Source: Naegleria gruberi (taxonomy: Eukaryota). From it: a DNA stretch of 64,000 bases. Within the stretch, counting starts at the first letter, position 1. Every line of letters begins with the position of its first letter. Under the pieces are notes generated by a model, which searched no databases, was not told where the DNA came from, and saw only the letters and a list, made by a program, of their open reading frames with translations. Both the position numbers and the translations under genes were made by a program. The stretch lies in assembly GCA_000004985.1 (NCBI GenBank), contig GG738854.1. The stretch is one strand, 5' to 3'. This document shows, piece by piece, positions 1 through 64,000 of the stretch.

Positions 1-245
1 ATATATTTTAGTGAAATTCAATATTTTCACTAAAATCATCATCACCGCCAGATTTATATGATAATTTGGAAAACTTTCAATCTAGTATTGTTCAGCATGG
101 TCGATTCCATCAGGTAAAATTACTTCCGAATATTTTCCTATTGGTTATCATGATGATAGGTTCATGTATATTTTCAACATGTACATATACCATATCTCAA
201 CATGTACTTCACCAACTTGAAAAATGTCTTTCATCACTACTATTC
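1..245. repeat. Left arm of a large inverted repeat (diverged; copy B equivalent about 12290-12813)
   Basis: Positions 30-245 are the reverse complement of 2510-2720, diverged to about 70-80% identity. The core ctcaacatgtacttcaccaacttg matches perfectly for 24 bp, and actaaaatcatcatcac matches for 17 bp. In copy B the inverted arm extends at least 500 bp (12290-12813 vs the reverse complement of 15073-15568). Confidence 0.7.
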
Positions 246-1476
246 AAATAGATAATAAACAATATATTTATTATCAGATTTTTATCATTTTGTGTTTTTG
301 CCAATTTCGGGTTATTCATGGTCACCAATCATGATCCATGCCAAAAGTACACAGCCAATCATCTTGAAACATTAATAAACTTTTATTAGTATTATTGTAG
401 GTGTACTATATAAATTATTTCGTCTTGTTTCGTTGAAATCATGAAGATTTGGATTTTTCTGTTTTTCATTAAATTTCACATCACCTACACCATATTTGTT
501 GATGTAAACTAGACTAGTTACATGTACATAATCAATGGTTGATTCTCTAATCATGTTTTAGTGTTGTTTTGTGTATTTAGGATTTTGAAATCTTGCGAAT
601 TATCCTGAGGTTATTCTTCATATAAATATGATTCCTCACTTCATGATATGAGGAGGGATTGATATCATGATTATTTGGAAGTGTTGTACAAATTTTGGAC
701 ACTATCTTAATTGAAATCAGGTAGAAAGAGTCCAATCTTTAACACCATATAAAATATGACTTGTGGCGATGGTTTTGACCTTGTTGTTCATACCTCCAAC
801 ATTGGAAAAGTAGAATGATAAACACCTTTTCTCATCATATTCAATATTTATGGAAGTTATGACCATAAGGATAAATTTCGCATGACCCAAGCATGCAGAT
901 TTTATTCGCCTAGATAAATTTCGCCTAAATTTTAGGCGAAATAAATCGCCTAGAACATAATCTCTTAAATAACCCAAATAAATCAACTCTGAATCCTAAC
1001 CAACCCCAAGCTCTCGCAGTATATGTTAGTAACTGCTACAAAAATTCATCATGGTACAATCGTCCCACTGACTCCTTCATCAAAAACAAAAAATACACTT
1101 CTGCTTACCAAAGGCAACAGCTGTCCCAACCACTTAGCCCGAACCAAACGTCCAAACACTGAACAGAACTAGATGGTTGAACAGCTAGTCTCTTATATCA
1201 TAACGAAGTAGATGTTGAAAAAGTTGGTTATCTTTGAAATTCAATTGATCTTAATGATGTTTAAGGAAATAAGGTTAATTGTTCGATTTAAGGTGAAAGA
1301 AATGAAATAAAAAGAAAAAACAAGAATTTTATTATTTTAATATCATTGTGTAATGTTCACAATGAGTTTGATAATTTTTGAATCACTCTTGAAGGAGTGA
1401 ATCATAAATAAAAGGTGTAAGTTTATTAATGTCTCTTGTATCAATAACGACCTGAGAGACCACACTTTTTCGGCAT

Positions 1477-2310
1477 TTAAGGACTCTGTGCAACATTTGA
1501 ATGATTTGGGTTAAGATTGAGTGCCGTTGAGTGAGTGTGCCTAAAGTAGGCGGATTGGAATTTTGAGTTTTTGATAAAAGGTTGTCGGGAGGGACGGTTG
1601 TACCACATAGTGTTTTTGTAACAATTTTCTAAATAAATGGCGAATGCCTTGTAAATTTCTAGAGCTACAGCCTTAGGAAGTCTTTTGTTCTTTGACCATA
1701 AGAGCCAGTCGCTGCGAGAGCAGCTTCCGTTAAAATCAATAATAAGGCAGTTCCTCACTTTGTCTGAAGGGAGACGAATCGGATCGAGGTTAAATTTGGA
1801 GGAAATATTGTCCCAAGTAGCATACAGTTCCTGTTTTTCATGGTTGCTTTTAGAGCACGATGAGAAAACGTGTGTCCAGTCTTCGGCAGTTTGACATGAA
1901 TCACAGGTTGTATTGTTATCTAGAATAATAGCGTGGTGAAGGTTTAGGAAAAGGAGTCTTTGTTGATAGTAGGAGAGATGGAAATTTCTCCAAAAGGAAA
2001 CAGTTGAAAGGTGCCAATTAAGATTTGAATCTAACTGGCCCAACTCTGAGATGGTTTTTTTGGATCTTTTGAGTTCAAGAATATCGTTTCGTAAGTTGGT
2101 GATGGGTTTGTGTGACGATCTGTCACAAAGAACCCATCCACTCTCTGTTGGATTGAAGTATGCATTGAGTTTGTTGATATTTAAGGCTGCATTTGTCCAG
2201 AGAGAGTCTGTAGATTTGCCTCGGAGAGCTTTTTGAATCGAGGCCCTTGCAATGTTGCGGGTGATTGTGGATGAGGAGTTCACAAATCTACAGACCGATG
2301 CTGTGCATTC
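1477..2310 (-). mobile_element. Degenerate non-LTR (LINE-like) retrotransposon 3' fragment, 5'-truncated
   Basis: The minus-strand ORF 1477-2541 contains C-D-S-C-x4-E-D-W-T-H-V-F-S-S-C-x13-W. This is the Cys/His pattern of the reverse-transcriptase zinc-binding (zf-RVT-like) tail found at the C-terminus of non-LTR ORF2 proteins. No intact RT motifs are recognisable upstream. The 5' end of the ORF runs into an 83-bp tandem duplication. Confidence 0.4.
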
Positions 2311-2314
2311 AATG

Positions 2315-2480
2315 TCTAACACATCTACAGGAGACGTGACTAGAAATCTCTCTCCAAGCCAAAACACAAAATAATGAAAAACTGATATTAAATATGGTCT
2401 AACACATCTACAGGAGACGTGGCTAGAAATCTCTCTCCAAGCCAAAACACAAAATAATGAAAAACTGATATTAAATATGG
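2315..2480. repeat. 83-bp direct tandem duplication (2 units); the same structure occurs at 14883-15048
   Basis: The unit tctaacacatctacaggagacgtgactagaaatctctctccaagccaaaacacaaaataatgaaaaactgatattaaatatggt is repeated twice head-to-tail with a single substitution (gtgactag/gtggctag). Confidence 0.85.
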
Positions 2481-2504
2481 TGTTTATTAGTGATTTAAAC
2501 AATA

Positions 2505-3000
2505 GTACTAGAAGAAAAGTATCCAAGTTGGTGAAGTACATGTTGAGTTATGGTCCATGTACTTTTTTGAAAATTCACATGTACCTATCCCTATCAAAAC
2601 TTGATGAAAATCCACCGTTCAAATTTACTATGCTACTATTGACCATTTCCAACAATCCTACATTAATAGTTTTCCAATCTTTCCAATGGATTCAACAGTG
2701 ATGATGATTTTAGTAAAATGTTGAGTTTCACCAAAATAAAGATATTTCCAAGACATAGAAATCACCCATACTATTCTACTATATTAAATATATCTATGAT
2801 GACGGTTGGTGAGTGTTCCGATGATGGTTTACCAACTTGAAAAATTATAATCCAAAAATTGATTTACTATTTTATGATGAAAGTCCAATAATAAAAATTA
2901 CTACTATTACTACTATTTAGATGATGTTGAGATGATGATGTGAAAGTTTGGCAGCTTACGGATGTGAAACCACTCGAAGAATCATCAAAGTACATCACGT
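2505..3000. repeat. Right arm of the inverted repeat (copy B equivalent 15073-15568)
   Basis: See the left-arm entry. The two arms flank a 2.27-kb core that holds the LINE fragment and the 83-bp duplication. The arm sequence belongs to a roughly 0.5-0.8 kb repeat family that recurs at 3290-3990. Confidence 0.7.
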
Positions 3001-3289
3001 ACTAGATATTGAAATATTTTTTCACATATTCTTAAATGAACAAACAAACCTTGCTTCAAATGGATGAATGACATGCTATGAGAAAAACAATAAAAACATG
3101 AAAATATCAGATATCCATGATTTTCACAAATTATGCTACAAGACTTGAAATTATACATTTAATAACATAATAAACATTATGAATTGTTGTTTTATTGTTG
3201 TTTGATTTGTAATTGGGCTATGAATCAACTCTGATAGCATCAAATATCGGAACTTGGTAAATTGACAACATGACGAAAATCTGATAATA

Positions 3290-3990
3290 AATATGATGTT
3301 TATTATCTGTTTAAATAGTAGTACTAAAAGACATGATTCAAGTTGGTGAAGTACATGTTGAGTTATAGTCCATGTACTTTTTCAAAATTCACATGTACCT
3401 AACCCTATCATAACTTGACCAAAATTGATAAGAGAAAATTCTCTTACCTACTATTGACCATTCCGAACAATACTACATTGACAGTTTTCCAACTTGTCCA
3501 GTAGATCCAGCAGTGATGATGAATTTAGTGAAAATTTTGACATTTCACCAAAATTACATTACTAAAAATTAATTTCCACAAATACTATTATTATATTGAT
3601 GGGAAACAATAATGATGATGGTTGGTGAATGATCCGATGATGGAACACCAAATTGTGATTTTCCATCATGAAAAATAACTTCCAATTTCATGATGATAAT
3701 CCACCAATAAAAATTACTATTATTACTACTATATAGATCATGTTGAGATGATGATGTGAAAGTTTGGTGGTTTTATGATGTAAAACCACTCCGAAAATCA
3801 TCATGTCCTCCTTGAGTAGATTTTATTTTTAGCCAACAAATTTTTTTTTGTGAAACCAAAGAAAAATCTTTACATAATTTTTCCAAATCATGATTAAATT
3901 CCAAAAGTTACTAGTAATACTATTATTTAAATCATGATGAGATGATGTGGTGAAATTCTTGGAGTTAATAGATGTGAAACTACTCAAAGA
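3290..3990. repeat. Additional direct, diverged copies of the arm repeat family
   Basis: Positions 3290-3560 are about 80% identical to 2480-2720 (gttggtgaagtacatgttgagttat..., ttgaccatt.c.aacaat.ctacatt.a.agttttccaa). Positions 3700-3800 and 3890-3990 repeat the tactattactactat...gatgatgtgaaagtttgg...gaaaccactc motif seen at 2900-2990. The inverted copy is at 12300-12400. Confidence 0.7.
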
Positions 3991-4520
3991 ATCAACAGTC
4001 GTGATGGACTGCTTGTTGCCAATATTTTTGAAATATTTTTGTTCCAGAAATTGAATTCCATTTAATGACTTCCAACATTGAATAAAGTAATATTTTGAAA
4101 CTAATTTTCTGATTATGTTATTGGAGTTGGTTAGTAGAGAGTTTTCTTAGTGTTTTCTGTAAAACACAATACCACGGTTTATGGTTATGATACATTACAG
4201 ATGGATAATATAGTTTATTTTTCAGTAACACTCTAACGTCGACACATTGGTCCCAACTTGTATTAATGTCCTGATAAGGTCATTTCTGGAATTTTGGAAC
4301 AAATAATTTTAAAACAGATATGTAAAATAAAGATTGTTTTGAAATAAAATGCAAAAATCGGTAATCCCTGACCTGTTGAACACATCAACCATTTGGCCAC
4401 ACGCTAAGCTGAAGGCTTCTTTTTGTATGCGTTACGTCTGTATTTGGCTAGCAAATAGATTTCGCACATATGTTTGTTGGAGTGGATAATAATTTGTTTT
4501 AAAATTATTATTGTAAAAAA

Positions 4521-6580
4521 ATGAACTTCGTTATAGTTATCCTTCTTTGCGTTTTTTTTGTAGTGCCAGTAAATACACAAACCCTGCTTTACAACATTAC
4601 CACTGTTGTTGGTGGGGGTAATGTTGGTGATGGTTTAGTTGCAACAAGTGCTAAATTATATTATCCTTCTGGAATTGCCATCAGTTCAAGTGATGAAACT
4701 TATATTGCTGATACAAACAATCATAGAATTCGTAAAATCACAACATCTGGTATAATTTCAACAATTGCTGGAAATGGAACAGCAGGATATAGTGGTGATG
4801 GTTCATCTGCAAAAAGTGCTCAATTATATTATCCTTCTGGAGTTGCCATCAGTTCAAGTGATGAAATTTATATTGTTGATAGAAGCAATAATAGAATTCG
4901 TAAAATCACAACATCTGGTATAATTTCAACAATTGCTGGAAATGGAACAGCAGGATATAGTGGTGATGGTCATCTGCAACAAGTGCTCAATTATATTTTC
5001 CTTCTGGAATTGCCATCAGTTCAAGTGATGAAATTTATATTGCTGATACAAACAATAATAGAATTCGTAAAATCACAACATCTGGTATAATTTCAACTAT
5101 TGCTGGAACTGGAGGGTATATGTTGGTGATGGTTTAGTTGCAACAAGTGCTAAATTATATTATCCTTCTGGAATTGCCATCAGTTCAAGTGATGAAACTT
5201 ATATTGCTGATACAAACAATCATAGAATTCGTAAAATCACAACATCTGGTATAATTTCAACAATTGCTGGAAATGGAACAGCAGGATATAGTGGTGATGG
5301 TTCATCTGCAAAAAGTGCTCAATTATATTATCCTTCTGGAGTTGCCATCAGTTCAAGTGATGAAATTTATATTGTTGATAGAAGCAATAATAGAATTCGT
5401 AAAATCACAACATCTGGTATAATTTCAACAATTGCTGGAAATGGAACAGCAGGATATAGTGGTGATGGTTCATCTGCAACAAGTGCTCAATTAAATTCTC
5501 CTTCTGGAATTGCCATCAGTTCAAGTGATGAAATTTATATTGCTGATATGTTCAATAATAGAATTCGTAAAATCACAACATCTGGTATTATTTCAACAAT
5601 TGCTGGAACTGGAACATCAGGATATAGTGGTGATGGTTCATCTGCAACAAGTATTCAATTATATTTTCCTTATGGAGTTGCAGTAAGTCTAAGTGATGAA
5701 ATTTATATTGCTGATATGTTCAATAATAGAATTCGTAAAATCACAACATCTGGTATCATTTCTACAATTGCTGGTGGTATAGGCGATGGACTATCAGCAA
5801 CTACAGCTTACATTAATGCCATTACGTTCGAATTTTCCTCAAGTGGTGAAATTTATATTGCTGATACAAACAATCATAGAATTCGTAAAATCACAACATC
5901 TGGTATAATTTCAACAATTGCCGGAACTGGAACATCAGGATATAGTGGTGATGGTTCATCTGCAACAAGTGCTCAATTAAATTCTCCTTATGGAATTGCT
6001 ATCAGTTCAAGTGGTGAAATTTATATTGCTGATACAAACAATAATAGAATTCGTAAAATCACAACATCTGGTATAATTTCAACAATTGCTGGAACTGGAA
6101 CACAAGGATATAGTGGTGATGGTTCATCTGCAACAAGTGCTCAATTATATAATCCTTATGGAGTTGCCATCAGTTCAAGAGGTGAAATTTATGTTGCTGA
6201 TTACAATAATAACAGAATTCGTAAAATCACAACATCTGGCATTATTTCAACAATTGCTGGAACTGGAACATCCGGCTATAGTGGTGATGGTTCATCTGCA
6301 ATAAGTGCTCAATTATATAATCCTTATGGAGTTGCCATCAGTTCAAGTGATGAAATTTATATTACTGATACAAACAATAACAGAATCAGAAAACTTAGTC
6401 CTTGGTGCACTGGAAATGCCATTCTTTTAGATGGATCTTGTGAGTATCCATGTTTTGGAACTACAAACAAAATTCCAGCTGTTGTATGCTCTGGAAAAGG
6501 TTCATGTATTGGCTATAATCAATGCAATTGCACAGCTGATTACTTTGGTTACAAATGTGATGAATTTTATTGCTATGAGT
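4521..6580 (+). CDS. 5' part of an NHL-repeat/EGF receptor-kinase paralog, frame-disrupted and ending in an N-gap
   Basis: It starts with a signal peptide, [21 protein letters not shown]. It then carries at least 11 tandem NHL-type repeats of about 56 aa (168 bp), of the form [53 protein letters not shown]. It ends in the first EGF-like repeat, CEYPCFG...CDEFYCYE, at the gap. The reading frame breaks at about 4975, where ggtgatggtcatctg replaces ggtgatggttcatctg (a 1-bp deletion). It breaks again at about 5110, where a roughly 0.5-kb internal tandem duplication (5117-5500 copying 4610-4990) joins. The last 460 bp are nearly identical to 18720-19190. Confidence 0.55.
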
Positions 6581-6648
6581 NNNNNNNNNNNNNNNNNNNN
6601 NNNNNNNNNNNNNNNNNNNNNNNNNNNNNNNNNNNNNNNNNNNNNNNN

Positions 6649-7128
6649 AACCCAAACCCAAACCCAAACCCAAACCCAAACCTTAACCCAAACCCAAACC
6701 CAAACCCAAACCCAAACCCAAACCCAAACCCAAACCCAAACCCAAACCCAAACCCAAACCCAAACCCAAACCCAAACCCAAACCCAAACCCAAACCCAAA
6801 CCCAAACCCAAACCCAAACCCAAACCCAAACCCAAACCCAAACCCAAACCCAAACCCAAACCCAAACCCAAACCCAAACCCAAACCCAAACCCAAACCCT
6901 AAACCCAAACCCAAACCCAAACCCAAACCCAAACCCAAACCCAAACCCAAACCCAAACCCAAACCCAAACCCAAACCCAAACCCAAACCCAAACCCAAAC
7001 CCAAACCCAAACCCAAACCCAAACCCAAACCCAAACCCAAACCCAAACCCAAACCCAAACCCAAACCCAAACCCAAACCCAAACCCAAACCCAAACCCAA
7101 ACCCAAACCCAAACACAAACCCACACAC
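6649..7128. repeat. Telomeric repeat tract (CCCAAA)n, i.e. (TTTGGG)n on the G-strand
   Basis: About 78 perfect 6-bp units of aaccca/cccaaa, with a few variants (ccttaaccc, ccctaaaccc) and the distal end cccaaacacaaacccacacac. It is preceded by the 68-N gap (6581-6648). Confidence 0.9.
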
Positions 7129-10100
7129 TATTGATACCATTGTGTTCACAATTGAAAATCTAGTCGATTGATATTAGTTTCATCAATTGGTAATATTAAT
7201 ATGGTCAATTAGGGTATCTCAAAGTCAATTTTGAAAAACTAAGAGTAGCTATATAAAATGTCTAATAAATCATAATTATATATCAAAACTGATATCAAAA
7301 TGCTTCAAATTACATATATAACATGATAGAATTGAAATAAATATCATATCTCATATTAAATATTGAGATAGTCAATTAAGGTACCTCAATATGGAAGTAC
7401 CCTAAGGATAATGAGATTCATTACCAAATTGATACAATATGTTATTAACATCATATAATGATGTTCCTATCAATTTCATATCATTTGGACATCATTCAAC
7501 ATTCATGTCATTCAACCATGTCAGCAACTACTCATGGCAATATGAAAAGTCAATATCAAGAGTTGCAACAAGATAGAGTATCATACCACTACTCTTATAA
7601 TTGATATTGATAACGTTTCTGAGTGATAGAAATCAATATCTATATAATTGGAATATCTGCCAAGCTACTGTCCTAATTGATCAAAGGTATCATTCTTACA
7701 TGTCAATAATGGTAAGAATCAATACCAATTCAATATTATCATGTTATAATCATCATATACTCTCNNNNNNNNNNNNNNNNNNNNNNNNNNNNNNNNNNNN
7801 NNNNNNNNNNNNNNNNNNNNNNNNNNNNNNNNNNNNNNNNNNNNNNNNNNNNNNNNNNNNNNNNNNNNNNNNNNNNNNNNNNNNNNNNNNNNNNNNNNNN
7901 NNNNNNNNNNNNNNNNNNNNNNNNNNNNNNNNNNNNNNNNNNNNNNNNNNNNNNNNNNNNNNNNNNNNNNNNNNNNNNNNNNNNNNNNNNNNNNNNNNNN
8001 NNNNNNNNNNNNNNNNNNNNNNNNNNNNNNNNNNNNNNNNNNNNNNNNNNNNNNNNNNNNNNNNNNNNNNNNNNNNNNNNNNNNNNNNNNNNNNNNNNNN
8101 NNNNNNNNNNNNNNNNNNNNNNNNNNNNNNNNNNNNNNNNNNNNNNNNNNNNNNNNNNNNNNNNNNNNNNNNNNNNNNNNNNNNNNNNNNNNNNNNNNNN
8201 NNNNNNNNNNNNNNNNNNNNNNNNNNNNNNNNNNNNNNNNNNNNNNNNNNNNNNNNNNNNNNNNNNNNNNNNNNNNNNNNNNNNNNNNNNNNNNNNNNNN
8301 NNNNNNNNNNNNNNNNNNNNNNNNNNNNNNNNNNNNNNNNNNNNNNNNNNNNNNNNNNNNNNNNNNNNNNNNNNNNNNNNNNNNNNNNNNNNNNNNNNNN
8401 NNNNNNNNNNNNNNNNNNNNNNNNNNNNNNNNNNNNNNNNNNNNNNNNNNNNNNNNNNNNNNNNNNNNNNNNNNNNNNNNNNNNNNNNNNNNNNNNNNNN
8501 NNNNNNNNNNNNNNNNNNNNNNNNNNNNNNNNNNNNNNNNNNNNNNNNNNNNNNNNNNNNNNNNNNNNNNNNNNNNNNNNNNNNNNNNNNNNNNNNNNNN
8601 NNNNNNNNNNNNNNNNNNNNNNNNNNNNNNNNNNNNNNNNNNNNNNNNNNNNNNNNNNNNNNNNNNNNNNNNNNNNNNNNNNNNNNNNNNNNNNNNNNNN
8701 NNNNNNNNNNNNNNNNNNNNNNNNNNNNNNNNNNNNNNNNNNNNNNNNNNNNNNNNNNNNNNNNNNNNNNNNNNNNNNNNNNNNNNNNNNNNNNNNNNNN
8801 NNNNNNNNNNNNNNNNNNNNNNNNNNNNNNNNNNNNNNNNNNNNNNNNNNNNNNNNNNNNNNNNNNNNNNNNNNNNNNNNNNNNNNNNNNNNNNNNNNNN
8901 NNNNNNNNNNNNNNNNNNNNNNNNNNNNNNNNNNNNNNNNNNNNNNNNNNNNNNNNNNNNNNNNNNNNNNNNNNNNNNNNNNNNNNNNNNNNNNNNNNNN
9001 NNNNNNNNNNNNNNNNNNNNNNNNNNNNNNNNNNNNNNNNNNNNNNNNNNNNNNNNNNNNNNNNNNNNNNNNNNNNNNNNNNNNNNNNNNNNNNNNNNNN
9101 NNNNNNNNNNNNNNNNNNNNNNNNNNNNNNNNNNNNNNNNNNNNNNNNNNNNNNNNNNNNNNNNNNNNNNNNNNNNNNNNNNNNNNNNNNNNNNNNNNNN
9201 NNNNNNNNNNNNNNNNNNNNNNNNNNNNNNNNNNNNNNNNNNNNNNNNNNNNNNNNNNNNNNNNNNNNNNNNNNNNNNNNNNNNNNNNNNNNNNNNNNNN
9301 NNNNNNNNNNNNNNNNNNNNNNNNNNNNNNNNNNNNNNNNNNNNNNNNNNNNNNNNNNNNNNNNNNNNNNNNNNNNNNNNNNNNNNNNNNNNNNNNNNNN
9401 NNNNNNNNNNNNNNNNNNNNNNNNNNNNNNNNNNNNNNNNNNNNNNNNNNNNNNNNNNNNNNNNNNNNNNNNNNNNNNNNNNNNNNNNNNNNNNNNNNNN
9501 NNNNNNNNNNNNNNNNNNNNNNNNNNNNNNNNNNNNNNNNNNNNNNNNNNNNNNNNNNNNNNNNNNNNNNNNNNNNNNNNNNNNNNNNNNNNNNNNNNNN
9601 NNNNNNNNNNNNNNNNNNNNNNNNNNNNNNNNNNNNNNNNNNNNNNNNNNNNNNNNNNNNNNNNNNNNNNNNNNNNNNNNNNNNNNNNNNNNNNNNNNNN
9701 NNNNNNNNNNNNNNNNNNNNNNNNNNNNNNNNNNNNNNNNNNNNNNNNNNNNNNNNNNNNNNNNNNNNNNNNNNNNNNNNNNNNNNNNNNNNNNNNNNNN
9801 NNNNNNNNNNNNNNNNNNNNNNNNNNNNNNNNNNNNNNNNNNNNNNNNNNNNNNNNNNNNNNNNNNNNNNNNNNNNNNNNNNNNNNNNNNNNNNNNNNNN
9901 NNNNNNNNNNNNNNNNNNNNNNNNNNNNNNNNNNNNNNNNNNNNNNNNNNNNNNNNNNNNNNNNNNNNNNNNNNNNNNNNNNNNNNNNNNNNNNNNNNNN
10001 NNNNNNNNNNNNNNNNNNNNNNNNNNNNNNNNNNNNNNNNNNNNNNNNNNNNNNNNNNNNNNNNNNNNNNNNNNNNNNNNNNNNNNNNNNNNNNNNNNNN

Positions 10101-11217
10101 NNNNNNNNNNNNNNNNNNNNNNNNNNNNNNNNNNNNNNNNNNNNNNNNNNNNNNNNNNNNNNNNNNNNNNNNNNNNNNNNNNNNNNNNNNNNNNNNNNNN
10201 NNNNNNNNNNNNNNNNNNNNNNNNNNNNNNNNNNNNNNNNNNNNNNNNNNNNNNNNNNNNNNNNNNNNNNNNNNNNNNNNNNNNNNNNNNNNNNNNNNNN
10301 NNNNNNNNNNNNNNNNNNNNNNNNNNNNNNNNNNNNNNNNNNNNNNNNNNNNNNNNNNNNNNNNNNNNNNNNNNNNNNNNNNNNNNNNNNNNNNNNNNNN
10401 NNNNNNNNNNNNNNNNNNNNNNNNNNNNNNNNNNNNNNNNNNNNNNNNNNNNNNNNNNNNNNNNNNNNNNNNNNNNNNNNNNNNNNNNNNNNNNNNNNNN
10501 NNNNNNNNNNNNNNNNNNNNNNNNNNNNNNNNNNNNNNNNNNNNNNNNNNNNNNNNNNNNNNNNNNNNNNNNNNNNNNNNNNNNNNNNNNNNNNNNNNNN
10601 NNNNNNNNNNNNNNNNNNNNNNNNNNNNNNNNNNNNNNNNNNNNNNNNNNNNNNNNNNNNNNNNNNNNNNNNNNNNNNNNNNNNNNNNNNNNNNNNNNNN
10701 NNNNNNNNNNNNNNNNNNNNNNNNNNNNNNNNNNNNNNNNNNNNNNNNNNNNNNNNNNNNNNNNNNNNNNNNNNNNNNNNNNNNNNNNNNNNNNNNNNNN
10801 NNNNNNNNNNNNNNNNNNNNNNNNNNNNNNNNNNNNNNNNNNNNNNNNNNNNNNNNNNNNNNNNNNNNNNNNNNNNNNNNNNNNNNNNNNNNNNNNNNNN
10901 NNNNNNNNNNNNNNNNNNNNNNNNNNNNNNNNNNNNNNNNNNNNNNNNNNNNNNNNNNNNNNNNNNNNNNNNNNNNNNNNNNNNNNNNNNNNNNNNNNNN
11001 NNNNNNNNNNNNNNNNNNNNNNNNNNNNNNNNNNNNNNNNNNNNNNNNNNNNNNNNNNNNNNNNNNNNNNNNNNNNNNNNNNNNNNNNNNNNNNNNNNNN
11101 NNNNNNNNNNNNNNNNNNNNNNNNNNNNNNNNNNNNNNNNNNNNNNNNNNNNNNNNNNNNNNNNNNNNNNNNNNNNNNNNNNNNNNNNNNNNNNNNNNNN
11201 NNNNNNNNNNNNNNNNN

Positions 11218-12010
11218 ATGGTCTTTGATTAAATTTAAAAATAGACTGCCGTTAATTACTGGAATATTAATATTCAAAGCTTGTTGATCAAGCTATTGAT
11301 TGAAATCAAACCGATTATTGAATATTGATCATTGAATTGGTGAATAATCACTCTTGATAATGCTAGATATTTCATATTGCATGCAAATCAACCTGATTCA
11401 ATCTACAAAGGTTGGTAGTTGCACCACTTCGTGGCGAAACTACCATTCCACGATGAATCAACAAAGAATCACTTCCATTCAACTCAATTTGACCGTTATA
11501 ATCAATAAATCAATGAAATGTTCCTTTATTAGCAATACCTGTTCAATCTAATGAGTATATTCACGTCCCAAACATTTGACTTCTCAAAGTCCATAATACA
11601 AAAGTTAGTTCTGACCTGACCTTTATAAATCTATCAATATAAGAAATGAAACCATCAAATTTACATCATTAATAGATTATAAGAAATATAATCAATGATA
11701 TAAATCTTCATTAAGTAATCTCTTAAATAACCCAAATAAATCAACTCTGAATCCTAACCAAACCCCCCAGTTTCCAGATCACAAAAGTCAAGATACTATA
11801 TATGGTCTTTGATTAAATTTAAAAATAGACTGCCGTTAATTACTGGAATATTAATTCAAAGCTTGTTGATCAAGGTATTGATTCAAATCAAACCGATTAT
11901 TGAATATTGATCATTGAATTGGTGAATAATCACTATCTTGATAATGTTACTTATTCATATTGCATGCAAATCAACCTGATTCAATCTACAAAGGTTGGTA
12001 GTTGCGAAAC
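11218..12010. repeat. Tandem repeat of about 585 bp (1.35 copies; second copy carries internal deletions)
   Basis: atggtctttgattaaatttaaaaatagactgccgttaattactggaatattaat...ggtgaataatcact...gcatgcaaatcaacctgattcaatctacaaaggttggtagttgc... begins both at 11218 and at 11803. Copy 1 contains the hairpin tggtagttgcaccacttcgtggcgaaactacca. The motif atctcttaaataacccaaataaatcaactctgaatcctaacca at 11720-11762 also occurs at 956-1000 and 13524-13568. Confidence 0.8.
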
Positions 12011-12568
12011 TACCCATCCACGATCAATCAACATTAGATTCACTGACCGGACCTTTAAATATCTATCAATATAAGAAATGAAACCATCAAATTTACATCA
12101 TTTATAGATGATAAGAATTATAATCAATGATATCAATCTTCACTAAGTAATCTGTTATAGGCGAAAAAAAACTGCCTGACAAACCATGCAAAAAAAACTG
12201 TTCGCATAATTAAGCTATGCGAAAAATATCTTTGGACATACCGATCCTTAGTTATAATCAATCAACAAGAACTTGGAAAAATAGTTCAAAAATATTGACA
12301 ACAAGTAAGTCCATCACGACTCTGTTGATTCTTGGAGTAGTTTCACATCTATTAATTTTAAGAATTTCACCACATCATCTCATCATCATTTAAATAGTAG
12401 TATTAATAGTAATTTTTGGAATTTAATTGTTCATCATGATTTGGAAATAATTTTATTATTTGGAAAAATTCAAGTTGGTACATCATCATCGGAACAACTA
12501 CCAACCATCATCATTGTTATTTACCATCATTATAATAGTAATATTTGTGGAAATAAATCTGATAATAA

Positions 12569-15500
12569 TAATATTTTAGTGAAATTCAATATTTTCACTA
12601 AAATCATCATCACCGCCAGATTTATATGATAATTTGGAAAACTTTCAATCTAGTATTGTTCAGCATGGTCGATTCCATCAGGTAAAATTACTTCCGAATA
12701 TTTTCCTATTGGTTATCATGATGATAGGTTCATGTATATTTTCAACATGTACATATACCATATCTCAACATGTACTTCACCAACTTGAAAAATGTCTTTC
12801 ATCACTACTATTCAAATAGATAATAAACAATATATTTATTATCAGATTTTTATCATTTTGTGTTTTTGCCAATTTCGGGTTATTCATGGTCACCAATCAT
12901 GATCCATGCCAAAAGTACACAGCCAATCATCTTGAAACATTAATAAACTTTTATTAGTATTATTGTAGGTGTACTATATAAATTATTTCGTCTTGTTTCG
13001 TTGAAATCATGAAGATTTGGATTTTTCTGTTTTTCATTAAATTTCACATCACCTACACCATATTTGTTGATGTAAACTAGACTAGTTACATGTACATAAT
13101 CAATGGTTGATTCTCTAATCATGTTTTAGTGTTGTTTTGTGTATTTAGGATTTTGAAATCTTGCGAATTATCCTGAGGTTATTCTTCATATAAATATGAT
13201 TCCTCACTTCATGATATGAGGAGGGATTGATATCATGATTATTTGGAAGTGTTGTACAAATTTTGGACACTATCTTAATTGAAATCAGGTAGAAAGAGTC
13301 CAATCTTTAACACCATATAAAATATGACTTGTGGCGATGGTTTTGACCTTGTTGTTCATACCTCCAACATTGGAAAAGTAGAATGATAAACACCTTTTCT
13401 CATCATATTCAATATTTATGGAAGTTATGACCATAAGGATAAATTTCGCATGACCCAAGCATGCAGATTTTATTCGCCTAGATAAATTTCGCCTAAATTT
13501 TAGGCGAAATAAATCGCCTAGAACATAATCTCTTAAATAACCCAAATAAATCAACTCTGAATCCTAACCAACCCCAAGCTCTCGCAGTATATGTTAGTAA
13601 CTGCTACAAAAATTCATCATGGTACAATCGTCCCACTGACTCCTTCATCAAAAACAAAAAATACACTTCTGCTTACCAAAGGCAACAGCTGTCCCAACCA
13701 CTTAGCCCGAACCAAACGTCCAAACACTGAACAGAACTAGATGGTTGAACAGCTAGTCTCTTATATCATAACGAAGTAGATGTTGAAAAAGTTGGTTATC
13801 TTTGAAATTCAATTGATCTTAATGATGTTTAAGGAAATAAGGTTAATTGTTCGATTTAAGGTGAAAGAAATGAAATAAAAAGAAAAAACAAGAATTTTAT
13901 TATTTTAATATCATTGTGTAATGTTCACAATGAGTTTGATAATTTTTGAATCACTCTTGAAGGAGTGAATCATAAATAAAAGGTGTAAGTTTATTAATGT
14001 CTCTTGTATCAATAACGACCTGAGAGACCACACTTTTTCGGCATTTAAGGACTCTGTGCAACATTTGAATGATTTGGGTTAAGATTGAGTGCCGTTGAGT
14101 GAGTGTGCCTAAAGTAGGCGGATTGGAATTTTGAGTTTTTGATAAAAGGTTGTCGGGAGGGACGGTTGTACCACATAGTGTTTTTGTAACAATTTTCTAA
14201 ATAAATGGCGAATGCCTTGTAAATTTCTAGAGCTACAGCCTTAGGAAGTCTTTTGTTCTTTGACCATAAGAGCCAGTCGCTGCGAGAGCAGCTTCCGTTA
14301 AAATCAATAATAAGGCAGTTCCTCACTTTGTCTGAAGGGAGACGAATCGGATCGAGGTTAAATTTGGAGGAAATATTGTCCCAAGTAGCATACAGTTCCT
14401 GTTTTTCATGGTTGCTTTTAGAGCACGATGAGAAAACGTGTGTCCAGTCTTCGGCAGTTTGACATGAATCACAGGTTGTATTGTTATCTAGAATAATAGC
14501 GTGGTGAAGGTTTAGGAAAAGGAGTCTTTGTTGATAGTAGGAGAGATGGAAATTTCTCCAAAAGGAAACAGTTGAAAGGTGCCAATTAAGATTTGAATCT
14601 AACTGGCCCAACTCTGAGATGGTTTTTTTGGATCTTTTGAGTTCAAGAATATCGTTTCGTAAGTTGGTGATGGGTTTGTGTGACGATCTGTCACAAAGAA
14701 CCCATCCACTCTCTGTTGGATTGAAGTATGCATTGAGTTTGTTGATATTTAAGGCTGCATTTGTCCAGAGAGAGTCTGTAGATTTGCCTCGGAGAGCTTT
14801 TTGAATCGAGGCCCTTGCAATGTTGCGGGTGATTGTGGATGAGGAGTTCACAAATCTACAGACCGATGCTGTGCATTCAATGTCTAACACATCTACAGGA
14901 GACGTGACTAGAAATCTCTCTCCAAGCCAAAACACAAAATAATGAAAAACTGATATTAAATATGGTCTAACACATCTACAGGAGACGTGGCTAGAAATCT
15001 CTCTCCAAGCCAAAACACAAAATAATGAAAAACTGATATTAAATATGGTGTTTATTAGTGATTTAAACAATAGTACTAGAAGAAAAGTATCCAAGTTGGT
15101 GAAGTACATGTTGAGTTATGGTCCATGTACTTTTTTGAAAATTCACATGTACCTATCCCTATCAAAACTTGATGAAAATCCACCGTTCAAATTTACTATG
15201 CTACTATTGACCATTTCCAACAATCCTACATTAATAGTTTTCCAATCTTTCCAATGGATTCAACAGTGATGATGATTTTAGTAAAATGTTGAGTTTCACC
15301 AAAATAAAGATATTTCCAAGACATAGAAATCACCCATACTATTCTACTATATTAAATATATCTATGATGACGGTTGGTGAGTGTTCCGATGATGGTTTAC
15401 CAACTTGAAAAATTATAATCCAAAAATTGATTTACTATTTTATGATGAAAGTCCAATAATAAAAATTACTACTATTACTACTATTTAGATGATGTTGAGA

Positions 15501-15624
15501 TGATGATGTGAAAGTTTGGCAGCTTACGGATGTGAAACCACTCGAAGAATCATCAAAGTACATCACGTACTAGATGTTGAAATATTTTTTCACATATTCT
15601 TAACTGAACAAACAAACCTTGCTT
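12569..15624. repeat. Segmental duplication copy B (same block as 1-3056)
   Basis: Same ORF set as 1-3056 shifted by 12568 (66/12634, 1477/14045, 2477/15045). The sequence runs upstream into the left inverted arm at 12290-12568. Confidence 0.85.
14045..14878 (-). mobile_element. Second copy of the LINE-like 3' fragment, inside duplication copy B
   Basis: Identical 354-aa minus-strand ORF (14045-15109) with the same zf-RVT-like motif. Confidence 0.4.
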
Positions 15625-15991
15625 CAAAAAATCAACCAAACTCTCGTAATACCTTGCTTGGTTTTCGTTCCAACAATTCAAGCCAAACAACACAAGAGAA
15701 TCTATTTAATATAATTGGAAAATTCAATTGTATAAATGTATCATTCAATTTATCGGTGTTACTAAGGTTGTGCATTTTCCATTTTGGTTTACCGTCATCA
15801 GTATTAAGCGGATGCTCTTCTCCCGTCTTTAGTAAGAAACTGAGTGTTCTCCGTCTCATCCGTCCCCCGTTTCACCGTCACTTAGTACCATCTCTACAGG
15901 ATTTCTTGTAGCTCCTTTTTCAACAGAAAAAAAGAATTATTTAATAAGTTGTGCTCATTGTTGTAAGAATCATTCCTCATCTGAAACAATA

Positions 15992-16206
15992 ATGACATTG
16001 AAAAAAGTATATGGAAGCTTTAATCAAACTAAGGATATCGAAAAAACACAACAGTATTGTTTTGAATGTCAAATTGAAGCAGTGGGAGATTATGAAAAGA
16101 TATCTGAAAGCGGGATTGCAGAAGACTGGGCCATCCTCTCATTTGAAAACTATATGGAGTATGGTTCTCCAAACTATTTAATACCATCCCCATCTCAGGT
16201 ATAAAG
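15992..16206 (+). other. Possible 5' gene fragment running into the N-gap (unresolved)
   Basis: The ORF MTLKKVYGSFNQTKDIEKTQQYCFECQIEAV...SPNYLIPSPSQV is open to the gap at 16207. It has no identifiable domain and lies in the unique sequence distal to duplication copy B. Confidence 0.2.
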
Positions 16207-17601
16207 NNNNNNNNNNNNNNNNNNNNNNNNNNNNNNNNNNNNNNNNNNNNNNNNNNNNNNNNNNNNNNNNNNNNNNNNNNNNNNNNNNNNNNNNNNNNNN
16301 NNNNNNNNNNNNNNNNNNNNNNNNNNNNNNNNNNNNNNNNNNNNNNNNNNNNNNNNNNNNNNNNNNNNNNNNNNNNNNNNNNNNNNNNNNNNNNNNNNNN
16401 NNNNNNNNNNNNNNNNNNNNNNNNNNNNNNNNNNNNNNNNNNNNNNNNNNNNNNNNNNNNNNNNNNNNNNNNNNNNNNNNNNNNNNNNNNNNNNNNNNNN
16501 NNNNNNNNNNNNNNNNNNNNNNNNNNNNNNNNNNNNNNNNNNNNNNNNNNNNNNNNNNNNNNNNNNNNNNNNNNNNNNNNNNNNNNNNNNNNNNNNNNNN
16601 NNNNNNNNNNNNNNNNNNNNNNNNNNNNNNNNNNNNNNNNNNNNNNNNNNNNNNNNNNNNNNNNNNNNNNNNNNNNNNNNNNNNNNNNNNNNNNNNNNNN
16701 NNNNNNNNNNNNNNNNNNNNNNNNNNNNNNNNNNNNNNNNNNNNNNNNNNNNNNNNNNNNNNNNNNNNNNNNNNNNNNNNNNNNNNNNNNNNNNNNNNNN
16801 NNNNNNNNNNNNNNNNNNNNNNNNNNNNNNNNNNNNNNNNNNNNNNNNNNNNNNNNNNNNNNNNNNNNNNNNNNNNNNNNNNNNNNNNNNNNNNNNNNNN
16901 NNNNNNNNNNNNNNNNNNNNNNNNNNNNNNNNNNNNNNNNNNNNNNNNNNNNNNNNNNNNNNNNNNNNNNNNNNNNNNNNNNNNNNNNNNNNNNNNNNNN
17001 NNNNNNNNNNNNNNNNNNNNNNNNNNNNNNNNNNNNNNNNNNNNNNNNNNNNNNNNNNNNNNNNNNNNNNNNNNNNNNNNNNNNNNNNNNNNNNNNNNNN
17101 NNNNNNNNNNNNNNNNNNNNNNNNNNNNNNNNNNNNNNNNNNNNNNNNNNNNNNNNNNNNNNNNNNNNNNNNNNNNNNNNNNNNNNNNNNNNNNNNNNNN
17201 NNNNNNNNNNNNNNNNNNNNNNNNNNNNNNNNNNNNNNNNNNNNNNNNNNNNNNNNNNNNNNNNNNNNNNNNNNNNNNNNNNNNNNNNNNNNNNNNNNNN
17301 NNNNNNNNNNNNNNNNNNNNNNNNNNNNNNNNNNNNNNNNNNNNNNNNNNNNNNNNNNNNNNNNNNNNNNNNNNNNNNNNNNNNNNNNNNNNNNNNNNNN
17401 NNNNNNNNNNNNNNNNNNNNNNNNNNNNNNNNNNNNNNNNNNNNNNNNNNNNNNNNNNNNNNNNNNNNNNNNNNNNNNNNNNNNNNNNNNNNNNNNNNNN
17501 NNNNNNNNNNNNNNNNNNNNNNNNNNNNNNNNNNNNNNNNNNNNNNNNNNNNNNNNNNNNNNNNNNNNNNNNNNNNNNNNNNNNNNNNNNNNNNNNNNNN
17601 N

Positions 17602-18074
17602 AACCCAAACCCAAACCCAAACCCAAGGGCAAACCCAAACCCAAACCCAAACCCAAAGCCAAACCCAAACCCAAACCCAAACCCAAACCCAAACCCAAAC
17701 CCAAACCCAAACCCAAACCCAAACCCAAACCCAAACCCAAACCCAAACCCAAACCCAAACCCAAACCCAAACCCAAACCCAAACCCAAACCCAAACCCAA
17801 ACCCAAACCCAAACCCAAACCCAAACCCAAACCCAACCCAAACCCAAACCCAAACCCAAACCCAAACCCAAACCCAAACCCAAACCCAAACCCAAACCCA
17901 AACCCAAACCCAAACCCAACCCAAACCCAAACCCAAACCCAAACCCAAACCCAAACCCAAACCCAAACCCAAACCCAAACCCAAACCCAAACCCAAACCC
18001 AAACCCAAACCCAAACCCAAACCCAAACCCAAACCCAAACCCAAACCCAACCCACCCAAACCCAACCCAAACCC
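17602..18074. repeat. Telomeric repeat tract (CCCAAA)n joined directly to coding sequence
   Basis: About 78 units of CCCAAA with sparse variants (cccaagggc, cccaaagcc, cccaaccca). It is preceded by the N-gap 16207-17601 and is followed immediately at 18075 by in-frame NHL-repeat coding sequence (t caa tta tat aat cct tat gga gtt gcc...). Confidence 0.9.
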
Positions 18075-21000
18075 TCAATTATATAATCCTTATGGAGTTG
18101 CCATCAGTTCAAGTGATGAAATTTATATTGCTGATACAAACAATCATAGAATTCGTAAAATCACAACATCTGGTATTATTTCAACAATTGCTGGAACTGG
18201 AACAGCAGGATATAATGGTGATGGTTCATCTGCAACAAGTGCTAAATTATATTTTCCTTATGGAGTTGCCATCAGTTCAAGTGATGAAATTTATATTGCT
18301 GATATGGATATGTTCAATAATAGAATTCGTAAAATCACAACATCTGGTATTATTTCAACAATTGCTGGCGGTATAGGCGATGGACTATCAGCAACTACAG
18401 CTTACATTAATGCCATTACGTTCGAATTTTCCTCAAGTGGTGAAATTTATATTGCTGATACAAACAATCATAGAATTCGTAAAATCACAACATCTGGTAT
18501 CATTTTAACAATTGCTGGAACTGGAACACAAGGATATAGTGGTGATGGTTCATCTGCAACAAGTGCTCAATTAAATTCTCCTTATGGAGTTGCCATCAGT
18601 TCAAGAGGTGAAATTTATATTGCTGATACAAACAATAACAGAATTCGTAAAATCACAACATCTGGCATTATTTCAACAATTGCTGGAACTGGAACATCAC
18701 GGCTATAGTGGTGATGGTTCATCTGCAACAAGTGCTCAATTATATAATCCTTATGGAGTTGCCATCAGTTCAAGTGATGAAATTTATGTTGCTGATTACA
18801 ATAATAACAGAATTCGTAAAATCACAACATCTGGCATTATTTCAACAATTGCTGGAACTGGAACATCCGGCTATAGTGGTGATGGTTCATCTGCAATAAG
18901 TGCTCAATTATATAATCCTTATGGAGTTGCCATCAGTTCAAGTGATGAAATTTATATTACTGATACAAACAATAACAGAATCAGAAAACTTAGTCCTTGG
19001 TGCACTGGAAATGCCATTCTTTTAGATGGATCTTGTGAGTATCCATGTTTTGGAACTACAAACAAAATTCCAGCTGTTGTATGCTCTGGAAAAGGTTCAT
19101 GTATTGGCTATAATCAATGCAATTGCACAGCTGATTACTTTGGTTACAAATGTGATGAATTTTATTGCTATGAGTTGTTGAGAAATCACTCTGGTGTTTG
19201 TTCATCCCAAGGTATTTGTACTTCTCCCAATGAGTGCTCTTGTTCATCCGGTTATTATGGGGAAAATTGCCAATACTTTTATTGCCACTCTATTCCGTTC
19301 AACTCTTCTACAGTATGTTCGTCAGTAGGAACTTGTATTGGATTGAATAATTGCTCGTGTAATCCAGGATATTCAGGGTCGTATTGCCAAGACTTTACTT
19401 GTTATGGTGTTAGTTCTAAAAACACTACCGTATGTTCTTCTCATGGCACGTGTACATCTCTAAATAATTGCTCTTGCGTTACTGGTTATTATGGAAATAA
19501 TTGCGAGAATTTTGAATGTTTCGATATTCTTTTCACTAATTCTACAGTTTGTTCTAGCAGAGGAAAATGTTTCTCTCCTAACAATTGTACATGTGATTCT
19601 GGATATTATGGATCTAATTGTGAAATGTATGATTGTTATGGATTGTCCAAAAACAGTTCTAATGTATGTTCAGGGCATGGAAGTTGTACTTCATTCAATA
19701 ATTGTACATGTAGAGATGGTTACTTTGATTCTAAATGTGAGTCATTTAATTGTGCCGGAGAGAAATTCACTGGTCAAAGTCTTTGTCAAAATAATGGAAC
19801 TTGTTCTGGCCCTGGAAATTGTGTTTGTCCATATAAGTTTGGAGGAGCAAGATGTGAATATTTTAAATGTTTTTCAGTGACAGCCAACGAACCAAAAGTA
19901 TGCGGAGGACATGGTACATGTCTCAACTATAACAATTGTTCTTGCTCAGAAAAGTGGTTTGGAGAAGATTGTTCAGTTACTAATTGTTTTAATATAACAT
20001 CAAATTCTAGTTCTGTATGTGGTGCTAGAGGAAATTGTAGTGATTATGACAGGTGTACTTGTAATAATGGTTATATTGGTAGAGAATGTGAACATATTGT
20101 TTGTTATGACAGGATTGAAAGTGATAGAATGGTTTGCTCTGGAAATGGTAAATGTATATCACCAAATAATTGTACATGTGAAAGTGGTTTTGTTGGAAAT
20201 GAATGTCAATATCATGAAATTTATTTGAACACATCATCTGCAATGATATTTTCTTTCCATGATAGTCTAATGAAAATGTTGCCAAATGGCAGTGAAATAT
20301 TTTCATGTAATGATATTTTTGAAGAATCTGAACTAATGAAATTTGGCGAAAATTCTATTTTATGTCAATGGAGAAAGAAATCAATGCAAATTTATCTTGG
20401 TTTTGATTACACAATTCAACATTACTCGGTTATTCAAACCAAATTTAATTTTTCAATGATTGTGAACAGTTTAACCAATAATGATGTTTCTTCTTCCAGT
20501 TGTACATTTGGATACTCATTAACAGAAGCATCACCAATGTTAGATTTAGTAATACGTTTGAATTGTGATGATACTTTACATGGATTCACGAAAATGACAA
20601 GTAGATGGATATGTAGTCAATGTAGTGGCGTTATTTCATCATTGTTAAACAAATATTCCAATAGAACATTTATTCATATTCCAATTTCATATACAAACAG
20701 TTTAAACCCTATTCAAGGATATAAGATTATTAATTTACAAGCTCTTTATTCATCTGGAGTGACTAGTGAAAAATCAATAAGTAAGGAAGTGAAGATACAA
20801 ACCTATACAAAATCATTACCCCCTAGTTATTACTGGTTAAGTGATAATTTTGACGGAAAGGCATATTCCTGTATTGGTCATAATTGTATTTTAGAAACTT
20901 CATTGAATAGTTTAAATTCTTCAATTTCATATTCATTTTCTGGCTTTTTCAGTTTATTGAATACTGATTTATATTCCAAACAAATGGTTAGAATGATTAA

Positions 21001-24000
21001 TGAATATTCAGGAGGAGTTTTAGACAGTGAATTTAATTCTAATATGCAAGTTTTTGGAGTTCAATTGAAAACATATGTTTTCTTACCTTTTACTATTGAC
21101 TCTTTTAAATATTCTACATTTAAAAATTTGGATTTCGTAATGACAGGTGTTAATAGAACCTATTCTATCAACTCTGATGAAACAATACGTATTGAGCTAA
21201 TGATTGATGATCCTTATATTTCCAAATATACTTTAAGTGATTATATGGAGTTTTCTTGGCAATGTTTCAAAGTTTCACCTTTCAACAAATCTCAACATTT
21301 AAGTGATAACTTGTGCTCTTCTACTAAATCTTATCTTGAACAAATAGATATTAAGCAAATAATGTCTTCAAAAGAAGGTTCTTATTATATTACTGCTTTA
21401 ATATCCTCCAATAAGTATTTTATAACAACAGTTTATCATTATGAAGGTTATATTGAGTTCTTAGATATTTCAAAGCTCTCTCCAAAAATAACTACAGATT
21501 ATATACCAGCAATTACACCTTCCCATAAGAATATTTATATGAGAAATGTAGTGAAATCTTCAACAATGGTTTCATTTATATGGAAACTCAAACAAGGATA
21601 TTTAAATAATATTGATAATAATATTGAAGAATTTCTTCAAGATAATACAATTTACAGAACTATAATGGAAAATGATATTGAAATAATTTTAAAAATTGAT
21701 AACAAACATTTAATTGAAGGAGAGGTATACGAATTTGAATTGTCAACTACCAATTCAAACGGAATTACCACTATATCCATTTCAACTAGAATTGATTATA
21801 GTCCAAGATTATCCTGTGATGTAGAAAATTTGAAACATGATGTTAATTTTACAAGTTTTGAAACTTTGATAGGTATTAACTGCTTGAAATTACCATATGA
21901 AAGTATTTCAAGTTTTGTAATGGAATTTCATTCAAACAACGAAAGATTAGGTGTAATATCCAATACACCAAAGAAATCTTTGATAACAAAGCTACCGTAC
22001 CCATATTCTAAAGATGGTAGAATTGCTCTTGTCGTAAAACTTCAAAACTTATATGGTTCTATTGGAATTTTTAGAAAAAATATTAAGATTGAATTACCTA
22101 GTTATTTGTTAAATGACAATTCTATCCTATCAAGATTTAATTATATTTCAGATCAATTCCAAATTCTTAAAAATTCTAAACCACTCAAGATGGAAATTTC
22201 CAGTGAAATGAATAGTTTACTCACCCTCTTAATTCAAAATGAAACTCTTTCAACATTATCAGACAGCATTTTGAAAGAATTTAATCCAATGAAAATAAGT
22301 TCATTTAATTCAATGCTTGGTGATATGTTGAAAATAACAAAGAGTTTATGGGATATTACTTACAAAGTTGATGAAAGAGTTATTCAATTAACTTTACCAA
22401 TAATTTACAAGATTTCTAACATTTTAAAAACAACAATTAGTGATACTTCATCATTATCAACATTTAGTATTGAATTAGAAGCTTTTTTGGAATTAATTTA
22501 TTCAGGAATGAAGAAAGCACTTAATTATTATCCAACTTTCATTTATAATGATTTACTTGATAATTATCATTTAGAAGAAATTAAATCATTGCAAAATATT
22601 CTTGCAAATATCCATCAAAATAATTTAGATGAACAATATAAGATCCATAAATTTGCTTTAGAATATTTCAAGTTAACAGGGAATAATGGCGACAATTCAA
22701 GTTTTGTCGAAGATTTAGAATATTCATCTTTATTGAATGAGAAATCAATTTCACTCACAGTTTCCAACTTTAAAGTTGATATCAAATTGCCTAGTGACTT
22801 TTCTAGTCAAATTTCTCTAACTTCCAAATCTAAACTATTCTATTCTATTAGATCATTTAATTCTCCAACTAGACAGGAAACAACACTCCTGCAAAACAAA
22901 CCAATTGTAGATCTATCTCTGTTAGATACATCATACAATACAATCACAGTGAAAAATATTAATCCACCAATAATATTCAAATTTCAAGGCTTAATTACAA
23001 ACAACAAAACTGGTATTAACACTACTTGTGTTTTTTATGATACTACCTTAAAGATATGGTCAACTAGTGGACTTGAGACCTTAACAACAATTAACAAAAG
23101 AACAGATGACTATATTTACTTTGATATGGAATGTAGATCTAATCATTTATCAGTGTTTTCCATCCAAGAAATTAATTATAACTCTCCAATTGTGCAAACA
23201 TCTGGTTTATCATCTACAAGATCCGTTTCTAGTAATGATTCTATATTAATTATCATCTTATCTACAGTGTTGCCTATTACTTTTTTGATATTTGCTTTCA
23301 GTATTATTCTAATTGTCTTTATTATACTTTTATTTAGAAGCAAGCAAAAGAAAGCAAATGAACTTGCGAAAACTAATGCTAATAATATTGAACTTGAAGG
23401 TTTTTCGAGTACTGATTTCCCGACAGAAGGAAGTATGTTTATCCAACCTCTCATGAGCATTTCTTCAAATGGAACTACTAGCGAAGCTTTCAATCCTCTC
23501 TCTAGATATTCCAACTTGATAAGAATTGGTCAAGGAGCTTTCGGATCAGTCTTTAAGGCCTTTGATAGTAAAACAAATTCGGTGAAAGCTATCAAAGTCA
23601 TTAAATATTCTTCCATGGAAGAATTGAATAATTTTATGAAAGAAGGAACTCAATTAATGAATGTCAATCATCCCTATATTTTACGGGTGAATGAATTCTT
23701 TGTTAGTAAGGACCAATTACTTTGTATTGATATGGACTTTTATGAGCTGGGAGATTTAGTTAAGTTAACAAATATTGATTTTGATTGTTCTGAAAAATTG
23801 ATCAAACAAATAATTTATCAAATGTGTCAAGCTCTTGATTATATTCACTGTACTATGAAAATAATTCATAGAGATATCAAACCATCCAATGTTTTTGTGA
23901 AAAGCTTGGAAAAAGATAATATCCACATAATTGTGGCAGATTTTGGGTTAGCTAAATCTAATATTGGATCGACAAATAATTCCTATGCTGGTACTCCTAT

Positions 24001-24348
24001 ATTTATGGTAAGTTTTTTGTACATTTAACATTTTATTCATTTGAAAAGTCCCCTGAGCTTGGTTTGGGTGGAAAGTACTATTACAACACTGATATTTATA
24101 GTTTAGGAGTTACAATCTATCAAATCATGACAAAAGATACCTTTACATCCATAAGTCAATTATACCTAGGTAAAGACCAAACAGATGTAACCAAATTATT
24201 GTATAAAAAGTTACAAGAAAGTGGTCAATATTCTTCAAAACTTGTAGAATTGGTAGTATTAATGTTAACCAAAGATAACTTGATTAGACCACAAGCTCAA
24301 GATATTTTGGAGGATTATTATTTTGATGATTTGAAAAAGAAACAATAA
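18075..24348 (+). CDS. Receptor-type Ser/Thr protein kinase: NHL repeats + about 13 tenascin-type EGF repeats + transmembrane segment + kinase. N-terminally truncated by the telomere; 2 exons
   Basis: Exon 1 is 18076-24007 and exon 2 is 24049-24348. The intron at 24008-24048 starts gtaagt, ends aaaag, and is 41 bp. Splicing joins GTPIFM to [21 protein letters not shown], which is the APE region of the kinase. Kinase motifs present are [21 protein letters not shown] and DFGLAK. The EGF repeats follow CxGxSxxxxVCSxxGxCxxxNxCxCxxGYxGxxCExF. The transmembrane segment is [32 protein letters not shown] 1-bp insertion at about 18697 (acatcacggctatag vs acatccggctatag in the other copies) shifts the frame between NHL repeats. 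This may be a sequencing error or a true disruption. Confidence 0.8.
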
Positions 24349-24455
24349 ACATTTCCGTAATACCCTGATTTGAGGTGGACATTATAGATAGCTAACTTGG
24401 CTAAAAATCAGATAAAGAATGAGCAACTTAAGAACAAATCAAAACAGCACAAACC

Positions 24456-27026
24456 TTAATTTTTAATCAAAGAAAAGAAACGGGCATTTGGGGTTTGTTG
24501 AATTGCTTTCGTTACGATTTCTTGATCTTGCTTAAATGAATTCGCAGCAAAGCCAAGAGCCAATCCATTTTGTTGAACAGCTTCCATTACAACTCGCCTA
24601 TCTTTAGTTAATGATTTATCAGTGTACTCTAGTGCCAATCCATTTTGGCTCACTGCCATTATTGCTATAGCACTATCTTTCCGTAATGACCTATCTGCAT
24701 ATTCCAAAGCTAAACCATTTTGTTGAACTGCTGTTGTAACAATTTCTCTATCTTTCTTCATTTTTTCATTGGCATATTTGAGAGCCAAACCATTTTGTTG
24801 AACTGCCTTCATTACAATTTCCTTTTCGTTCTTAATTGACTTATGCATACATTCGAGTAATAAACCGTCCCGTTGAACAGTTTCAGAGGCAAATTCTCTA
24901 TCCTTTCTCAATGATTCACTCACAAAATTAATTGCCAATCTATTTTGTTGAATGGCTCTCATTACAATTTCTTTGTCTCGTCTCAGCATTTCATCTGCAT
25001 ACTTTAATGCTAAACCATTTTGTTGAATTGATTCCAATACAATTTCTCTATCTTTTCTTAATTCCTTGTCTGCAGATTCTAATGTTAGCCCATTTTGTTT
25101 AACTGCTTTCAGTACAATCTCTCTTTTTTTGACAAATGAACCATCAACAATCTGTAAAACATGTTCATTTTGTGCAACAGCATTCAACACGATTTCCTTA
25201 TCTTTTCTCAATGATTCATCTGCATATTTGATTGCAAATCTATTTTGTTTAACAGCTTCTGTGACAATTTCTATATCTTTAGTAAGTGATTTGTCTACGT
25301 ATTCTAGAGCTAACCCGTTTTGTTTCACTGATTTCAATACAATTTCTCTATCTTTCCTGAAAGAGATATCAATAGAATCAAGTAGTAATCCTTTGTGTTG
25401 TACTGCTGCCAAAACAAATTCTCTATCTTTCCTAAATGATTCATCTGCGTACGTGAATACTATTCCATCATGTTGAATTGCACTCATTACAAATTCCCTA
25501 TCTTTTCTCAATGATTCGTTGGCATATTGAAGTGCCTCTCTATTGTTTTTGAATGCAGTTAAAACTATTTCCCTGTCATTTAAGAAAGTGGTATATTTCA
25601 ATAACAACCCATTTCGTCCAACAATATCATTAATAAACTCTCTATCTCTCATTAATGATTCATCGAAGTAATTAAAGGCAGTTTCATTTCTTTCCAGTAC
25701 ATGAATGGCAAATGATTTATCTGTTCTCACTGATTCATCAATTGTTAGTAAATTTCTAACATCTTTGACCACTATTTCAACCAAGAAATTTCGGTCTTGT
25801 TTCAATGACTTGTGTGCACTCTGCAAAATATTATTTTGTAAAATGAAATCTCTATTCTTATGAGGGAGTGTTGTTAAATCTTTCATAAGGTATTCCAAAC
25901 TAGAGAAAGCTGACAACTCCTTTTCATTTTTCCAAATCAAAGACTTATTATTGAAATATATTATTCCATTAAAGCCAATATTATAAAATCCAATTGCTCT
26001 TTGTTGAATATCACTTGAAATTAATTGTTCTATCATTTCAAGAATATCTGTTGTAAACTGATCACTATCGTGATTATTGAATAAAGCTCTGAAAGTTTTA
26101 CCTAATGAAAACAAGTCAGTGTTAAATGTTGGTTTGAAATTGGCTTTGAAAATTCGTTTGCCTTTTTCATTGACTTCTAATACCTCTGGAGGAGCATAGC
26201 TTGTTGTTCCACCTCGCATTTGGGAGGCAACAGTGTCATTCAATAAGGTGAGTCCAAAATCTCCAATGGCAACCTCGACTTCATTCGAATTCAAATCAAG
26301 TTTCTTCACAAGAATATTTGCAGGCTTGATATCTGAATGAACCATACCTCTTTGTTTCATAAATAGTAATACTTCACAACATTGGAACATCATTTTGAAA
26401 ATTGCAATTGATGGAAGTTTGATTTTCTTCTTGATTAAATCTTGTAAACTTCCCATTTCAATAAATTCCATTTCAATACAACATGTCTGTCTAATCAAGA
26501 TTGAATTGTAAACCTTCACAACATTTGGATGATCCAATTTGGCTCCACTGACTGCTTCATTTGGTCCCATTGTTGAAATGATTGGTATCACTTTGATGGC
26601 TTTTACATTTTGACCATTAGAATTCCTTTTAATCACTTTTAAAACAGTTCCAAATCCCCCAGCTCCTATTTTCTCAGCATGCCATGTTTTTACTCCATCA
26701 TCAACTTGTTCATTATTCGATCCAATAATTTCTGGCAATCCATTCAGAAATTTGTTGAAATATCCCAGTACAGAATTGGTTATTCCCTGGCTGAATTTAG
26801 CATTATCATGATCATCATCAAAATCTTCGAGTAATTTAAGAAAGTATCGGAGATGAGGTTTAGTGTCGTGTTCGAATTTAATATCCGAAATTATGGATTT
26901 GTTTTGATCATGTGGATTAATGTTAGGTGAAGTATTTGCCTTTGCTTGTTTTATTGTTGGTTCGCATTCTTCTCCACCACCATTGAGGGATGTGGTGTGA
27001 TCATCTTGCTCATACTTTCTTTTCAT
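24456..27026 (-). CDS. Protein kinase with a long C-terminal array of DUF4116-like repeats of about 36 aa
   Basis: Single 856-aa ORF. N-terminal kinase motifs are GAGGFGTVLKV, VKAIKVI, HSDIKPANILV, DFGL and SYAPPE. It is followed by about 15 repeats of the form (K/R)DREIVLxAVxQNGLALEYAxxSLxKD. It converges tail-to-tail with the preceding gene, with 107 bp between the stops. Confidence 0.8.
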   Translation of the reverse strand: MKRKYEQDDHTTSLNGGGEECEPTIKQAKANTSPNINPHDQNKSIISDIKFEHDTKPHLRYFLKLLEDFDDDHDNAKFSQGITNSVLGYFNKFLNGLPEIIGSNNEQVDDGVKTWHAEKIGAGGFGTVLKVIKRNSNGQNVKAIKVIPIISTMGPNEAVSGAKLDHPNVVKVYNSILIRQTCCIEMEFIEMGSLQDLIKKKIKLPSIAIFKMMFQCCEVLLFMKQRGMVHSDIKPANILVKKLDLNSNEVEVAIGDFGLTLLNDTVASQMRGGTTSYAPPEVLEVNEKGKRIFKANFKPTFNTDLFSLGKTFRALFNNHDSDQFTTDILEMIEQLISSDIQQRAIGFYNIGFNGIIYFNNKSLIWKNEKELSAFSSLEYLMKDLTTLPHKNRDFILQNNILQSAHKSLKQDRNFLVEIVVKDVRNLLTIDESVRTDKSFAIHVLERNETAFNYFDESLMRDREFINDIVGRNGLLLKYTTFLNDREIVLTAFKNNREALQYANESLRKDREFVMSAIQHDGIVFTYADESFRKDREFVLAAVQHKGLLLDSIDISFRKDREIVLKSVKQNGLALEYVDKSLTKDIEIVTEAVKQNRFAIKYADESLRKDKEIVLNAVAQNEHVLQIVDGSFVKKREIVLKAVKQNGLTLESADKELRKDREIVLESIQQNGLALKYADEMLRRDKEIVMRAIQQNRLAINFVSESLRKDREFASETVQRDGLLLECMHKSIKNEKEIVMKAVQQNGLALKYANEKMKKDREIVTTAVQQNGLALEYADRSLRKDSAIAIMAVSQNGLALEYTDKSLTKDRRVVMEAVQQNGLALGFAANSFKQDQEIVTKAIQQTPNARFFSLIKN

Positions 27027-27380
27027 TTTTTTTTAAAATTTTAATTCAAATATATCACTTGTCCTATTACACAACAAGTCATACTAATTTTTTGTACATC
27101 GTAAAAAAACTTGACCACTTTGAGAAATAGCCCAAGTGTCATCGAGTGCAATACAGTTTACAGAATTATGTGAGAAATAAAAGTTCGGTTCATGAAATAA
27201 TGATTAACAAATTGGTGTTGTAACGTTCAAAAAAAATTCAATGTTAAACAATCTAAATTTATGTCCCGTAAAATTACTTCCAACCTCCCTGGTAATGCGA
27301 ATAGTAGATAAGCTAAATGCATATTTGCAATGTTAACATCAGTGAGATGAAATAATTAACAAACTATAGTTTCTCATTAT

Positions 27381-28574
27381 TTACAAATTATACACTTCAT
27401 AATCTTCAACCTGGAAATTTTTTGTGCCTGCCAGGTATGCATTTGCTGTTGTGGAACTAACTGACATTGTTGCATCACAATAGGAAGCACAAAGATTTGA
27501 AGTACTAAGAGAGTTAGAGTTGCAATTATTTGAAATAAATAAGTCATGTCCTCCTCCAAATGTTGGTCCCAGACCTGATACTTGATATGTTGCATATTCA
27601 CCATTTGTTTTCCCACTCTTATAGAAATCTGAATATTGTTGAGGTAATTTGGCAAATCTTTCCACTCCAGTAGAAGAAACTAAACTAAATAGAAATGCTG
27701 ACTTGTCTGATACATAGCCAGAATTTTGAACATTCCATGAAACACTGGTATAACCTCCAAATATTGCTCCCGACTGTGCCTTGACAATTACAACAGTTGC
27801 ACCCTTATTATCACATTTCGAGTGGAATTTATCTCCTGCAAAGCCATCTCTGGATGCCTTGAAAAGCAATTTGGTAAAAGAGTTTGGCATGTTCAATATT
27901 TCATTGGAAAATCTTGTCATTTGAGCAGAGGTTAATATTGCTGTTTGGTTTACGCAATTTGTTCCAGTCCATCCACTTTTACAAGTAGAACAAGTTGTAC
28001 CATTCCAATTTCCAGAGCATACTGAACAGTTTCCAGGTGATGTACAGTTCAAACATTTGGAATCACACACTGGAATTGAACATGAAGGTCCAGTCCAATT
28101 ACCTGAACAAGAAACACATTTTCCTGGTGATGAGCAATTCAAACATTTTGAATCACAGATAGGAATGTTACAATCAGGTCCATCATAATTACTACAAGCA
28201 CTATTAACAATTACAATTTCTTGATTGATAAGATTAAGAGCTTGAGTAATTTTCTTCAATTGAGCACTTCTTATCGTTAAGATTGATTCCGTATTGTTAG
28301 AATTACTTAAAACTGCAATGGCAACTTGTAATTTTAAAGCTGTGGATTGTAATCTAGCAGCTTGCTCATTCAAGTCACCCAACCATTCTCTCAACGTTCC
28401 ATTACCACCACTACTTGATGAAGACCCTACAACAAAGGTAACATGCACACAAGTAAATATCAGCAGCAGCGAACAAACTACCAGCAAACATGCACTAAGG
28501 ATTGCTTGCTTATTTGGCACAATTGGTCGTCTTGGCATTATTTTGTTTGTTGTGTGTGTGATATTATTTAGCAT
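27381..28574 (-). CDS. Type II membrane protein with coiled coil, two Cys-rich EGF-like repeats and a C-terminal TLDc domain
   Basis: 397-aa ORF. The N-terminal signal-anchor is ILSACLLVVCSLLLIFTCVHVTFVV. The EGF-like repeats are NIPICDSKCLNCSSPGKCVSCSGNWTGPSC and SIPVCDSKCLNCTSPGNCSVCSGNWNGTTC. The C-terminal 170 aa match the TLDc consensus: LLFKASRDGF..FHSKCDNKGATVVIVKAQSGAIFGGYTSVSW...SAFLFSL...GPTFGGGHDLFI. Confidence 0.7.
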   Translation of the reverse strand: MLNNITHTTNKIMPRRPIVPNKQAILSACLLVVCSLLLIFTCVHVTFVVGSSSSSGGNGTLREWLGDLNEQAARLQSTALKLQVAIAVLSNSNNTESILTIRSAQLKKITQALNLINQEIVIVNSACSNYDGPDCNIPICDSKCLNCSSPGKCVSCSGNWTGPSCSIPVCDSKCLNCTSPGNCSVCSGNWNGTTCSTCKSGWTGTNCVNQTAILTSAQMTRFSNEILNMPNSFTKLLFKASRDGFAGDKFHSKCDNKGATVVIVKAQSGAIFGGYTSVSWNVQNSGYVSDKSAFLFSLVSSTGVERFAKLPQQYSDFYKSGKTNGEYATYQVSGLGPTFGGGHDLFISNNCNSNSLSTSNLCASYCDATMSVSSTTANAYLAGTKNFQVEDYEVYNL

Positions 28575-29690
28575 GTGTACGATATTTCACACTGAGAGGA
28601 GAGATAGGAGAGAGATAACGGTAAATGGCGCAACATTATCTTTACAGTGAGTTACGGTTGTAGTACTTTCTTTTTTAAATCTAAGGGAGAATAAGAGTCT
28701 TCTCTTCCAACAATCCCACACAAAATATACGAGACAAGTATGCGGAGTTGTTTTGCTCACGTCTGGATGAATTTTTGGGAGAAGCTCGGGAAAGGAATAG
28801 TTTTTGCCAGCTGTGGAATTTCATCGGCTTAATTCTCAATGCAATGACTAATATTATCTGATATTGGTTAGAGTGGTACCATCAGCACCAAGACTTGAAA
28901 TAAGTGCTGCATTCAACCAAGACTTTCAACATTGAAATGGGTTCAAACTAATGGAAGGAAAAATTCGAATTATTATGAAAATATCTTCAAGACATTTGAT
29001 GAAAATATTAAAAATATTTTGATGATGAACTGTTCTGTTGAAGCTTACTAAAGCCTGAACGGAAGCAAAATCAAACGAGTTCTAAATATCTTCTTGTATG
29101 CCAAAATACTAAAGACTTTTGACAGCACTAGTAAAAAAGTTAATAATAATGTCACCAGTAATTTACCATGTCCAATATCATAATTATCAACAGCTTTTCA
29201 TCATCAACATCCAACAACATAATCATTACATTTTGTTTATGAAAAATGTCAACAGCCAACTGTCAGTGATGACACAACCAATGAATGCCAACATAATTTT
29301 ACCCAGGGGTCCTTATATCATCAATCAGGATAATCAACTCATCCAACAATAGAAAATTATCTCTTTTTCTCTTTGTGTGAAATTCACAAAAGTGCGCCAA
29401 AACTATTTACAAAGCATTTCAATACTTGTTACAACAATATTTAATATGTCATAATGCAAATTGGTTGAAAAGCTTGAACAATTGGCTTGAAGCTTCCAAA
29501 TTTTTCAACTAATTAATTTTCATGCATTTCCAATTATGGCAATAGACCACTTCATAGATTCCAAAATAATCGATGATTGACTAAATATTGGTCTCTGATG
29601 AAAATCTGTTTGCACTCGAAGGGCCCAAGCTTTTTTATTTTCACAAACAAAAACAATTTCACACATTGATTACGTTTTGACATTTGGCAC

Positions 29691-30806
29691 ATGATGTTTG
29701 GTAACAATGACAGTGTCGAATCTTCTTTAGTATCATCATCACTTGGAATATCATCTAATTATGTTGTTAGTAACAGTAGTAATAATTCAACGTCCGAGGT
29801 TCTGTCATCTGCCAACAATCATGAAACATTTCTAAAGCTTGATATTGAATCACTCTTGACAGATCTTCACCAACAAGATAAACAACAGCAAATACATCAA
29901 AAACAACTTGAAATTGTTGCATCCTCTTCACACAATTCCAAAAATGGTAGCATGAACCAATTATCACCACAAGAACAATTTGTTGAAAATAGTTTGCTTG
30001 CATGTGGAGGCAGTATTGGCAGTAGAAGAAATGATGAACCATTCGAATACATTAATGATGACAGTAAAATCTCAGAGGATTCGGATAGTAAGATGCAACA
30101 TCAAAAAATTGGCGGATTGGAAAATTTTCATGAGAGCAAGAGGAAGGAAGTTGGATTGGATTGTTTTTCACCTACTGTAAGGATTGTTTCTAATAGTTTG
30201 AGTAGTGCAACTGTTTGTCAGCCTCCAATAATACGAAACGTTTCGAATACTTCACAACAACAGCAGCAAAAAATGTTTACCATTGTGCAGTACGACCCAC
30301 AACAACAGTCGAACAATTCAATTTCCTCTCCATTAACATATCACCACATTTCGCCCAGCAGCAGCAACCAGTTTCCCATTCTTTCGAATACAGTTTCTAC
30401 AGAAAGAAAATCAAAGAAATCTAAAGACAATTTTGGAAAGTCAAAACGAGAAAGAACAACCCTGCCTCCCTCGCTAGAATCTCAGCTCTTCCAAACAAAT
30501 AGCAACCCATCAACTTCAACCTTTCAATGGTCAGAAAATGAATTTCAAGAATTCACCTCAGGGCAACATGAAACTCAAAAGCGACAAAGAAAAGAAAGGG
30601 TTTATAAATTCTATGATTCAGGCCCGACTTCATTCAATTCCAATAGTGAGGATCCTCAATCGGCAACAAGTTTAATTTCAAATAATTCAATATTCGATTC
30701 AAATTCACCGAATTCTCCACCAATGAAAAAGAAGAAAAGGAAAAAGAAACAGTCCTCTACTGCTGCTGCATCTTCTTCCACGACTCAAAATCCTACCATT
30801 GAATAA
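29691..30806 (+). CDS. Ser/Asn/Gln-rich low-complexity protein with a basic C-terminal KKKKRKKK (NLS-like) tail; unknown function
   Basis: 371-aa ORF with an ATG start at 29691. Codon usage matches its neighbours. No recognisable domain. Confidence 0.5.
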   Translation: MMFGNNDSVESSLVSSSLGISSNYVVSNSSNNSTSEVLSSANNHETFLKLDIESLLTDLHQQDKQQQIHQKQLEIVASSSHNSKNGSMNQLSPQEQFVENSLLACGGSIGSRRNDEPFEYINDDSKISEDSDSKMQHQKIGGLENFHESKRKEVGLDCFSPTVRIVSNSLSSATVCQPPIIRNVSNTSQQQQQKMFTIVQYDPQQQSNNSISSPLTYHHISPSSSNQFPILSNTVSTERKSKKSKDNFGKSKRERTTLPPSLESQLFQTNSNPSTSTFQWSENEFQEFTSGQHETQKRQRKERVYKFYDSGPTSFNSNSEDPQSATSLISNNSIFDSNSPNSPPMKKKKRKKKQSSTAAASSSTTQNPTIE

Positions 30807-30904
30807 TATAATACGAAATGCAATTAATTTCAAATTAAGGAAATAAATTTGAAAATGAAAAATATTAAAAAATTAAATCAGGTTAGCAATTAGTTAGCAA
30901 TAAT

Positions 30905-32648
30905 TTATTGCTTGAAAATCTTATAATCAAAGCAAGGGAAATGGAAATAATCCTCCTTTACACCCAATTCATAATTACACATCAACTCTATTAATCCATC
31001 AAGAACGATACAAGATCCAGATATGCCTTCAAACAATGAGAATGGATGGTCAGGCACAGAAACTAGTTTGGATTGATTTTCACATCCGTATTGAGCAAAT
31101 CTGATGGCCCTCATTAAACATTCATCATCTCCTGTAGTTTGGTACATTAAGATGAAAGGATAGAGGTTTCCAAATATACCATGGCACAACCCTAGACCTT
31201 TCTTCAAGAGACCAAATTTCCACATACAAGCCCCAGCTTTCTTTGCAGAGTCCAAATACTTTTCATCCTTTGTAATTTTGTACATGTCCAAAAGAATTGG
31301 CATTACTCCCGTCACACCATGACAGAATTGAAGAAGTCTCGATGATTTGCTTCCAACACTAGAAGGGAAATTGCCATCACTGAATTGTTCTGAAACTAAC
31401 CAATCCACAGTTTCTTTAATCTTTTTGAAACTACTTTCATCATTCTTGATATCTGTAAGATCCAATAAGAGTTTGGCAATGCCACAAAAACCATGAACAG
31501 CTCCTAGATATTCCTTTTCATGCCATTCCCACATGTACTTGTTTCCCTTATCTCCATCCTGTTTGATAATATCAACAACCTTATCAAATTGCATAACTTC
31601 CAAATAATTGTCTGGTAAAACCTTAGAATCCTTAAAGTATCTCTGCAAAAATAGGACAGTGTACAAATATCCTATACGGCCATAAAGCCACTCATTGGAA
31701 ATTGGTTTGTTTGCCCTCCTATTGATAAAGCAAAGCTTTGGAAAATGAATAGCAATATTATGGAGTGTAATTTTGGCCTTTTCAGTCTTTCCTAGAATAT
31801 CATAGGCAATTGATAATAGAGAAAACAATCCCATCATACCACCAACACCACTTATATCACCATTATCGAGTGAGAGTGATTGCTTTTCCATGATGAGCTC
31901 AATTAAATGTACACATTTTTCAATTTTCTCTGAGAGATACTCCATCGATGCAATTGGAATGAATGATAAATCTTCTGCATTCGGAAGTGCTGTATCCACA
32001 AAGTTAGAATCAGACATGGTAGATGAGCATTGTGAATCTCTTCTTCTACTCATGGCATCCTCAGAAGGAAGTGGCGAATCAGTGCTCTTTGGACTCGATT
32101 TTACAAAAAAGTAAATTAACATGTACAAGACACCTCCAATGCCATCATAGATTGTGAAATCATCAATGGTTAGTTTTTTACAAGTTCCAAATACTTGAAT
32201 ATCCTTCTTGACGAGTGTGAGAGGTTCCTCAATTTGTGTTTTGATAATAATTTCAATCCATGATCGTAAACTTGATCGGAAAGTTCCCTTCAGAGAGGCT
32301 ATTATTTGTAACATGACAACCTTGGTAGATACATTTTGTTCTTTTGCTTCCTTTTTCAATGAATAGTTGATGCAATGGATTTAAATCACATCTCTCCAAT
32401 AAATTCTGACAATCTGCCAAGTTAGTATAACCACCATGATTTGTATGTGGTGAAGATGATGAAGTATGACTTGTTGTTGATGAAGTGAAGGATCCCATCT
32501 TTTGCAAGTGAGGATGCGGAGGAAGATTATTTAATAATCCACCACTACTCTGTGAATGATGTGAAGTAGATGAAGATTGAAGAGGTGGTGGAGAATGAGA
32601 GCGTTGCTGTTTCATTGTGTTGTTAATTTTTTTTTTTAAATTATTCAT
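30905..32648 (-). CDS. LanC-like (LANCL) protein; probable upstream His/Ser-rich exon
   Basis: ORF 30905-32359 shows repeated LanC GxxG / CHG motifs: DGIGGVLYML, VHGFCGIAKLL, QFCHGVTGVMPILL, LCHGIFGNLY. The upstream minus-strand ORF 32253-32648 is S/T/H-rich and reads MNNLKKK...SHSPPPLQSSSTSHH. It overlaps in another frame, which suggests a short intron near 32360-32400. The exact junction is not resolved. Confidence 0.65.
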
Positions 32649-33554
32649 TGGAATTTTAATTTGTTAATAATAATGTGATGATTAAGAGGAGATTTTGTTC
32701 AGATTTAATTAAAGGCATGATTAATACTTAATGGGGCCTTTTAATTTTTTTGCTTTTGAGACAAGTTCATGGATGAGTTTTAGTTCATTTCTATTTACTT
32801 TTAAGGCTGGTTGTTGTTATTGATTATTACGTAATATTAATTAAATATAATATCTTTCATGGATTACAATATTAATTAATTATTAATTATTATTAAATTT
32901 AAATAATAATATTAAATTTTTTAAATTCGGAGGAACATGAATGTTAGGAGTCTGTCCAAGAGTTTCATTACCATCCATCATTCCAAACTAGTACCATATC
33001 GATCGTATCCAGTAAAAAACAAGTTAGCAACAATCTCCCACCTATTTCGAACCAGTCATAACAAATTATTCTAAGATAAAAAAACAAGTTGTTATTGTTC
33101 CGATTGCATTGCATCATTTCATCGTAATCAGATAATACAAATCTTCATAACGATTCGTTTTTTTAAAGCAAAAAATTTTTTCTTCATCTTTTGGCTTGCT
33201 TGAAACTCTAATCGCCTCTCGATCAATTTCCTCTCAGCAGCAACACTACTTTTTGAAGAGACATCGAGTGAAGGAGGATTTCATCACACACACGAGAGGA
33301 AAATATTGTGGATTTTTCTTCTTTGTAAATATAGATTTGTAAATTACTATCACCATCATCAAATTAATTTATTTATTTGTATTAATTATTGTTAATCATT
33401 TGATATTTAATACAATAGCAACACCAACAAAAAACAATACAATCGATTAGAATATCGGATTAGTTAGATAAATATATTTTAAAACTATTTAATTTATTAC
33501 ATCAATCATCATACTACGAGGAATTATTTAATATTTAAAAATACAATCATAATA

Positions 33555-36500
33555 ATGGAGCCATCACTATCAGAAAACACAACTACAAGTGACATTTCTG
33601 ATGTTTCCACTACAAATCATGACAATAACAACAATAATTCAACAATAACAACATCTTTATCAGAAAGCCAAGTTGATACTAGCACTACTAGTACTACATT
33701 GAATACTTCTTCCGAGGATCCATCATCAAGTAATGATCAAAATATTAATCCATCGAAAAGTACTACCACAACATCAGACGAAACCACATCATCTACTACC
33801 ACTGCTTCCACTACTACAGATGGCTCAGATGGATCAACCAATAATGTAGAGGATCCTACTTCTTCCATATCTTCAGATTCCCAGAAACAACTCATAAGAA
33901 GTGCAAGTATCAATAGACCAAGAAAGGCCCTTCCTCGACCAAGTCATCATGCTCCTTCTCACAGTTCTATTGATTTTAGTTTTGAAAGTTCGACCATTCA
34001 ACAGGCTTTGGAGAAGAATTCACCTTTTGTTATTGATTCTCATGCATCACCAAATACAAATGTTCAAATAACAGCCACCTCTGATAGTCCTACTGCAACC
34101 ACCACAACATTAACATCATCAGCATCAGGTAATCATTTAACCTCCTCCAATATGACGACCACCACTCAACAACGAAGAATGAGCCACAAGAGATCATCCT
34201 CCGATGTATCTGGACTCTTTGGTAATTCTGCTCTTGTCTCCAACTCTACTACAGCATCAGCTACTGTTTCACCAGTAACTCCCGAAAAACACGACTCTTC
34301 AGCTCCAAGAAAAAAGTTTACACTCTTTGGATTTTCATTTGGTGGTAAGAGTTCGTCCAATCTTCACTCGATGGCTCCAACCATACCTTCCAATAGTACA
34401 ACACCAACATTAGCAAGCTCTCCGATTACATCTTCGTCGACCAATAATTTACCAATAACACCAGTCGCTGAGAGAGGACTCTCCTCATTGACTTCAACAA
34501 CAACAAATACAACAATTGATCAATGTGTAACTCCAACATCATCTTCACTATCATCTGAGGATTCATCAGAAATTATGAGAAAAAAGAGAGCCTCTGATGA
34601 TGTTTCACACGAAGTGTTGAAATATTTAAGTGATAAACCACCAAATCGTGTAACTACTACAAATTCAAGTAGTGATGAGGAAACAATGAAAAAGAGACAA
34701 GCCATGCACATGTCCCAACCTATTGGAACCTTAGGAATACCAGAGGATTCAAATGTTGCTGGAGAAAGAGGTTCTAGGCGAGAAATTGATTTGATAAATT
34801 TCCTTGGTGAAATGAATTTAAATCAATCTCATGGAGCATTTGATGATAACAATTCAACAGGAAGAAGCGTACTCGATGATATTAGAGTAGCAACAACACC
34901 CGAATCTAGAGAACAAACAACATATGGATTTAAATCCTTTTTGGACAAGGTAAAAAACAAGGCAATTTTTGCAAGAGGAGTTGGAAGTCCAGCAGAGGAA
35001 GCAACAACACCAAGCTCTCTCTCTACAACAGATGCAAGAACAGAGGATGATGCCAAATCTGACACTACAACCACTACTTCCAAGACACCTAAGAAATTAT
35101 CGGAGAAGGAATTGAGAAAAATCAAATTAATGCAAAGAGAAGCAAATCAAAAAGAAATGATGGATGGAATTTTGGATAAAATCAGCAAGAATGGAGAATC
35201 ATTTGCCCATCTAACATTCTTTGATGAAAATGATCAAGAATGGCAATACATTGGATACATTCAAAAGTATGATTCATCCATGACTGATGATGAATTGTAC
35301 ATGATGTATGCCTTGCTCGGAGTTGGAGGTGCAGAAGAAGGAACTACACCAAAAGCTAAGGAAAAGGACGTCAAGGATTTCACAGGTGGAATTTTTGGAG
35401 ATGCCTGTGTTTGTCCAGTTCTCTCAAGACTATGTGGTAGAGGTGAATTGAAATATCCAAATGGTGCTGTCTATGAAGGTGATATTATTAGAGGAAAGAG
35501 ACACGGTTTTGGTAAAATGATTTTCCCATACAAGAATACCTTACCACCTCCAACTGGTAAAAAGGCCAACAATACTGAGCAAGCACCACCAACAGCCATT
35601 GCTATTGGTCAATGGATTTTGAATAACCCTAGTGAAGCCATTCCTTTCAAGGTCACCTACTCTAATGAGCTTGAATATTGGGGAACTTTCAGAGCTAAAA
35701 GCAAGTTTAATTCTGCCTATGTAATTTCGGTTGGAGATTTGGAAAAACACAAGGAAGGTGAATTGTATCACGTTCAGGAAAATAAGAAATACTTTGGTGG
35801 ATTTTCTGAAGATCTGAAAGATGGTTTTGGAGTGGAAGTAATGGGTAATGGTGAAAGATATTATGGTGGCTGGAAGAATGGTTTATATCATCATATGGGA
35901 ACTTATCAATATATTGATGGTTCATATTTCCAAGGAGAATTCAAGAGAGGTACTAGAAAAGGAAAAGGTAAACTTTACCTTGCCACAGGTGACGTTATTG
36001 AAGGAACTTGGAGTGGAGACAAGATTGAAAGTGCTGTTTTCAAGAAGGGAAATTGTAAAAATGTAGAACTTACCCATCTTTTCCAATTGAGAACGCAAGT
36101 GAATGATGCAATCAAACTTTTCCAAAATGTTGGTCATATGGATGATAGCAATTATCTCCAATTTTTGAGAATGACCAAGAAGGAATGCATTGAAAGACCA
36201 GAATTGGAATTAAAGTGGAAATACTACTCTCTCATGAGTAAGGAAACTTGGAGAAAGGAAAAGACAAATCTTTTAGAATACTACTCCAAGAATGGAGACA
36301 AGTGTAATTTATTGGATAAGGTCGTTTTCAAGAATGAAGTCATCAAATTGTTGGGCGAGACTATCAAGACAGAATATATCTCACCACAAGCAAGCTTTGT
36401 CAAGGGATTTATTGAATTCTTCGATGGCCTCTATCATGGAAGCTACTATGCCGGTAATAATAGAAATCAATCATCTGGTGCACGTAAAGTTGCCAGAAAA

Positions 36501-38024
36501 GACGGTGTTCTCCTCTACAATGCCATTGATGACTTGAAGAGTTTTATCATCTTTTTGTGTGATCAAGTGGTTTGGGAATTTTTCGGTAATGAAATTATTT
36601 CAGCCAAGTTAGGAAGTATGGGTGGATCAGATAACAACTTGGACCAACAAGATGGACAATACGATGACTATGATGATGAAATCATTTTTGGAACTTCTGT
36701 ACCTGCCACTACTGATATTACTAAGAGTCATTTCATAACCGTTCAACAAGCTTACAACTTTTGTAAGACCATTATTGCCGATCACTTGCACAAGAAACTC
36801 TACTCTACAACATTTGAATTGTACGAATATCATTTCAGAGATCAAGATTTAATGATCAATCAAAAGATTAATTCCATCTTGACCACATGTAGCTTGCAAA
36901 ACTTTGGTGTTCACTCTGATTTTATTCCAAAAGATACTTCAGTTAAACCTTATAATGAATGTATTCAATTGATGAAGGAAATTAAATTTTCCAACTCTGT
37001 CGAATCCAAGATTCGTGTCTTATCCAAATTGAGAACACTTGTTATGCAATCCATGAGAAAAGTCAAAGTTGAAAGCAAACAGTTAAAGAAACGTTTATCT
37101 GGCGAATTTGATTATGAAAATGTGGAAAGTGATGACTGGCAACCAGGTGCAGATGATGTAACTTCTCTCTACACTTACTCTTTCATCAAGACCAATATTG
37201 GAAATTATACAGCTTTATTTAATTATGTGAATGATTGGAAATCACCACATACTAGCTTAAAGCCAGTCTCCCATGTTATTTCATTCTTTGAAGGATTCCT
37301 TGCCTACATTATGGACTTGGATCCAAATCTTACTGTAAAACAAAGCGAGTTGGGTGAAAGTATGGGAGATGCTTCAGAGGATAGTTATGTATACATTTCA
37401 AAATATGGTCTGACTAAGCAATTAGAACGAGCTATTGAATTGGCGATCTTTAGAAATCAAAGTAAGAAGGAAAAGATTGAACGTCAAATGCAAAAACCAA
37501 ACTTGGAGCCAGAAGAAATGAAGGACCTTACACATCAACAAAAAGAATTGCAATTGATCAGCTTTTCATGGGTTTCACCTCTCCTTTTATTCGTTTCCTT
37601 ACAGGTCGGTCACATTCAGCTTCAAGTAAACAAGAAAGCTGAGACTACACAATCAGAAACATCTAAAGCTCTATCTATTGAGGTTGTAGAAACAACTCAT
37701 CAAAATATGATTGTTCCAATGGTTGACGGAAGTGGAAATATGCTCAATTTAGCCCAAGCTCTCATGAAGTATCATCCCTTGGTCCAGAGCGTTCTCGATT
37801 CTGCCAAACTTGGATTTAATATTGCTTTGAAATCGGATAAGAAGGAAGGAGTGCAATCTACAACAACAACTGATGAGAAAGCCCAACATCATCAAGATAG
37901 AATTGTTATAGAGTTTGATAAGGAACCATTCCCAAGTTATGTCTATAGTGAGCTTTCTCTTGAAATTGCCAAATTCATCAAATTTGAACTAGAAAATTCT
38001 GACAGTCTTCAATACAAGATTTAA
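33555..38024 (+). CDS. MORN-repeat + VPS9-domain protein (ALS2 C-terminal-like, putative Rab5-family GEF) with a long S/T-rich N-terminus
   Basis: 1489-aa single ORF. MORN repeats are YEGDIIRGKRHGFGKMIF, YFGGFSEDLKDGFGVEV, YYGGWKNGLYHHMGTYQY, YFQGEFKRGTRKGKGKLY and GDVIEGTWSGDK. The VPS9 core signature is GADDVTSLYTYSFIKTNIGNYTALFNYV (cf. GADDFLPVLIYVxIKANP). Confidence 0.75.
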   Translation: MEPSLSENTTTSDISDVSTTNHDNNNNNSTITTSLSESQVDTSTTSTTLNTSSEDPSSSNDQNINPSKSTTTTSDETTSSTTTASTTTDGSDGSTNNVEDPTSSISSDSQKQLIRSASINRPRKALPRPSHHAPSHSSIDFSFESSTIQQALEKNSPFVIDSHASPNTNVQITATSDSPTATTTTLTSSASGNHLTSSNMTTTTQQRRMSHKRSSSDVSGLFGNSALVSNSTTASATVSPVTPEKHDSSAPRKKFTLFGFSFGGKSSSNLHSMAPTIPSNSTTPTLASSPITSSSTNNLPITPVAERGLSSLTSTTTNTTIDQCVTPTSSSLSSEDSSEIMRKKRASDDVSHEVLKYLSDKPPNRVTTTNSSSDEETMKKRQAMHMSQPIGTLGIPEDSNVAGERGSRREIDLINFLGEMNLNQSHGAFDDNNSTGRSVLDDIRVATTPESREQTTYGFKSFLDKVKNKAIFARGVGSPAEEATTPSSLSTTDARTEDDAKSDTTTTTSKTPKKLSEKELRKIKLMQREANQKEMMDGILDKISKNGESFAHLTFFDENDQEWQYIGYIQKYDSSMTDDELYMMYALLGVGGAEEGTTPKAKEKDVKDFTGGIFGDACVCPVLSRLCGRGELKYPNGAVYEGDIIRGKRHGFGKMIFPYKNTLPPPTGKKANNTEQAPPTAIAIGQWILNNPSEAIPFKVTYSNELEYWGTFRAKSKFNSAYVISVGDLEKHKEGELYHVQENKKYFGGFSEDLKDGFGVEVMGNGERYYGGWKNGLYHHMGTYQYIDGSYFQGEFKRGTRKGKGKLYLATGDVIEGTWSGDKIESAVFKKGNCKNVELTHLFQLRTQVNDAIKLFQNVGHMDDSNYLQFLRMTKKECIERPELELKWKYYSLMSKETWRKEKTNLLEYYSKNGDKCNLLDKVVFKNEVIKLLGETIKTEYISPQASFVKGFIEFFDGLYHGSYYAGNNRNQSSGARKVARKDGVLLYNAIDDLKSFIIFLCDQVVWEFFGNEIISAKLGSMGGSDNNLDQQDGQYDDYDDEIIFGTSVPATTDITKSHFITVQQAYNFCKTIIADHLHKKLYSTTFELYEYHFRDQDLMINQKINSILTTCSLQNFGVHSDFIPKDTSVKPYNECIQLMKEIKFSNSVESKIRVLSKLRTLVMQSMRKVKVESKQLKKRLSGEFDYENVESDDWQPGADDVTSLYTYSFIKTNIGNYTALFNYVNDWKSPHTSLKPVSHVISFFEGFLAYIMDLDPNLTVKQSELGESMGDASEDSYVYISKYGLTKQLERAIELAIFRNQSKKEKIERQMQKPNLEPEEMKDLTHQQKELQLISFSWVSPLLLFVSLQVGHIQLQVNKKAETTQSETSKALSIEVVETTHQNMIVPMVDGSGNMLNLAQALMKYHPLVQSVLDSAKLGFNIALKSDKKEGVQSTTTTDEKAQHHQDRIVIEFDKEPFPSYVYSELSLEIAKFIKFELENSDSLQYKI

Positions 38025-38056
38025 ACTTTTTCACATAATTATTTTGTAATATTTAT

Positions 38057-40540
38057 TTAAATATCGAGAGGAAGAGCCCTCACATCTCCAACATTTGTAA
38101 ATGCAGCATACGAGCAATCAAACGAAGAATAATAACTCGATAAGATTATAGGTATCGAATTCTCCTCCATCTTTGAAATATTCAAACATGGTTGCAAGAT
38201 TGAAATCAATCTCTCCGTTGTTATATCCTCTGGATGCCTCACTAAATAATTTTGGAAAACTCCCAATACGTGATCAATCTCCTTTTTGATTTCAGATTGT
38301 GAAATTCCATTCCAGAAATCAGCAGAAAAGACATCAAATGCCTTGTAATACTCTGCAAATGCATTGTTCTTCTTTGAATTTTCCAATTCATAAAGCCATT
38401 CATCATTGTCGGTATTCTTTTCACCAAAAACTTCATAAATTGTTTCAATACTTGAATTATTCATTTCCTTCTTAATCTTGTCAATTGGTTTCAAAATGAA
38501 TTTTCTGGCAATATCTGCTTGTAAACTTTCACAACAAGATGTATCAATTAGCACATTTACATTGAATGAATCTGCCAATATGCACAATTTTTCAGAGTCA
38601 ACCACACATGCACCAACAATCGTATAGTACCTTGAAGTTTTAGTTCCCAAGTTTCCAACCCTAGCTTTCGAACAACTGACACCAATTCTAGGGTAGAAAT
38701 CAGGTCCAACCTGATTGATAGCCTTTGCAAGTTTGAAAGCCAGCTCAACACTCTTTTCAATCAGCTTATCTTGCTCTCCTGGAGAATTAGCCGAAAGTGC
38801 CAATTGTAAAGCAAACTTTGGAAGAACTTGCAAATTAGCTTTGTATACTTTTGTAATCGGTCCAATAGCATTCATAATCTTTTTAAAACCATTCTCAATA
38901 TCACTTGGCTGTTCCATTGAGAAGAAACCCTTCAATTGACAAGTGATTACAACAGTTTGCTTGACAGATAATCCCATTTGGAATAGTGAGCCACCTCCCT
39001 TCTTGGAAGAATGAATTCTCGATTCCAAATCTGCGTGGCTAACTCCATCATTAGTTGTGCCCATGGAATGTTTCGATTCAGCAAAGGATTCATTCTTCTT
39101 GATATTGACAGATCCAAATTCCATCTCAATTGTTTGTGAGTTGATTAATTGTTCAAAAACGTGTTCTGGGATGAAAGATTTAATTTCCTTCAGCCATTGA
39201 ACAGTTGTTTTCAAATTTCCAAAAATGGAATTAATTTCCTTGAAAACTGAATTACCAATATTGACAGTGTCAAGATCAAGGACCTTAATAAGCTCAAATT
39301 GACGTTCTAAAGCTTTCATTGGTTTGGAAACTATAAATCCAATGATAAAACTGACAATGACACCAATAATCATGACAGTGACAGCCACACCAACACTAAT
39401 GCCAGTTGTCATTGTCAAGGATGCAATCACTTCTTCTTGATAAACAACGAAATAGACATTCCATTTCAAATTATCAATCTTGTAAGTGTAATGAGATATG
39501 ATATAACCTATTCCATTAACTGTTTCAGTAATTCTTTTTGGTAATTCATTCAAATCACCATATTTTACACTAATTTCTTTCATTAATTGCCCAGCATCTC
39601 TTTCTGTCAAATTATAAATATGTAAATTAGTATTTCCGTCAGGTGTCAAAGTATTAATTGACCCACCAACTAGAATTCCATTTTGCTGAGAAACCAAACA
39701 AAACCCTTTACCAATCAACACAATCTTACTCAAGAAATCAACAATATTCTGCAGTGAAATGTTTACTCTTGTCACTCCTGTCACCACTTTCTTACCTGTC
39801 TTGTACTGAACTGGATCATACAACTTTGAGGAGTGATAAATGGCCATACTTGATCCATAAGGTTTATAAGCATTGCCATAAACACCTTCAATGCCCAATT
39901 GAGTAGATAATATTATGGTCGAATTGTAATAATCTTGATCTAGGGTATAAAACGGAGTTAAATCCACAGTTGAGTTATATTTGGTTACAACTCCAGTTGT
40001 TACATTTATGGTATCACGCAAAGTTCCGATAAATCCAGGAGGTTGATAGGAATAAACTGGATAGGTTTTGTTTCCAGAACCTGCAGTAGAATAGGTGTAT
40101 TTAGTAGAAGGAGGACCAGCAAAGAAATATCCGCAACTAGAAGTTTTGAATTCTGCAAATTTGGGAAACAGATAAGTTCTAAAATTGGAAGTAGTAGCAA
40201 TTCCATTGTTGTAATCATAGGCAATGGATTTGGAGAGTTTTCCAAGGGGATCCATAAAGGTATTGAGATAGGAAGTGATTTTTTCTCCATTGACATCTAT
40301 CAAGTCATTTGACAGACCCTCAATCACTTGCTTTGTTACAGTGAATGAAGCAATCCAGATACAAAAGCAACTCATGATAAGAAGTATGGATACTACAGAA
40401 ATGATAAATAGATTAATTGGAATTCTTCCACCACACACTCGATAGAAAGTTGAAACATTTTCTTCAGGATTTTTTGAAGTGTCGTTTGACATTACTTCTT
40501 CCATGTCATCGTGGGTTACAGGGACAATTACTTGGACCAT
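38057..40540 (-). CDS. Two-TM receptor with an extracellular Cache-like sensor domain and a C-terminal class III nucleotidyl-cyclase homology domain that looks catalytically degenerate
   Basis: 827-aa ORF. TM1 is LFIISVVSILLIMSCFCIWIASF. A roughly 300-aa extracellular region is Cache-like: MAIYHSSKLYDPVQ...VTGVTRVNISLQ...GFCLVSQQNGILVG. TM2 is ISVGVAVTVMIIGVIVSFIIGFIV. The cyclase-like domain is KQTVVITCQLKGF ... RIGVSCSKARVGNLGTKTSRYYTIVGACVVDSEKL (cf. RIGIHTGxVVAGVIGxKxPRYDVWGDTVNxASRME). The metal-binding Asp residues and the GDTVN motif are replaced. The stop lies 32 bp from the stop of the preceding convergent gene. Confidence 0.55.
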   Translation of the reverse strand: MVQVIVPVTHDDMEEVMSNDTSKNPEENVSTFYRVCGGRIPINLFIISVVSILLIMSCFCIWIASFTVTKQVIEGLSNDLIDVNGEKITSYLNTFMDPLGKLSKSIAYDYNNGIATTSNFRTYLFPKFAEFKTSSCGYFFAGPPSTKYTYSTAGSGNKTYPVYSYQPPGFIGTLRDTINVTTGVVTKYNSTVDLTPFYTLDQDYYNSTIILSTQLGIEGVYGNAYKPYGSSMAIYHSSKLYDPVQYKTGKKVVTGVTRVNISLQNIVDFLSKIVLIGKGFCLVSQQNGILVGGSINTLTPDGNTNLHIYNLTERDAGQLMKEISVKYGDLNELPKRITETVNGIGYIISHYTYKIDNLKWNVYFVVYQEEVIASLTMTTGISVGVAVTVMIIGVIVSFIIGFIVSKPMKALERQFELIKVLDLDTVNIGNSVFKEINSIFGNLKTTVQWLKEIKSFIPEHVFEQLINSQTIEMEFGSVNIKKNESFAESKHSMGTTNDGVSHADLESRIHSSKKGGGSLFQMGLSVKQTVVITCQLKGFFSMEQPSDIENGFKKIMNAIGPITKVYKANLQVLPKFALQLALSANSPGEQDKLIEKSVELAFKLAKAINQVGPDFYPRIGVSCSKARVGNLGTKTSRYYTIVGACVVDSEKLCILADSFNVNVLIDTSCCESLQADIARKFILKPIDKIKKEMNNSSIETIYEVFGEKNTDNDEWLYELENSKKNNAFAEYYKAFDVFSADFWNGISQSEIKKEIDHVLGVFQNYLVRHPEDITTERLISILQPCLNISKMEENSIPIILSSYYSSFDCSYAAFTNVGDVRALPLDI

Positions 40541-41801
40541 TTTTTTTAAGTTGTTTTGATTCTGGTAATGTCAGTTGCCGTCGAATATAGTTGTAAGAAT
40601 TAGAGATGAATTTTGACACCTAGTGACATTATTCGATAACTTTGACTGAACCAATTGAATAAGAGATTGTTTTCTTTCAAAGCCCATTTTTTCTTAAAAT
40701 ACTCTCTAATATGAAAAAATCTCCTCCTTTCAAACAACTTGTAAATAATGATTTTTGTTCAGTTGACCATAATAGTAGAACTTAATCCACTTTTTAGGAC
40801 AAAAAATTAATTTCATTAGAGATTAACCCATTGAATCTCCAAGTCTCAGCGCTGAGACTCAAATTTTACGTCCAGCAGTTTTACATTTCTAGATTTTTGT
40901 TGAAATTGGTGAGGTTTTCAAACTTAATCTCTGATTAATTGAACACCCTAAGGAAATTGTAATTTCAAAATAGGTTTGGCTAGATTCTGGAGGAATGGTT
41001 TCCAATGATGTATCATAATTGAAAGGAATCTCTTTTACATTCATTTTGGAACCATTATCTGATAAATATTGTGAATGAGATTCATAGGAGTAATTGTTCA
41101 AACATCAATTAAACACCAACATCAATCTGTAGCAGTGATTGGAATTTACTAATATTAACACGAAAAGGAATAAGGAATAATATTCCAATACATTTTCTAT
41201 ATCATCTATTGATCAATTTGTAGCAGATTCTGCTGCGTATCTTTCATAGAAGGCTTGATGATAACAACCATCATCATACAACAAGACCTTATTGGTTGAG
41301 GCAACATTTTGTTGCGTTTCGGAATTTCTTGTTTGTTGCCTCACAGATGTAAGCAAACAAGCAAGCAATCAAAAGAGAATCCTCAATCGTGTATGCTTGA
41401 TGGAAGCTTGCCAAATTTCCATGAATATTCAATTCAGGTTACGATTTTGTTTGACCTCGTCTACCAAGATCGCCAGCTACTGGCCTTATCAAAAAAAAAA
41501 CGCTCAGAATGTACCTCAACGCCTGAGTACACAATACACCAGCGCAAAACCACCCAACATACACTTCACGACGTCAAACGAAAAAGGCACAATCGAAAAT
41601 ACATTTTAGTGGCTTGGCGCCAATTGCAGCAATATTTGTGTGCACAACAACGTTCCAAACAGAGAGATTGCCTGCTGTGTGGTTGTTCGATTACAAGAGC
41701 TTTTTCAAACTCTAGAAAAAACTTCACTTTCGCCTCTCAACAATACAATGATAACAATTTGGTGATAAAGAACTTGACCGAAAAGAAACCACAACAACAA
41801 T

Positions 41802-44024
41802 ATGAACAATAAGAAAAATGATAGAAACTCTAAACAAAAGCATGCTGCTGCTGGAAAGAAAAAACCATCATCTACTTCATCTAGTAGTACATTAGCCATT
41901 AATGATGATAGTGTTAACAACAATACATTTCAGACAGCAACATCGACATGCCATAACCATCACAAGGAAACAAATATGAGCAATGCGGGTGTTAATAGTG
42001 ATGATCATACCGAAGGACATCGCATAAAAGTTGAAAGTAGAATAATAGACTCTCCTACCAATACTTTTACGAATAGCGTTCCATCAGCACATCAACAATA
42101 TGACCTGAATAATGATACTAGAAGAGAATATTCTTCATCATCATCGTCATTGGTATCATCAAGTATTCAATCAAGAGGTTTGGAAGGAATATTCTCTCAA
42201 AAGAATGTGGACACAATGATGAATAATATTATTCAGCAAATATTGTCAACATTATCTGTGCAACAAGAACGCATGAATAACATTGAGCAAAAGCAGGACC
42301 ACGGTTTTGCATCCGGCAATACATCATCCATGTTGGTGCCGAATGCATCCACAGACCAACACCAAAAAATACAAGCATGTACCTCCCATGTAAACCATCA
42401 ACAACCTGAAACTCCATCATCCAATGCAAACCAGCAACAACTAGTTATGGATAGAGGTTCCACATCTTCATTCAATAATGGTAGTGGAGATGTTGGCCTG
42501 CAAGGTTCTTCTTCATTCCCATCTTCATCTCATTCCTTATCCAATAATACCACCAATTCTTCTTCTTCCACCAGTACATCTAGCTCGTCATTTAATGATT
42601 CTAAAAAGTTCATGCTCTCCCCTGGTACTAATTCCTCCACCCTAGAATTTATCAATGCTCATAACAATCCTATGTTAGCATCATCTGCAAATCAACAACT
42701 TCATTCACACAATGATCAGCTATCAGATGCTGGTATAAGTCAATTATTCGAGGAATGCAACCATTCAACATTCAACATTGAGCCGCATTCATCCTTGTCA
42801 CTTACAAAATCCACATCTGAATTCAACTTGGAAGATTATCGAGATTTATTCAGTGATGTCAGATCTGTAAGAGAGTTTGGAGATGATACCACCAGTCAAC
42901 AAGAACCAAACACCACCATGGTGGCCCCACAACTACAATCAAACAACAGCAATAGGCAGCAATCAGGTACAGTACTAGATAATTTAAATGAGCCAATGCT
43001 CTGGGGCATGCTTCGCCAATTGCTCAATAATGATACAAACCCTCAAAATGCTCATCAGTATGCATTCAACAATGTATCTGATACCACTTTGACCGCTAAT
43101 TCATCTAATGCTCCTTCTCCATACTATCAAATGGTCTCTACCACATCGAATATACCACCTCCATCAACCAATAATTTTCAACAGAATACCAATAATTTTC
43201 AGTCTCAACCTTATTCCAATGTTAACAATAATAATATGGCTCAATCTTCCCATAATAACAATAATGGAAATAATGGTAATAATATGAGGCAATTAATTTC
43301 TAATCTATATTCCAACTTGAATACAGGTCGACAATCACAACCTGTACTCAAATTGTCAACAATACCAAATTACCAATCAGAGGAAATAGCAGACGAGGAA
43401 GAAGATACAGAAGATTTCCAATTATCTAACCATCCAGCTGATCCACCAACCCTTGATTCAACCAAGCAAATTTTGGGAAGTATTAGAAAGACTCTGTCAC
43501 ATAAGACCAATAACACACCAAATCAATTTCAACACAAATACGGACAACAGGGAGTTCAACAAAAACCCAGTGATGGATTTATCAAATGGCTCTCTGGGCA
43601 ATCGAATCAACAGAATAAGGAGCAAGAAACTGAACTGGTGGAAGAAGCCACTCATCATCAACCAAATTCCAACATGTCTCAATTTAAATTTTATAATGAA
43701 ATGATCTCTGAAAGGAATAACATCCATCCTGCCTCCTCTTCTAGCGATAATACTCCTTCTCATAGTAATAACAGCAATAATCCAATGAAACCTCTCAAAA
43801 TTTTTCAACATGATCCACACAAACAAAAGAGGAAGAAGGATTTACAAAATGGAGAACACATTATCAATTTCCAATCCCCTCAATCCTCTTCAGATAGTAT
43901 AACAACCACAACCACCTCAACAGAATCCACCCCTTGTCCTGAAAAGAATGTAAAAAGAAAACGTAAAGACGACAAGAAGAATGAAACCTCCACAACGAAG
44001 AGTACAAAGAAAAGAAAAGACTGA
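41802..44024 (+). CDS. Low-complexity S/N/Q-rich protein with a Lys/Arg-rich C-terminus (likely nuclear); unknown function
   Basis: 740-aa ORF with an ATG start at 41802. It contains long Ser/Asn/Gln tracts and the C-terminal motif KRKRKDDKKNETSTTKSTKKRKD. Confidence 0.5.
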   Translation: MNNKKNDRNSKQKHAAAGKKKPSSTSSSSTLAINDDSVNNNTFQTATSTCHNHHKETNMSNAGVNSDDHTEGHRIKVESRIIDSPTNTFTNSVPSAHQQYDLNNDTRREYSSSSSSLVSSSIQSRGLEGIFSQKNVDTMMNNIIQQILSTLSVQQERMNNIEQKQDHGFASGNTSSMLVPNASTDQHQKIQACTSHVNHQQPETPSSNANQQQLVMDRGSTSSFNNGSGDVGLQGSSSFPSSSHSLSNNTTNSSSSTSTSSSSFNDSKKFMLSPGTNSSTLEFINAHNNPMLASSANQQLHSHNDQLSDAGISQLFEECNHSTFNIEPHSSLSLTKSTSEFNLEDYRDLFSDVRSVREFGDDTTSQQEPNTTMVAPQLQSNNSNRQQSGTVLDNLNEPMLWGMLRQLLNNDTNPQNAHQYAFNNVSDTTLTANSSNAPSPYYQMVSTTSNIPPPSTNNFQQNTNNFQSQPYSNVNNNNMAQSSHNNNNGNNGNNMRQLISNLYSNLNTGRQSQPVLKLSTIPNYQSEEIADEEEDTEDFQLSNHPADPPTLDSTKQILGSIRKTLSHKTNNTPNQFQHKYGQQGVQQKPSDGFIKWLSGQSNQQNKEQETELVEEATHHQPNSNMSQFKFYNEMISERNNIHPASSSSDNTPSHSNNSNNPMKPLKIFQHDPHKQKRKKDLQNGEHIINFQSPQSSSDSITTTTTSTESTPCPEKNVKRKRKDDKKNETSTTKSTKKRKD

Positions 44025-44091
44025 TTTTCACTAGTTTGGCAATGAACTATATGAAATTAAACACTGATTATTTGGAAATGAAATTTATATC

Positions 44092-45165
44092 TTAATAGTT
44101 GGAATAGTTAAATGTGCCTTCAATGGACTTAATCTCTGCCATATAATCTTTTCTTGCCTCAACATCAGCAATCATCCAATCCATAATGAAACGAAGGAAT
44201 AGTTTGCCATCGCATCGTATATATACAATGTTTGAAGAGCTGGATTCTCTTCTGAGTGAAGGTGAGGATGGGAACCTTTCAAATTTTTTCTTTGTGAAAG
44301 ATGAGCTTGAGGATGGAGAGTAAGGATTCGAATAAGAAGAACTTAAACTTCCATATAAAGAAGTGGATGATTTTCTGTGAGATCTAGAAGCAACCATCAA
44401 CGGGGTTGGGGAGGACTCACTATTTGACAATTTTGAAAATTCTCTCAACATGAGCAATAATGAATCAGGAGAAAGTGCCAAAAGCTCTGAAATATTTTCC
44501 TTCAAAATATTGGAAAAGTTTCTTGCCATCTCCAAAATTACACTTTTCATAATTGAATGCAACAAGTTAGTATCCACAACTCCTCTATCTACACCACTGT
44601 ACACATCATTGATAAAACTTCCATCGTAAACTTTGATCAATTGTCCAAAAAGTTTAAAACAATTCTGAGGTGAAATGTTCATTTGAATTTCATGCTTCAA
44701 ATGTGAAGCTAATGAACCTTGAATCATGTATTTTTGTGAGAAAATTAGGAGGGAGAGACCTTCTTCATCGAGTGAGTATTCTAAACTACCAGTGTAAAAG
44801 CTTTTTACAATTTTGTAAAGTGCTGTTTCTTCGAATAAATCATCAAGGATCAGTTGACCACATAAATTCTCTGAAAAATTGTTGGAGGAGAAGAGTGTTT
44901 GGAAGAATTCAGAATTTATGGATAGAATGCCTTTGTAAACTGAAAGAGTTTGTTGTAATTTTGTAAGAACAATTTGAAAATCTGAAAATTGTGAATTGTC
45001 GAATAATTTTGCAGTGAAATTCGAAACATCCTGAACGTAAACTTTCTTATCTTCATAGGAACGGTTAGTTGAGGATTGAAGGAAGGCTGGAACAGTAGAA
45101 ACTGATGAACGAGACATTTTTTTCTTATTGAAAATTGTTTCGTTTAAGAATTTTTCTTTTATCAT
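44092..45165 (-). CDS. BTB/POZ-domain protein
   Basis: 357-aa ORF. Residues about 55-150 read FSDFQIVL..LSVYKGILSINSEFFQTLFSSNNFSE.LCGQLILDDLFEETALYKIVKSFYTGSLEYS, which matches the BTB consensus (DV.L.V.....AHK.VLAA.S.YF..MF). Confidence 0.5.
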   Translation of the reverse strand: MIKEKFLNETIFNKKKMSRSSVSTVPAFLQSSTNRSYEDKKVYVQDVSNFTAKLFDNSQFSDFQIVLTKLQQTLSVYKGILSINSEFFQTLFSSNNFSENLCGQLILDDLFEETALYKIVKSFYTGSLEYSLDEEGLSLLIFSQKYMIQGSLASHLKHEIQMNISPQNCFKLFGQLIKVYDGSFINDVYSGVDRGVVDTNLLHSIMKSVILEMARNFSNILKENISELLALSPDSLLLMLREFSKLSNSESSPTPLMVASRSHRKSSTSLYGSLSSSYSNPYSPSSSSSFTKKKFERFPSSPSLRRESSSSNIVYIRCDGKLFLRFIMDWMIADVEARKDYMAEIKSIEGTFNYSNY

Positions 45166-45970
45166 TCAACCAAATTTCATGCAGTTACCTTTTTTGGAGT
45201 GAATATTTTGATCATGCTTACCAATTTGCAAAAAAAGATCAATCTGATAATCTATTAATAATGCACACAATTGATTGTTGATCGTTGAATCTCTGTAAAT
45301 GACATTCGTTGATTGCTGACAGAGTTTGATTGAAACAATGCAAACTTATTAACACCAAACAGTAGATAACCACACCACCTTCCAGAATGCATTCTCTTCT
45401 AATTTACTTTTCTTTCAAACTTACTTTCAATTTATAAAATTAAGCAATGTTAAATTTCCTTAATATATAATTTTTAATATTCTTGCATTTTCGTACCTAG
45501 TTAACTTATTGATTCACTAATTCTTTCATAGGACTAATAAATTTCCAAATTCTCAATAGCGTACGAATTGAAAAATTGTAAAAACAATTTCACCTTCCAA
45601 ATAAATACATATTCTCACCTCCAAATATGGCCATACTCAAACATTATCGAAATTCACAACAATTACTCAGCCATTCTCCAAACCGACAAGATTATTCAAA
45701 CACCTACCCATTCATCATCCATTCCTCAATTTTCCTTCATCCAATTCCTCTTGCTCATCATTTCCGAAACCTCGCCATTCATCATGCAACATCACCTCAT
45801 CACCATTTTTGAACCAATCAAAATGCAACCCTCAACAACAATATTTCCATTCTCACAATGCAACATCACTTCCCAAACAGCCCATTCTCACAATTCACAA
45901 GCAAAATGCATTTTCAGAATCTGCATTATCGTTGTTGAATCAAATACACAACAACAACGCATAGAAAAAA

Positions 45971-46902
45971 ATGTCTAGCCAACCAACCAATTCAACATGC
46001 TCTTCTGATTGTTCTGCTTCAACTGTTGCTGCAGAAAAGCCAAAACTTTCCTTTGTTGTTTATTGTGCTTCGAGTAGTAAATTGGATGAAAAGTATTTTA
46101 GTGCTGCAACACAAGTTGGTGAGACTTGTGCTCAGAATGGAATTGGAGTGAGATATGGAGGTGGTAATTGTGGTTTGAGTAAGTATTTATGATGAGAATG
46201 CAACTTTTAATTATTCTATTTAATGTTCAATATATTTAATACAATTTAATAATAATATTGAAAAATATTTAATATACGTCTGATGATGAAATAAATTATC
46301 GGAATGCATACAATAGTGGGTACTGTTGCCAAATCATGCATGGATAAGGGTGGATACGTTGTAGGTGTCATCCCAAAGTTCATGGTTGATAAACAATGGG
46401 GAATGGAAAGAAATTTCATCTCTGAATTGGTCATTACCGAAACAATGCACGAAAGAAAAGCCAAAATGATCGAAGATACCGATGCCTGTGTTGCTTTACC
46501 AGGTGGTGTTGGCACCTTTGAAGAATTACTTGAAGGTTCGTTTTGCATTTCATCAATTTCTAATTTTCTTCCAAATTCAAATCCACACTTTCTCAACTTT
46601 CTTAATTTCTCAATTTCTCAAATTTCTTAATAATTTCCCAAAACAATTCTCAATTCATGATAACAGTAATCACTTGGAAAAAGCTTGGAATTTACTGCAA
46701 ACCAATTATCATTGTCAATGTCGATGGATACTACGATCCATTAATTCAATTATTCAACAATGCAGTCAATGAAAAATTCATGAATCCTAAACATTTGGAT
46801 TTATTCTCAGTTGTTAGTAAGGGAGAAGATGTTGTCAAGGCATTCGAAACTGCAGTTCCATGGGATAAGAATAATATTGAATTCATTTCTGAACTTCTTT
46901 AA
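45971..46902 (+). CDS. LOG-family protein (cytokinin riboside 5'-monophosphate phosphoribohydrolase / 'lysine decarboxylase-like'), 3 exons
   Basis: Exons are 45971-46178, 46317-46535 and 46667-46902. The introns are 46179-46316 (gtaagt...caatag, 138 bp) and 46536-46666 (gttcgt...taacag, 131 bp). The spliced protein contains the LOG signatures YGGGNCGLMGTVAKSCMDKGGYVVGVIP and [44 protein letters not shown]. Both motifs are assembled across the introns, which confirms the exon junctions. Confidence 0.85.
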
Positions 46903-47047
46903 GTTTCAGAAAAAAACAGAAAATTTCAAAAAGTAAAAACAATAAAAAAGTTAAATGACATGATTAATAATTCAAAATGACAATGCTCGATCTGTATTTT
47001 GAATTGAAAATTTCTTTGACATTTGTCACTTTAAAAAAAATCAAAAA

Positions 47048-49085
47048 ATGATTAATAAATGGTTTGGCAGTTCGTCATCACCACCGCCACAAGTTTCTTT
47101 TGGAAAGATAAATTCACCAACCAAGTTACCAACTAATTCAAAAGTTTCGGATGAAATTGAACAAAATATTCGAAAGGCTGCAAATGCAATTTTAAAGCAA
47201 GATTGGGAAGTTTTGCAAAATATAAATCTGGAATTGATCATTAATGATAATTCGGTGCAAGGAGAAACATTATTAATGACAGCTGTCAGAAAAAAATGTT
47301 CAAGAGAAATTATTGAATTTTTGGCTCAAGTTTCGAATATTGATTTTATGGTGGTACGTAAATAATTTCACAATTTAAATAATTTAATGTTTGAATAGAA
47401 AAATGTAAGTTTTTTTATTCGAAATACAAGAAATAATTCGAAACTTTATTAGCTTGAGGGAGAAAGTCTTTTAGAAGTAGCTATTCGAAACAAACGATAC
47501 AATACTATAAATCTCTTGAGAAAGAAATACAAGGTTTCTAATGAAATTCGTCCCAAATATTTAATTCAATATTTGTATGCAAAATTGATTTACAGTGATT
47601 CGAATAATTTTGAGGACTTTAGTCTTGACAGTTCTGGAGAGATTAATTGCAATTTCCTTTCGAATTCAAAAGAAGTGGCTTGTCAATTTTTCGAATATGC
47701 AAATTCGTACAGGTCTCTATTGGAAAGTATTGTAAACAAGTCAACTGCCAATGCCATGTCAGTAAGATATATTCTTTCACACAAATCAGTGACATTTGAA
47801 TGTTGGGAGGAATATATTGTGAAAATGTTTGCTGAGATGATGGCGTACAGCTATCCTCATATAATTCAAAAACCAATTTCCTCACCAGAATTAGTCAATC
47901 CTGAAATTGACAGATCAGCAAGATGTGTCATTTCAGGAAATAGAAAAAACAAGCTAACAAAAGTCAAATTGAATGGAATCGAAGTTTTAGAGAAATTTTC
48001 TACAGAAAATGATTTACAAAATGAATTGGACGTTTTTAAGAAAATCAAATGTGACGGAGTTGTTAAATTATTACACGACTTTACTGATGAATATGGAATT
48101 ACTCATTTAATTTTGGAATTGATGGATTGTTCATTGGCTGATTGTTCAACACAATTGACTAATTTTGGAGTTGATAATTTTGGAATGTTAATTCAGGTAT
48201 TATTTATTTGTGTGAAATGTTGTGAAACAATGAAATATTTGCATCGTGATAATATTATTCATTATGATATTAAACCTGCAAATATTTTAATTAACATGAC
48301 AGAGGTTGATGGAATTAAACTTGTTAAGGATGTGAAAATTGCAGACTTTGATGTTTCATTAATTGTTGAAAATGTTGAAACTTATTCAGCAACCATTGGA
48401 GGAACATATCAATATATGGTAAGTCATAATAATGTGATTTCTTGTATTAAAAGTTGTATCAACAAAGGCACCTGAGTTATACGAAAGATTACCTTTCCAA
48501 AAAGCGCAAAATAACTCAATGGAATATGTGTTAACTGCATTTGACGTGTATAGTTTTGGAGTCACCATGTTTGAGTTATTGGCTCGTAGGCATGTTGAAA
48601 CGGATGAGAGATTAGAGTCATTTTTATCTGCTAAAGAACTATTAGAAACATTTCCTTGCTTAACACATGATCAAGCTAGAAAATTAGTCAAAATTGGAAA
48701 CAGTTGTTTAGAAGCAGATCCTAAAAAGAGACCACCATTCGAAAAATTACACAAGTACTTCCTTGAGGTAACTGCTAGTATTTTGAAGAAACCAAAATCA
48801 GAAAGAAATCAGTTATATTCTCTGAGTTTGCAGCAATCTGATAGATATAAGATTCCTCAGCCAGTTTCTAATAACCATTTCACCGAACAAATTACTAAGC
48901 CATCCATAATTGAAAGTCCTGAGAAAAAAGACAAAAAACAATTAACCAACCCTCGCAGGAACCATTCCTCTAATAAGAGAATTGAGAAAGTAAGAGATAT
49001 TGAGCATACAAAAGGCTCTCCAAATGGAGACGAGATTAGGGCAGAAAACAGTGTTGGCAATAGAGGAAACCCAACTCAAAGATAA
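47048..49085 (+). CDS. Ankyrin-repeat + Ser/Thr protein kinase, 3 exons
   Basis: Exons are 47048-47353, 47453-48418 and 48468-49085. Intron 1 is 47354-47452 (gtacgt...ttattag, 99 bp). It joins the ankyrin repeats ...GETLLMTAVRKKCSREIIEFLAQ and LEGESLLEVAIRNKRYNTINLL. Intron 2 is 48419-48467 (gtaagt...aacaaag, 49 bp). It restores the subdomain VIII motif GGTYQYM|APELYERLPFQ. The catalytic loop is LHRDNIIHYDIKPANILI and the DFG-equivalent is IADFDVS. Confidence 0.8.
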
Positions 49086-49129
49086 ATTGTAATACTAACT
49101 CTTTCCAGCATGAGATATTTATCAAAAAA

Positions 49130-50439
49130 CTAGTTTTCAGTTTGAAAACTAATTGCCTTATTAACTATCCTCCTCGTTTCTGGTTTTAATAACAGCAGAG
49201 CATCAGGATTATTCCGATAATGGTCCAATAAATTAGTTGTTTCATTGTGAGCTCTCCTCGTTCCATAAAAATGATACATTTCATCGAATGGCTTGACATC
49301 CGTATGAGGTTGCAATCCAGAATTAATTAATTCCAAGCTCGTAGCAGGTTGCTGGCAATAAACACATTTCTCTAATAATCCTTCAGTAACTAGTTGACCA
49401 GGACAATTTAAAAAATTGTCTTGTTCTTTGTAATATTCCAATTCTGCAAAAGATAATCGATTATTGTCAGTTGTCATTGAATAATCGGCAGCAGTAAGAA
49501 TGTCTTGATCTGAATCATCCATTACTGGTGTTACTACTTGTTGCATTCTCTCTATAGTCTTGCTGTAATTATAAGTTACACAATCTTCACACAAACAGCA
49601 ATGATAACATGGAACAAACTGATAAACTGGTGGAGCACTCAAACATATCACACAAGTTTCAGTTTTCAAATCAGATGGTTTCGAATAGACATTATCAGTC
49701 ATGTGAGATTGATTGCTTCCCATTTTCATTTCCTATTTTTGTTTACAATTTCAATATTTAAAAATCAAGAAGAATCAGAATCACTTACAATCTTTTCTTC
49801 AACTTGTTTCAAATCACTTTCCAATCTATTACGATGCATAACTAATTGTTGTAAATTCATATTCGAAAGAGTATCTACAGCACTTTTAACAGTTGCCAAA
49901 GGTCCATGATTTTCCAAAACTCTTCTCAATTCTCCTCCTCCATTCAACCTCTCAGCAATCAAGTGGTCCAATCCATAATTCACCATATCATGAATTAATC
50001 TATTCAATGAAAACAATGCATATCCATAATAACATATATACAATACTTTTGATAAAAAAGAATCAAATCCAATTCCCAATCTCCATATGTGATATAAAAC
50101 AACAAATGAATCAGGAAAGCCACAAACATAAATCAACACATAATCAGCACTATTAATCGTCTGATTATACAAGAATACTAAATTCGGGATTAAAATATAG
50201 AAAATTGTCTTGAAACCAATAGATGAAACTCTTCTATTCATCATTGGATCCAGTGCCATTTGATCAAATTCATCGTCATCATAGAACCACCAATTATTAT
50301 ACTTTAATATTAGAAAAATCAATCCGATTGTGATGGGACTACATAGTATGGTCAGTATTCGTATGAGTTTGTGATAGAAGGCTCTATCACGTTCGGGAAT
50401 TGGAGAAGGCACAATAAGATTGATGAGGAATTTGTGCAT
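49130..50439 (-). CDS. Multi-pass membrane protein with a C-terminal RING-type zinc finger (putative membrane-anchored E3 ubiquitin ligase), 2 exons
   Basis: Exon A is 50439-49789 (217 codons; 4-5 hydrophobic helices, then a coiled coil ...LKQVEEKI). The minus-strand intron gtaagtgattctg...caaaaatag is 56 bp (plus-strand 49733-49788). Exon B is 49732-49130. It contains the RING pattern CVICLSAPPVYQFVPCYHCCLCEDC and a second Cys pair (FLNCPGQ...CVYCQQ). Both junction phases are 0, and exon lengths are multiples of 3. Confidence 0.7.
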
Positions 50440-50542
50440 TTTTTTTTAATTATTATTAATTTTTAAATTGATTGTTGGCGGGAAAAGAAACATGCGCAAA
50501 TTTGGGAACTATTTACAAATAAACTTTTACTTTACAATAATT

Positions 50543-51596
50543 TTAAAAGATGTGATCGTAAAATCTTTCAGTGAAAATACAATCCATATTTGTGGCCTCT
50601 GTAACCATAACAATAGTATTGTGTCTCAAAGAGTGTTTCAAATCCATGTAAGCCCTTTTCAATACTTTGGTGACATTGGCATTAGGAGTGAAAATGTGCA
50701 AGATTTGCTTTTGCCAAACATCTTCATTTTGAACGCACTTGTTGGCTGTTGTTACTCCTTCCAATTTCTTCTTCAACAAGACTGTGGCATCTTCCATAGA
50801 GAAGTGATCAAATACTTGACCATTCTTGTTTGGTTTGATATATTTGAAAGCTCTGGTGACAGAGACTCCATATTTCTTTCCATTGATAACAACCAAAAAG
50901 TCTGTCTTTTTACAATGCTCATTGACATAGTCAATTTCCATTTCAGTTTTGGTCAATTGAGCATTAAACATTCTTGTTACAATTTCACAAGACAAGGTTT
51001 CAGAAAATATACTACAACCACCAGCATTCTCTTCTTGAAAGACACGTCTAGATCCTTCACACATTCCTTGAGAAATCATTTTAAACATTTCCTGATTATT
51101 CTTGACATCAGAATTCAAATGTTTGGCCTTCTTTTGATTGGTTGGATAAGCTCTGTGCGTAATAAATGCAGGTTGATGAATATTATCAAATGCTCTTTCA
51201 GCCTTGTGATGGAAATCATAATAATTAGTTTCAATAATAAAATCATCACGAATCTTGTAAGTATTCGCTATAGAACGTTTCTTTCGTTGCTGCTGTTCTT
51301 TAGTCCTGCAAAAGATACGAAAGTCGTAATTTACTGGAGCCACAACTGGAAAGATACAGCCCATATTGGCCACAAAGAAGATGATGTTGAGTTGGAGTAG
51401 TCATGTTGAATTGATTGTGGTTGATAAATTCTTCCTTCTTGATCATCATCTTGTTGTTGTGATGTTGTTGTTGTTGTTCGTACTTTTCTTCTTGCTGGAA
51501 CATTTCAAACCGATCATGGAAAGCAACTTGATGATTCATCATTTGTTGTTGTTGGTTAGGGTAATGGCGATTATTATTATTGTTATTGATCATCAT
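50543..51596 (-). CDS. Hypothetical protein: N/Q-rich first exon spliced to a conserved-looking C-terminal domain of unknown function
   Basis: Exon 1 is 51596-51358 (MMINNNNNNRHYPNQQQQ...HHLLCGQYGL). The minus-strand intron gtatctttccag...tatcttttgcag is 52 bp (plus-strand 51306-51357). Exon 2 is 51305-50543 (TKEQQQRKKRSIANTYKIRDDF...FLVVINGKKYGVSVTRAF...). The phases are consistent (239 nt + 1 + 762 nt). I cannot assign a domain family from sequence alone. Confidence 0.45.
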
Positions 51597-52930
51597 CTTT
51601 GTGTGGTATAGTGGTGGTGGTTATTAAAGTATACTTTGATTTGTTATTATTATAATGGTTTATAGAGTGGATTACGAGAGAAATTGTGTGTTGTTTGGTC
51701 AAAGAAGCTACTACTTGTTCTATTTTGCTAAAATTATAAATATCTCTAGAGAGAAATTAATGAATGTTTTTTTGTGTTGTCTATTGCGAATTTGCATTAG
51801 AGGAAGAACTTGGTACCAACATCAACATTATTTTTAGATTGTAAAGTATGCTTGCGCGCCATTTATTGTTGTTATATTTTTGAAATAATAATAAATAACG
51901 ATATTTGTTTAAAAAATAGAAGGACCTGTTGATGGATCTTCATCAAATATTTTCACAAAATCAAAAACATGAATCATGACTAATGAACATATGAATTCAT
52001 CCATTCCAGTATTAAATTGAGTATTAATTCATCAACATCTAGATTATGAATTTTCCAAAAACAAACGAACATCATCAACCACACTTCGGAAGTAAATTAG
52101 CGTCATCTCTGATAACAAAAGTATTTTACCACATTATCTCTTATTTCCGTAGTGCATGATTAAACAGTAGTCGATAATTAATTGAGATTCCAAACACATT
52201 AATTGATATCATGACATCCTTCTTTGCAAAATCATCACACTCCAACTCTACATCAATTGACTTTATGAAACACAATCATCCCAAATCGTAAACATGTCCA
52301 TCCTTTTATGTTCAGGCAAGCATTGATAATTTCCTTCCGAGGCCATCATTCACTCAATTTATTTTAATCCCATTTGATGAATACTTATTGCACAACAGGC
52401 TGACTCTTTTATTGGATTGAGTAATATTCAACTACCGATAATGATGTTATCGAAATACAAAACCCACATCAGTTGAATAAGGACGCAATTTAGAATGCCT
52501 TTCTGACCACCATCAACGCACACAAAGTGTCAGTTAAGCGCTTCTCTCCACTAAAATTGTTTGATGGCTCATGACAAATTGCCTCAAACGCAAGGAAACT
52601 ACAATTTTAAAAAAAAGCATTCTTTTAGCCTCATTGGTTTGTTACTCGTTTTTTTGAAGAATGCCAGCTATTGTTATGAGTGGCACTACTGCCACAAGTA
52701 AAGTGATGGGATTTCACGGTTCTTTATTGGTTTGTATTTTAATGATTTCACTCTTTTTGGTTGACAAATATCATCATACAATGCCATGCTAATGTTTTAT
52801 TGGAATATCTTGTTGGAAATAATAGAAAGGTGGAACCATTACTCAAACAATTGTAAGTTTGTTTACTCTTTCGAATAGAAATTTTTACTTTCCAATAATT
52901 CATTGATAGATCGGTGCTGTAATTTCAAGC

Positions 52931-55900
52931 ATGGTTATTGTTTCTGTTGTAGCTACTGTTATTATGATTTCAACTTCTGTAGGTTACAATCCACCAGAGC
53001 CAAAACCAGATTCATTACAGGCCTATAAGAATACTGCCTATACCATCTATCCTCTTTTGAATGATGTTGATCCAAAAGGAAACAATCTCACCCTCGTCAA
53101 CATTACCCAACCATTGTACGGAACAGCCAAATTACTCGCAGGTAATAAGGTTCAATATACCAGTCCAAAATATTACGCAGGAAATGAAACATTTTATTAT
53201 ACAGTTTATAATGGATATGGATATGCAGAGAGTTATGTTAAAATTGAAGTTTTGAATAGAGTTCCAGAAATTGTAACCATCTATAAGGATATTTCAAAGA
53301 ATAGTCAAAACAATATCATTGATGTTTTCAATTATGTTACTGAGAGTGGAGCTCAAATTAGTGATGTAGATGGTGATATTTTAACAATTGTTAGTATTAC
53401 AACACCAAATGTTGTAGGAGCTGTTGCTACCATTGTTGACTCTCAATTCATTTATTATACTCCACCAACAGGTTATAATAGTGCTGACTTTTTCAATTTT
53501 ACCATTACTGATGGAAATTCAACTGTTAGTGACACTATTTATATCAATGTTTTGAATGATGCTCCAACCAGTAATCCAGATGATTATGTCATTCCAAAGA
53601 ATAAGGTTGCCTCACTCAATTTATTGGCAAACGATTATGATGTCAATTCTGACAATATTACCATTGTTACAGCCAAGTCAGGACTTGGTTCTAAGGGTGT
53701 TGTTGTCTTTTCAGATGATGGTCTCTCTGCTGAATATTATCCATCTGCTGATACTAAGGTCTATAGTGATGCTTTCGAATATACAATCACTGATGGAGAT
53801 AAGGAGTCGGCTACATATGTTTTTGTCAGAGTCAAGAATTCCCCTCCAACCATGGAAAGCAAAACCATTACCATTCCAAAGAACTCTGAGAATAATACCA
53901 TTTCTTTAGAATATGCAGAGAGTGATATTCTCGATACTGTAACAATTACTGTTTCTAAAAAGCCAACTAGGGGAACTTTCACACTTTCACAATTGTCCAC
54001 CTCCAATAACGTTAATTATTTGAATCAACAATGGATGGTTGTAACTCAAAATACTTACACTCTTATTTATACTCCTGAAAAGAGTGTTTCCTACACTGAT
54101 AGCATTACATTCAAGATTGATGATGGCTATGACTTCACATATGCCACCTTTACTCTTAATATTGTCAATTTGCCACCTGTCACTATTAATGATACCATTG
54201 TTTGTCAAAAGAATCAACAAGTCACACTAGATGTTGTTGCCAATGATTATGACTTGAATGGAGATGTCCTCAAGTTATCTTCTTCAGCTGCAGATTGGAC
54301 CAATAGCCGTGGAGGTGCTACAGTCTCAAGAGTTGATGATGTTCAATTGAAATATGTTGCCAAGAGTGGTTTCTTGGGTGAAGATGTTGCCTCATATGTT
54401 GTAACTGATTCTGACAGCACTGCTGCATTGACTTCTACTGGTTATGTTATTGTCACAGTTGTCAATACTCCTCCTGTTGCTGTTGATGATACTATCACCG
54501 TTCCAAAAGGAGTTCTTTCCTCTTTGGATGTATTAATTAATGACAGTGATCCAAACGGAGATGCCATTGATTTCAATGCTACCAGCTTTACATCTACAAG
54601 TGGTGTTGTTTCCAGTGTCAATGTTACTAGTCCAAGAAATTTGTTGAATTATCAAGCTTTTGATGTTGTCTATCAAGATAAGATTACTTATACCATTAAG
54701 GATATTGATGGGGCTACTGCATCTGCCACTATCACCTTAAATGTTGTCAATACTGCTCCCGTTGCTAATGATGATACTATTAGTGTCAAGTGGAATACAA
54801 GCATTGTTATTCCTGTATTGGCCAATGATTATGATCAAAATCCTGCTGATAGAAGCGTTCTCACTGTCAAGACAATTAATGCTGTTTCTTTGAGTGGAGG
54901 TGTTGCTACTTCTTTCAATGGTGGTAAGAGCATCTTGTTCACTCCAACACCTGGTTTTGTTGGAAGCTTTGTTTTTACTTATACTATTACCGATTCTGAT
55001 TTAGAAAGTAATGCTGCAACTGTTACTGTCACTGTTTTTAATAGTGCTCCTGTTCCAGTCAATGATCAAGCTACTACTCACTGGCGTGATACATCAGTTA
55101 CTGTTGATGTGCTCAGTAATGATTCTGATCCAGAGGGTGATAATCTTTATATTCTCAGTGCTACTCAACCAAGTAAGGGTACTGTTTCAATTGTAACTCT
55201 CGATAATGGAAAGGATGGTATCAAATATTCCATCTCATCTTCTCAACAATTTGTCGGTGAGGAAACCATTACCTATACCGTCACTGATTATTCCATGACT
55301 GCAGTAGCTACTCTTAAAGTAACAGTTACAAATCAAGCACCAGTCGCCTTGGGAGATTATGTCAAATTGCATTGGAGTACCTCATCTATTACCATTCCAG
55401 TTTTGGCCAATGATACCGATGCCAACAATGATCCAATTACTATTGGCACAGTTACACCTCCTAATGGATTTGCTGGTACTATTACCAAGATTGATTCAAA
55501 TACCAAACTTCAATTCGTTCCAACTGCTCAATCAAAGGGTGTTCAAGTTGTAACCTATGTTGCTTCTGATGGACAAACCACAAGTGCAGGTGCAAGCTTG
55601 ACAATTGAAGTTACCAATGCTGATGCTCCTTCGGCAAGCACAATTTCTAAAACTGTTCACTGGTCCACTCAAACTACTGGTACTACCATTACATTATTCT
55701 CATCAGCTCGTGATGGAGATGGTGATTTGAATCAAATTGATTTGGCTAGCTCACCAACTGTTGCTCCATCTCACGGTACAGTTACATTGTCTAATGGGGA
55801 TTCCAATACTCTTCCAAACGTTTTGTACAAGCAAAGTACTAACTATCTTGGTTCTGATACTTTCAAGGTACAAGTTACTGATGGTGCAGATAATGCCATT

Positions 55901-58900
55901 TACACTGTCAATATGAACATTTACAACAACAAACCAACTCTCACTGCTGCCTCAACAACAGGTCATTGGTCCAAATTTGCTTCTGGTTATTCAGTTGATG
56001 CCATCTTGTTAACTTCAGCTCAAGATGCCGACTCTCAAGATACTCTTTCACTATCTTCAATTTCTCCAATGGATTTCATTACCATTAATGGAAATCAAAT
56101 CACATTCTTACCTACTGGCTCATTTGCTGGAACAAAGGTCTACACTGTTAATATTACAGATGGTATTGAAATTAGTTCTACATCTTGGACTGTCACTGTT
56201 CAAAACAACGATCCTTCTGCTGTTACAACTACTACAACAATTCACTGGTCTAAGGGATTTGAATTGATTGATGTATTATCTACCATTACAGACGCTGATT
56301 CTGATAGCATTGATTTCTCCCTTGTCAGTACTGCTGCTACAGCAAAAGGTACACCATCCATTCAAGTTTCTGGTTCCAAGAAATTAGTATTGTGGACTCT
56401 TCCATCAGTATCTGTTTCAATGTTAGGAAGTTCATCCTTCTCCATTCAATACACTGACGGATGGAAGACTAAAGAAGCCACCTACACTGTCTCAGTAACA
56501 AATTCTGCTCCAGTTGCCACAGATAAATCAACAACACTCCATTGGTCCAAATATTCAACTGGTGTTTTGATTGATGTCTTGTCAGGTGCTACTGATACCA
56601 ATTCAGAAGATAGTATTTCTTTGACCAGTTCACCATTTTCCTCTCCATCTCATGGAACAGTTTCAGTTAGTGCTGGTAAGGCACTCTATACACCAACACA
56701 AGGATATGTTGGTTCTGATTCATTCACATACTCTGTAACTGATGGTTTGGAAACTTCAACCAAAACTGTCAGTTTGACAATTACCAATCAAAAACCAGTT
56801 GCCAATTCTGACTCTGTCACTATTCACTGGAATACATCTTTTGTTGACATTAATGTATTAGGAAATGATGTAGATTCTGATGCCGAGGATACACCAATTA
56901 TCAAGACCGGCTCAGTTACTACACCAACTCAAGGAACTGCCTCAATTGTTGATGCCACTTTGGGTGTAATTAGATACACCCCATCCCAATCAGTGACAAC
57001 AGGAGCAAAGACCTTCACTTATAAAGTAACAGATGGAGCTGAAATTTCCACTAGTGCAGCAACCGTCACAGTTACTGTTACCAATGCTAATTCACCAAGT
57101 GCTTCTTCCTTGTCAAACACAATGCATTGGAGATCTGCTTTGGTAGGCACCAGCTACTCCTTATTCAATTCTGCTACTGATCCTGATGGTGATGCTCTCA
57201 AAATTAATATCCTTACTAATCCTTCTGGAACTTATTCTATTAACTCTGATGGAACTTCTGTCTTTTTCCAAACGGCTAGTGCAAGTAAGGGAGTTCAAAC
57301 ATGTACCTATACTATTTCAGATGGTTTGTCCACCTCCTCTTCTGCTACCATTACAACAACAGTCACAAACAGTATCCCAACAGCTCAAGATATCTCACTA
57401 AAATATCACTGGAGTATGATTGGAACTGGTTTAACTATTGATGCCATTTCTAAGGCAACTGATAGCGATGCTGCAGATATTGCCAACTTGAAATTGAATT
57501 CAGTTAGTCCCTCTCAAACCTATGGTAACGTTGTTTCAATGAGCCAAGATAAGACTAAGATTATCTATCAACCAACCAATTTACAAGTTGGTAATGATAC
57601 CTTCACATATTCAGTAACTGATGGATTGGACATTTCTACATCGTATACCGTTACAGTAGAAATTACCAGTACTCAAGCAGATCCATCTGATCAAATTTAT
57701 AGTGTTCATTGGAGAGCAGTACCTATTGATTTTAATGTCTTACAAAATGTTTCTAGCAGTGGAAGTGATCAACCAATTTTGGATGGAATTGATACTCCTG
57801 CATCACATGGTACAGTTGCAATTTCACAAGATCAAAAGTATGTGACCTACTCTATGGGAAGTGTCTACGTTGGAACTGACAAATTCGTTCTTAATTATCA
57901 CGTTGGTCTTAGTAATAACAAAATTACTGTAACTGTCAATATTTACAACACACAACCAACTGGTACCTCAAAGACTGTATCTACTCACTGGAGAACTCCA
58001 ATTAATATCAATTTACTTACAGGAGCCAATGATGCTGACTCTCTTGATATTCCAAATCTCTCTGTTCAACTCTCCTCAACACCTTCAAAGGGTGGCTTAT
58101 CCACAGTTTCTTCAGGTAGTGTCACTTACACACCAGAAACAAGTACAAGTGCCTTTATTGGTACCACGTCTTTCAATTTCAAAATTAATGACGGAAATTT
58201 ATTATCATCAAATGTACCTGTATCTGTCACTGTTACAAACACTGCTCCAAAGTCATCTTCAAAGAGTGTCAATGTCTTGTGGAGCGATTTTGTTTCTGGT
58301 AAGGAACTTTCTGTTCTCACATTATCTCCTGCTGATAGTGACGATAATAGTGATCCAATTAGAGTCAAATCATTCGGATCTACAAGTAAGGGAACTGTTG
58401 TAGCTAAAGGTGCATCAGGTTCTGATGCTAATATTGCCATTATTAAGGGTGTTACTGGAGAAAAATATATTGGTGCTGTCTCCTTCACCTATGTTGTGAC
58501 AGATGATGCAGCAAATGGTGATGTTACCACTACTGTCAGTGTCAATGTTTATAACAACAAACCAGTTGCAGTCTCTGATAGTGTCACAACACACTGGAAT
58601 GTCAATTATATTGATATTGATGTGTTGGCAAATGATTCTGATCCAGACTCTAATAGTTTGAGCATTGCCAGTGTTTATGGTTCATCTGCTACTACTGCTC
58701 CAATCATTACTGGTGGTAAGATTAGATATTATCCAAAGACCTCAACTGTTGGTACTGTTGATGTTTTCAAGTATGAACTCAGTGATGGAGCTCAATCAAG
58801 TGAAGGAACTGTCTCTGTCAACGTTACAAACACTAAACCAACAACTAGTTCATTCTCTCAAACCTCTGTATGGTCTGCTGTTAAGAATGGTGTATACTTC

Positions 58901-61900
58901 TCTGTGGTTGCTTCATCATCAGATGCTAATGGAGATTCCTTGTCATTAGCTTCCTATACTTCAATTACCCAAGCTCAAGGAGCATTGTCCACTGTTGGAA
59001 GTGGTTCTTCTGCTCAAATTTCATACGTCCCAACAAGTGGTTTCACTGGAGCAATCAAGCAAATTGTATTCACCATTTCAGATGGAAAGGAGACAAATAC
59101 TGGAACAATTGACGTCACTGTAACAAATAACTTGCCAACAGCCAACACTGGTGCATTTACCTATCACTGGAGACAAGCTTTATTAGCCAATAATATTGTC
59201 TTGACCTCTAGATTTAGTGACAATGATGGTGATTCTGTAACAGTTTCACAAGTCACTTCTGGTGGAAGAGCTGGTGTTACCCTTGTTGCAACCAACACTG
59301 TTAAATATCAATTAGCTTCTGCATGGAAGGGTTCCGATAGCTTTACTGTGCAATTCACTGATGGATGGGGAAGCTCAAGTGCAACTTTCCCAGTTACTGT
59401 AACAAACTCTGTTCCAGTTGCTTATGATATTGCTGTTAATGTTAATCACCTTTCTTCTTCCTCGGTCAGTATTCCAATATTGTCAAGAAGTGATGGTCTT
59501 AAACCAACAGATGCTGATTCTGCAGATTCAGGCGCTCTCACCATCTCTTCATTTACTCAGCCAAGTATTGGTACTGTTACATTATCATCGGGAACTTTTA
59601 CCTTCCAAAACGTTCAAGGCAATTTGGTAAACCAAACCTTTACTTACACAGTTTCTGATGGCTTTGAGACAGTAACTAAAACTATTACCGTAAATATTCT
59701 TGATCAATCTCCAACAGCTAATAGTGTTAGCAAGACCTATCACTGGAAGACTATTCAAAGTGGACTTGACTTGAACTTTATCACAGAATCTTCTGCTACT
59801 GATCCAGATGGAGATACATTGTCAATTTCTGCATTTACTCAACCACAAACAGGTACAGGTACTGTTGCTAGAAAAGCTGGCTCGACAACCAATCTCATAT
59901 ACACTCCACCAGCAGGAACAGCCCCACTTACTGCTACCTTTAAATTCACTGTCAGTGATGGTAGTATTTCAGTTGAAAACACGGCAACAATTTCCTTGAC
60001 AAATACTGCTCCAGTTGCTGTTTCTGATTCGGTTTCCAAGTTGTGGAATAATAAGGTCTTTACCATTAATCCACTTGCTAATGATTCTGATGGTAACGGA
60101 GACACAATTACAATCTCTAGTGTTGATTCAACTTCTTTGATTCGTGGTGCTACTTTAACTATCTCTTCTGATAAGCTCTCTATCACTTACACCTATACTG
60201 GAAGTGGTGCCACTGGCACAGATAGCTTTAAGTATACTATTACTGATGGAGCATCTACCTCAACTGCAACAGTGACCATCACATTTACCAATCAAGAACC
60301 TGTTGTTTCATCTGTTACTCAAAGTGTCAAGTGGAATTCAGCACTAACTGTTAATTCTTTATTGTCTAGTTGTTCAGATGCTGATGGAGATACCTTGTCA
60401 TTTGTTTCTATTTCTTCAGGTCAATATGGTTCTGTTGTCACCAATGATGCATCAGTTGGAAAGATTACCTATACACCAGCTGCATCTATTTCCTATACCA
60501 GTAAACCAAATTCTGGCAGATGGGAAGCTGTTGATGTATTGACATTCAAATGTACAGATGGTTTGGCTGAGAAGTCTGGCACTCTCTCTATCACTATTTG
60601 GAATACTCCACCAACAGGAAGTAACAAGAATGGAACCTTTACCAGAACTTACAGCTCTCCAACTCTATCAATTCCAGAGAGTACTTTCAAGACTGGTGCT
60701 AGTGATGCTGATTCCGATACCATTTCTTTGAGCGCTGTCCAAATGTATTCCTCATCAGATTCTTCATGCTCAGTGGTTTTGCAATCTGACAAGTCAGTTA
60801 AATTCACTTATGGTCAATCCTTTGTTGGAACTCAACAATTCTATTTTACTTTGAGTGATGGTCAATTGACTAATACATACACTTACACAATTACTATTTC
60901 CAACACTTTAACTTGTATGGATTACACTCTCACAACCACAAAGAATAGTGCAGCAACTCAATTCGAAGATTCCATCAAGAGTCAATGGGCAACAAACTTT
61001 GGTAGTGAATCAATTACACTCTCAATAGTATCTACAACCAATTTGAATTCTGTTGGTACCATTACAACTGTCAGCAGTAAGCTCACCTATACCCCCACTG
61101 CCAGAAGATCATGCACAGGAACTAATTGTTATGCTGTTTATAGAGTTTCTAACACTGCTTCCCAAACTGCTGATTGTAATATTTATGTAGTACAACCAAA
61201 TAATGCACCAACTGCAACTAATTGGGACTATGAATTCTCTATTAGAAGAGATGGTAACGATGCTCGTACTTTTGATTATTTGACAGACTCTGCTGCTACC
61301 GATTCTGATACCTCTGACAGTCTCAGCATTTCAATTTCTAGTACTGGAACATGTAGCTCTGCTGGTACTTTGTCAATCGTTAGTAATAAGATTAGCTTTG
61401 TAAGATCCTCATCATACGCTGATCAAAGATGTACATTTACATTGACAGTTAGCGATAATGATCTTTCAAATCCACGTACAACTTCTGTAATCATTGGTAT
61501 CAAGCCAATTAGCTCTCCACCAATTGCAGTCAGTGATTCCTTCACAGCTGTTTACAATAACAAGATTGATATCCTTGCATCTGACCTATTAACTAATGAC
61601 TACGATCCTCTTGGGGGTACTTTTGTATTTGCTGGTATTGATTGCCCGGATTCTACATATTGTAAAAATGCTGGAATACCAACCATTTTGAATCCAAGTG
61701 ATAGTGCAAATAATAGAATTATCAGAGTTTTACCAAAGACTGGAAGTTGTGAAGCCGAAAAAGTCAGATACAAGATTACTTCTGTCCAAGACAGTACCAC
61801 TGCCTATGCTGATATTAATATCAAGTATAGTAATTGTGTTTGTAGTCAAATATTCGATTTGATTTTCATTTTGGATGGTAGTGGTTCTATATCAGCAACC

Positions 61901-63403
61901 AATTGGAAGAATATGGTTTACTTTGTAACAAACATTACCAGTGGATTTGATGTTAGCTCAACCGGTACAAATATTGGTATTGTACAATACGGTACTGATT
62001 CTACTCTTCACTTATCTGTCAACGCTGGTACCTCAAAGACAACAGTCAATAACATGGTTTCAAGTATTACTCAAAAGAAGAGTAGTACAGCCACCATTTT
62101 GGGTATTAACACTGCTGTTAATAACATGATTAATTATGGTAGATCTTCTGTGGCTAACAAGCTGTTCATTCATATTACTGATGGTGAGTCAAATGTTCCA
62201 TCCAACTGTTACTCAATGTACTCTCTTTTGGGAGTAACTGATACCGTCTCAAACAGGTTCCCTGGAAAATCGTGTTTAGATTGTGACTGGACTAATTCTA
62301 GTTCTAAGGCTCAACCATGTGCTGAAGCAACAATTAGATCAGCTGAAATCAATTCTTGGAAGGGTTATCGTCAATTAACTATTGGTATAGGTGATGGTGT
62401 AACATCTTCATTCGGTATGAGTCAAATTCAAAAGATGAATTACGATCCTTTAAAGTTCTTCGTAGTTGACTGGAGTGATTTGACCAGTATTTATCAATCA
62501 ATTATCGATGAAGCTTGTAATACTGTAACTACCTCATCTTCTTACACTAAGAGACCAATTTCAGATTTTGATTATACCATTTCATTCACATCAAGAGTTG
62601 TAACTTCAAGAACTGCTTTTGATTCCACTTTTGAAATCACAACCTTTACCTACACATTGAAAGCTCCATCAAGCAGTGCAAGTGGTGCTATTACTCGTTT
62701 CACATTGGCCAACAATATCAATTCTACATATTATAATACCTACAATCCGTCATTCCCTGTTTATGTTGGTACTGATGTTGTTTCCTCACTCTCTGGTTTC
62801 ACTTGGGAATCCTTGCCAAATGGAAAAATTGTTTCTCTCGGGTCAACCAAGACCTTCTCTGTCTCTGTCTATGGAAATGTTCCAGCTGCAAGTATCTCTT
62901 ATGCAATTACTGGCTCATCTTCATATGCAGTTTCAACAATTACAGGACCCGCCACATCTGCCACCTATTCGTTCATTCCACCAACTTCTGAATCAACAAC
63001 ATTGAGAGCTACATACTGTTCTTCCACAAGATGTATGATTCGTGCAGTATTCACTTCTCCAATGCAATATGCTGATGTTGCTAAGGTCTGTAAATTGTGG
63101 AACTCTAAGGCCATTCCTGTAACCATCAAGACAGCCACAGAAAAAACAGAAGTTGCCAATATTTCAGGTGGATACACATTCTTCATTGGCTTGAATAAGG
63201 ACAGTGGATCTTGGAGATGGGTTGATGATAAGTCAGTTGCTTCCTACACTGATTGGAAATCTGGTGAGCCAAACAATAACAGTCCAACCAGTTACAGTGA
63301 TTATTATGTTTGGGCTCAATCAACAACTGCCAACTCTCCTTGGTGGAATGATGTTCCAATGGTTTACACAGTAACAGCTGTTGTTTGTCAATACAAGTTG
63401 TAA
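52931..63403 (+). CDS. Giant secreted adhesin-like protein (3490 aa): signal peptide, about 28 tandem bacterial-type cadherin-like/VCBS repeats of about 100 aa, VWA domain, C-terminal C-type lectin domain
   Basis: Uninterrupted 10.47-kb ORF with an ATG start at 52931. The N-terminus MVIVSVVATVIMISTSVG is hydrophobic. The repeats carry the signature (V/I)xNxAPxAxxDxxxxxxxxxxxxIxVLxNDxDxxGDxLxI, for example VVNTPPVAVDDTITVPKGVLSSLDVLINDSDPNGDAIDF, VVNTAPVANDDTISVKW..VLANDYD, VFNSAPVPVNDQATTHW..VLSNDSDPEGDNLYI and VTNQAPVALGDYV..VLANDTDANNDPITI. The VWA domain has a MIDAS motif: DLIFILDGSGSISATNWKNM...IGIVQYG...HITDGESN. The C-terminal CTLD reads CKLWNSKAIP...FFIGLNKDSGSWRWVDDKSVASYTDWKSGEPNN...WAQSTTANSPWWNDVPM..VCQYKL, with the EPN and WND Ca/carbohydrate-site motifs. 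Confidence 0.85.
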   Translation: MVIVSVVATVIMISTSVGYNPPEPKPDSLQAYKNTAYTIYPLLNDVDPKGNNLTLVNITQPLYGTAKLLAGNKVQYTSPKYYAGNETFYYTVYNGYGYAESYVKIEVLNRVPEIVTIYKDISKNSQNNIIDVFNYVTESGAQISDVDGDILTIVSITTPNVVGAVATIVDSQFIYYTPPTGYNSADFFNFTITDGNSTVSDTIYINVLNDAPTSNPDDYVIPKNKVASLNLLANDYDVNSDNITIVTAKSGLGSKGVVVFSDDGLSAEYYPSADTKVYSDAFEYTITDGDKESATYVFVRVKNSPPTMESKTITIPKNSENNTISLEYAESDILDTVTITVSKKPTRGTFTLSQLSTSNNVNYLNQQWMVVTQNTYTLIYTPEKSVSYTDSITFKIDDGYDFTYATFTLNIVNLPPVTINDTIVCQKNQQVTLDVVANDYDLNGDVLKLSSSAADWTNSRGGATVSRVDDVQLKYVAKSGFLGEDVASYVVTDSDSTAALTSTGYVIVTVVNTPPVAVDDTITVPKGVLSSLDVLINDSDPNGDAIDFNATSFTSTSGVVSSVNVTSPRNLLNYQAFDVVYQDKITYTIKDIDGATASATITLNVVNTAPVANDDTISVKWNTSIVIPVLANDYDQNPADRSVLTVKTINAVSLSGGVATSFNGGKSILFTPTPGFVGSFVFTYTITDSDLESNAATVTVTVFNSAPVPVNDQATTHWRDTSVTVDVLSNDSDPEGDNLYILSATQPSKGTVSIVTLDNGKDGIKYSISSSQQFVGEETITYTVTDYSMTAVATLKVTVTNQAPVALGDYVKLHWSTSSITIPVLANDTDANNDPITIGTVTPPNGFAGTITKIDSNTKLQFVPTAQSKGVQVVTYVASDGQTTSAGASLTIEVTNADAPSASTISKTVHWSTQTTGTTITLFSSARDGDGDLNQIDLASSPTVAPSHGTVTLSNGDSNTLPNVLYKQSTNYLGSDTFKVQVTDGADNAIYTVNMNIYNNKPTLTAASTTGHWSKFASGYSVDAILLTSAQDADSQDTLSLSSISPMDFITINGNQITFLPTGSFAGTKVYTVNITDGIEISSTSWTVTVQNNDPSAVTTTTTIHWSKGFELIDVLSTITDADSDSIDFSLVSTAATAKGTPSIQVSGSKKLVLWTLPSVSVSMLGSSSFSIQYTDGWKTKEATYTVSVTNSAPVATDKSTTLHWSKYSTGVLIDVLSGATDTNSEDSISLTSSPFSSPSHGTVSVSAGKALYTPTQGYVGSDSFTYSVTDGLETSTKTVSLTITNQKPVANSDSVTIHWNTSFVDINVLGNDVDSDAEDTPIIKTGSVTTPTQGTASIVDATLGVIRYTPSQSVTTGAKTFTYKVTDGAEISTSAATVTVTVTNANSPSASSLSNTMHWRSALVGTSYSLFNSATDPDGDALKINILTNPSGTYSINSDGTSVFFQTASASKGVQTCTYTISDGLSTSSSATITTTVTNSIPTAQDISLKYHWSMIGTGLTIDAISKATDSDAADIANLKLNSVSPSQTYGNVVSMSQDKTKIIYQPTNLQVGNDTFTYSVTDGLDISTSYTVTVEITSTQADPSDQIYSVHWRAVPIDFNVLQNVSSSGSDQPILDGIDTPASHGTVAISQDQKYVTYSMGSVYVGTDKFVLNYHVGLSNNKITVTVNIYNTQPTGTSKTVSTHWRTPININLLTGANDADSLDIPNLSVQLSSTPSKGGLSTVSSGSVTYTPETSTSAFIGTTSFNFKINDGNLLSSNVPVSVTVTNTAPKSSSKSVNVLWSDFVSGKELSVLTLSPADSDDNSDPIRVKSFGSTSKGTVVAKGASGSDANIAIIKGVTGEKYIGAVSFTYVVTDDAANGDVTTTVSVNVYNNKPVAVSDSVTTHWNVNYIDIDVLANDSDPDSNSLSIASVYGSSATTAPIITGGKIRYYPKTSTVGTVDVFKYELSDGAQSSEGTVSVNVTNTKPTTSSFSQTSVWSAVKNGVYFSVVASSSDANGDSLSLASYTSITQAQGALSTVGSGSSAQISYVPTSGFTGAIKQIVFTISDGKETNTGTIDVTVTNNLPTANTGAFTYHWRQALLANNIVLTSRFSDNDGDSVTVSQVTSGGRAGVTLVATNTVKYQLASAWKGSDSFTVQFTDGWGSSSATFPVTVTNSVPVAYDIAVNVNHLSSSSVSIPILSRSDGLKPTDADSADSGALTISSFTQPSIGTVTLSSGTFTFQNVQGNLVNQTFTYTVSDGFETVTKTITVNILDQSPTANSVSKTYHWKTIQSGLDLNFITESSATDPDGDTLSISAFTQPQTGTGTVARKAGSTTNLIYTPPAGTAPLTATFKFTVSDGSISVENTATISLTNTAPVAVSDSVSKLWNNKVFTINPLANDSDGNGDTITISSVDSTSLIRGATLTISSDKLSITYTYTGSGATGTDSFKYTITDGASTSTATVTITFTNQEPVVSSVTQSVKWNSALTVNSLLSSCSDADGDTLSFVSISSGQYGSVVTNDASVGKITYTPAASISYTSKPNSGRWEAVDVLTFKCTDGLAEKSGTLSITIWNTPPTGSNKNGTFTRTYSSPTLSIPESTFKTGASDADSDTISLSAVQMYSSSDSSCSVVLQSDKSVKFTYGQSFVGTQQFYFTLSDGQLTNTYTYTITISNTLTCMDYTLTTTKNSAATQFEDSIKSQWATNFGSESITLSIVSTTNLNSVGTITTVSSKLTYTPTARRSCTGTNCYAVYRVSNTASQTADCNIYVVQPNNAPTATNWDYEFSIRRDGNDARTFDYLTDSAATDSDTSDSLSISISSTGTCSSAGTLSIVSNKISFVRSSSYADQRCTFTLTVSDNDLSNPRTTSVIIGIKPISSPPIAVSDSFTAVYNNKIDILASDLLTNDYDPLGGTFVFAGIDCPDSTYCKNAGIPTILNPSDSANNRIIRVLPKTGSCEAEKVRYKITSVQDSTTAYADINIKYSNCVCSQIFDLIFILDGSGSISATNWKNMVYFVTNITSGFDVSSTGTNIGIVQYGTDSTLHLSVNAGTSKTTVNNMVSSITQKKSSTATILGINTAVNNMINYGRSSVANKLFIHITDGESNVPSNCYSMYSLLGVTDTVSNRFPGKSCLDCDWTNSSSKAQPCAEATIRSAEINSWKGYRQLTIGIGDGVTSSFGMSQIQKMNYDPLKFFVVDWSDLTSIYQSIIDEACNTVTTSSSYTKRPISDFDYTISFTSRVVTSRTAFDSTFEITTFTYTLKAPSSSASGAITRFTLANNINSTYYNTYNPSFPVYVGTDVVSSLSGFTWESLPNGKIVSLGSTKTFSVSVYGNVPAASISYAITGSSSYAVSTITGPATSATYSFIPPTSESTTLRATYCSSTRCMIRAVFTSPMQYADVAKVCKLWNSKAIPVTIKTATEKTEVANISGGYTFFIGLNKDSGSWRWVDDKSVASYTDWKSGEPNNNSPTSYSDYYVWAQSTTANSPWWNDVPMVYTVTAVVCQYKL

Positions 63404-63677
63404 ATAAATCTAATTTGTAACCTTTAACATCATGGCTTACAATAATCTTAACAATATCAACTTGATTTTAAACATAATAAAACCAAAGATCCAAAAATTG
63501 ATAATAATAACGATGATCATCTGATATCCAATAATATTCTATTTATCATCAATGCAACAATTATTCAAGCTTACAGCAATGTTGGAATAATGTTTTAAAA
63601 ATAGATTTAAAAAAATACAACCAAAGGAGAAGTGAACAAAAACATCAAAACAACACTCCAGCAATAATATTAAAAAA

Positions 63678-64000
63678 ATGACTTCTTCCGACAATAAGAA
63701 TAACTCTGCTTCATCATCGAAGGATGGCAGTAATAGTACCACTCCTGGTAAGAAGGCTATTGCTCTTGCTGCTCCAGAATTGTCAGAGGAAGATCAAAGA
63801 TTAAAGGACGATCTTGAAGAAATGGTCAATAATATTTGTAATTCACCACAACAACAACGTACTGCCTTGGAATCTCTCAAGGAAGAATTAAAGAAATCAC
63901 TCACAACAGCTGTTACTACAATCCCAAAGCCTCTTAAATTCTTAAGAATACATTACGAACCACTCAAGGAAGCTTACGAAAAGAATACTGCTAGAGATAA
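63678..64000 (+). CDS. RPN1: 26S proteasome regulatory subunit Rpn1/PSMD2, 5' end only (continues beyond the window)
   Basis: [10 protein letters not shown]...[21 protein letters not shown]...[41 protein letters not shown] matches the conserved PSMD2 N-terminus ([20 protein letters not shown] ... [22 protein letters not shown]). Confidence 0.8.

Follow-up and report, generated by a model that had tools for sequence, protein, structure and literature searches.

The 3.06-kb block that occurs twice near the start of the window, which is 64,000 nucleotides of Naegleria gruberi DNA, is read here as a low-copy chromosome-end duplicon. It would lie on at least two DNA molecules and would have been put in series by the scaffolder. 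We give this reading a probability of roughly 45%. Each copy is in a small contig of its own, and nothing but N runs and a chromosome-end repeat connects the two contigs. The pair is therefore a chromosome-end duplicate of an ordinary type, or redundancy in the assembly, and neither a new kind of element nor a new mechanism.

The near-identical pair

The best alignment of the two copies (Table 1) was 99.93% identical, far above chance. The sequence-only reading had paired 1-3056 with 12569-15624 at ~99.8% identity. The near-identity holds, with no gaps, and the right boundary shifts from 3056/15624 to 3060/15628. The earlier coordinates gave four mismatches (at 1, 2, 3008, and 3036). Both mismatches of the block are close to the right junction, at distances of 25 and 53 bp, and random placement would put both into the last 55 bp with P ~3e-4. 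The other 3005 bp contained no difference, and both consensus sequences may have come from one pooled read set, which would hide the true divergence. Copy 2 is set apart from copy 1 only by a 578-bp flank and the two mismatches. One chimeric or low-quality read could explain both.

BLAST and nhmmer retrieved no third copy of the block from the remaining 48 kb of the window. The identity of the block had been described as far above that of every other repeat in the window. This was not the case. Contig A ends with 398 bp (6183-6580) that match 18778-19175 at 100% identity up to its final base.

Table 1. Features of the block copies, their flanks, the gaps, and the telomere-type arrays (positions in the window)
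Feature	Positions	Strand	Contig	Comment
Block copy 1	3-3060		A	Aligned to 12571-15628 (3058 bp, 2 mismatches, 0 gaps); left end cut by window/contig start
R3, left inverted arm	4-371	-		Truncated by window start; nhmmer model positions 2-369 of 706
Second short LINE ORF scrap	1007-1150	+		Twin 13575-13718; orientation opposite to the tail at 1483-2340
5'-truncated non-LTR retrotransposon ORF tail	1483-2340	-		Twin 14051-14908; inside the 354-aa ORF 1477-2541; only the region past the RT domain
83-bp tandem duplication, 2 units	2314-2481			Twin 14882-15049; across the junction of the truncated LINE ORF and R1
R1, right inverted arm	2395-3074	+		Twin 14963-15629; tail ends ~20-60 bp before block boundary
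Right flank, copy 1	3061-4520			Unrelated to right flank of copy 2
R2 (3189-3899) and partial R4 (3893-4041)	3189-4041	+	A	Not part of the block; in the unique central part of the contig, upstream of the receptor gene
Contig A right end	5486-6580	+	A	Homologous counterpart in contig D at 18074-19175; no differences from 6183 on, 45 before it
N gap A/B	6581-6648			68 bp
(AACCCA)79 array	6649-7123	+	B	First sequence of the contig; left-chromosome-end orientation
N gap B/C	7765-11217			3453 bp
Left flank, copy 2	11218-12225		C	~1.6 units of a ~584-bp tandem repeat, from the first base after the gap
Block copy 2	12571-15628		C	Aligned to 3-3060
Right flank, copy 2	15629-16206		C	578 bp (~one Sanger read), then contig end at gap
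N gap C/D	16207-17601			1395 bp
(AACCCA)~80 array	17602-18074	+	D	First sequence of the contig, which it caps; directly followed by the interior of an NHL-repeat coding array

Content of the block

The block is non-functional, non-coding repeat debris. Its parts are the tails of two dead LINEs, an 83-bp duplication, and an old pair of inverted copies of a dispersed repeat of ~600-700 bp that is named R here (nhmmer model of 706 positions). The LINE fragment, inverted arms, and 83-bp duplication listed from the letters alone were all found in both copies, and the LINE call is now supported by homologues with RVT_1.

The larger LINE tail matched aa 165-450 of P0001 at 76% (tblastn), and N. gruberi predicted proteins matched it at 62% and 54%. 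The longer relatives P0119 and P0120 contain RVT_1 directly upstream of the matched part. Distant relatives contain Exo_endo_phos and RVT_1. The 354-aa ORF in the window contained no Pfam domain. The shorter LINE scrap matched aa 233-280 of P0003 (N. gruberi XP_002676788.1) at 98% identity. The 83-bp unit combines coding sequence from the LINE with the beginning of R.

The inverted arms are 72-80% alike overall (inverted pairs I1-I5), with 73% between 4-298 and 2738-2444. The counterpart of R3 in contig C is full (12226-12939, model positions 2-706) and extends on both sides of what looks like the left edge of copy 2.

Edges of the block

The right homology breakpoint is discrete, with unrelated sequence beyond 3060/15628. 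BLAST retrieved no match between 3061-4520 and 15629-16206, and neither a homologue nor a domain was found for 15629-16206. The left edge of copy 1 falls at window bases 1-3, where an R copy is cut, and is not an end of homology. Since this R repeat continues in copy 2, 3.06 kb is a lower bound for the length of the block. Window base 1 is presumably the start of the scaffold. The clean divergence of the flanks that had been described applies to the right side. On the left, the sequence begins inside the homology, and no divergence is seen.

Contigs and telomere-type arrays

The window comes from the Sanger draft assembly of N. gruberi NEG-M. The published draft contained 1977 contigs in 784 scaffolds with a contig N50 of 160 kb (PMC6125883). 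At 30908-32314, the window has an ORF that matches XP_002680282.1, from a 665,159-bp scaffold, at 100% identity. The window begins with three small contigs, A (1-6580, 6.6 kb), B (1.1 kb), and C (11218-16206, 5.0 kb), and continues in the long contig D. Between the block copies are 3,521 N in two gaps and a telomere-type array. The sequence-only reading had placed the copies 12.5 kb apart. That spacing crosses the N gaps and the array, and a layout with both copies at this distance on one molecule is not supported. The label "subtelomeric" depends on scaffolding links across N gaps and not on continuous sequence, and every path from a block copy to a telomere-type array crosses an N gap.

Both arrays match the hexamer at 96-98% of positions. 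The candidate telomere motif of N. gruberi is TTTGGG (PMC3622300), and (AACCCA)n is its C-strand. Each array directly follows an N gap, with the C-rich strand 5' to 3' and unique DNA on its right. No G-strand array was found in the window. Given this orientation and the position at contig starts, DNA placed to the left of the arrays cannot be in cis with them if the arrays are true ends. The arrays, both preceded by N gaps, could alternatively be interstitial.

Contig A as a bridge

Contig A bridges contigs C and D. Its left end matches C, inside a repeat that continues in C, and its right end is identical to D. The array of contig D breaks a coding repeat array, and the intact 5' part of that gene is present in A. 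Contig A is most likely the untruncated version of the chromosome end, and D the truncated, telomere-healed version. Naegleria is a mainly diploid, heterozygous genus, and heterozygosity has been reported for N. gruberi (PMC9928731). If A and the telomere-capped D are the two versions of one end in such a genus, the junction of the block with the right flank in C needs another locus.

The distance from the block end to the point of NHL homology is 2425 bp in A and 2445 bp across C, the gap, and D. The block offset is 12568, and the A/D homology offset is 12588-12595. Contig C was thus placed relative to D within ~20 bp of the position that A would occupy. The features run in the order block, NHL, and telomere in one supposed unit but block, telomere, and NHL in the other.

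Interpretation

Under the duplicon reading, the block was copied as a segment and not by transposition, since several different repeat fragments in both orientations make it up and the LINE piece covers only 1483-2340. The segment would have been exchanged recently from end to end, by break-induced replication or by gene conversion between chromosome ends. Such an exchange would leave the copies almost identical up to the breakpoint at 3060/15628. The tandem layout would be a product of the scaffolder, which would have used clone-mate links to attach A, B, and C on the outer side of the telomere capping D. These three contigs may be repeat rich or may be peculiar to one version of this chromosome end. 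The block itself would have no activity and would at most provide homology for more exchange between ends. Recent duplication, gene conversion between ends, and alleles placed in series had all been offered for the pair before, and all three are still compatible with the data.

A wider account, of a chromosome end in flux, is possible, and we put it forward tentatively. In one homologue, a terminal stretch of ~18 kb or more may have been lost, with (TTTGGG)n added de novo inside an NHL/EGF receptor-kinase gene to heal the break. In the other, the gene may still be complete, with R repeats and the 3-kb block before it, and this block may have been copied very recently to another end.

Contigs A and C may instead be homologues of one locus, with an insertion or deletion just to the right of the block, both kept in series. 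The near-identity of the copies, the small contigs at the scaffold end, the heterozygosity of diploid Naegleria (PMC9928731), and the position of C in the slot of A are consistent with this. We consider it rather unlikely. The right flanks (578 bp and 1460 bp) have no similarity, contig A has no left flank to compare, and the full gene in A, the capped truncation in D, and the block-to-C junction make three versions, too many for two haplotypes. The shared slot is also expected if there is one real block, upstream of the receptor gene, and if the right flank in C came from a chimeric clone or low-quality read and the consensus was duplicated. That flank is about one Sanger read long, ends at a gap, and has no homologue, and the only two differences are located where the poor tail of a contig-end read would fall. 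Such an artefact is unlikely, as judged from assembler behaviour. Overlap assemblers use each read once. They normally combine reads from single-copy DNA in one contig and leave a chimera as a short spur and not as a second 3-kb consensus. On its left side, contig C carries 1.35 kb of flank of its own, which includes a tandem repeat.

The deposited scaffold could be taken at face value, with the (AACCCA)n arrays interstitial and the copies ~12.5 kb apart on one chromosome. Interstitial telomere repeats occur in many eukaryotes, and this is the order that was deposited. A true duplication in cis is nevertheless very unlikely. Both arrays start contigs exactly after N gaps and in terminal orientation, the array of D interrupts a coding repeat array with an intact 5' part in A, the supposed units are not colinear, and no continuous sequence connects the copies. 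Least probable of all is a recently active mobile element present in two copies, whether a LINE or a composite with the inverted R arms as its limits. The very high identity, the sharp right boundary ~20-60 bp past the R1 tail, and the interior flanked by inverted arms would fit such an element. The block encodes no RT, endonuclease, or transposase ORF, however, and its arms have diverged from each other. It has no further copy in the other 48 kb, and its left terminus is unseen, hence there is no target-site duplication to assess. The LINE piece is a 5'-truncated tail of 0.86 kb, 28% of the block. It is internal, and the limits of the block do not coincide with LINE termini; the right boundary falls past the unrelated R repeat.

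The first ~17.6 kb of the window should not be taken as a real linear map. Anything claimed there about gene order, duplication in tandem, or telomere repeats in interstitial positions depends on scaffolding through gaps. If confirmed with reads, the duplicon would be one example of chromosome-end segment sharing in N. gruberi, next to a likely telomere-healed gene truncation. The literature searched contained no description of heterolobosean subtelomere architecture, and for N. gruberi it contained only the candidate telomere motif. If the end is in flux, the window would show that a heterolobosean actively exchanges DNA between its chromosome ends and heals ends with new telomere repeats, and would give the first sequence-level view of such an end in Naegleria.

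Comparison with known systems

The layout resembles haplotig or allelic artefacts in heterozygous drafts. Short contigs identical to neighbors at their ends are placed serially with N gaps at the scaffold end, and two of them (A and C) compete for one slot. It differs in that the two right flanks are not allelic but unrelated and in that there are three junction types, where a diploid is expected to have two.

The block also resembles 5'-truncated LINE insertions. It carries a 3' ORF tail with the 5' side missing, as in dead LINE copies, and has relatives with RVT_1 and remoter ones with an AP endonuclease domain. Unlike such insertions, the LINE makes up a minor part of the block and does not set its boundaries, and a second LINE scrap has the opposite orientation.

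De novo telomere healing of truncated chromosomes is known from Plasmodium, yeast, and ciliates. The array of contig D is similar in that it is joined directly to the inside of a coding repeat array, and contig A carries the intact 5' part of that gene. This likeness concerns the neighboring junction at 18074 and not the block, and A and D are possibly alleles or paralogues.

Subtelomeric duplicons include the Y' and X elements of yeast, human subtelomeric blocks, and the telomere-associated repeat regions of Plasmodium. Here, just two copies are seen, their linkage to telomeres runs through N gaps, and their position on different chromosome ends is proposed rather than observed. The Naegleria block also contains no helicase or other gene, in contrast to yeast Y'. 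It shares with these duplicons the form of a multi-kilobase, near-identical block of repeat debris, an apparent association with telomere arrays, a discrete breakpoint, and differing proximal flanks. The origin expected for such duplicons is ectopic recombination or break-induced replication.

Identity and edges of the block

The near-identical repeat of ~3 kb, here called the block, is present once in contig A and once in contig C. Contigs A to D are the four gap-free pieces of the window. The sequence-only reading had placed the copies at 1-3056 and 12569-15624 with ~99.8% identity. Over those coordinates, four positions differ (1, 2, 3008, and 3036). The best self-BLAST alignment pairs 3-3060 with 12571-15628. 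It contained 3,058 bp with 2 mismatches and 0 gaps (99.93% identity). The repeat is real and far above chance. Both mismatches fall in the 55 bp next to the right boundary (P ~3e-4 under random placement).

Identity stops at 3060/15628, about 20 to 60 bp past the tail of R1, one copy of a dispersed repeat of ~600 to 700 bp that we call R. The right flanks (3061-4520 in contig A and 15629-16206 in contig C) shared no sequence in a BLAST comparison. The clean divergence described at 3057/15625 holds for the right side, with the edge moved to 3060/15628. On the left, the apparent boundary is window bases 1 to 3, the start of the window itself. In copy 2, R3 crosses this edge and continues to 12226. 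In copy 1, it is cut at model position 369/706. It would be very coincidental for a repeat to have its edge within 2 bp of a window start that was chosen arbitrarily. It is simpler to assume that contig A begins at this point, and the scaffold probably does so too. The left end of the block would thus be cut by the contig start, and the block is at least 3,058 bp long.

Content of the block

The features are listed in the table.

Repeat features and contigs of the window
Feature	Coordinates	Strand	Remarks
LINE tail	2340-1483	minus	Last ~285 residues; family of P0001 (match to aa 165-450, 76% identity)
Second LINE scrap	1007-1150	plus	98% identity to the XP_002676788.1 C-terminus (N. gruberi)
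83-bp tandem duplication	2314-2481 and 14882-15049		In both block copies
Inverted arms	4-298 versus 2738-2444		Copies of R; 73% identity; in both block copies
R1	2395-3074	plus
R2	3189-3899	plus	Outside the block
R3	12939-12226	minus
R4	3893-4041		Partial
Contig A	1-6580		6.6 kb; holds block copy 1
Contig B	6649-7764		1.1 kb
Contig C	11218-16206		5.0 kb; holds block copy 2
Contig D	17602-64000		At least 46 kb

Relatives of the LINE tail were sought in a full scan of 1.8 billion representative sequences. The longer relatives (P0119 and P0120) encode an RVT_1 reverse transcriptase domain directly N-terminal of the matched part, and more distant relatives encode Exo_endo_phos and RVT_1. These matches support the LINE fragment of the sequence-only reading, more exactly as a 5'-truncated tail without an enzyme domain. 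The 354-aa open reading frame (ORF) of the block, in which this tail is embedded, has matches only among the predicted proteins of N. gruberi and in a single unnamed sequence. Pfam domains were found neither in the block ORFs, this one included, nor in the flank ORFs. The right flank of copy 2 contains an ORF of 70 aa that ends at a GT and was considered as a possible first exon. It was rejected as a gene because it had no homologue.

A 50-bp piece is present at 958-1007, 11716-11766, and 13526-13575 with 98% identity. It ends in the telomere-like sequence CCTAACCAA(A)CCCC, and within the block the second, short LINE scrap starts directly next to it. There is a hint here that LINE tails stack at the sites of this piece.

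The 83-bp duplication and the inverted arms were confirmed in both copies. The duplication straddles the junction of the truncated LINE with the next repeat and so arose later than that junction. The copies of R are 72 to 80% alike, and within the window they are confined to its first 16 kb. An RNA gene or SINE origin of R was rejected: a search of 1-20 kb against Rfam gave nothing at E≤0.1, and the window contained no tRNA genes. Since the block is made of several repeat fragments, it is a mosaic of old repeat debris that was duplicated as a single segment and is not a mobile element. No function was detected for the block, which is at most a source of homology for further exchange.

Gaps and telomere arrays

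Three runs of N (6581-6648, 7765-11217, and 16207-17601) interrupt the window and total 4,916 N. The two copies are separated by 3,521 N and one telomere array, and copy 2 is followed by another N gap and a second array. The distance of 12.5 kb between the copies was thus a misreading; it is a scaffolding estimate, not sequence. The published N. gruberi draft contains 1,977 contigs in 784 scaffolds; its contig N50 is 160 kb, and repeats account for 5.1% (PMC6125883). A nanopore/Flye assembly also exists (PMC12695648).

The arrays consist of AACCCA, about 79 units each, at 6649-7123 and 17602-18074. They open contigs B and D at the first base after a gap. Both carry the C-rich strand 5' to 3' with unique DNA on the right, an arrangement that fits the left end of a chromosome. 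No G-strand array or other telomere motif was found in the window. For N. gruberi, TTTGGG has been reported as the candidate telomere repeat (PMC3622300), and this motif report was the only Naegleria telomere or subtelomere description in the literature searched. A few variant units (AACCTT, AACCCTA, AGGGCA, AAGCCA, and the 5-mer ACCCA) are present. Degenerate units concentrate at the inner junction, as in genuine telomere-proximal ends. If the arrays are true ends, contigs A, B, and C cannot all sit outside the telomere of contig D on one molecule.

Directly behind its array, contig B contains 640 bp of unique AT-rich sequence (7124-7764) with no match elsewhere in the window. Contig B presumably represents another chromosome end that was drawn into this scaffold. 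Contig C begins with a tandem unit of ~584 bp (11218-12157), from the first base after the 3,453-N gap. The units are 92 to 100% alike, and the second carries a deletion of ~150 bp. This array, which may be a subtelomeric satellite, probably extends into the gap.

Contig D also encodes a LanC-like protein (30908-32314, minus strand) with 100% identity to XP_002680282.1 (NAEGRDRAFT_64365), which is on a scaffold of 665,159 bp. An 856-aa ORF (24456-27026, minus strand) encodes a protein kinase domain and ten DUF4116 repeats. An uninterrupted 3,490-aa ORF (52931-63403, plus strand) encodes dozens of repeats of ~100 residues and a distinct C-terminal region.

Contig A and the apparently truncated receptor gene

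At its left end, contig A is identical to contig C right up to the contig start. At its right end, 5486-6580 matches 18074-19175 of contig D. The 45 differences between them all lie to the left of 6183, and the match is perfect over the final 398 bp, up to the contig end. An NHL/EGF receptor gene begins in contig A, where its 5' part is untruncated and includes a start codon and signal peptide at 4521. In contig D, the telomere array runs directly (CCC|TCAATTA, at 18074/18075) into the interior of the gene's NHL array, and the receptor gene (NHL/EGF/transmembrane/kinase) continues to a kinase domain at 24028. Such a junction suggests that the chromosome was truncated here and then healed when a telomere was added de novo. 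In the truncated copy, a 1-bp indel near 18697 causes a frameshift. The NHL array of contig A (4521-6386) contains about 10.6 units of 168 bp, with two frame changes (near 4985 and 5150) and its first ~490 bp repeated. It could be a real pseudogene or reflect consensus errors in a collapsed tandem array.

From the block end to the point of NHL homology there are 2,425 bp in contig A versus 2,445 bp from contig C with its 1,395-N gap and the telomere array. Contig C is thus placed, relative to contig D, almost exactly in the position of contig A. Clone mates of block reads that truly follow the geometry of contig A may have positioned contig C, which would then have displaced contig A in the scaffold.

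Origin of the two copies

The block has two right exits, one into each flank, and contig D has two left entries, the NHL array of contig A and the telomere. On the simplest account, contig A and the telomere-bearing contig D would be alternative forms of a single chromosome end, the first complete and the second truncated and healed, and the junction of the block with the right flank of copy 2 would lie on another molecule. The block would then be a duplicon common to chromosome ends. We tentatively favor a low-copy duplicon of this kind, recently copied by ectopic recombination or break-induced replication (probability of about 0.45). This keeps part of the sequence-only interpretation, which had proposed recent duplication or gene conversion between chromosome ends or two alleles assembled in series.

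The last of those proposals, allelic redundancy, is unlikely but deserves weight. Contigs A and C occupy the same scaffold slot, and Naegleria has been described as mainly heterozygous diploid (PMC9928731); however, the right flanks are unrelated, and a third type of junction would be needed. We consider it more doubtful still that only one copy is real and that the right flank of copy 2 is low coverage or chimeric. That flank is one read long and without a homologue, and both mismatches fall where a read tail would, but assemblers seldom duplicate 3 kb of single-copy consensus, and contig C has a left flank of its own. True duplication in cis with interstitial telomere arrays matches the deposited scaffold order. 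It is improbable, as the arrays begin contigs and the units are not colinear. The sharp right boundary would suit an active element, which we nonetheless regard as scarcely credible; an active transposon was rejected on the absence of an enzyme ORF, the diverged arms, and the absence of further copies within the window.

The block is either an ordinary duplicon of repeat debris or a redundancy of the assembly, and the scaffold end that carries it is poorly resolved. The adjacent candidate truncation of the receptor gene, apparently healed by a telomere, is the more interesting item.

What the first reader, a model, noticed from the sequence alone, without database searches (positions are those of the whole stretch)
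1..3000. Palindromic architecture: inverted repeat arms of at least 0.5 kb flanking a retroelement fragment
Arm sequence at 30-245 (and about 12290-12813 in copy B) is the reverse complement of 2510-2990 (15073-15568 in copy B). The perfect cores are ctcaacatgtacttcaccaacttg and actaaaatcatcatcac. The arms enclose a 2.27-kb segment holding the LINE-like fragment. The same arm unit is also tandemly reiterated in direct orientation at 3290-3990. Large inverted repeats of this kind at chromosome ends are hotspots for hairpin formation, breakage-fusion and subtelomeric rearrangement. They could also be the remains of a composite element that captured the retroelement.
Basis: seen in the sequence. 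Interest (0 to 1): 0.5.

Follow-up and report, generated by a model that had tools for sequence, protein, structure and literature searches.

The report
Diverged inverted subtelomeric repeats around LINE tails
The inverted repeat is real, but it is two old, 71-73%-identical copies of a local non-coding repeat near a Naegleria chromosome end, with two young retrotransposon fragments inserted between them, so it is ordinary subtelomeric debris and not an active palindrome or a composite mobile element.

Summary
A ~0.6-kb unit (U) lies inverted at 1-320 (full copy 12277-12888) and direct at 2358-3021 (=14926-15589). A third direct copy lies at 3238-3803, with a partial unit at 3865-4040.

The two arms are the least similar pair of the three copies. 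U is non-coding. No other U copy lies in the remaining 48 kb of the window.

The spacer holds two 5'-truncated non-LTR retrotransposon tails, tail to tail: 1007-~1322 (+) and ~1327-2340 (-). They are 98% and 99.3% identical in protein to other Naegleria gruberi copies. They are therefore far younger than the arms and were inserted into an existing inverted pair about 0.7 kb apart.

(CCCAAA)n arrays, the candidate N. gruberi telomere repeat, lie 2-5 kb away.

The 3-kb module occurs twice, with 2 mismatches in 3058 bp. That is either a recent duplication or assembly redundancy.

At this divergence and spacing, cruciform formation in duplex DNA is not expected. Fold-back in resected single-stranded DNA is borderline. 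Composite-element capture is not supported.

Verdict: an ordinary subtelomeric mosaic of low interest. The genome-wide distribution of U could not be tested.

The parts
1..320 (-). Left arm in copy A. This is unit U1 in minus orientation and is cut by the window start. Weak U homology continues inward to about 491.
   Evidence: 4-301 vs 2738-2441 at 72.7%, and 5-308 vs 3554-3250 at 77.2%; nhmmer hit 491-4 (-); 321-520 vs 3040-3237, z = 6.8.
321..1006 (.). Non-LINE part of the spacer, probably the ancestral spacer of about 0.7 kb. It holds a small palindrome at 897-963 and a 70-nt piece shared with the V repeat at 938-1007.
   Evidence: no LINE protein similarity here; 938-1007 matches 11697-11765 at 87%; inverted repeat I8. 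ORFs here have no Pfam hits.
1007..1322 (+). LINE-B. This is the 5'-truncated 3' end of a non-LTR retrotransposon: the last ~55 codons, a 1-nt frameshift, a 3' UTR and an A-rich tail.
   Evidence: 47/48 aa identical to the P0003 C-terminus, plus 7/7 aa after the frameshift (37/38 over 1007-1120); 60% nucleotide homology to the LINE-A 3' region, score 51.5 against a shuffle maximum of 23.
1327..2340 (-). LINE-A. This is the 5'-truncated 3' part of a second non-LTR retrotransposon subfamily: 287 codons of the post-RT C-terminal domain with a CX2CX7HX4C motif, a stop codon at 1477-1479, a 3' UTR and an A-rich tail that meets the LINE-B tail.
   Evidence: 285/287 aa identical to P0006 residues 417-703 (N. 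gruberi); 76% to P0001; 57% to P0007 residues 392-657, downstream of its RVT_1 domain (E 6e-33).
2314..2479 (+). 83-bp tandem duplication (2 copies, 1 mismatch) spanning the LINE-A 5' truncation point and the first ~40 nt of U2.
   Evidence: family D4, 99%. (period 83, 2.0 copies).
2358..3021 (+). Right arm, unit U2 in plus orientation. Its 5' extension is missing where it meets the LINE-A junction.
3238..4040 (+). Unit U3, a direct copy about 30-50 bp after U2. It has a weak 5' extension from ~3070 and an extra copy of the 3' sub-repeat at 3865-4040.
   Evidence: 2449-2987 vs 3265-3803 at 77.4%, and 3876-4040 vs 12452-12277 at 87.5%; family D1..
12277..12888 (-). Full-length left arm (U1) in copy B. 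Weak homology extends inward to 13059.
   Evidence: 12288-12869 vs 15589-15009 at 71.4% over 594 nt, and 3250-3803 vs 12876-12323 at 75.7%..
12571..15628 (+). Copy B of the whole module (U1 part, spacer, LINE-B, LINE-A, U2). It differs from 3-3060 only at 3008/15576 and 3036/15604.
14926..15589 (+). Right arm (U2) in copy B.
6649..7123 (+). (AACCCA)~79 telomere-type array, placed directly after a 68-N gap. It is context that marks the region as subtelomeric.
17602..18074 (+). Second (AACCCA)~80 array, placed directly after a 1395-N gap. It abuts a truncated NHL-repeat gene.

Best explanation
The 'palindrome' is a passive by-product of subtelomere turnover in Naegleria gruberi or a very close relative. 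A non-coding repeat unit (U) has a core of about 0.6 kb, or about 0.79 kb with a weakly conserved 5' extension. It is present in three old paralogous copies within the telomere-proximal 16 kb of the window. Two copies lie head-to-tail (U2, U3), and one is inverted so that its 5' end faces U2 (U1).

Inferred history:
1. The U copies arose by local duplication, with one inversion or inverted duplication. They then diverged to 71-77% identity. The inverted pair was then about 0.7 kb apart.
2. Much later, two non-LTR retrotransposons of different subfamilies inserted into that spacer. Each was 5'-truncated, as is usual for target-primed reverse transcription. They ended tail to tail and widened the spacer to about 2.04 kb.
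3. An 83-bp tandem duplication formed across the LINE-A/U2 junction.
4. The whole module of at least 3 kb was copied to a second place, or the same or an allelic locus was assembled twice.

Shown: the repeat geometry, the identities, the non-coding nature of U, the retroelement identity and youth of the insertions, and the nearby telomere-type arrays.

Inferred: the order of events, the duplication and inversion mechanism, and the subtelomeric position of the module.

The pair has no demonstrated function. In duplex DNA it should be structurally inert. As single-stranded DNA the arms can pair in silico, so fold-back after deep resection of an uncapped end is the only plausible, and marginal, route to instability.
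For: Geometry and significance.

The arms are the least similar pair. U1-U2 is 71.1-71.5%, U1-U3 is 74.8-75.7% and U2-U3 is 77.3-77.4%.

U is non-coding.
- Every frame holds 6-29 stop codons, and tblastx shows similar similarity in all frames.
- Substitutions are evenly spread over codon positions, p = 0.18-0.99.
- There are no Pfam hits and no protein-database hit.
- There is no Rfam family at gathering score and no tRNA.
- There is no covariation support for an RNA fold.

U is confined to 1-16 kb of the 64-kb window.

Retroelement identity: the LINE-A fragment aligns at 57% to P0007 residues 392-657, directly downstream of its RVT_1 domain.

Youth of the insertions: LINE-A is 285/287 aa identical to P0006, which extends further 5' into the element and so is an independent copy. 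LINE-B is 47/48 aa identical to P0003 (37/38 over 1007-1120). The two tails are only about 54% identical in protein and 60% in nucleotides to each other.

Organism and telomere context: all named hits are N. gruberi. (AACCCA)n arrays are present, and TTTGGG is the candidate N. gruberi telomere repeat (PMC3622300).

Structural potential:
- In the minimum-energy fold of 12277-15589 as single-stranded DNA, 362 of 612 left-arm nucleotides pair with the right arm.
- The duplex gain is -146 kcal/mol, against -593 for perfect arms and -9.7 +/- 2.5 for shuffled arms.
- The yeast thresholds are given in PMC10164571.
Against: The genome-wide distribution of U is unknown. No tool here holds a Naegleria genome, so 'subtelomere-restricted local repeat' rests on one 64-kb window.

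All three copies end at about the same 3' point (3021-3038, 4040, 12271-12277). The A/B homology stops at 3060, within 22-39 bp of the U2 end. Discrete ends fit a mobile element as well as they fit duplication.

The 24-nt core is invariant in three copies that are otherwise about 56% invariant (permutation p about 2.5e-4). This hints at constraint or a conversion patch that a purely passive model does not explain.

The tail-to-tail LINE junction (~1324) lies almost midway between the inner arm ends (1004 vs 1034 bp). I take this as coincidence.

Both telomere-type arrays border N gaps, and both are oriented as left ends. The scaffold order, and hence the exact distance of the module from a true chromosome end, is therefore uncertain.
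Confidence: 0.6

Rival explanations
1. U is a non-autonomous mobile element, or the terminal part of an uncharacterised one. The inverted pair is simply two independent old insertions in opposite orientation in a transposon-tolerant subtelomere. The U2-U3 tandem reflects insertion preference or a later duplication.
For: The 3' ends of the U copies fall within a few tens of bp of each other and are followed by unrelated flanks in four contexts: 3060+, 4041+, 12270- and 15629+. U1 is a solitary copy whose two ends match the phase of the tandem pair. The region demonstrably accepts mobile elements, since it holds two LINE insertions.
Against: I saw no terminal inverted repeats, target-site duplications or Helitron-like or SINE-like ends when reading the termini. 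The termini are too fuzzy for a rigorous test. U shows no similarity to either LINE 3' UTR (self-BLAST). There is no tRNA-like part. There are no copies in the other 48 kb of the window. There are no exact core matches in metagenome contigs.
Confidence: 0.2
2. The inverted pair is the decayed scar of an ancient fold-back inverted duplication, of the breakage-fusion-bridge or hairpin-capped-break type, at a chromosome end. The LINE insertions later filled its centre.
For: The arrangement is head-to-head with an inferred ancestral spacer of only about 0.7 kb. The location is telomere-proximal. A nearby gene is capped directly by telomere repeats, which shows that ends break and heal here. The centre contains a short palindrome at 897-963.
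Against: The arms are less alike (71%) than either is to the direct copy U3 (75-77%). The inversion is therefore not the most recent duplication, and U already existed as a family. The 5' extension present next to U1 (321-491) has no mirrored partner on the U2 side. Arm homology stops after about 0.6-0.8 kb, whereas a fold-back would be expected to mirror everything distal to the break.
Confidence: 0.12
3. The structure is a composite or foldback-type element whose inverted arms mobilised or captured the retroelement fragment.
For: It has inverted arms around a retroelement-containing centre. The whole 3-kb module is present twice at 99.93% identity.
Against: The arms are about 28% diverged, while the enclosed LINE tails are 1-3% from other genomic copies. 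The cargo is therefore much younger than the 'termini'. The A/B homology ends at 3060, 22-39 bp beyond the outer end of the right arm, and its left boundary is unknown because copy A is cut by the window start. No target-site duplication was evident outside the arms. The same unit also occurs as a direct repeat.
Confidence: 0.03
4. This is an assembly artefact. Either the inverted arrangement is a chimeric join, or copy A and copy B are one locus (or two alleles) assembled twice and mis-scaffolded.
For: Copy A begins at window base 3. The two copies are identical over 3-3007 and differ only at 3008 and 3036. Three N gaps break the first 18 kb. Both telomere-type arrays sit directly after gaps in 'left end' orientation, which is hard to reconcile with a simple linear order.
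Against: Artefactual inverted joins give near-identical arms, not 71% identity with many indels. The same U1-LINE-LINE-U2 order was assembled in two contigs with different right flanks (3061+ vs 15629+). The inverted repeat itself is therefore very probably real (artefact below 0.05). Redundancy of copies A and B remains quite possible, at about 0.35. The confidence given for this rival is for the inverted repeat being an artefact.
Confidence: 0.04

Closest known systems
Subtelomeric repeat mosaics, such as yeast X/Y' elements with internal TG1-3 tracts and human subtelomeric duplicons bounded by interstitial (TTAGGG)n. The comparison is from general knowledge and was not tested here.
   Same: These are non-coding or degenerate repeat blocks confined to chromosome-end regions. 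They occur in variable orientation and copy number, are interspersed with telomere-type tracts and mobile-element fragments, and show recent near-identical block duplication between or within ends.
   Different: U has no sequence relation to any described family. No helicase or other ORF is present, unlike Y'. The subtelomeric restriction of U is inferred from one window only. The scaffold order around the telomere tracts is uncertain.
Nested or abutting 5'-truncated non-LTR (LINE) insertions
   Same: Both central fragments keep the 3' end (C-terminal ORF2 domain, 3' UTR, A-rich tail) and lack the 5' part. Their relatives carry an RVT_1 domain. Near-identical copies exist elsewhere in the genome.
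   Different: No target-site duplications could be defined. The clade of the element was not determined. The endonuclease and RT domains are absent from the window copies.
Long inverted repeats and quasi-palindromes that cause fragility, such as inverted Alu pairs in yeast (PMC10164571) or the human Y-chromosome palindromes (general knowledge)
   Same: The geometry is the same: two arms of several hundred bp in inverted orientation on one molecule. The arms can pair in silico as single-stranded DNA.
   Different: Identity is 71-73% with many indels, and the spacer is 2.04 kb. Fragile or maintained palindromes have arms that are at least about 86-100% identical and usually short spacers. There is no sign of arm-to-arm gene conversion here.
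Foldback or composite transposons and DIRS-type elements with inverted terminal repeats
   Same: They have inverted arms flanking an internal segment with retroelement coding sequence.
   Different: The arms are far older than the interior. The interior is two unrelated LINE tails with no tyrosine recombinase or transposase. No target-site duplication was found. The arm unit also occurs in direct tandem.

Membership tests
Structure-forming long inverted repeat or maintained palindrome | Arms with high identity (roughly 86% or more, and typically above 94-99% for fragile or maintained palindromes) | tested here: not met
   Identity is 71.1-72.7% with 77 gap columns in 620. The longest perfect run is 24 nt. 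The thresholds come from PMC10164571.
Structure-forming long inverted repeat or maintained palindrome | Short spacer (tens of bp for cruciform extrusion in duplex DNA) | tested here: not met
   The spacer is 2037-2139 bp now, and the inferred spacer before the LINE insertions was about 0.7 kb.
Structure-forming long inverted repeat or maintained palindrome | Arms more similar to each other than to other family members (arm-to-arm conversion) | tested here: not met
   U1-U2 at 71% is the lowest of the three pairwise identities. U1-U3 is 75-76% and U2-U3 is 77%.
Structure-forming long inverted repeat or maintained palindrome | Arms able to anneal intramolecularly when single-stranded | tested here: met
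   In the in-silico DNA minimum-energy fold of 12277-15589, 362 of 612 left-arm nucleotides pair with the right arm. The duplex gain is -146 kcal/mol against -9.7 for shuffled arms and -593 for perfect arms. This is thermodynamic prediction only.
Non-LTR (LINE) retrotransposon fragment (central segment) | Homology to a protein family that carries a reverse-transcriptase domain | tested here: met
   The fragment 2340-1477 aligns at 57% to P0007 residues 392-657. P0007 residues 48-293 match RVT_1 with E 6e-33. The window fragment itself has no Pfam hit.
Non-LTR (LINE) retrotransposon fragment (central segment) | 5' truncation with an intact 3' end and an A-rich tail, and multiple genomic copies with different truncation points | tested here: met
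   LINE-A starts at residue 417 of P0006, whose LINE part extends further 5'. LINE-B keeps only the last ~55 codons. The A-rich tails meet at 1320-1327.
Non-LTR (LINE) retrotransposon fragment (central segment) | Target-site duplication flanking each insertion, and absence of LTRs | tested here: inconclusive
   No target-site duplication could be recognised at 1006/1323 or 1326/2341. No direct long repeats flank the fragments, and the flanking U units are inverted. A full-length consensus was not available.
Composite or foldback transposon | Terminal inverted repeats of similar age to the cargo, with target-site duplication at the outer ends | tested here: not met
   The arms are about 28% diverged, while the cargo is 1-3% from other copies. 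There is no evident duplication at 12250-12276 versus 15590-15630.
Subtelomeric repeat family | Located next to telomeric repeat arrays | tested here: met
   (AACCCA)79 arrays lie about 5.1 kb and about 2.0 kb from copy B, counting the estimated gaps. TTTGGG is the candidate N. gruberi telomere repeat. Scaffold order across the gaps is unverified.
Subtelomeric repeat family | Copies shared among several chromosome ends and absent from chromosome interiors | not testable with these tools
   No Naegleria genome is searchable here. Within the window, U is absent from 16-64 kb. Metagenome scans for two U cores found nothing.

The most novel reading that the evidence does not exclude
U, with its 24-nt core that is invariant in all copies (CAAGTTGGTGAAGTACATGTTGAG), could be a functional Naegleria subtelomeric module. 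The block [U-LINE-U ... gene], repeated distal to successive internal (TTTGGG)n tracts, would then be a Y'-like amplifiable end cassette. That would document repeated breakage, telomere healing and recombinational end-extension in a heterolobosean whose chromosome ends have never been described.
Probability: 0.1. Interest if true: 0.45.

Novelty: new member of a known kind. Interest (0 to 1): 0.15.

Why it matters
It matters little as a palindrome. The arms are too diverged and too far apart to be a credible structural hotspot in duplex DNA, and nothing suggests a new kind of mobile element.

Its modest value is descriptive. Chromosome ends of Naegleria are essentially undescribed; a 2013 survey states that no information was available and only proposes TTTGGG from genome data (PMC3622300). 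This window shows a first sketch of what lies next to those repeats:
- a non-coding ~0.6-0.8-kb repeat family;
- recently active non-LTR retrotransposons;
- degenerate NHL-EGF-kinase receptor genes;
- a gene truncated directly by a telomere-type array;
- a near-identical 3-kb block duplication.

It also flags probable scaffolding or redundancy problems in the first 18 kb of this scaffold.

Tried and rejected
1. U as coding sequence: rejected. All frames hold stop codons, there is no frame preference, and there is no codon-position bias. There are no Pfam hits. The 106-aa open stretch 12309-12626 found no protein homologue.

2. U as a structured RNA, snoRNA cluster or tRNA-derived SINE: rejected. 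The only Rfam hit at E below 1 in 1-16300 is outside U, at 11429-11565, and is below the gathering score. There are no tRNAs. RNAalifold around the invariant core gives -10.4 kcal/mol with an unfavourable covariation term.

3. U as part of the LINE (5' or 3' UTR, or a SINE partner): no similarity between U and the LINE 3' regions. This could not be tested against a full-length element.

4. The left half of the spacer (321-1006) as a mirrored, decayed LINE, which would make the whole region a true old palindrome: rejected. tblastn with seven LINE proteins finds nothing there. The region has no inverted self-match beyond the 67-nt palindrome at 897-963.

5. Finding other U copies: failed. Exact-core scans of metagenome contigs returned 0 hits twice.

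6. Fetching Naegleria genomic context: failed. The look-up of encoding contigs has no record for P0001, P0002, P0003 or three window ORFs.

7. Early guesses at the organism (bdelloid rotifer, ciliate, Rhizophagus): dropped once the LINE hits and the TTTGGG literature pointed to Naegleria.

8. DIRS-like or Penelope-like identity for the central fragment: considered from memory and dropped. The relatives have a plain RVT_1 domain plus a CCHC-type C-terminal domain. The window fragments are 5'-truncated with A-rich tails.
Full report
**Origin and setting**

The window is AT-rich (31.5% G+C) and has three N gaps at 6581-6648, 7765-11217 and 16207-17601. It is therefore a draft scaffold.

The central retroelement ORF finds only Naegleria gruberi proteins among its named hits. 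One N. gruberi gene model, P0006, is 285/287 aa identical to the window fragment.

Two arrays of about 79 AACCCA units lie at 6649-7123 and 17602-18074. TTTGGG is the candidate telomere repeat reported for N. gruberi from genome data (PMC3622300). I conclude that the window is from N. gruberi or a very close relative, and that its first ~18 kb is telomere-associated sequence.

**Check of the observation**

The inverted repeat is real.
- In copy A, 4-301 pairs with 2738-2441 at 72.7% over 300 nt, E 6e-40. Copy A's left arm is cut by the start of the window.
- In copy B, the full arms 12288-12869 and 15589-15009 align over 594 columns at 71.4%, E 5e-68.
- A global alignment gives 71.1% identity over 620 columns, 77 of them gap columns. 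The longest perfect run is 24 nt, and six perfect runs are at least 12 nt long.

The 24-mer occurs five times in the window against 0 expected by chance.

The direct copy is also real. 2449-2987 matches 3265-3803 at 77.4%. The last ~133-176 nt of the unit occur once more at 3865-4040.

3-3060 equals 12571-15628 except at two positions, 3008 and 3036.

**Anatomy of the arm unit (U)**

I call the unit U. There are three independent copies:
- U1, 12277-12888, minus orientation. Its copy-A equivalent is 1-320.
- U2, 2358-3021, plus orientation, equal to 14926-15589 in copy B.
- U3, 3238-3803, plus orientation, with the extra 3' sub-repeat at 3865-4040.

U1 and U3 share a further, weakly conserved ~170-nt 5' extension, 321-491 against 3070-3237 (z = 6.8 against shuffles). 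U2 lacks this extension where it meets the retroelement. U2 and U3 are head-to-tail, about 30-50 bp apart. U1 faces U2 5' end to 5' end.

Pairwise identities are 71% for U1-U2, 75-76% for U1-U3 and 77% for U2-U3. The two 'palindrome arms' are therefore the least similar pair.

A profile built from the three copies finds no further copy in the remaining 48 kb of the window.

U is non-coding.
- Every frame carries 6-29 stop codons, and tblastx similarity is alike in all frames.
- Substitutions fall evenly on the three codon positions of the longest open stretches, p = 0.18-0.99.
- Its ORFs have no Pfam hits, and its longest open stretch has no protein homologue.

U is not a known RNA.
- No Rfam family reaches its gathering score.
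- There is no tRNA.
- There is no covariation support for a fold around the core.

One feature remains unexplained by neutral decay. The 24-mer CAAGTTGGTGAAGTACATGTTGAG is invariant in all copies, although only 56% of alignment columns are invariant (permutation p about 2.5e-4).

**Anatomy of the centre**

The spacer holds two retroelement fragments, not one.

LINE-A lies on the minus strand at 2340-~1327.
- It encodes 287 residues ending at the stop codon 1477-1479, with a CX2CX7HX4C motif.
- It aligns at 57% to residues 392-657 of P0007. Residues 48-293 of P0007 are an RVT_1 reverse-transcriptase domain, E 6e-33.
- It is thus the post-RT C-terminal part of a non-LTR-type element, truncated at its 5' end.

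LINE-B lies on the plus strand at 1007-~1322.
- It is a very short 3' fragment of another subfamily.
- It is 47/48 aa identical to the C-terminus of N. gruberi P0003, and a further 7/7 aa after a 1-nt frameshift. Over 1007-1120 alone it is 37/38.

The two fragments are only about 54% identical in protein and 60% in nucleotides to each other. Their A-rich tails meet at 1320-1327, six bases apart.

The P0006 LINE part runs further 5' than the window's LINE-A. These are therefore independent insertions of one recently active subfamily.

The rest of the spacer, 321-1006, has no LINE similarity. It contains a 67-nt palindrome at 897-963 and a 70-nt piece shared with another local repeat, 938-1007 against 11697-11765. 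That match ends exactly where LINE-B begins.

An 83-bp tandem duplication at 2314-2479, with one mismatch, spans the LINE-A/U2 junction.

**Relative ages and history (inference)**

- The arms differ by about 28%.
- The LINE tails differ by 1-3% (protein) from copies elsewhere.
- The junction duplication differs by about 1%.
- Copies A and B differ by 0.07%.

The inverted pair is therefore old and stood about 0.7 kb apart (321-1006 plus 2341-2357). Two retrotransposons then landed between the arms. The junction duplication and the 3-kb block copy came after the LINE insertions. This order rules out the idea that the arms 'captured' the retroelement.

The origin of the inversion itself cannot be resolved from one window. 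It could be a local inversion within a U array, an inverted duplication, or independent insertion of a mobile U.

**Can it act as a hairpin hotspot?**

In yeast, lowering inverted-Alu homology from 100% to 75% lowers rearrangement rates about 1087-fold. At 65% homology the effect is gone. A 1.5-kb spacer costs a further ~31-fold. Only in long single-stranded DNA made after telomere uncapping are 75% homology and kilobase spacers tolerated (PMC10164571).

The present arms are 71-73% identical, 2.04 kb apart and about 28% G+C. They are at or below that limit.

In silico, the 3.3-kb region folded as single-stranded DNA does pair 362 of 612 left-arm nucleotides with the right arm. The arm duplex gains -146 kcal/mol. 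That is a quarter of the -593 kcal/mol of a perfect palindrome, but far more than the -9.7 of shuffled arms.

Cruciform extrusion in duplex DNA is therefore not credible. Fold-back after deep resection of an uncapped end cannot be excluded, but it is marginal.

**Assembly caveats**

Copy A starts at the first bases of the window and is identical to copy B up to position 3007. The two copies then continue into different sequence, 3061+ against 15629+.

Both telomere-type arrays follow N gaps directly, and both are oriented as left chromosome ends. The second abuts a truncated NHL repeat (cccaaaccc|TCAATTATATAATCC at 18074).

There are two readings:
- These are interstitial telomere tracts between stacked subtelomeric blocks. 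This is a known architecture in other organisms.
- Contigs from different ends or alleles were scaffolded together.

The inverted repeat itself, with 71% arms assembled twice, is very unlikely to be an artefact.

**Comparison with known systems**

The closest descriptions are a subtelomeric repeat mosaic and abutting 5'-truncated LINE insertions.

The structure fails the defining features of a maintained or fragile palindrome: arm identity, spacer length and arm-to-arm homogenisation. It also fails those of a composite or foldback element: termini of the same age as the cargo, and target-site duplications.

Whether U is shared among chromosome ends could not be tested. No Naegleria genome is searchable with these tools. 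Two metagenome scans and six contig look-ups returned nothing.

**Verdict**

The interpretation as a palindromic hotspot or composite element is not supported. This is an ordinary, decayed piece of subtelomeric architecture in an organism whose chromosome ends are poorly described. Interest is low (0.15), and novelty is 'new member of a known kind'.

Noticed in passing
window 17602-18110: A ~80-unit (AACCCA)n array sits directly after a 1395-N gap and runs straight into the middle of an NHL repeat of an NHL-EGF-kinase gene (cccaaaccc|TCAATTATATAATCC at 18074). This looks like a chromosome break healed by telomere addition, or a true left telomere onto which unrelated contigs were scaffolded.
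   Followed up: partly
window 6649-7126: This is a second (AACCCA)~79 array in the same orientation, directly after a 68-N gap that follows the 5' part of a paralogous or allelic NHL gene. Its variant repeats differ from those of the other array, so the two arrays are distinct sequences.
   Followed up: partly
window 3-3060 vs 12571-15628: This is a 3058-bp duplication with only two mismatches (3008 and 3036), both in the last 53 bp before the breakpoint. Copy A begins at the window start. It is either a recent subtelomeric block duplication or a redundant or allelic assembly.
   Followed up: partly
window 4521-6580 and 18074-24028: The NHL-repeat gene has a 168-bp period, with about 10.6 and 5.4 copies in the two places. 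The upstream copy has a signal-peptide-like start but at least two frameshifts. 5486-6580 is 95.9% identical to 18074-19175. The downstream copy continues into EGF repeats and a protein kinase domain. These may be subtelomeric pseudogenes, or assembly errors within the repeats.
   Followed up: partly
window 2314-2479: An 83-bp tandem duplication (2 copies, 1 mismatch) covers exactly the junction between the 5'-truncated LINE-A end and the start of U2. It therefore arose after the LINE insertion.
   Followed up: yes
window 11218-12160: Another local repeat (V) has a period of about 584 bp. 11218-11473 matches 11802-12044 at 88.8%, and the repeat runs into the 3.4-kb gap. A 70-nt piece of it (11697-11765) recurs at 938-1007 and ends exactly at the LINE-B 5' junction.
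   Followed up: partly
window 196-219, 2524-2547, 3339-3362, 12764-12787, 15092-15115: The 24-nt core CAAGTTGGTGAAGTACATGTTGAG is invariant in all U copies, although the units are otherwise only 71-77% alike (permutation p about 2.5e-4). It could be a constrained site or a conversion patch. No RNA structure or known motif was found.
   Followed up: partly
protein P0006 (N. gruberi gene model, 703 aa): Its N-terminus has a PB1 domain, and its last ~340 residues are a LINE ORF2 tail 99.3% identical to the window's LINE-A. It is probably a chimeric gene prediction that fuses a host gene with a retrotransposon fragment.
   Followed up: partly
window 52931-63403: This is an intronless 3490-aa ORF with 22 Big_9, 16 Cadherin_4 and 18 Cadherin_5 (bacterial-type Ig/cadherin-like) repeats plus a VWA domain. 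It is a giant adhesin-like protein of bacterial flavour in a eukaryotic scaffold.
   Followed up: no
window 24456-27026: A minus-strand 856-aa ORF combines a protein kinase domain with ten DUF4116 repeats. The repeats show up as a diverged ~75-nt periodicity at 24494-25555.
   Followed up: no
window 15677-15789: The sequence to the right of U2 in copy B is weakly similar (z = 5.5 against shuffles) to the 5' extension of U1. This hints that a further, mostly lost U unit once followed U2 there, as U3 does in copy A.
   Followed up: partly

Follow-up and report, generated by a model that had tools for sequence, protein, structure and literature searches.

A highly repetitive array coding for NHL blades is found twice in a 64,000-nt window of the Naegleria gruberi genome (the whole stretch of DNA that was analysed), and the coding sequence is broken out of frame in both copies. 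The question raised by this locus is whether the array is an unstable coding sequence, which changes in a contingency-like manner, or whether its disruptions are errors of the assembly; a sequence-only reading had offered both. The locus is ordinary biology within an unreliable stretch of sequence. The array is the true blade-coding region of an N. gruberi receptor kinase. Its frame breaks and its "shorter second copy" are found at the gaps, contig edges and blocks of telomere repeats of a draft scaffold, and thus resemble problems of assembly more than instability of a gene. On balance, an error of consensus and scaffolding in a haplotype-split chromosome end is here considered the probable explanation. 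The features on which this is based are given in Table 1.

Table 1. Positions of the features of the two array copies and of their surroundings in the window
Feature	Position	Strand	Basis and remarks
Upstream block	3..3060	+	duplicated at 12571-15628, 99.93% identity; homology stops abruptly
Start codon, signal peptide and N-terminal strand, copy 1	4521..4620	+	open from 4521; identical to the start of XP_002680154.1
NHL array, copy 1	4621..6399	+	11 tandem ~168-bp units (56-aa blades) as assembled
First copy of 373-bp perfect internal repeat	4621..4994	+	blades 1 to 3, the third partial
Frame break 1	4970..4971	+	one T absent from GATGGTTCATCT; unit spacing 167; frame 0 to 2
Frame break 2	5099..5132	+	aberrant 34-nt linker ATTGCTGGAACTGGA+GGGTATATGTTGGTGATGG; unit spacing 164; frame 2 to 1
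Second copy of perfect internal repeat	5120..5494	+	blades 4 to 6, the sixth partial; A1 vs A4: 0 differences
First EGF-like module, copy 1	6400..6580	+	translation, then N; interrupted by gap
Scaffold gap	6581..6648	.	68 N
(AACCCA)79 telomere-type tract	6649..7123	+	TRF and sequence; opens 1.1-kb contig; inner-end repeats degenerate
Spurious last exon of XP_002680154.1	7213..7256	+	peptide YLKVNFEKLRVAI maps here
N gap	16207-17601		directly left of the tract at 17602
(AACCCA) tract, ~79 copies	17602..18074	+	TRF and sequence; opens 46-kb contig; adjoins blade-coding sequence directly
NHL array, copy 2	18075..18994	+	last 6 units only; without start codon, without signal peptide
6-bp insertion (GATATG), in frame, absent from copy 1	18301..18306	+	alignment; unit spacing 174
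Frame break, copy 2	18679..18717	+	39-nt linker ACATCaCGGCTAT vs 38 nt, extra base; unit spacing 169
~10 EGF-like modules	18995..20250	+	39-aa (117-bp) period; cysteine-pattern count; Pfam EGF_2 E 2.1e-38, EGF_TEN E 2e-30
Large ectodomain	20251..23248	+	open reading frame; roughly 1000 aa
Membrane-spanning segment	23249..23335	+
Ser/Thr kinase domain	23513..24348	+	two exons (to 24007; 24049-24348); Pfam Pkinase E 1.3e-33
Intron, 41 bp	24008-24048	+	GTAAGT..AG, read from sequence

Unit structure and internal repeat of the NHL array

Copy 1 has the tandem 168-bp NHL-coding units, at least 11 of them, that the sequence-only reading had described, as found by TRF, anchors and Pfam alike. With TRF, the 168-bp period was located at 4625-6386 (10.6 copies, 81% matches, score 2267). 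Ten units of copy 1 contain a perfect 26-nt anchor (AGAATTCGTAAAATCACAACATCTGG), with spacings of 168, 167, 164, 168, 168, 168, 150, 168 and 168, and together with a degenerate last unit at 6382 this gives 11 blades. The translation of 5122-6579 reaches 203 bits for Pfam NHL (cut-off 20; E 5.5e-62) and 224 bits for TEN_NHL (cut-off 27.1; E 2.7e-66), which are scores of members of the NHL propellers (Pfam PF01436 / PF25021). The "very high identity" ascribed to the units is an overstatement: only two pairs are identical, A1 with A4 and A10 with B5; the standard units differ at 7-21 of 168 nt (88-96% identity), and the divergent unit A7/B2 differs at about 45 nt. Besides A1/A4, all other unit pairs within copy 1 are at least 7 nt apart. 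Unit A7/B2 has some likeness, suggestive but too weak to be used, to the likewise divergent unit 8 ('IGDGL') in a single bacterial subfamily.

The internal re-duplication of about 0.5 kb is also present, 4621-4994 and 5120-5494 aligning with 100% identity except for one T absent at 4970/4971. Its period, 499/500 bp, is divisible by neither 3 nor 168, and the two passes diverge in the 125 bp beyond the identical tract. The 168-bp units are probably kept similar by gene conversion within the gene or by recent duplication, which would give both the invariant 26-nt stretches and the 373-bp identical tract.

It could be asked whether the 499-bp re-duplication is false, that is, two read stacks of the same three blades (from the haplotypes, for example) joined head to tail through a spurious overlap, in which case the true array would comprise 8 units, with both breaks in copy 1 arising as artefacts of the join. 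This is quite unlikely. Such a join would fit the perfect identity over 373 bp, against at least 7 nt between all the other unit pairs of copy 1, as well as the odd period, the aberrant linker at the junction and the presence of a larger near-identical duplication in the same scaffold (3-3060 vs 12571-15628). However, with blades counted by a unit HMM, which replaced regex counts that were too crude, 8 units were found in 0/120 of the best homologues, and 11-12 units are the rule (12 in 61/120, 11 in 49/120). Also, a bacterial protein (P0126) in which the NHL units are directly followed by EGF-like modules, and which has the same N-terminal 'VAGGGVGDG' start, contains 11 units, as assembled here, and the differences in the 125 bp past the identical tract indicate that a distinct third blade exists. 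Given the homologue counts and P0126, 11 units are plausible for copy 1.

Frame breaks

The coding frame of copy 1 goes from mod3=0 (4521 to ~4970) to mod3=2 (to ~5116) and to mod3=1 (5122-6580), and each of these three segments is without a stop in its own frame. Both frame breaks previously read in this copy were found, at 4971 and at 5099-5132. The first lies 23 bp from the right edge of the 373-bp repeat and is the only difference in this otherwise perfect tract, and the linker of the second is 1-3 bp left of the second repeat copy. Linkers that keep the frame are 29, 38 or 23 nt long, and the 34-nt linker is out of frame even with the extra T taken away. The 1-bp frameshift placed in copy 2 at about 18697 also stood: the frame changes at about 18697-18700 (1-bp insertion near 18699), in a 39-nt linker that resembles an overlay of the ACATCAGG and ACATCCGG variants. 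All three breaks are in linkers or at perfect-repeat edges, within ~2.9 kb of repeat, and the open reading frame downstream of the copy 2 break is intact for 5.3 kb.

It is extremely improbable that these breaks belong to an adaptive, contingency-like locus, in which unit number and frame would switch fast and thereby vary or silence a surface receptor. In its favour, the array is coding, in tandem and beside telomere repeats, its copies differ in a mosaic way, and pN/pS among the units is ~0.77, with changes clustered at a few positions; owing to the homogenisation of the units, this ratio does not distinguish a live gene from a young pseudogene. However, the unit is a multiple of 3 (168 bp = 3 x 56), so that the gain or loss of units keeps the frame, the number of units in the part common to both copies is equal (6 in each), the breaks are single-base events outside simple-sequence tracts, and the number of blades in a propeller is in general constrained by its closure, as established from structures. 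The claim of contingency-like instability is thus unsupported.

Consensus errors, in sequence that was thinly covered and confused by repeats, are the most likely source of the three breaks. Against this, a real conversion tract ending between 29- and 38-nt linkers also leaves a hybrid linker, and Sanger reads normally resolve units with 88-96% identity. The NEG-M reference of N. gruberi is a ~8x Sanger draft, and the attribution of such errors to "short-read" assembly is probably wrong.

Second copy, contigs and telomere-type tracts

In copy 2, anchors are found at 18148, 18322, 18472, 18640 and 18809 and the last unit at 18977, giving 6 blades; these are collinear with the final 6 units in copy 1 (5486-6399). 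Aligned in register, 5486-6580 and 18074-19175 have 95.9% identity, and the final 398 bp are identical (6183-6580 = 18778-19175), these being the end of the first contig and part of the 46-kb contig. Over ~700 bp there are 38 substitutions between the arrays, distributed as a mosaic and far more than in the flanks, and copy 2 has unit variants absent from copy 1. This excess over the flanks indicates that the arrays are truly distinct sequences, which could be paralogues and not alleles. The suggestion that copy 2 has fewer units was not sustained, as the common part has 6 units against 6, and what lies on its left side is a telomere tract and a gap. The 5' part of copy 2 is missing from the sequence because its left side is cut by the (AACCCA)79 tract and the N gap; since both copies adjoin telomere-repeat blocks and gaps, which the sequence-only reading had overlooked, copy 2 appears shorter.

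The window contains three N gaps. Its 6.6-kb contig has the 5' end of the gene and all 11 units and ends within EGF-1, and the 46-kb contig, with a telomere-repeat tract at its left end, has the last 6 units and the remainder of the gene. The 3058-bp upstream block is common to two small contigs, and window positions 1-2 are without a match in the otherwise near-identical block at 12571-15628, a mismatch which suggests that the window begins where a contig begins. Both telomere-type tracts start exactly at a gap edge and are internal to the scaffold, with N gaps as their left side. The candidate telomere repeat of N. gruberi is TTTGGG (AACCCA/TTTGGG) (PMC3622300). Both tracts have this repeat, with the C-rich strand inward and with unique or gene sequence following on the right; the junction of the second tract with copy 2 reads ...CCCAACCCAAACCC followed by TCAATTATATAATCC. 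No RNA genes were found in the whole window by Rfam and tRNA scans, no independent copies of the locus were found among the metagenome contigs scanned with the 26-nt anchor, and a search for contig records encoding XP_002680154.1 (P0006) found none.

These tracts raise the possibility, on the unlikely side although a substantial one, of real decay of a chromosome end. According to this explanation, the chromosome, or one homologue, would have broken inside the NHL array and been healed by TTTGGG repeats, leaving a 5'-truncated gene, and the other image would be a 5' fragment likewise ending near a telomere tract, with an out-of-frame linker made by conversion between non-equivalent blades and with indels that are pseudogene mutations. 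Both tracts are oriented as a left chromosome end, with C-rich repeats running into unique DNA, and in both the inner-end repeats are degenerate, like those of natural telomeres; the variant positions are unlike between them, which indicates that the tracts are independent. The unit variants of copy 2 missing from copy 1 and the 34-nt linker that stays out of frame after removal of the extra T also fit decay. However, the three disruptions are all in ~2.9 kb of repeat, against none in the 5.3 kb of non-repeat ORF, and 2 x 373 bp show one indel and zero substitutions. Furthermore, a telomere within a scaffold must be interstitial, and with both tracts beginning at gaps, the joins to their left are unverified. 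A more specific version, in which one homologue was broken inside the NHL array of the receptor kinase and healed by TTTGGG and the other copy carries a real, conversion-made out-of-frame linker, is unlikely; in that case the window would record a receptor gene being broken, healed and converted at a chromosome end in a free-living amoeba. Should the telomere junction be real, copy 2 would be a dead fragment, in which a real frameshift could be present, and this counts against reading its break as an error.

Under the preferred explanation of assembly and consensus error, the window would be the start of a draft scaffold at a chromosome end, containing two incomplete, overlapping images of one gene. 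Naegleria is described as being, for the most part, diploid and heterozygous (PMC9928731). These two images most probably represent its haplotypes (or very recent paralogues), which would have been assembled apart where the arrays differ, merged where they are identical, and joined with two other small contigs through ambiguous mate pairs. The "fewer units" of copy 2 would then be truncation at a contig/telomere boundary and not contraction of the array. The array and its repeat anatomy, the positions of the breaks, the gaps and telomere tracts, the species and the faulty gene model are directly shown, and from them we infer errors at the breaks, haplotypes as the source of the images and mis-scaffolding of the contigs. 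Of the two options originally offered, assembly error is the one favoured by the position of the breaks at repeat edges and linkers and by the small contigs, gaps and telomere tracts.

Domain architecture and annotation of the receptor kinase

An ORF of ~1800 codons stays open under the standard code. Together with the GTAAGT..AG intron, this speaks against a ciliate as the source, although Paramecium has TTTGGG/TTGGGG repeats, and dictyostelids do not fit either, their telomere repeats being TTAGGG or TAAGGG. For the ectodomain at 20251..23248, no Pfam match and no homologue in the protein search were found. The kinase domain has the catalytic motifs, including DFG, and together with the membrane span, the extracellular region and the signal peptide this corresponds to a receptor-type Ser/Thr kinase. 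The signal peptide is found in copy 1 only, so the full architecture requires both contigs; the order predicted from the sequence is signal peptide, 11 NHL blades, ~10 EGF-like modules, ectodomain, membrane span and Ser/Thr kinase. The blades would be the module at the N-terminus of this receptor that binds its ligand.

The N. gruberi protein XP_002680154.1 (NAEGRDRAFT_64360, D2V6A0), the sole protein record of this locus, has 100% identity to copy 1. It bypasses both breaks of this copy via a 167-bp 'intron' (~4970-5136), which is intact blade-coding sequence, and a second 'intron' crosses the gap of 68 N together with all of the (AACCCA)79 tract to reach the last exon. XP_002680154.1 is a faulty chimeric model with two invented introns, and these false introns show directly that the annotated protein is unreliable, as had been anticipated. 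The 5.4-kb ORF of copy 2 has no protein record in the collection searched with the ectodomain plus kinase and with the EGF part; what the searches with copy 2 protein recovered was limited to distant kinases, the model of copy 1 and a paralogue at 42% identity.

The main value of these observations is for annotation. A receptor kinase of ~2,400 aa (NHL, EGF, ectodomain, kinase) is without a protein record in the collection searched, and tallies of receptor kinases, NHL proteins or bacterial-like domains in Naegleria would go wrong at this locus. Candidate TTTGGG tracts of the N. gruberi draft can sit inside scaffolds beside gaps, which flags mis-joins of chromosome ends. Were the telomere junction within the array true, it would be a concrete case of chromosome healing in Naegleria.

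Comparison with known systems

The closest solved structure to the array is a bacterial teneurin-like protein (9ifo/9pt5, E 1.7e-94), and further matches among solved propellers include the Pizza designed propellers, teneurin-2, SOQ1, TRIM71 and PknD. The bacterial teneurin-like NHL proteins (PDB 9ifo, 9pt5; PF25021, PF01436) have in common with Naegleria the 56-aa unit with the motif GYSGDGGPAT..P.G.A....G.IYIAD..N.RIRK, with 38-57% identity across the array and usually 11-12 units. Unlike them, the Naegleria array is fused to ~10 EGF modules, an ectodomain, a membrane span and a eukaryotic kinase, and its units are far more alike in DNA than the bacterial ones, which indicates concerted evolution.

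PknD of Mycobacterium tuberculosis (PDB 1rwi) follows the same logic, with its NHL propeller on the outside, a single membrane span and a Ser/Thr kinase on the inside, and its NHL part matches by sequence (E 1.3e-20). It differs by having 6 blades, no EGF modules and an N-terminal kinase, that is, the opposite domain order, and the likeness is better taken as an analogy in function than as established orthology. Within N. gruberi, XP_002670765.1 (NAEGRDRAFT_59621, P0159) also has NHL blades, ~12 EGF modules and a membrane span, with 42% identity over the EGF region; it differs in its 6 diverged NHL blades, an extra N-terminal EGF and a model without kinase.

The state of the sequence itself resembles false duplications and haplotype-split contigs of draft assemblies made from heterozygous genomes, which have as common signs near-identical tandem blocks, gaps and contig ends at repeat edges, in addition to frameshifts concealed in the invented introns of gene models. 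The intragenic coding minisatellites of the FLO/ALS type in yeasts likewise consist of tandem, in-frame coding units near a chromosome end, in the gene of a cell-surface protein, and like the Naegleria array they are prone to unequal exchange and conversion. However, the yeast arrays form extended stalks, in which any number of units is tolerated, whereas the Naegleria units are blades, predicted to form a closed beta-propeller, in which blade number can vary little, and the part common to both copies has 6 units in each.

Two fragments of a receptor-kinase gene

The two NHL "copies" are a 5' fragment (copy 1) and a 3' fragment (copy 2) overlapping by 1.1 kb, since copy 2, which begins at 18075 immediately after an AACCCA tract that itself begins at a gap edge, lacks all sequence upstream of six shared blades, and copy 1 breaks off at a 68-N gap within its first EGF module. 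Between 5486-6580 of copy 1 and 18074-19175 of copy 2 the identity is 95.9%, with 38 substitutions and two insertions, one of 6 bp that keeps the frame and one of 1 bp. These differences become denser toward the 5' side, and there are none in the final 398 bp of the overlap. The sequence-only reading had seen fewer units in copy 2; its six blades are in register with the last six of copy 1, and the unit number is equal over the shared part.

Copy 1 does contain at least 11 units, as a 26-nt anchor used for counting is perfect in ten of them and a degenerate last unit at 6382 completes 11 blades. The anchor spacings are 168, 167, 164, 168, 168, 168, 150, 168 and 168 nt. The tandem 168-bp structure of the array stands; the very high identity ascribed to its units was somewhat overstated, as the standard units differ pairwise at 7-21 of 168 nt and one, A7, is strongly diverged. 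The pN/pS among units is ~0.77, with changes clustered at a few positions, a pattern compatible with homogenised units having a few variable surface residues, which decides nothing. The internal re-duplication is real in the sequence, 4621-4994 being the same as 5120-5494 except for one absent T at 4970/4971.

Past the break in copy 2, 5.3 kb of sequence stays in one open frame (an ORF of ~1800 codons under the standard code, in a eukaryotic window of ~33% G+C), and a second exon completes the coding part. It encodes two further NHL blades, ~10 EGF-like modules that recur every 39 aa, a ~1000-aa region without family match, a membrane span and a Ser/Thr kinase, in which the DFG motif and a further 19-letter set of catalytic motifs are intact. 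The start codon and signal peptide come from copy 1. The two fragments together describe a receptor kinase with the NHL propeller array outermost. The EGF array is a second coding array, more diverged than the first and missed by TRF.

Features of the window and their positions
Feature	Position (strand)	Details
Duplicated block	3-3060; 12571-15628	3058 bp, 99.93% identity, 2 mismatches
356-aa ORF inside block	1480-2547 (-); 14048-15115 (-)	No Pfam match
83-bp unit, twice, in 356-aa ORF	2314-2481; 14882-15049	98% identity
Dispersed repeat	2444-2991; 3265-4040; 12277-12866 (-); 15012-15559	~550-780 bp, 72-91% identity, both orientations
168-bp NHL array, copy 1	4625-6386	10.6 copies, 81% matches (TRF)
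N runs	6581-6648; 7765-11217; 16207-17601
AACCCA tract	6649-7123	~79 repeats (TRF)
AACCCA tract	17602-18074	~79 repeats (TRF)
Largest intact gene body in the region	18698-24348	~1870 aa: NHL, EGF, ectodomain, membrane span, kinase
EGF array	19082-20200	~10 modules, regular 39-aa (117-bp) period
Membrane span	23249-23335
Intron of the receptor-kinase gene	24008-24048	41 bp, GTAAGT..AG
Kinase/DUF4116 gene	24459-27032 (-)	Protein kinase domain, 10 DUF4116 repeats
75-bp period in kinase/DUF4116 gene	24697-24837	TRF
Another protein kinase	47453-49082 (+)	Two ORFs (47453-48472, 48438-49082)
Single long ORF	52910-63400 (+)	3497 aa; 22 bacterial Ig (Big_9), many cadherin-like and one VWA domain

Elsewhere in the window, the split of the kinase at 47453-49082 is presumably due to an intron or another frame problem, and the domain content of the 3497-aa ORF would correspond to a giant adhesin architecture of bacterial style in an amoeba genome.

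Annotated protein

The translation of 5122-6579 is 100% identical to "predicted protein [Naegleria gruberi]" (P0006, 636 aa, from a scaffold of 665,159 bp; XP_002680154.1, EFC47410.1, NAEGRDRAFT_64360, UniProt D2V6A0). This record joins ...GYSGD to VATSAKL..., so that ~4970-5136 is excised as an "intron"; the excised 167 bp make up an entire blade whose own frame has no stop, and both copy 1 frame breaks fall within them. Its C-terminal WYLKVNFEKLRVAI maps to 7213-7256, and therefore the last "intron" crosses the 68-N gap and the whole AACCCA tract. No protein for the 5.4-kb copy 2 ORF was found in a collection of 5.8 billion sequences, and protein searches covering 18698-24348 yielded nothing beyond distant kinases, a paralogue at 42% and the model of the 5' fragment. 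The annotation is unreliable here, as the sequence-only reading had concluded.

Frame breaks and scaffold

Both copy 1 frame breaks were recovered (mod3=0 to ~4970, mod3=2 to ~5116 and mod3=1 from 5122 to the gap), as was the 1-bp frameshift of copy 2 near 18697, seen as a frame change, a 39-nt linker (18679-18717, ACATCaCGGCTAT) and the 1-bp insertion relative to copy 1. Linkers that keep the frame measure 29, 38 or 23 nt, and the frame-breaking linker of copy 1 is 34 nt (5099-5132). Consensus error plus mis-scaffolding is the explanation toward which we lean for the three breaks: all lie inside the repeat and none in the 5.3 kb of adjoining unique ORF, one, located 23 bp from a repeat edge, is the sole difference between the two otherwise identical 373-base stretches, another is 1-3 bp beyond the opposite edge, and each frame segment is perfect, stop-free blade sequence. 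The two aberrant linkers resemble overlays of two genuine linker variants, ACATCAGG over ACATCCGG giving ACATCACGG, and GGAACTGGA joined to GGGTAATGTTGG of the first unit giving GGAGGGTATATGTTGG. Real decay at a chromosome end is a weaker contender. In favour of real breaks, a conversion tract ending between linkers of unequal length would leave such hybrid linkers, and taking the extra T out of the 34-nt linker does not restore the frame. Copy 2 also has unit variants and mosaics without counterpart in copy 1, so two truly different arrays exist.

The AACCCA tracts speak for the same alternative. In N. gruberi, TTTGGG is the reported candidate for the telomere repeat (PMC3622300). Both are internal to the scaffold, each beginning exactly at an N-gap edge, the first of them at the gap that ends copy 1, and running into unique sequence. 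Their orientation as in a left chromosome end, their degenerate inner repeats and their differing variant positions are features of true ends.

Error is also favoured by the setting, a scaffold in which small contigs, gaps and telomere tracts take the place of continuous sequence, with this region probably at its start, and by the NEG-M reference, which is a ~8x Sanger draft. Homology of the duplicated block ends abruptly at 3060/15628, and window positions 1-2 have no match to it. Its distance to the NHL/EGF part hardly differs between the two copies (offsets 12568 and 12588), which fits haplotypes or ambiguous mate pairs and also a true tandem duplication. Naegleria has been described as a heterozygous diploid (PMC9928731), so haplotype-specific contigs would carry about half the read depth. 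The dispersed repeat is confined to the first 16 kb of the window, and the start of the first contig apparently falls within one of its copies.

Contingency-like instability, which the sequence-only reading had set against assembly error, is very improbable as adaptive switching. With a unit of 3 x 56 nt, gaining or losing units leaves the reading frame intact; the breaks seen here are single-base events rather than altered unit numbers, and unit numbers are equal in the part common to both copies. By established structural knowledge, moreover, blades of a closed propeller are not freely variable. Most of the "instability" signals appear to come from poor assembly of a chromosome end; the practical value lies in correcting the annotation and flagging the scaffold.

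Relatives and unit number

Among solved structures, a bacterial "teneurin-like protein" (9ifo, 9pt5; E 1.7e-94) comes closest, followed by designed Pizza propellers, teneurin NHL domains and PknD. The best 120 database homologues, P0006 aside, appear bacterial or metagenomic (38-57% identity), and an HMM of the Naegleria unit found 12 units in 61 of them, 11 in 49 and 8 in none. In the bacterial metagenome protein P0126 (875 aa), a signal peptide and the "VAGGGVGDG" start shared with the Naegleria protein precede 11 units, the last with a matching ending, and four EGF-like modules follow. An assembled count of 11 is thus in line with the family, and the 8-unit array left after removing the re-duplication is not; a false 3-blade duplication is rather unlikely. 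The likeness to P0126 also hints that the NHL-EGF combination may be of bacterial origin; the N. gruberi paralogue XP_002670765.1 has six diverged blades between EGF modules. As a coding repeat the array is real and ordinary, its fold is known, and the domain combination adds a new member to kinds already known.

What the first reader, a model, noticed from the sequence alone, without database searches (positions are those of the whole stretch)
6581..7764. Second telomeric tract with wrong-way polarity relative to its left flank: a scaffold misjoin or a second chromosome end sharing the same subtelomere
The tract at 6649-7128 has the same CCCAAA orientation and nearly the same length (about 78 units) as the one at 17602. 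The sequence to its left (1-6580) cannot be chromosome-internal with this polarity. So 1-6580 and 6649-7764 must be separate pieces joined through N-gaps. The proximal end of the tract carries variant units (cccaaacacaaacccacacac, i.e. TGTGGG/TGTTTG-type), which may record the telomerase template or early repeat drift. Together with the duplicated 3-kb block this suggests two homologous chromosome ends or haplotypes laid in tandem by the scaffolder.
Basis: partly seen in the sequence, partly recalled or inferred. Interest (0 to 1): 0.5.

Follow-up and report, generated by a model that had tools for sequence, protein, structure and literature searches.

The report
Naegleria telomere stranded inside a scaffold
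This is a genuine chromosome-end (telomere) repeat of the amoeba Naegleria gruberi on a tiny 1.1-kb contig that scaffolding software placed between other contigs, so its odd internal position is an assembly artefact, not new biology.

Summary
Positions 6649-7128 hold about 79 CCCAAA units (75 perfect). The tract starts at the first base after a 68-N gap and ends in degenerate units (CACAAA CCCACACAC). It is followed by 636 bp of AT-rich, non-coding, unique sequence.

The window is Naegleria gruberi NEG-M, from the JGI Sanger assembly. TTTGGG is already the published candidate telomere repeat of this species.

The tract has the polarity of a left chromosome end for its right flank only. Contig A to its left (1-6580) is an unmerged second copy of sequence that recurs 12.6 kb downstream. 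It is identical over 3,005 bp to contig C and identical over its last ~390 bp to the start of contig D. Its natural continuation is therefore D, not this telomere.

So the join across the 68-N gap is most likely a scaffolding artefact.

The more interesting item is the other tract (17602-18074). It is fused directly to the coding sequence of an NHL-EGF-kinase receptor gene whose intact 5' end survives in contig A. This suggests a terminal truncation healed by telomere addition.

No read-level data were reachable, so continuity could not be proven.

The parts
1..6580 (.). Contig A. An unmerged alternative copy of sequence found again 12.6 kb downstream. It carries a repeat element, an AT-rich spacer and the intact 5' end of an NHL-repeat receptor gene (signal peptide from about 4522, 10.5 NHL units at 4625-6386, first EGF-like region to 6580).
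   Evidence: Self-BLAST gives 3-3060 = 12571-15628 at 99.93% and 5486-6580 = 18074-19175 at 95.9%. The last ~390 bp are 100% identical to D.
6581..6648 (.). 68-N scaffold gap. This is the only link between contig A and the telomere-bearing contig.
   Evidence: sequence
6649..7128 (+). Telomeric array, C-rich strand (CCCAAA)n, which is (TTTGGG)n on the minus strand. It has 75 perfect units, two distal variants (CCTTAA at 6681, CCCTAAA at 6897) and degenerate proximal units at 7114-7128 (CACAAA CCCACACAC). The polarity is that of a left chromosome end for the sequence to its right.
   Evidence: TTTGGG is published as the candidate N. gruberi telomere repeat (PMC3622300).
7129..7764 (.). Flank B, the presumed subtelomeric sequence of this end. 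GC is 27%. There is no ORF longer than 48 aa, no match elsewhere in the window and only short chance-level internal repeats.
7765..11217 (.). 3,453-N scaffold gap between flank B and contig C.
11218..16206 (.). Contig C. It has an AT-rich, internally repeated left part (11218-12570), then a second copy of the 3-kb block (12571-15628), then 578 bp absent from contig A (15629-16206).
17602..18074 (+). Second (CCCAAA)n array, at the first base of contig D. It is fused directly to NHL-repeat coding sequence. The junction reads ...CCCAAACCC|TCAATTATATAATCC at 18074/18075.
18075..24028 (+). 5'-truncated NHL-EGF-transmembrane-protein kinase receptor gene at the start of contig D. It matches the right end of contig A.
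   Evidence: Pfam finds NHL, EGF_2, EGF_TEN and Pkinase domains.

Best explanation
The tract is a real terminal telomere of Naegleria gruberi, read on its C-rich strand, together with the first ~640 bp of its subtelomere. The pair was assembled as a 1,116-bp Sanger contig (6649-7764).

A telomere of this kind is made by telomerase copying an RNA template into TTTGGG units on the strand that runs 3' towards the chromosome tip. It caps the end to the LEFT of 7129. That role rests on general telomere biology and was not tested here.

The tract sits in the interior of the scaffold because of mate-pair scaffolding. The region is repeat-rich and exists in more than one version. The assembler therefore left redundant contigs (A versus C and D) and strung A, the telomere contig, C and D in a row with estimated N gaps. 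Contig A is not physically joined to the tract. By homology its true continuation is contig D from 19176 onward.

Most likely, though only inferred, the tract marks either the natural end of the full-length homologue of this chromosome arm or the end of another chromosome drawn in through shared repeats.
For: Shown:
- The organism is N. gruberi NEG-M. Two window ORFs are exact matches to EFC47536 and EFC47539 on a 665,159-bp scaffold.
- TTTGGG is the published candidate telomere repeat of this genome (PMC3622300).
- The array has 79 copies at 98% purity, against 0 expected by chance.
- It begins at the first base after an N gap, and no non-telomeric sequence lies on its left within the contig.
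- Its proximal end has degenerate units followed by AT-rich, non-coding, unique DNA.
- Contig A ends at 6580 with no telomere units. There it is 100% identical over ~390 bp to D at 18785-19175, and D continues the same ORF.
- A is identical to C over 3,005 bp.
- The C-to-D spacing set by the scaffolder (15628 to 18074, 2,446 bp) reproduces the spacing inside A (3060 to 5486, 2,426 bp) to within 20 bp. This indicates that the clones bridging C and D have the structure of A.
- The assembly is known to consist of 1,977 contigs in 784 scaffolds (PMC6831594).
- Naegleria is described as a heterozygous diploid with chromosome-size variation (PMC9928731).

Inferred: the mechanism of misplacement, and which chromosome end this tract represents.
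Against: - No reads, mate pairs or independent assembly could be examined, so physical discontinuity across the 68-N gap is argued rather than demonstrated.
- A specific, small gap estimate (68 bp) could mean that some clone really links contig A to this contig.
- The contig is only 1.1 kb. It may rest on two or three reads, and variant units in its distal part may be read errors.
- Flank B has no match in the window, so nothing ties it to this chromosome arm except the scaffolder's placement.
Confidence: 0.75

Rival explanations
1. The two tracts are the two allelic ends of one chromosome arm. The full-length homologue ends at tract 1 (tract 1 - B - gap - C-like sequence - A-like spacer - intact NHL-kinase gene - D). 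The other homologue lost about 11 kb and was healed by de novo telomere addition inside the NHL-kinase gene (tract 2). This refines the best explanation rather than contradicting it.
For: - Tract 2 abuts coding sequence with no subtelomere, and only 1 nt is shared at the junction (C on the + strand; intact units read GTGC|TCAATT).
- The units next to the junction are irregular (CCCAA, CCCA).
- Contig A keeps the intact 5' end of the same gene and merges into D at 100% identity.
- DNA left of the gene is AT-rich, repeat-rich and gene-poor, as expected near an end.
- Clones holding a chromosome end can only have mates to the right, which fits the placement of B to the left of C (inference).
- Naegleria is a heterozygous diploid (PMC9928731).
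Against: - A and D are only 89-92% identical in the 300 bp next to tract 2. D is therefore not a simple truncation of A.
- C diverges completely from A after the shared block (15629-16206 is absent from A).
- The shared block belongs to a multi-copy family, so the mate links may be spurious.
- The tract 2 junction could come from a single chimeric clone.
Confidence: 0.35
2. It is a genuine interstitial telomeric sequence. Contig A, the 475-bp tract and flank B are contiguous in the genome, and the 68-N gap merely hides a short unsequenced stretch.
For: The scaffolder gave a small, specific gap of 68 bp. Internal telomere-repeat blocks were reported for many genomes in the survey that named TTTGGG (PMC3622300).
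Against: - Sanger reads longer than the tract should have carried left-flank sequence into it, yet the contig starts with pure repeat.
- Contig A ends with no repeat unit and is identical to D at that point, so it already has a non-telomeric continuation.
- Continuity would require a second copy of the receptor gene cut within 68 bp of 6580.
- The tract is long and 98% pure.
- Its degenerate units lie only on the B side, as at a true telomere-subtelomere boundary.
Confidence: 0.07
3. It is a cloning or assembly chimera. The repeat is real telomeric DNA, but it was ligated or mis-overlapped to unrelated sequence B, so the contig does not exist in the genome.
For: The contig is tiny (1,116 bp) and probably of low coverage. 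It contains odd units (CCTTAA, CCCTAAA) that may be read errors.
Against: The orientation is the correct one for capping B. The junction shows graded degeneration (CACAAA CCCACACAC) rather than an abrupt join, and B looks like AT-rich non-coding subtelomere. Telomeric DNA is a very small share of the genome, so a chance chimera involving it is improbable (inference).
Confidence: 0.08

Closest known systems
Candidate telomere repeat (TTTGGG)n of Naegleria gruberi (Fulneckova et al. 2013, Genome Biol Evol, PMC3622300)
   Same: Same organism, same hexamer, and found in the same public assembly by position and orientation.
   Different: That paper names the motif only, calls for experimental proof of terminal position, and says nothing about this locus. 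Here the tract is inside a scaffold rather than at a scaffold end.
Redundant haplotype contigs and mate-pair misplacement in Sanger-era scaffolds of heterozygous genomes
   Same: Near-identical contigs (A versus C at 99.93%; A versus D at 100% over the last 390 bp) sit side by side in one scaffold, separated by estimated N gaps.
   Different: Read-level proof is missing. Here the redundancy happens to include telomere-bearing contigs, which exposes the misplacement through polarity.
Chromosome healing by de novo telomere addition at a break. Known from Plasmodium falciparum subtelomeric deletions, yeast, human terminal deletions and ciliate chromosome fragmentation (my own knowledge, not checked here).
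   Same: Tract 2, not tract 1, joins telomere repeats directly to the interior of a gene. There is at most 1 nt of shared sequence, the first units are irregular, and an intact copy of the gene exists.
   Different: Tract 1 shows none of this. It adjoins non-coding DNA through degenerate units, as an old natural end would. Healing has not been described in Naegleria in the papers I could search. A chimeric clone is not excluded.
Interstitial telomeric sequences of vertebrates and plants
   Same: A block of telomere repeat that is not at the end of the assembled sequence.
   Different: Such sequences have non-telomeric DNA on both sides within a continuous sequence. Here the left side is an N gap, and the left-hand contig has a different homologous continuation.
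Paramecium telomeres, TTGGG(G/T) (my own knowledge)
   Same: TTTGGG units occur.
   Different: In Paramecium they are mixed with TTGGGG, and the nuclear genetic code differs. The long ORFs here use the standard code, and exact protein matches identify Naegleria.

Membership tests
Terminal telomere array of N. gruberi | Long tandem array of the species' telomere repeat | tested here: met
   79 copies of CCCAAA/TTTGGG at 98% matches, against 0 expected by chance. The motif is published for this species and the species is identified by exact proteins.
Terminal telomere array of N. gruberi | Polarity: the G-rich strand runs 3' towards the terminus, so a left end reads CCCAAA on the top strand | tested here: met
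   All 128 matches are on the + strand. Unique sequence lies only to the right within the contig.
Terminal telomere array of N. gruberi | The array lies at the physical end of a DNA molecule | not testable with these tools
   Only a proxy is available: the array starts at the first base of a contig after an N gap. Reads, BAL31 digestion or long reads are needed.
Terminal telomere array of N. gruberi | Degenerate repeats at the inner boundary, then subtelomeric non-coding DNA | tested here: met
   CACAAA CCCACACAC at 7114-7128. The flank has 27% GC and no ORF longer than 48 aa.
Interstitial telomeric sequence | Non-telomeric DNA contiguous with the repeat on both sides | tested here: not met
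   The left side is a 68-N gap. Contig A ends without any repeat unit and is identical to D, which continues as coding sequence.
Healed chromosome break (de novo telomere addition) | Repeats joined directly to ordinary (for example coding) sequence, with an intact version of that sequence existing elsewhere | tested here: not met
   Not met for tract 1, whose flank B is non-coding, unique and reached through degenerate units. Met for tract 2 only: the junction lies inside an NHL unit and the intact gene 5' end is in contig A.
Scaffold misjoin or redundant haplotype contig | Contigs in one scaffold that duplicate each other at near identity and cannot all be collinear | tested here: met
   A 3-3060 = C 12571-15628 (2 mismatches). 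A 5486-6580 = D 18074-19175. The offsets are 12,568 and 12,588.
Scaffold misjoin or redundant haplotype contig | Mate-pair or read evidence contradicting the join | not testable with these tools
   The N. gruberi genome is not in the gene-position index, and no reads are available.

The most novel reading that the evidence does not exclude
Strain NEG-M is heterozygous for a terminal deletion of about 11 kb on this chromosome arm. One homologue ends naturally at tract 1. The other was broken inside an NHL-EGF-kinase receptor gene and healed by telomerase, which added TTTGGG repeats directly to coding sequence at 18075. This would be the first sequence-level case of chromosome healing in a heterolobosean, and a concrete source of the chromosome-size polymorphism reported for Naegleria.
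Probability: 0.35. Interest if true: 0.35.

Novelty: already known. Interest (0 to 1): 0.18.

Why it matters
For the finding as given, the value is practical. It flags about 18 kb at this position of the N. gruberi reference scaffold as a tangle of redundant contigs. The receptor-kinase gene and the 3-kb element are each represented twice, and the true chromosome end is probably at 17602 or at 6649. Gene counts, synteny and telomere catalogues drawn from this assembly should take that into account.

The biological interest lies in the neighbouring tract, which is fused to a truncated gene. If real, it documents telomere healing in Naegleria. It is directly testable with nanopore reads that already exist for this species.

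Tried and rejected
- Ciliate origin. I considered a Paramecium-type telomere and alternative macronuclear chromosome ends at first. I rejected it because the long ORFs use the standard code and exact protein matches identify N. gruberi.
- Fetching the scaffold or independent assemblies. The look-up of encoding contigs found nothing on record for P0001, P0003, P0004, P0005 and the two small ORFs of flank B.
- Searching for independent copies of the tract 2 junction. A junction peptide was swamped by bacterial NHL proteins and returned no Naegleria hit. That search was wasted.
- Exact scans of JGI metagenome contigs for both junctions gave 0 hits.
- Rfam on 1-20000 gave no family.
- Pfam on the 354-aa ORF of the duplicated block and on the 15629-16206 overhang gave no family. 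My guesses of a retroelement zinc-finger tail and of a trypsin-like protease are therefore unsupported and dropped.
- Internal repeats in flank B are only short, chance-level pairs.
- The Fritz-Laylin 2010 genome paper is not held in the library.
- The idea that the two tracts are one consensus used twice was rejected because their variant units differ.

Full report
**What is there.** The region 6581-7764 consists of three parts. First comes a 68-N gap (6581-6648). Next comes a hexamer array at 6649-7128. Last comes 636 bp of other sequence, which ends at a 3,453-N gap.

Tandem Repeats Finder scores the array at 79.0 copies of a 6-bp unit with 98% matches. It finds a twin array at 17602-18074 with 79.8 copies and 96% matches.

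Parsed by hand, tract 1 reads AA, 5 x CCCAAA, CCTTAA, 35 x CCCAAA, CCCTAAA, 35 x CCCAAA, CACAAA, CCCACACAC, then TATTGAT.... The 18-mer (CCCAAA)3 occurs 128 times. Every occurrence is on the + strand and inside the two tracts, and none appeared in 100 shuffles.

**Whose DNA it is.** Long ORFs read through with the standard genetic code. Two of them are exact matches to Naegleria gruberi NEG-M proteins EFC47536 and EFC47539, both on a scaffold of 665,159 bp.

This is the JGI Sanger assembly, which consists of 1,977 contigs in 784 scaffolds (PMC6831594). A survey of eukaryotic telomeres already proposed TTTGGG as the telomere repeat of N. gruberi. It did so from the position and orientation of such tracts in this very assembly, and it noted that experimental proof of terminal position is still needed (PMC3622300). 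The motif is therefore known.

**Layout of the first 19 kb.** There are four contigs:
- A: 1-6580.
- The telomere contig: 6649-7764.
- C: 11218-16206.
- D: 17602 to beyond 64000, with no further gaps.

Self-comparison gives two main matches. A 3-3060 matches C 12571-15628 at 99.93%. A 5486-6580 matches D 18074-19175 at 95.9%. The offsets are 12,568 and 12,588.

Within the first match there is no mismatch over 3-3007. Two mismatches follow in the next 53 bp, and then the two contigs diverge completely. C continues with 578 bp that A lacks.

Within the second match the last ~390 bp are identical. Identity falls to 89-92% in the 300 bp nearest tract 2.

Contig A therefore represents a second version of the region that C and D also represent. 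The spacing the scaffolder gave C and D (2,446 bp between the two homology blocks) reproduces the spacing inside A (2,426 bp). This is what one expects if the clones bridging C and D came from A-type molecules whose reads were shared out among identical contigs (inference).

The first two bases of the window (AT) differ from C (TA) although the next 3,005 bases are identical. This suggests that the window starts at a ragged contig end, possibly the scaffold start. That too is an inference.

**Why the tract is a real end and the join to A is not.** Four points bear on this.
- The tract starts at the first base of its contig with pure repeat. If it were internal, Sanger reads longer than its 475 bp should have carried left-flank sequence into it.
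- Degeneration is confined to the inner (right) boundary. It is followed by 27%-GC DNA with no ORF above 48 aa and no copy elsewhere in the window. That is the look of a telomere-subtelomere boundary.
- Contig A ends at 6580 without a single repeat unit. It ends inside the EGF-like part of a receptor gene, at a point where it is identical to D, and D continues the reading frame for another 4.8 kb.
- Physical continuity of A with the tract would require a second gene copy cut within 68 bp of 6580 and capped by a telomere of the wrong polarity.

I therefore rate a scaffolding artefact at about 0.75, a true interstitial repeat at about 0.07 and a chimeric contig at about 0.08. None of this is proven. 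I could not reach reads or another assembly.

**The "shared subtelomere" idea.** It does not hold. The inner flanks of the two tracts are unrelated: B is unique non-coding DNA, while tract 2 is followed by coding sequence. The shared 3-kb block lies to the left of each tract.

That block carries a 354-aa orphan ORF. The ORF has paralogues at 54-76% identity, two of them annotated N. gruberi proteins on other scaffolds and the third unnamed. The block is bounded by ~500-bp repeats in inverted orientation, with a third copy in A at 3265-3803. It belongs to a repeat family, and such repeats are what confuse mate-pair scaffolding.

The equal lengths of the two tracts most likely reflect how far a Sanger read anchored in unique sequence can reach into a repeat (inference). 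They are lower bounds on the true telomere length.

**The neighbouring tract.** Tract 2 is joined at 18074/18075 directly to an NHL-repeat unit...CCCAAACCC|TCAATTATATAATCC. Intact units read ...AAGTGC|TCAATTATATAATCC, so at most one base is shared. The last few repeat units before the junction are irregular (CCCAA, CCCA).

The gene it truncates encodes NHL repeats, many EGF-like domains, a membrane span and a protein kinase domain. Its signal peptide and first NHL units are present only in contig A.

This is the signature of a chromosome break healed by de novo telomere addition, a process well known in other organisms (my own knowledge). It also implies two kinds of molecule in the sequenced culture.

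Naegleria is described as a heterozygous diploid with chromosome-size differences between strains (PMC9928731). A heterozygous terminal deletion is therefore plausible. Tract 1 would then be a natural candidate for the end of the full-length homologue, about 11 kb further out.

Three things argue for caution:
- the low identity of A and D next to the junction;
- the divergence of C from A after the shared block;
- the possibility that the junction rests on one chimeric clone.

I give the allelic-ends reading about 0.35.

**Comparison and verdict.** The repeat motif is already published for this species. A telomere tract stranded inside a scaffold by redundant contigs is a familiar assembly problem. 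The finding is real but ordinary, and I score its interest at 0.18.

Its main use is as a warning about this part of the reference. It also points to the probably healed end at 17602-18075. Existing nanopore reads of N. gruberi (PMC12695648) could confirm or dismiss that end quickly.

Noticed in passing
window 17602-19175: The second CCCAAA tract is fused directly to the coding sequence of an NHL-EGF-kinase receptor gene (junction at 18074/18075). The intact 5' end of the gene, with its signal peptide, exists in contig A at about 4522-6580. This looks like a terminal truncation healed by telomere addition.
   Followed up: partly
window 3-3060 and 12571-15628 (related repeats at 3265-3803, 3893-4040 and 12277-12861): A 3-kb block is present twice with no mismatch over 3,005 bp. 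It is bounded by ~500-bp repeats in inverted orientation. It carries a 354-aa orphan ORF (1477-2541 and 14045-15109, minus strand) with no Pfam match. Paralogues of the ORF at 54-76% identity were found, two of them on other N. gruberi scaffolds. It is probably a mobile or subtelomeric repeat family.
   Followed up: partly
window 2314-2481 and 14882-15049: An 83-bp unit repeated twice in tandem (98% matches) lies inside the 354-aa ORF of the duplicated block.
   Followed up: no
window 4625-6386 and 18074-18981: The 168-bp NHL tandem array changes reading frame several times in contig A. It changes once in contig D, near 18700, where ACATCACGGCTAT replaces ACA-CAAGGATAT. This points to consensus errors in a collapsed tandem array or to decaying gene copies.
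   Followed up: no
window 15629-16206: The right end of contig C is 578 bp absent from contig A and from the rest of the window. It has a 70-aa ORF that ends at a GTATAA, which could be an intron donor. There is no Pfam match, so my first impression of a protease motif is unsupported.
   Followed up: partly
window 52931-63403: A single 3,490-aa ORF contains 23 bacterial Ig-like (Big_9) stretches, cadherin-like domains and a VWA domain. The region has higher GC (0.38-0.40) than its surroundings (about 0.32-0.35). It is a bacterial-type adhesin architecture inside a gap-free Naegleria contig and may have been acquired by horizontal transfer.
   Followed up: no
window 24456-27026 (minus strand): A protein kinase followed by ten DUF4116 repeats (EFC47536). 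This is an architecture that I recall as greatly expanded in Naegleria.
   Followed up: no
window 11218-12157: The left part of contig C is AT-rich (29% GC). It holds internal direct repeats: 11218-11422 matches 11802-12005 at 95%, and 11611-11725 matches 12043-12157 at 92%. This fits subtelomere-like, gene-poor DNA.
   Followed up: no

What the first reader, a model, noticed from the sequence alone, without database searches (positions are those of the whole stretch)
17602..18700. Telomere repeats fused directly to the middle of a receptor-kinase coding sequence (de novo telomere addition / chromosome healing)
The (CCCAAA)n tract ends at 18074. In-frame NHL-repeat codons begin at 18075-18076 (caa tta tat aat cct...). 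In the paralogous copy the same bases are preceded by ...tctgcaacaagtgct. The gene therefore has no start codon, no signal peptide and no first repeats. Instead it has a chromosome end of the correct polarity (C-strand 5'->3' pointing into the chromosome). This is what a terminal truncation healed by telomerase looks like. It would make this receptor gene the first gene on the chromosome arm, with copy-variable repeats at a breakage-prone end.
Basis: seen in the sequence. Interest (0 to 1): 0.75.

Follow-up and report, generated by a model that had tools for sequence, protein, structure and literature searches.

The report
Telomere capping a truncated Naegleria receptor-kinase gene
In this draft Naegleria gruberi scaffold, a contig starts with about 79 telomere repeats joined directly to the middle of a receptor-kinase gene; this most likely records one chromosome copy that broke inside the gene and was re-capped, a known kind of event that needs read-level proof here.

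Summary
An (AACCCA)~79 tract at 17602-18074 abuts in-frame NHL-repeat codons from 18076. TTTGGG is the candidate telomere repeat of Naegleria gruberi, and the window matches that species (100% protein identity).

- The tract is the first sequence of a contig. It sits directly after a 1,395-N scaffold gap.
- A second contig that starts with a telomere tract lies at 6649.
- The "paralogue" at 4521-6580 behaves as the other branch of an assembly fork on the same gene. It differs from the capped copy at 45 of 704 columns next to the junction, then is identical for 398 bp up to its own contig end.

Features that fit telomerase healing of a terminal deletion in one chromosome copy:
- correct polarity;
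- a one-sided junction;
- 1-nt microhomology;
- no subtelomeric DNA between tract and gene;
- gene-dense DNA directly behind.

The contigs placed to the left of the tract can be explained by a shared 3-kb repeat that misled the scaffolder.

Without reads I cannot exclude a chimeric clone, a collapsed second locus or an interstitial tract. Verdict: probably real (about 0.55), a new member of a known kind, modest interest.

The parts
17602..18074 (+). Telomere tract, C-rich strand (CCCAAA)n read 5'->3' into the contig. It has about 79 units. Three short variant units lie within about 30 bp of the junction, and probable read-end errors lie at 17626-17660.
   Evidence: TTTGGG is the candidate N. 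gruberi telomere repeat (PMC3622300).
16207..17601 (.). Scaffold gap of 1,395 N directly left of the tract. The tract is therefore a contig start.
18070..18080 (+). Telomere/gene junction. On the G-strand it reads ...AATTGA(G)|GGTTTGGG, where the intact copy reads ...AATTGAG|CACTTG. The overlap is 1 nt (C at 18074).
18076..24348 (+). 5'-truncated receptor-kinase gene. It contains about 5.4 NHL units, an EGF array, a long ectodomain, a transmembrane segment and a protein kinase domain. There is a 1-base frameshift near 18697, a 41-nt intron at 24008-24048 and a stop codon at 24346-24348. It has no start codon or signal peptide.
   Evidence: exon 2 is supported by tblastn with P0004.
18075..18777 (+). 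Segment next to the junction that differs from the intact copy at 45 of 704 alignment columns (6.4%). This makes it a distinct haplotype or copy.
18778..19175 (+). 398 bp identical to 6183-6580, which is the end of contig C1. This is the shared trunk of an assembly fork.
4521..6580 (+). Intact 5' part of the same gene on contig C1: signal peptide, NHL units and the start of the EGF region. The contig stops at 6580. It contains a 500-bp internal duplication and two frameshifts that are probably assembly errors.
6649..7764 (+). Contig C2. A second (CCCAAA)79 tract (6649-7123) in the same polarity, followed by 641 bp of 27% GC non-coding flank. It looks like an ordinary chromosome end and may be the undeleted end of the same arm.
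3..3060 (+). Copy of a 3-kb repeat at the start of contig C1, 99.93% identical to 12571-15628. The flanks diverge immediately after 3060 and 15628.
12571..15628 (+). Copy of the same 3-kb repeat in contig C3. Its spacing to the gene in C4 equals the spacing within C1 to within 27 bp, which explains why C3 was scaffolded left of the telomere tract.

Best explanation
The window comes from the draft Naegleria gruberi assembly. Naegleria is described as a heterozygous diploid, but I did not establish the strain or the sequencing method.

One chromosome copy suffered a double-strand break inside the tandem NHL-repeat region of a receptor-kinase gene. All distal DNA was lost: the promoter, the signal peptide, the first 2.5-5.5 NHL units and everything out to the old telomere. 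Telomerase then re-capped the 3' end ...AATTGA(G) by adding TTTGGG repeats directly to it.

The other copy keeps the intact gene (contig C1). It probably also keeps the original chromosome end, with C2 a candidate for that end. The assembler therefore produced a fork. A shared trunk runs from 18778 onward. One left branch ends in a telomere and the other continues into the full gene.

The scaffolder used clones whose repeat-end reads could be placed in either copy of a 99.93%-identical 3-kb repeat. It stacked the small contigs C1-C3 to the left of the telomere-started contig.

Status of each step:
- Shown: the repeat identity, polarity, junction, fork geometry and spacing.
- Inferred: terminal position, heterozygosity of the event, telomerase as the agent, and the scaffolding explanation.

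The capped copy has no promoter and no signal peptide, so it is most likely silent or non-functional.
For: Organism and repeat:
- window:38057-40540 is 100% identical to an N. gruberi protein on a 665,159-bp contig.
- TTTGGG is the candidate N. gruberi telomere repeat (PMC3622300).

The tract behaves as a chromosome end:
- It has about 79 units with the C-strand 5'->3' pointing into the contig.
- It has only one junction. The contigs to its left, C1 (ends 6580) and C3 (ends 16206), end in unique sequence with no CCCAAA. This is expected for a terminal tract and not for an interstitial one.

The junction looks like healing:
- The junction lies inside an NHL codon series that is internal in C1, with a 1-nt overlap.
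- Healed human terminal deletions typically show 1-5 nt of microhomology (PMC3136441).
- No subtelomeric DNA lies between the tract and the gene. The C2 flank has no match at the C4 junction, which argues against telomere capture.
- Dense long ORFs follow directly behind the gene.

Fork geometry:
- There are 45 differences in the first 704 bp and none in the next 398 bp up to C1's end. The probability of that clean tail at the same difference rate is about 4e-12.
- So two distinct sequences join one trunk, and the sequence next to the tract is not simply C1's.
- The tract plus the divergent segment total 1,177 bp. By my estimate that is more than one Sanger read (assuming Sanger sequencing), so more than one read would support that branch.

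Scaffolding:
- The repeat-to-gene offset is 12,568 for C1->C3 and 12,595 for C1->C4, a difference of 27 bp. This accounts for the placement of C3.

Background:
- Naegleria is described as a heterozygous diploid with aneuploidy and loss of heterozygosity (PMC9928731).
Against: - No reads, clone mates or coverage data are available, so the number of reads crossing 18074/18075 is unknown.
- The tract abuts an N gap inside a scaffold, so the assembly itself does not state that it is terminal.
- The 6.4% divergence in the 700 bp next to the junction is high for alleles. It could mean that this segment comes from another locus.
- The NHL tandem array is clearly hard to assemble. C1 has a perfect 348-bp internal duplication and two frameshifts, and C4 has a frameshift at 18697. 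Contig breaks and odd joins are therefore expected here for technical reasons.
- The 1-nt microhomology carries no statistical weight.
- The presence of telomerase in N. gruberi was not tested here.
Confidence: 0.55

Rival explanations
1. Assembly or cloning artefact. The assembler broke the contig inside the 168-bp NHL tandem array, as assemblers often do. A chimeric clone or read joining a telomere fragment to NHL sequence was then used to extend the broken end. No chromosome ends here.
For: - The tract is at a contig start next to an N gap, and probable read-end errors lie at its far end (17626-17660). This suggests few reads.
- Both arrays are about 475 bp long. Their length is therefore probably set by read length, not by biology.
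- The surrounding repeat region shows other signs of misassembly: the C1 duplication and frameshifts and the frameshift at 18697.
Against: - The 704 bp next to the junction differ from C1 at 45 columns. The junction read therefore belongs to a second real sequence.
- If that sequence continued leftwards, several reads should span 18075 and out-vote a single chimera, yet the consensus is a clean tract for 473 bp.
- Telomere DNA is a very small fraction of the genome, and only half of random joins would have the right polarity.
- The join falls exactly where an intact copy shows continuous coding sequence, with no vector or foreign bases.
Confidence: 0.2
2. A separate locus. A telomere-capped fragment of a near-identical gene copy, an older healed truncation, sits at some other chromosome end. 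The assembler collapsed it onto this gene through the identical stretch. C1, not the telomere, would then be the true left continuation of the trunk at this locus.
For: - The 6.4% divergence in 18075-18777, followed by perfect identity, is more typical of recently converted paralogues than of alleles.
- The gene belongs to a multi-copy N. gruberi family (P0001-P0004).
- The scaffold also contains a second telomere-started contig.
Against: - The closest annotated N. gruberi relative is only 67-70% identical.
- No protein more than 65% identical to the junction-proximal 210 aa exists in the database, so no near-identical paralogue is annotated.
- No right-hand fork is visible in the 45 kb of C4.
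- Even in this reading, a telomere is fused to a truncated NHL coding sequence, so healing still happened; only the address changes.
Confidence: 0.15
3. Interstitial telomeric tract. The scaffold order is right and the (CCCAAA)n block lies inside the chromosome, with C3 and unsequenced DNA to its left. It could have been inserted at a repaired break or left by an ancient end fusion.
For: - The scaffold places C1-C3 to the left of the tract.
- The C3-to-C4 spacing is collinear with C1 to within 27 bp.
Against: - No contig in the window ends in CCCAAA from the left side.
- C3's right flank (15629-16206) is unrelated to C1's upstream sequence.
- The 27-bp agreement is better explained by clones of the C1 locus whose repeat-end reads were placed in C3.
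- Two tracts of at least 470 bp in the same orientation, each with its left side missing, would be an odd coincidence.
Confidence: 0.05

Closest known systems
Spontaneous chromosome breakage and telomerase healing in Plasmodium falciparum culture lines (Bottius et al. 1998, cited in PMC5513710; the earlier gene-truncation cases are from my own knowledge)
   Same: A unicellular eukaryote kept in long-term culture. Telomere repeats are added directly to a broken end inside a gene near a chromosome end. Everything distal is lost, and no subtelomeric DNA lies at the join.
   Different: In Plasmodium the events were proven by Southern blots, cloning and telomerase assays, and they occur in a haploid stage. 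Here the evidence is a single consensus junction in a draft assembly of a diploid, with the intact copy still present.
Human constitutional terminal deletions stabilised by telomere healing (22q13; PMC3136441)
   Same: A heterozygous terminal deletion. The junction joins unique sequence directly to telomere repeats with 1-5 nt of microhomology. The breakpoint can fall in a repeat within a gene.
   Different: Different organism and repeat unit. The human cases were confirmed by junction PCR and copy-number data. In the cases classed as telomere capture, subtelomeric sequence is present at the join; it is absent here.
Programmed chromosome fragmentation with de novo telomere addition in ciliates (for example Paramecium, PMC13076228; Oxytricha, PMC3558436)
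   Same: Assemblies contain contigs that start with telomere repeats at internal positions of longer scaffolds. Alternative long and short chromosome forms coexist.
   Different: The window is N. gruberi, a heterolobosean with no known nuclear dimorphism (my own knowledge). It uses the standard genetic code, shown by an 1,814-codon ORF with no in-frame TAA or TAG. There is no evidence of a programmed or recurrent site.
Interstitial telomeric sequences
   Same: A block of telomere repeats found inside an assembled sequence.
   Different: An interstitial tract has unique DNA on both sides. Here only the proximal side exists, and the distal side is an N gap.

Membership tests
De novo telomere addition (chromosome healing) at a terminal deletion | The tract consists of the organism's own telomeric repeat | tested here: met
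   (TTTGGG)n with about 79 units. The window is N. gruberi. TTTGGG is reported as its candidate telomere repeat (PMC3622300). That report is a computational candidate, not a biochemical proof.
De novo telomere addition (chromosome healing) at a terminal deletion | Correct polarity: the G-rich strand runs 5'->3' towards the end | tested here: met
   The C-strand reads 5'->3' into the contig at its left end. On the minus strand the gene sequence is followed by GGTTTGGG....
De novo telomere addition (chromosome healing) at a terminal deletion | Repeats are joined directly to sequence that is internal in an intact reference copy, with no subtelomeric DNA | tested here: met
   The junction corresponds to C1 position 5486 inside the NHL array. 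The C2 subtelomeric flank is absent at the C4 junction.
De novo telomere addition (chromosome healing) at a terminal deletion | 0 to a few nt of homology to the telomere repeat at the join | tested here: met
   1 nt (G on the G-strand; C at 18074). This is compatible but carries no statistical weight.
De novo telomere addition (chromosome healing) at a terminal deletion | The tract is physically terminal, with nothing distal on that molecule | tested here: inconclusive
   The tract runs into an N gap and other contigs are scaffolded to its left. No left-hand junction exists in the window.
De novo telomere addition (chromosome healing) at a terminal deletion | Independent molecules support the junction (reads, PCR, Bal31 or Southern) | not testable with these tools
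   No N. gruberi reads or other assemblies could be reached. All seven encoding-contig look-ups returned nothing.
De novo telomere addition (chromosome healing) at a terminal deletion | The organism has active telomerase | not tested
   The literature search gave nothing specific.
Telomere capture (break-induced copying of another chromosome end) | Subtelomeric sequence from another end lies between the breakpoint and the repeats | tested here: not met
   The repeats start at the base after the NHL sequence. Nothing similar to the only other subtelomeric flank available (7124-7764) is present.
Interstitial telomeric sequence | Non-telomeric DNA flanks the tract on both sides of one molecule | tested here: inconclusive
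   Only the right flank is sequenced. The contigs to the left do not end in repeats.
Ciliate programmed fragmentation | A ciliate genome with developmentally fragmented macronuclear chromosomes | tested here: not met
   The organism is Naegleria gruberi. It uses the standard stop codons.
NHL-repeat / EGF receptor protein kinase (the gene that is truncated) | NHL repeats, an EGF array, a transmembrane segment and a protein-kinase domain | tested here: met
   Pfam hits: NHL 9.6e-15, EGF_2 2.6e-38, Pkinase 1.3e-33. HRD and DFG motifs and a hydrophobic segment are present in the ORF. N. gruberi, N. fowleri and N. lovaniensis homologues have the same architecture.

The most novel reading that the evidence does not exclude
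The sequenced N. gruberi culture carries two coexisting forms of one chromosome arm. The long form ends at the C2 telomere. The short form was broken inside the NHL tandem array of a receptor-kinase gene and re-capped with TTTGGG repeats. This would be the first documented chromosome-healing event in a heterolobosean. It would also be direct evidence that TTTGGG is synthesised de novo by Naegleria telomerase. The irregular first units (TTGGG, TGGG) would hint at how the enzyme aligns on a non-telomeric primer.

A more exotic version is that Naegleria recurrently or programmatically breaks at such tandem-repeat genes. Nothing here supports that version.
Probability: 0.5. Interest if true: 0.4.

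Novelty: new member of a known kind. Interest (0 to 1): 0.3.

Why it matters
If real, this would be an example of telomere healing in Naegleria (Heterolobosea). My literature searches found no earlier report, and telomere biology in this lineage is barely studied: the repeat itself is only a computational candidate.

A healed break would show three things:
- TTTGGG can be added to non-telomeric DNA.
- Chromosome ends in a cultured strain can differ between chromosome copies.
- Tandem-repeat surface-receptor genes near chromosome ends are breakage sites.

It also matters for anyone using this assembly. The first ~18 kb of this window is a stack of alternative contigs, not a linear sequence. No protein matching this receptor gene was found in the database searched.

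If it is an artefact, the lesson is only that contigs starting with telomere repeats after N gaps must be checked against reads.

Tried and rejected
- Ciliate origin. CCCAAA repeats plus internal telomere-started contigs suggested a Paramecium-like macronuclear assembly. I rejected this because the ORFs use the standard code and the proteins are N. gruberi.
- Independent DNA for this locus. Seven encoding-contig look-ups returned nothing. These covered window ORFs, the 134-aa ORF created by the frameshift, the 1,814-aa ORF, P0121 and P0001. No second assembly or read set could be examined.
- A near-identical paralogue. Two protein searches found no N. gruberi protein more than 70% identical. 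This is weak evidence against a second locus. It also shows that no protein matching this gene is in the database.
- C1 and C3 as simple alleles of one locus. Rejected as a full explanation, because their sequences diverge completely right after the shared 3-kb repeat.
- A register shift in the repeat array as the cause of the C1/C4 differences. Rejected: no C1 unit matches the first C4 unit better than 14 differences in 174 bp.
- Literature on Naegleria telomeres, subtelomeres or TERT. Only the TTTGGG candidate report was found. The N. gruberi genome paper is not held.
- Telomere capture. Rejected because no subtelomeric sequence lies at the join.
Full report
**What is in the sequence**

The window is not continuous sequence. 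It contains three N runs: 6581-6648, 7765-11217 and 16207-17601. These divide it into four contigs:

| Contig | Coordinates |
|---|---|
| C1 | 1-6580 |
| C2 | 6649-7764 |
| C3 | 11218-16206 |
| C4 | 17602-64000 |

The tract in the finding is the first sequence of C4. It is (AACCCA)n at 17602-18074, 79.8 copies at 96% match. C2 also starts with such a tract: 6649-7123, 79.0 copies, same orientation. The 12-mer CCCAAACCCAAA occurs 136 times, only in these two arrays and only on the + strand; shuffles give 0.

The junction reads ...cccaaaccc|tcaattatataatcc. From 18076 the frame translates as [33 protein letters not shown]..., which is NHL repeats.

**Organism and repeat**

- The ORF at 38057-40540 (-) is 100% identical over 827 aa to a predicted protein of Naegleria gruberi on a 665,159-bp contig.
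- The receptor gene's nearest relatives are N. gruberi, N. fowleri and N. lovaniensis proteins with the same NHL/EGF/kinase architecture.
- ORFs are long and use the standard code. This rules out my first guess of a ciliate macronuclear assembly.
- A broad survey of eukaryotic telomeres names TTTGGG as the candidate telomere repeat found in the N. gruberi genome sequence (PMC3622300).
- The tract is thus the species' own candidate telomere repeat. Its polarity is that of a left chromosome end.

**The gene**

From 18076 the gene runs through about 5.4 NHL units, an EGF array, a long ectodomain, a transmembrane segment and a kinase domain (Pfam; ORF).

- A 41-nt intron lies at 24008-24048 and the stop codon at 24346-24348.
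- A single extra base near 18697 shifts the frame. I cannot tell whether this is a sequencing error.
- Nothing upstream of 18076 can supply a start codon or a signal peptide.
- No N. gruberi protein in the database is more than 70% identical to this gene, so no gene model for it is present there.

**The 'paralogous copy' is the other branch of a fork on the same gene**

C1 carries a signal peptide at 4521 ([20 protein letters not shown]), NHL units and the beginning of the EGF region. It stops at 6580, a contig end.

Aligned to C4, position 5486 of C1 corresponds to the junction. The two sequences differ at 45 columns in the 704 bp from 18074 to 18777 (6.4%). They are then identical for 398 bp up to C1's last base, where 6580 corresponds to 19175. 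At the same difference rate, a clean 398-bp tail has a probability of about 4e-12.

This is the geometry of an assembly fork. There is one trunk, C4 from 18778 onward, and two left branches: one ends in telomere repeats and the other continues into the intact 5' gene. A register shift within the repeat array does not explain the differences, because no C1 unit matches the first C4 unit better than 14 differences in 174 bp. Two real sequences therefore exist, and the one carrying the telomere is not C1's.

**Why contigs sit to the left of a telomere**

C1 3-3060 and C3 12571-15628 are 99.93% identical, with 2 mismatches in 3,058 bp. Their flanks diverge completely right after the repeat. This is a 3-kb dispersed repeat.

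The offset between the two repeat copies is 12,568. The offset between C1's gene and C4's gene is 12,595. The scaffold therefore spaces C3's repeat from C4's gene exactly as C1's repeat is spaced from C1's gene, to within 27 bp.

The simplest reading is that the 1,395-N gap was computed from clones of the C1 locus whose repeat-end reads were placed in C3. C1, which then competes for the same scaffold coordinates, was pushed to the far left. C1 begins 2 nt outside the repeat boundary. That is what a contig start at a repeat edge looks like, and it suggests that window position 1 is the scaffold start.

These are inferences from geometry, not from clone data.

They remove the main objection to a terminal position. 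In addition, neither C1 nor C3 ends in CCCAAA. Each array has only one sequenced junction, as expected for chromosome ends and not for interstitial tracts.

**Junction anatomy**

On the G-strand, the capped copy reads 5'-...GGATTATATAATTGAG GGTTTGGG TTGGG TTTGGG TGGG TTGGG (TTTGGG)n. The intact copy reads ...AATTGAG CACTTGTTGC. The overlap is therefore one G.

- Healed human terminal deletions usually show 1-5 nt of such microhomology (PMC3136441). One nucleotide has no statistical weight.
- No subtelomeric DNA lies between the tract and the gene.
- The only other subtelomeric flank available is C2 7124-7764, which is 27% GC and non-coding. It has no match at the C4 junction. This argues against telomere capture.
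- Behind the gene, C4 is ordinary gene-dense DNA.
- Both arrays are about 475 bp long and have odd bases at their far ends. Their length probably reflects read length, so the true telomeres are at least this long.

**Most likely explanation (about 0.55)**

One chromosome copy broke within the NHL tandem array and lost everything distal. Telomerase then re-capped it. The other copy is intact. [quoted passage not shown] C2 may be the original end of the same arm, but that is not shown.

The tract plus the divergent segment span 1,177 bp. By my estimate that is more than one Sanger read, if the assembly is Sanger-based, which I did not verify. More than one read would then support the capped branch. 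If that sequence also continued leftwards, reads spanning 18075 should have out-voted a lone chimera.

**Rival explanations**

1. A chimeric clone or read used to extend a contig break caused by the tandem repeat (0.2). The NHL region is visibly hard to assemble. C1 contains a 500-bp internal duplication with 348 identical bases (4621-4968 = 5120-5468), and both of its frameshifts lie there.
2. A telomere-capped fragment of a near-identical copy at another chromosome end, collapsed onto this gene (0.15). The 6.4% divergence favours this reading. The lack of any annotated near-identical paralogue and of a right-hand fork argues against it. Healing would still have occurred, but elsewhere.
3. 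A true interstitial tract (0.05).

**Comparison with what is known**

The closest parallels are:
- spontaneous or Cas9-induced breakage healed by telomere repeats in cultured Plasmodium falciparum (PMC5513710, citing Bottius et al. 1998);
- human terminal deletions healed by telomerase (PMC3136441).

Programmed fragmentation in ciliates produces similar assembly patterns, but that family is excluded by the organism. This is a new member of a known kind, in a lineage where my searches found no earlier report, and it rests on one consensus junction in a draft assembly.

**What could not be done**

No reads, mate information, depth data or second assembly of N. gruberi could be reached. Seven look-ups returned nothing, and the genome paper is not held. 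The decisive tests are listed under next steps. They are trace or long-read mapping across 17602-19200, depth over 3061-4520, telomere-anchored PCR and Bal31 digestion.

**Verdict**

Novelty is low and certainty is limited. Interest: 0.3.

Noticed in passing
window 3-3060 and 12571-15628: A 3,058-bp dispersed repeat with only 2 mismatches between copies. It contains a 354-aa ORF on the minus strand (1477-2541 / 14045-15109) with no Pfam match, and an 83-bp tandem duplication (2314-2481 / 14882-15049). Degenerate relatives (77-91% identity) lie at 3265-3803, 3893-4040 and 12277-12861. It is probably a recently active mobile element.
   Followed up: partly
window 4621-5468: C1 contains a 500-bp direct duplication. 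4621-4968 is 100% identical to 5120-5468, and the second copy repeats the N-terminal '[15 protein letters not shown]' motif of the first NHL unit. Both C1 frameshifts (4969 and about 5113-5119) lie at this duplication. It is probably a misassembly, so the '10.6 copies' of the NHL unit is likely an overcount.
   Followed up: partly
window 6649-7764: A second contig that starts with a telomere tract. Its flank is AT-rich (27% GC) and non-coding, with degenerate units at the junction (GTGTGTGGGTTTGTG). It is unrelated to the rest of the window. It could be the undeleted end of the same chromosome arm or an unrelated end scaffolded here by mistake.
   Followed up: partly
window 17602-18074 versus 6649-7123: The array on the truncated gene has four TTGGG units and one TGGG unit; three of these five lie within 30 bp of the junction. 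The other array has no TTGGG units. This could reflect irregular first rounds of synthesis on a non-telomeric primer, or just sequence errors.
   Followed up: no
window 18076-18705: The NHL units of this Naegleria receptor are 44-65% identical to NHL-repeat proteins of bacteria from metagenomes. These fill the whole top-120 list, with no eukaryotic hit among them. This could mean bacterial ancestry of the domain, or it could simply reflect database composition.
   Followed up: no
window 18076-24348 and 4521-6580: No N. gruberi protein in the database matches this 6-kb receptor-kinase gene at more than 70% identity. No gene model for it is present there, perhaps because of the gap, the telomere tract and the frameshift.
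   Followed up: partly
window 11218-12157: The left part of C3 has internal direct repeats: 11218-11422 matches 11802-12005 at 95%, and 11611-11725 matches 12043-12157 at 92%. It also holds a 51-bp piece of the 3-kb repeat at 11716-11766. This repeat-rich DNA contrasts with the gene-dense C4.
   Followed up: no
window 15973-16206: The right end of C3 carries what looks like the start of a small gene (MTLKKVYGSFNQTKDIEKTQQYCFECQIEAVGDYEK...) running into the N gap. It is unrelated to the sequence upstream of the receptor gene in C1.
   Followed up: no
window 24456-27026 (-) and 52931-63403 (+): The neighbouring genes include a protein kinase fused to ten DUF4116 repeats (E 7.7e-135) and an uninterrupted 3,490-aa ORF that I did not examine.
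   Followed up: no
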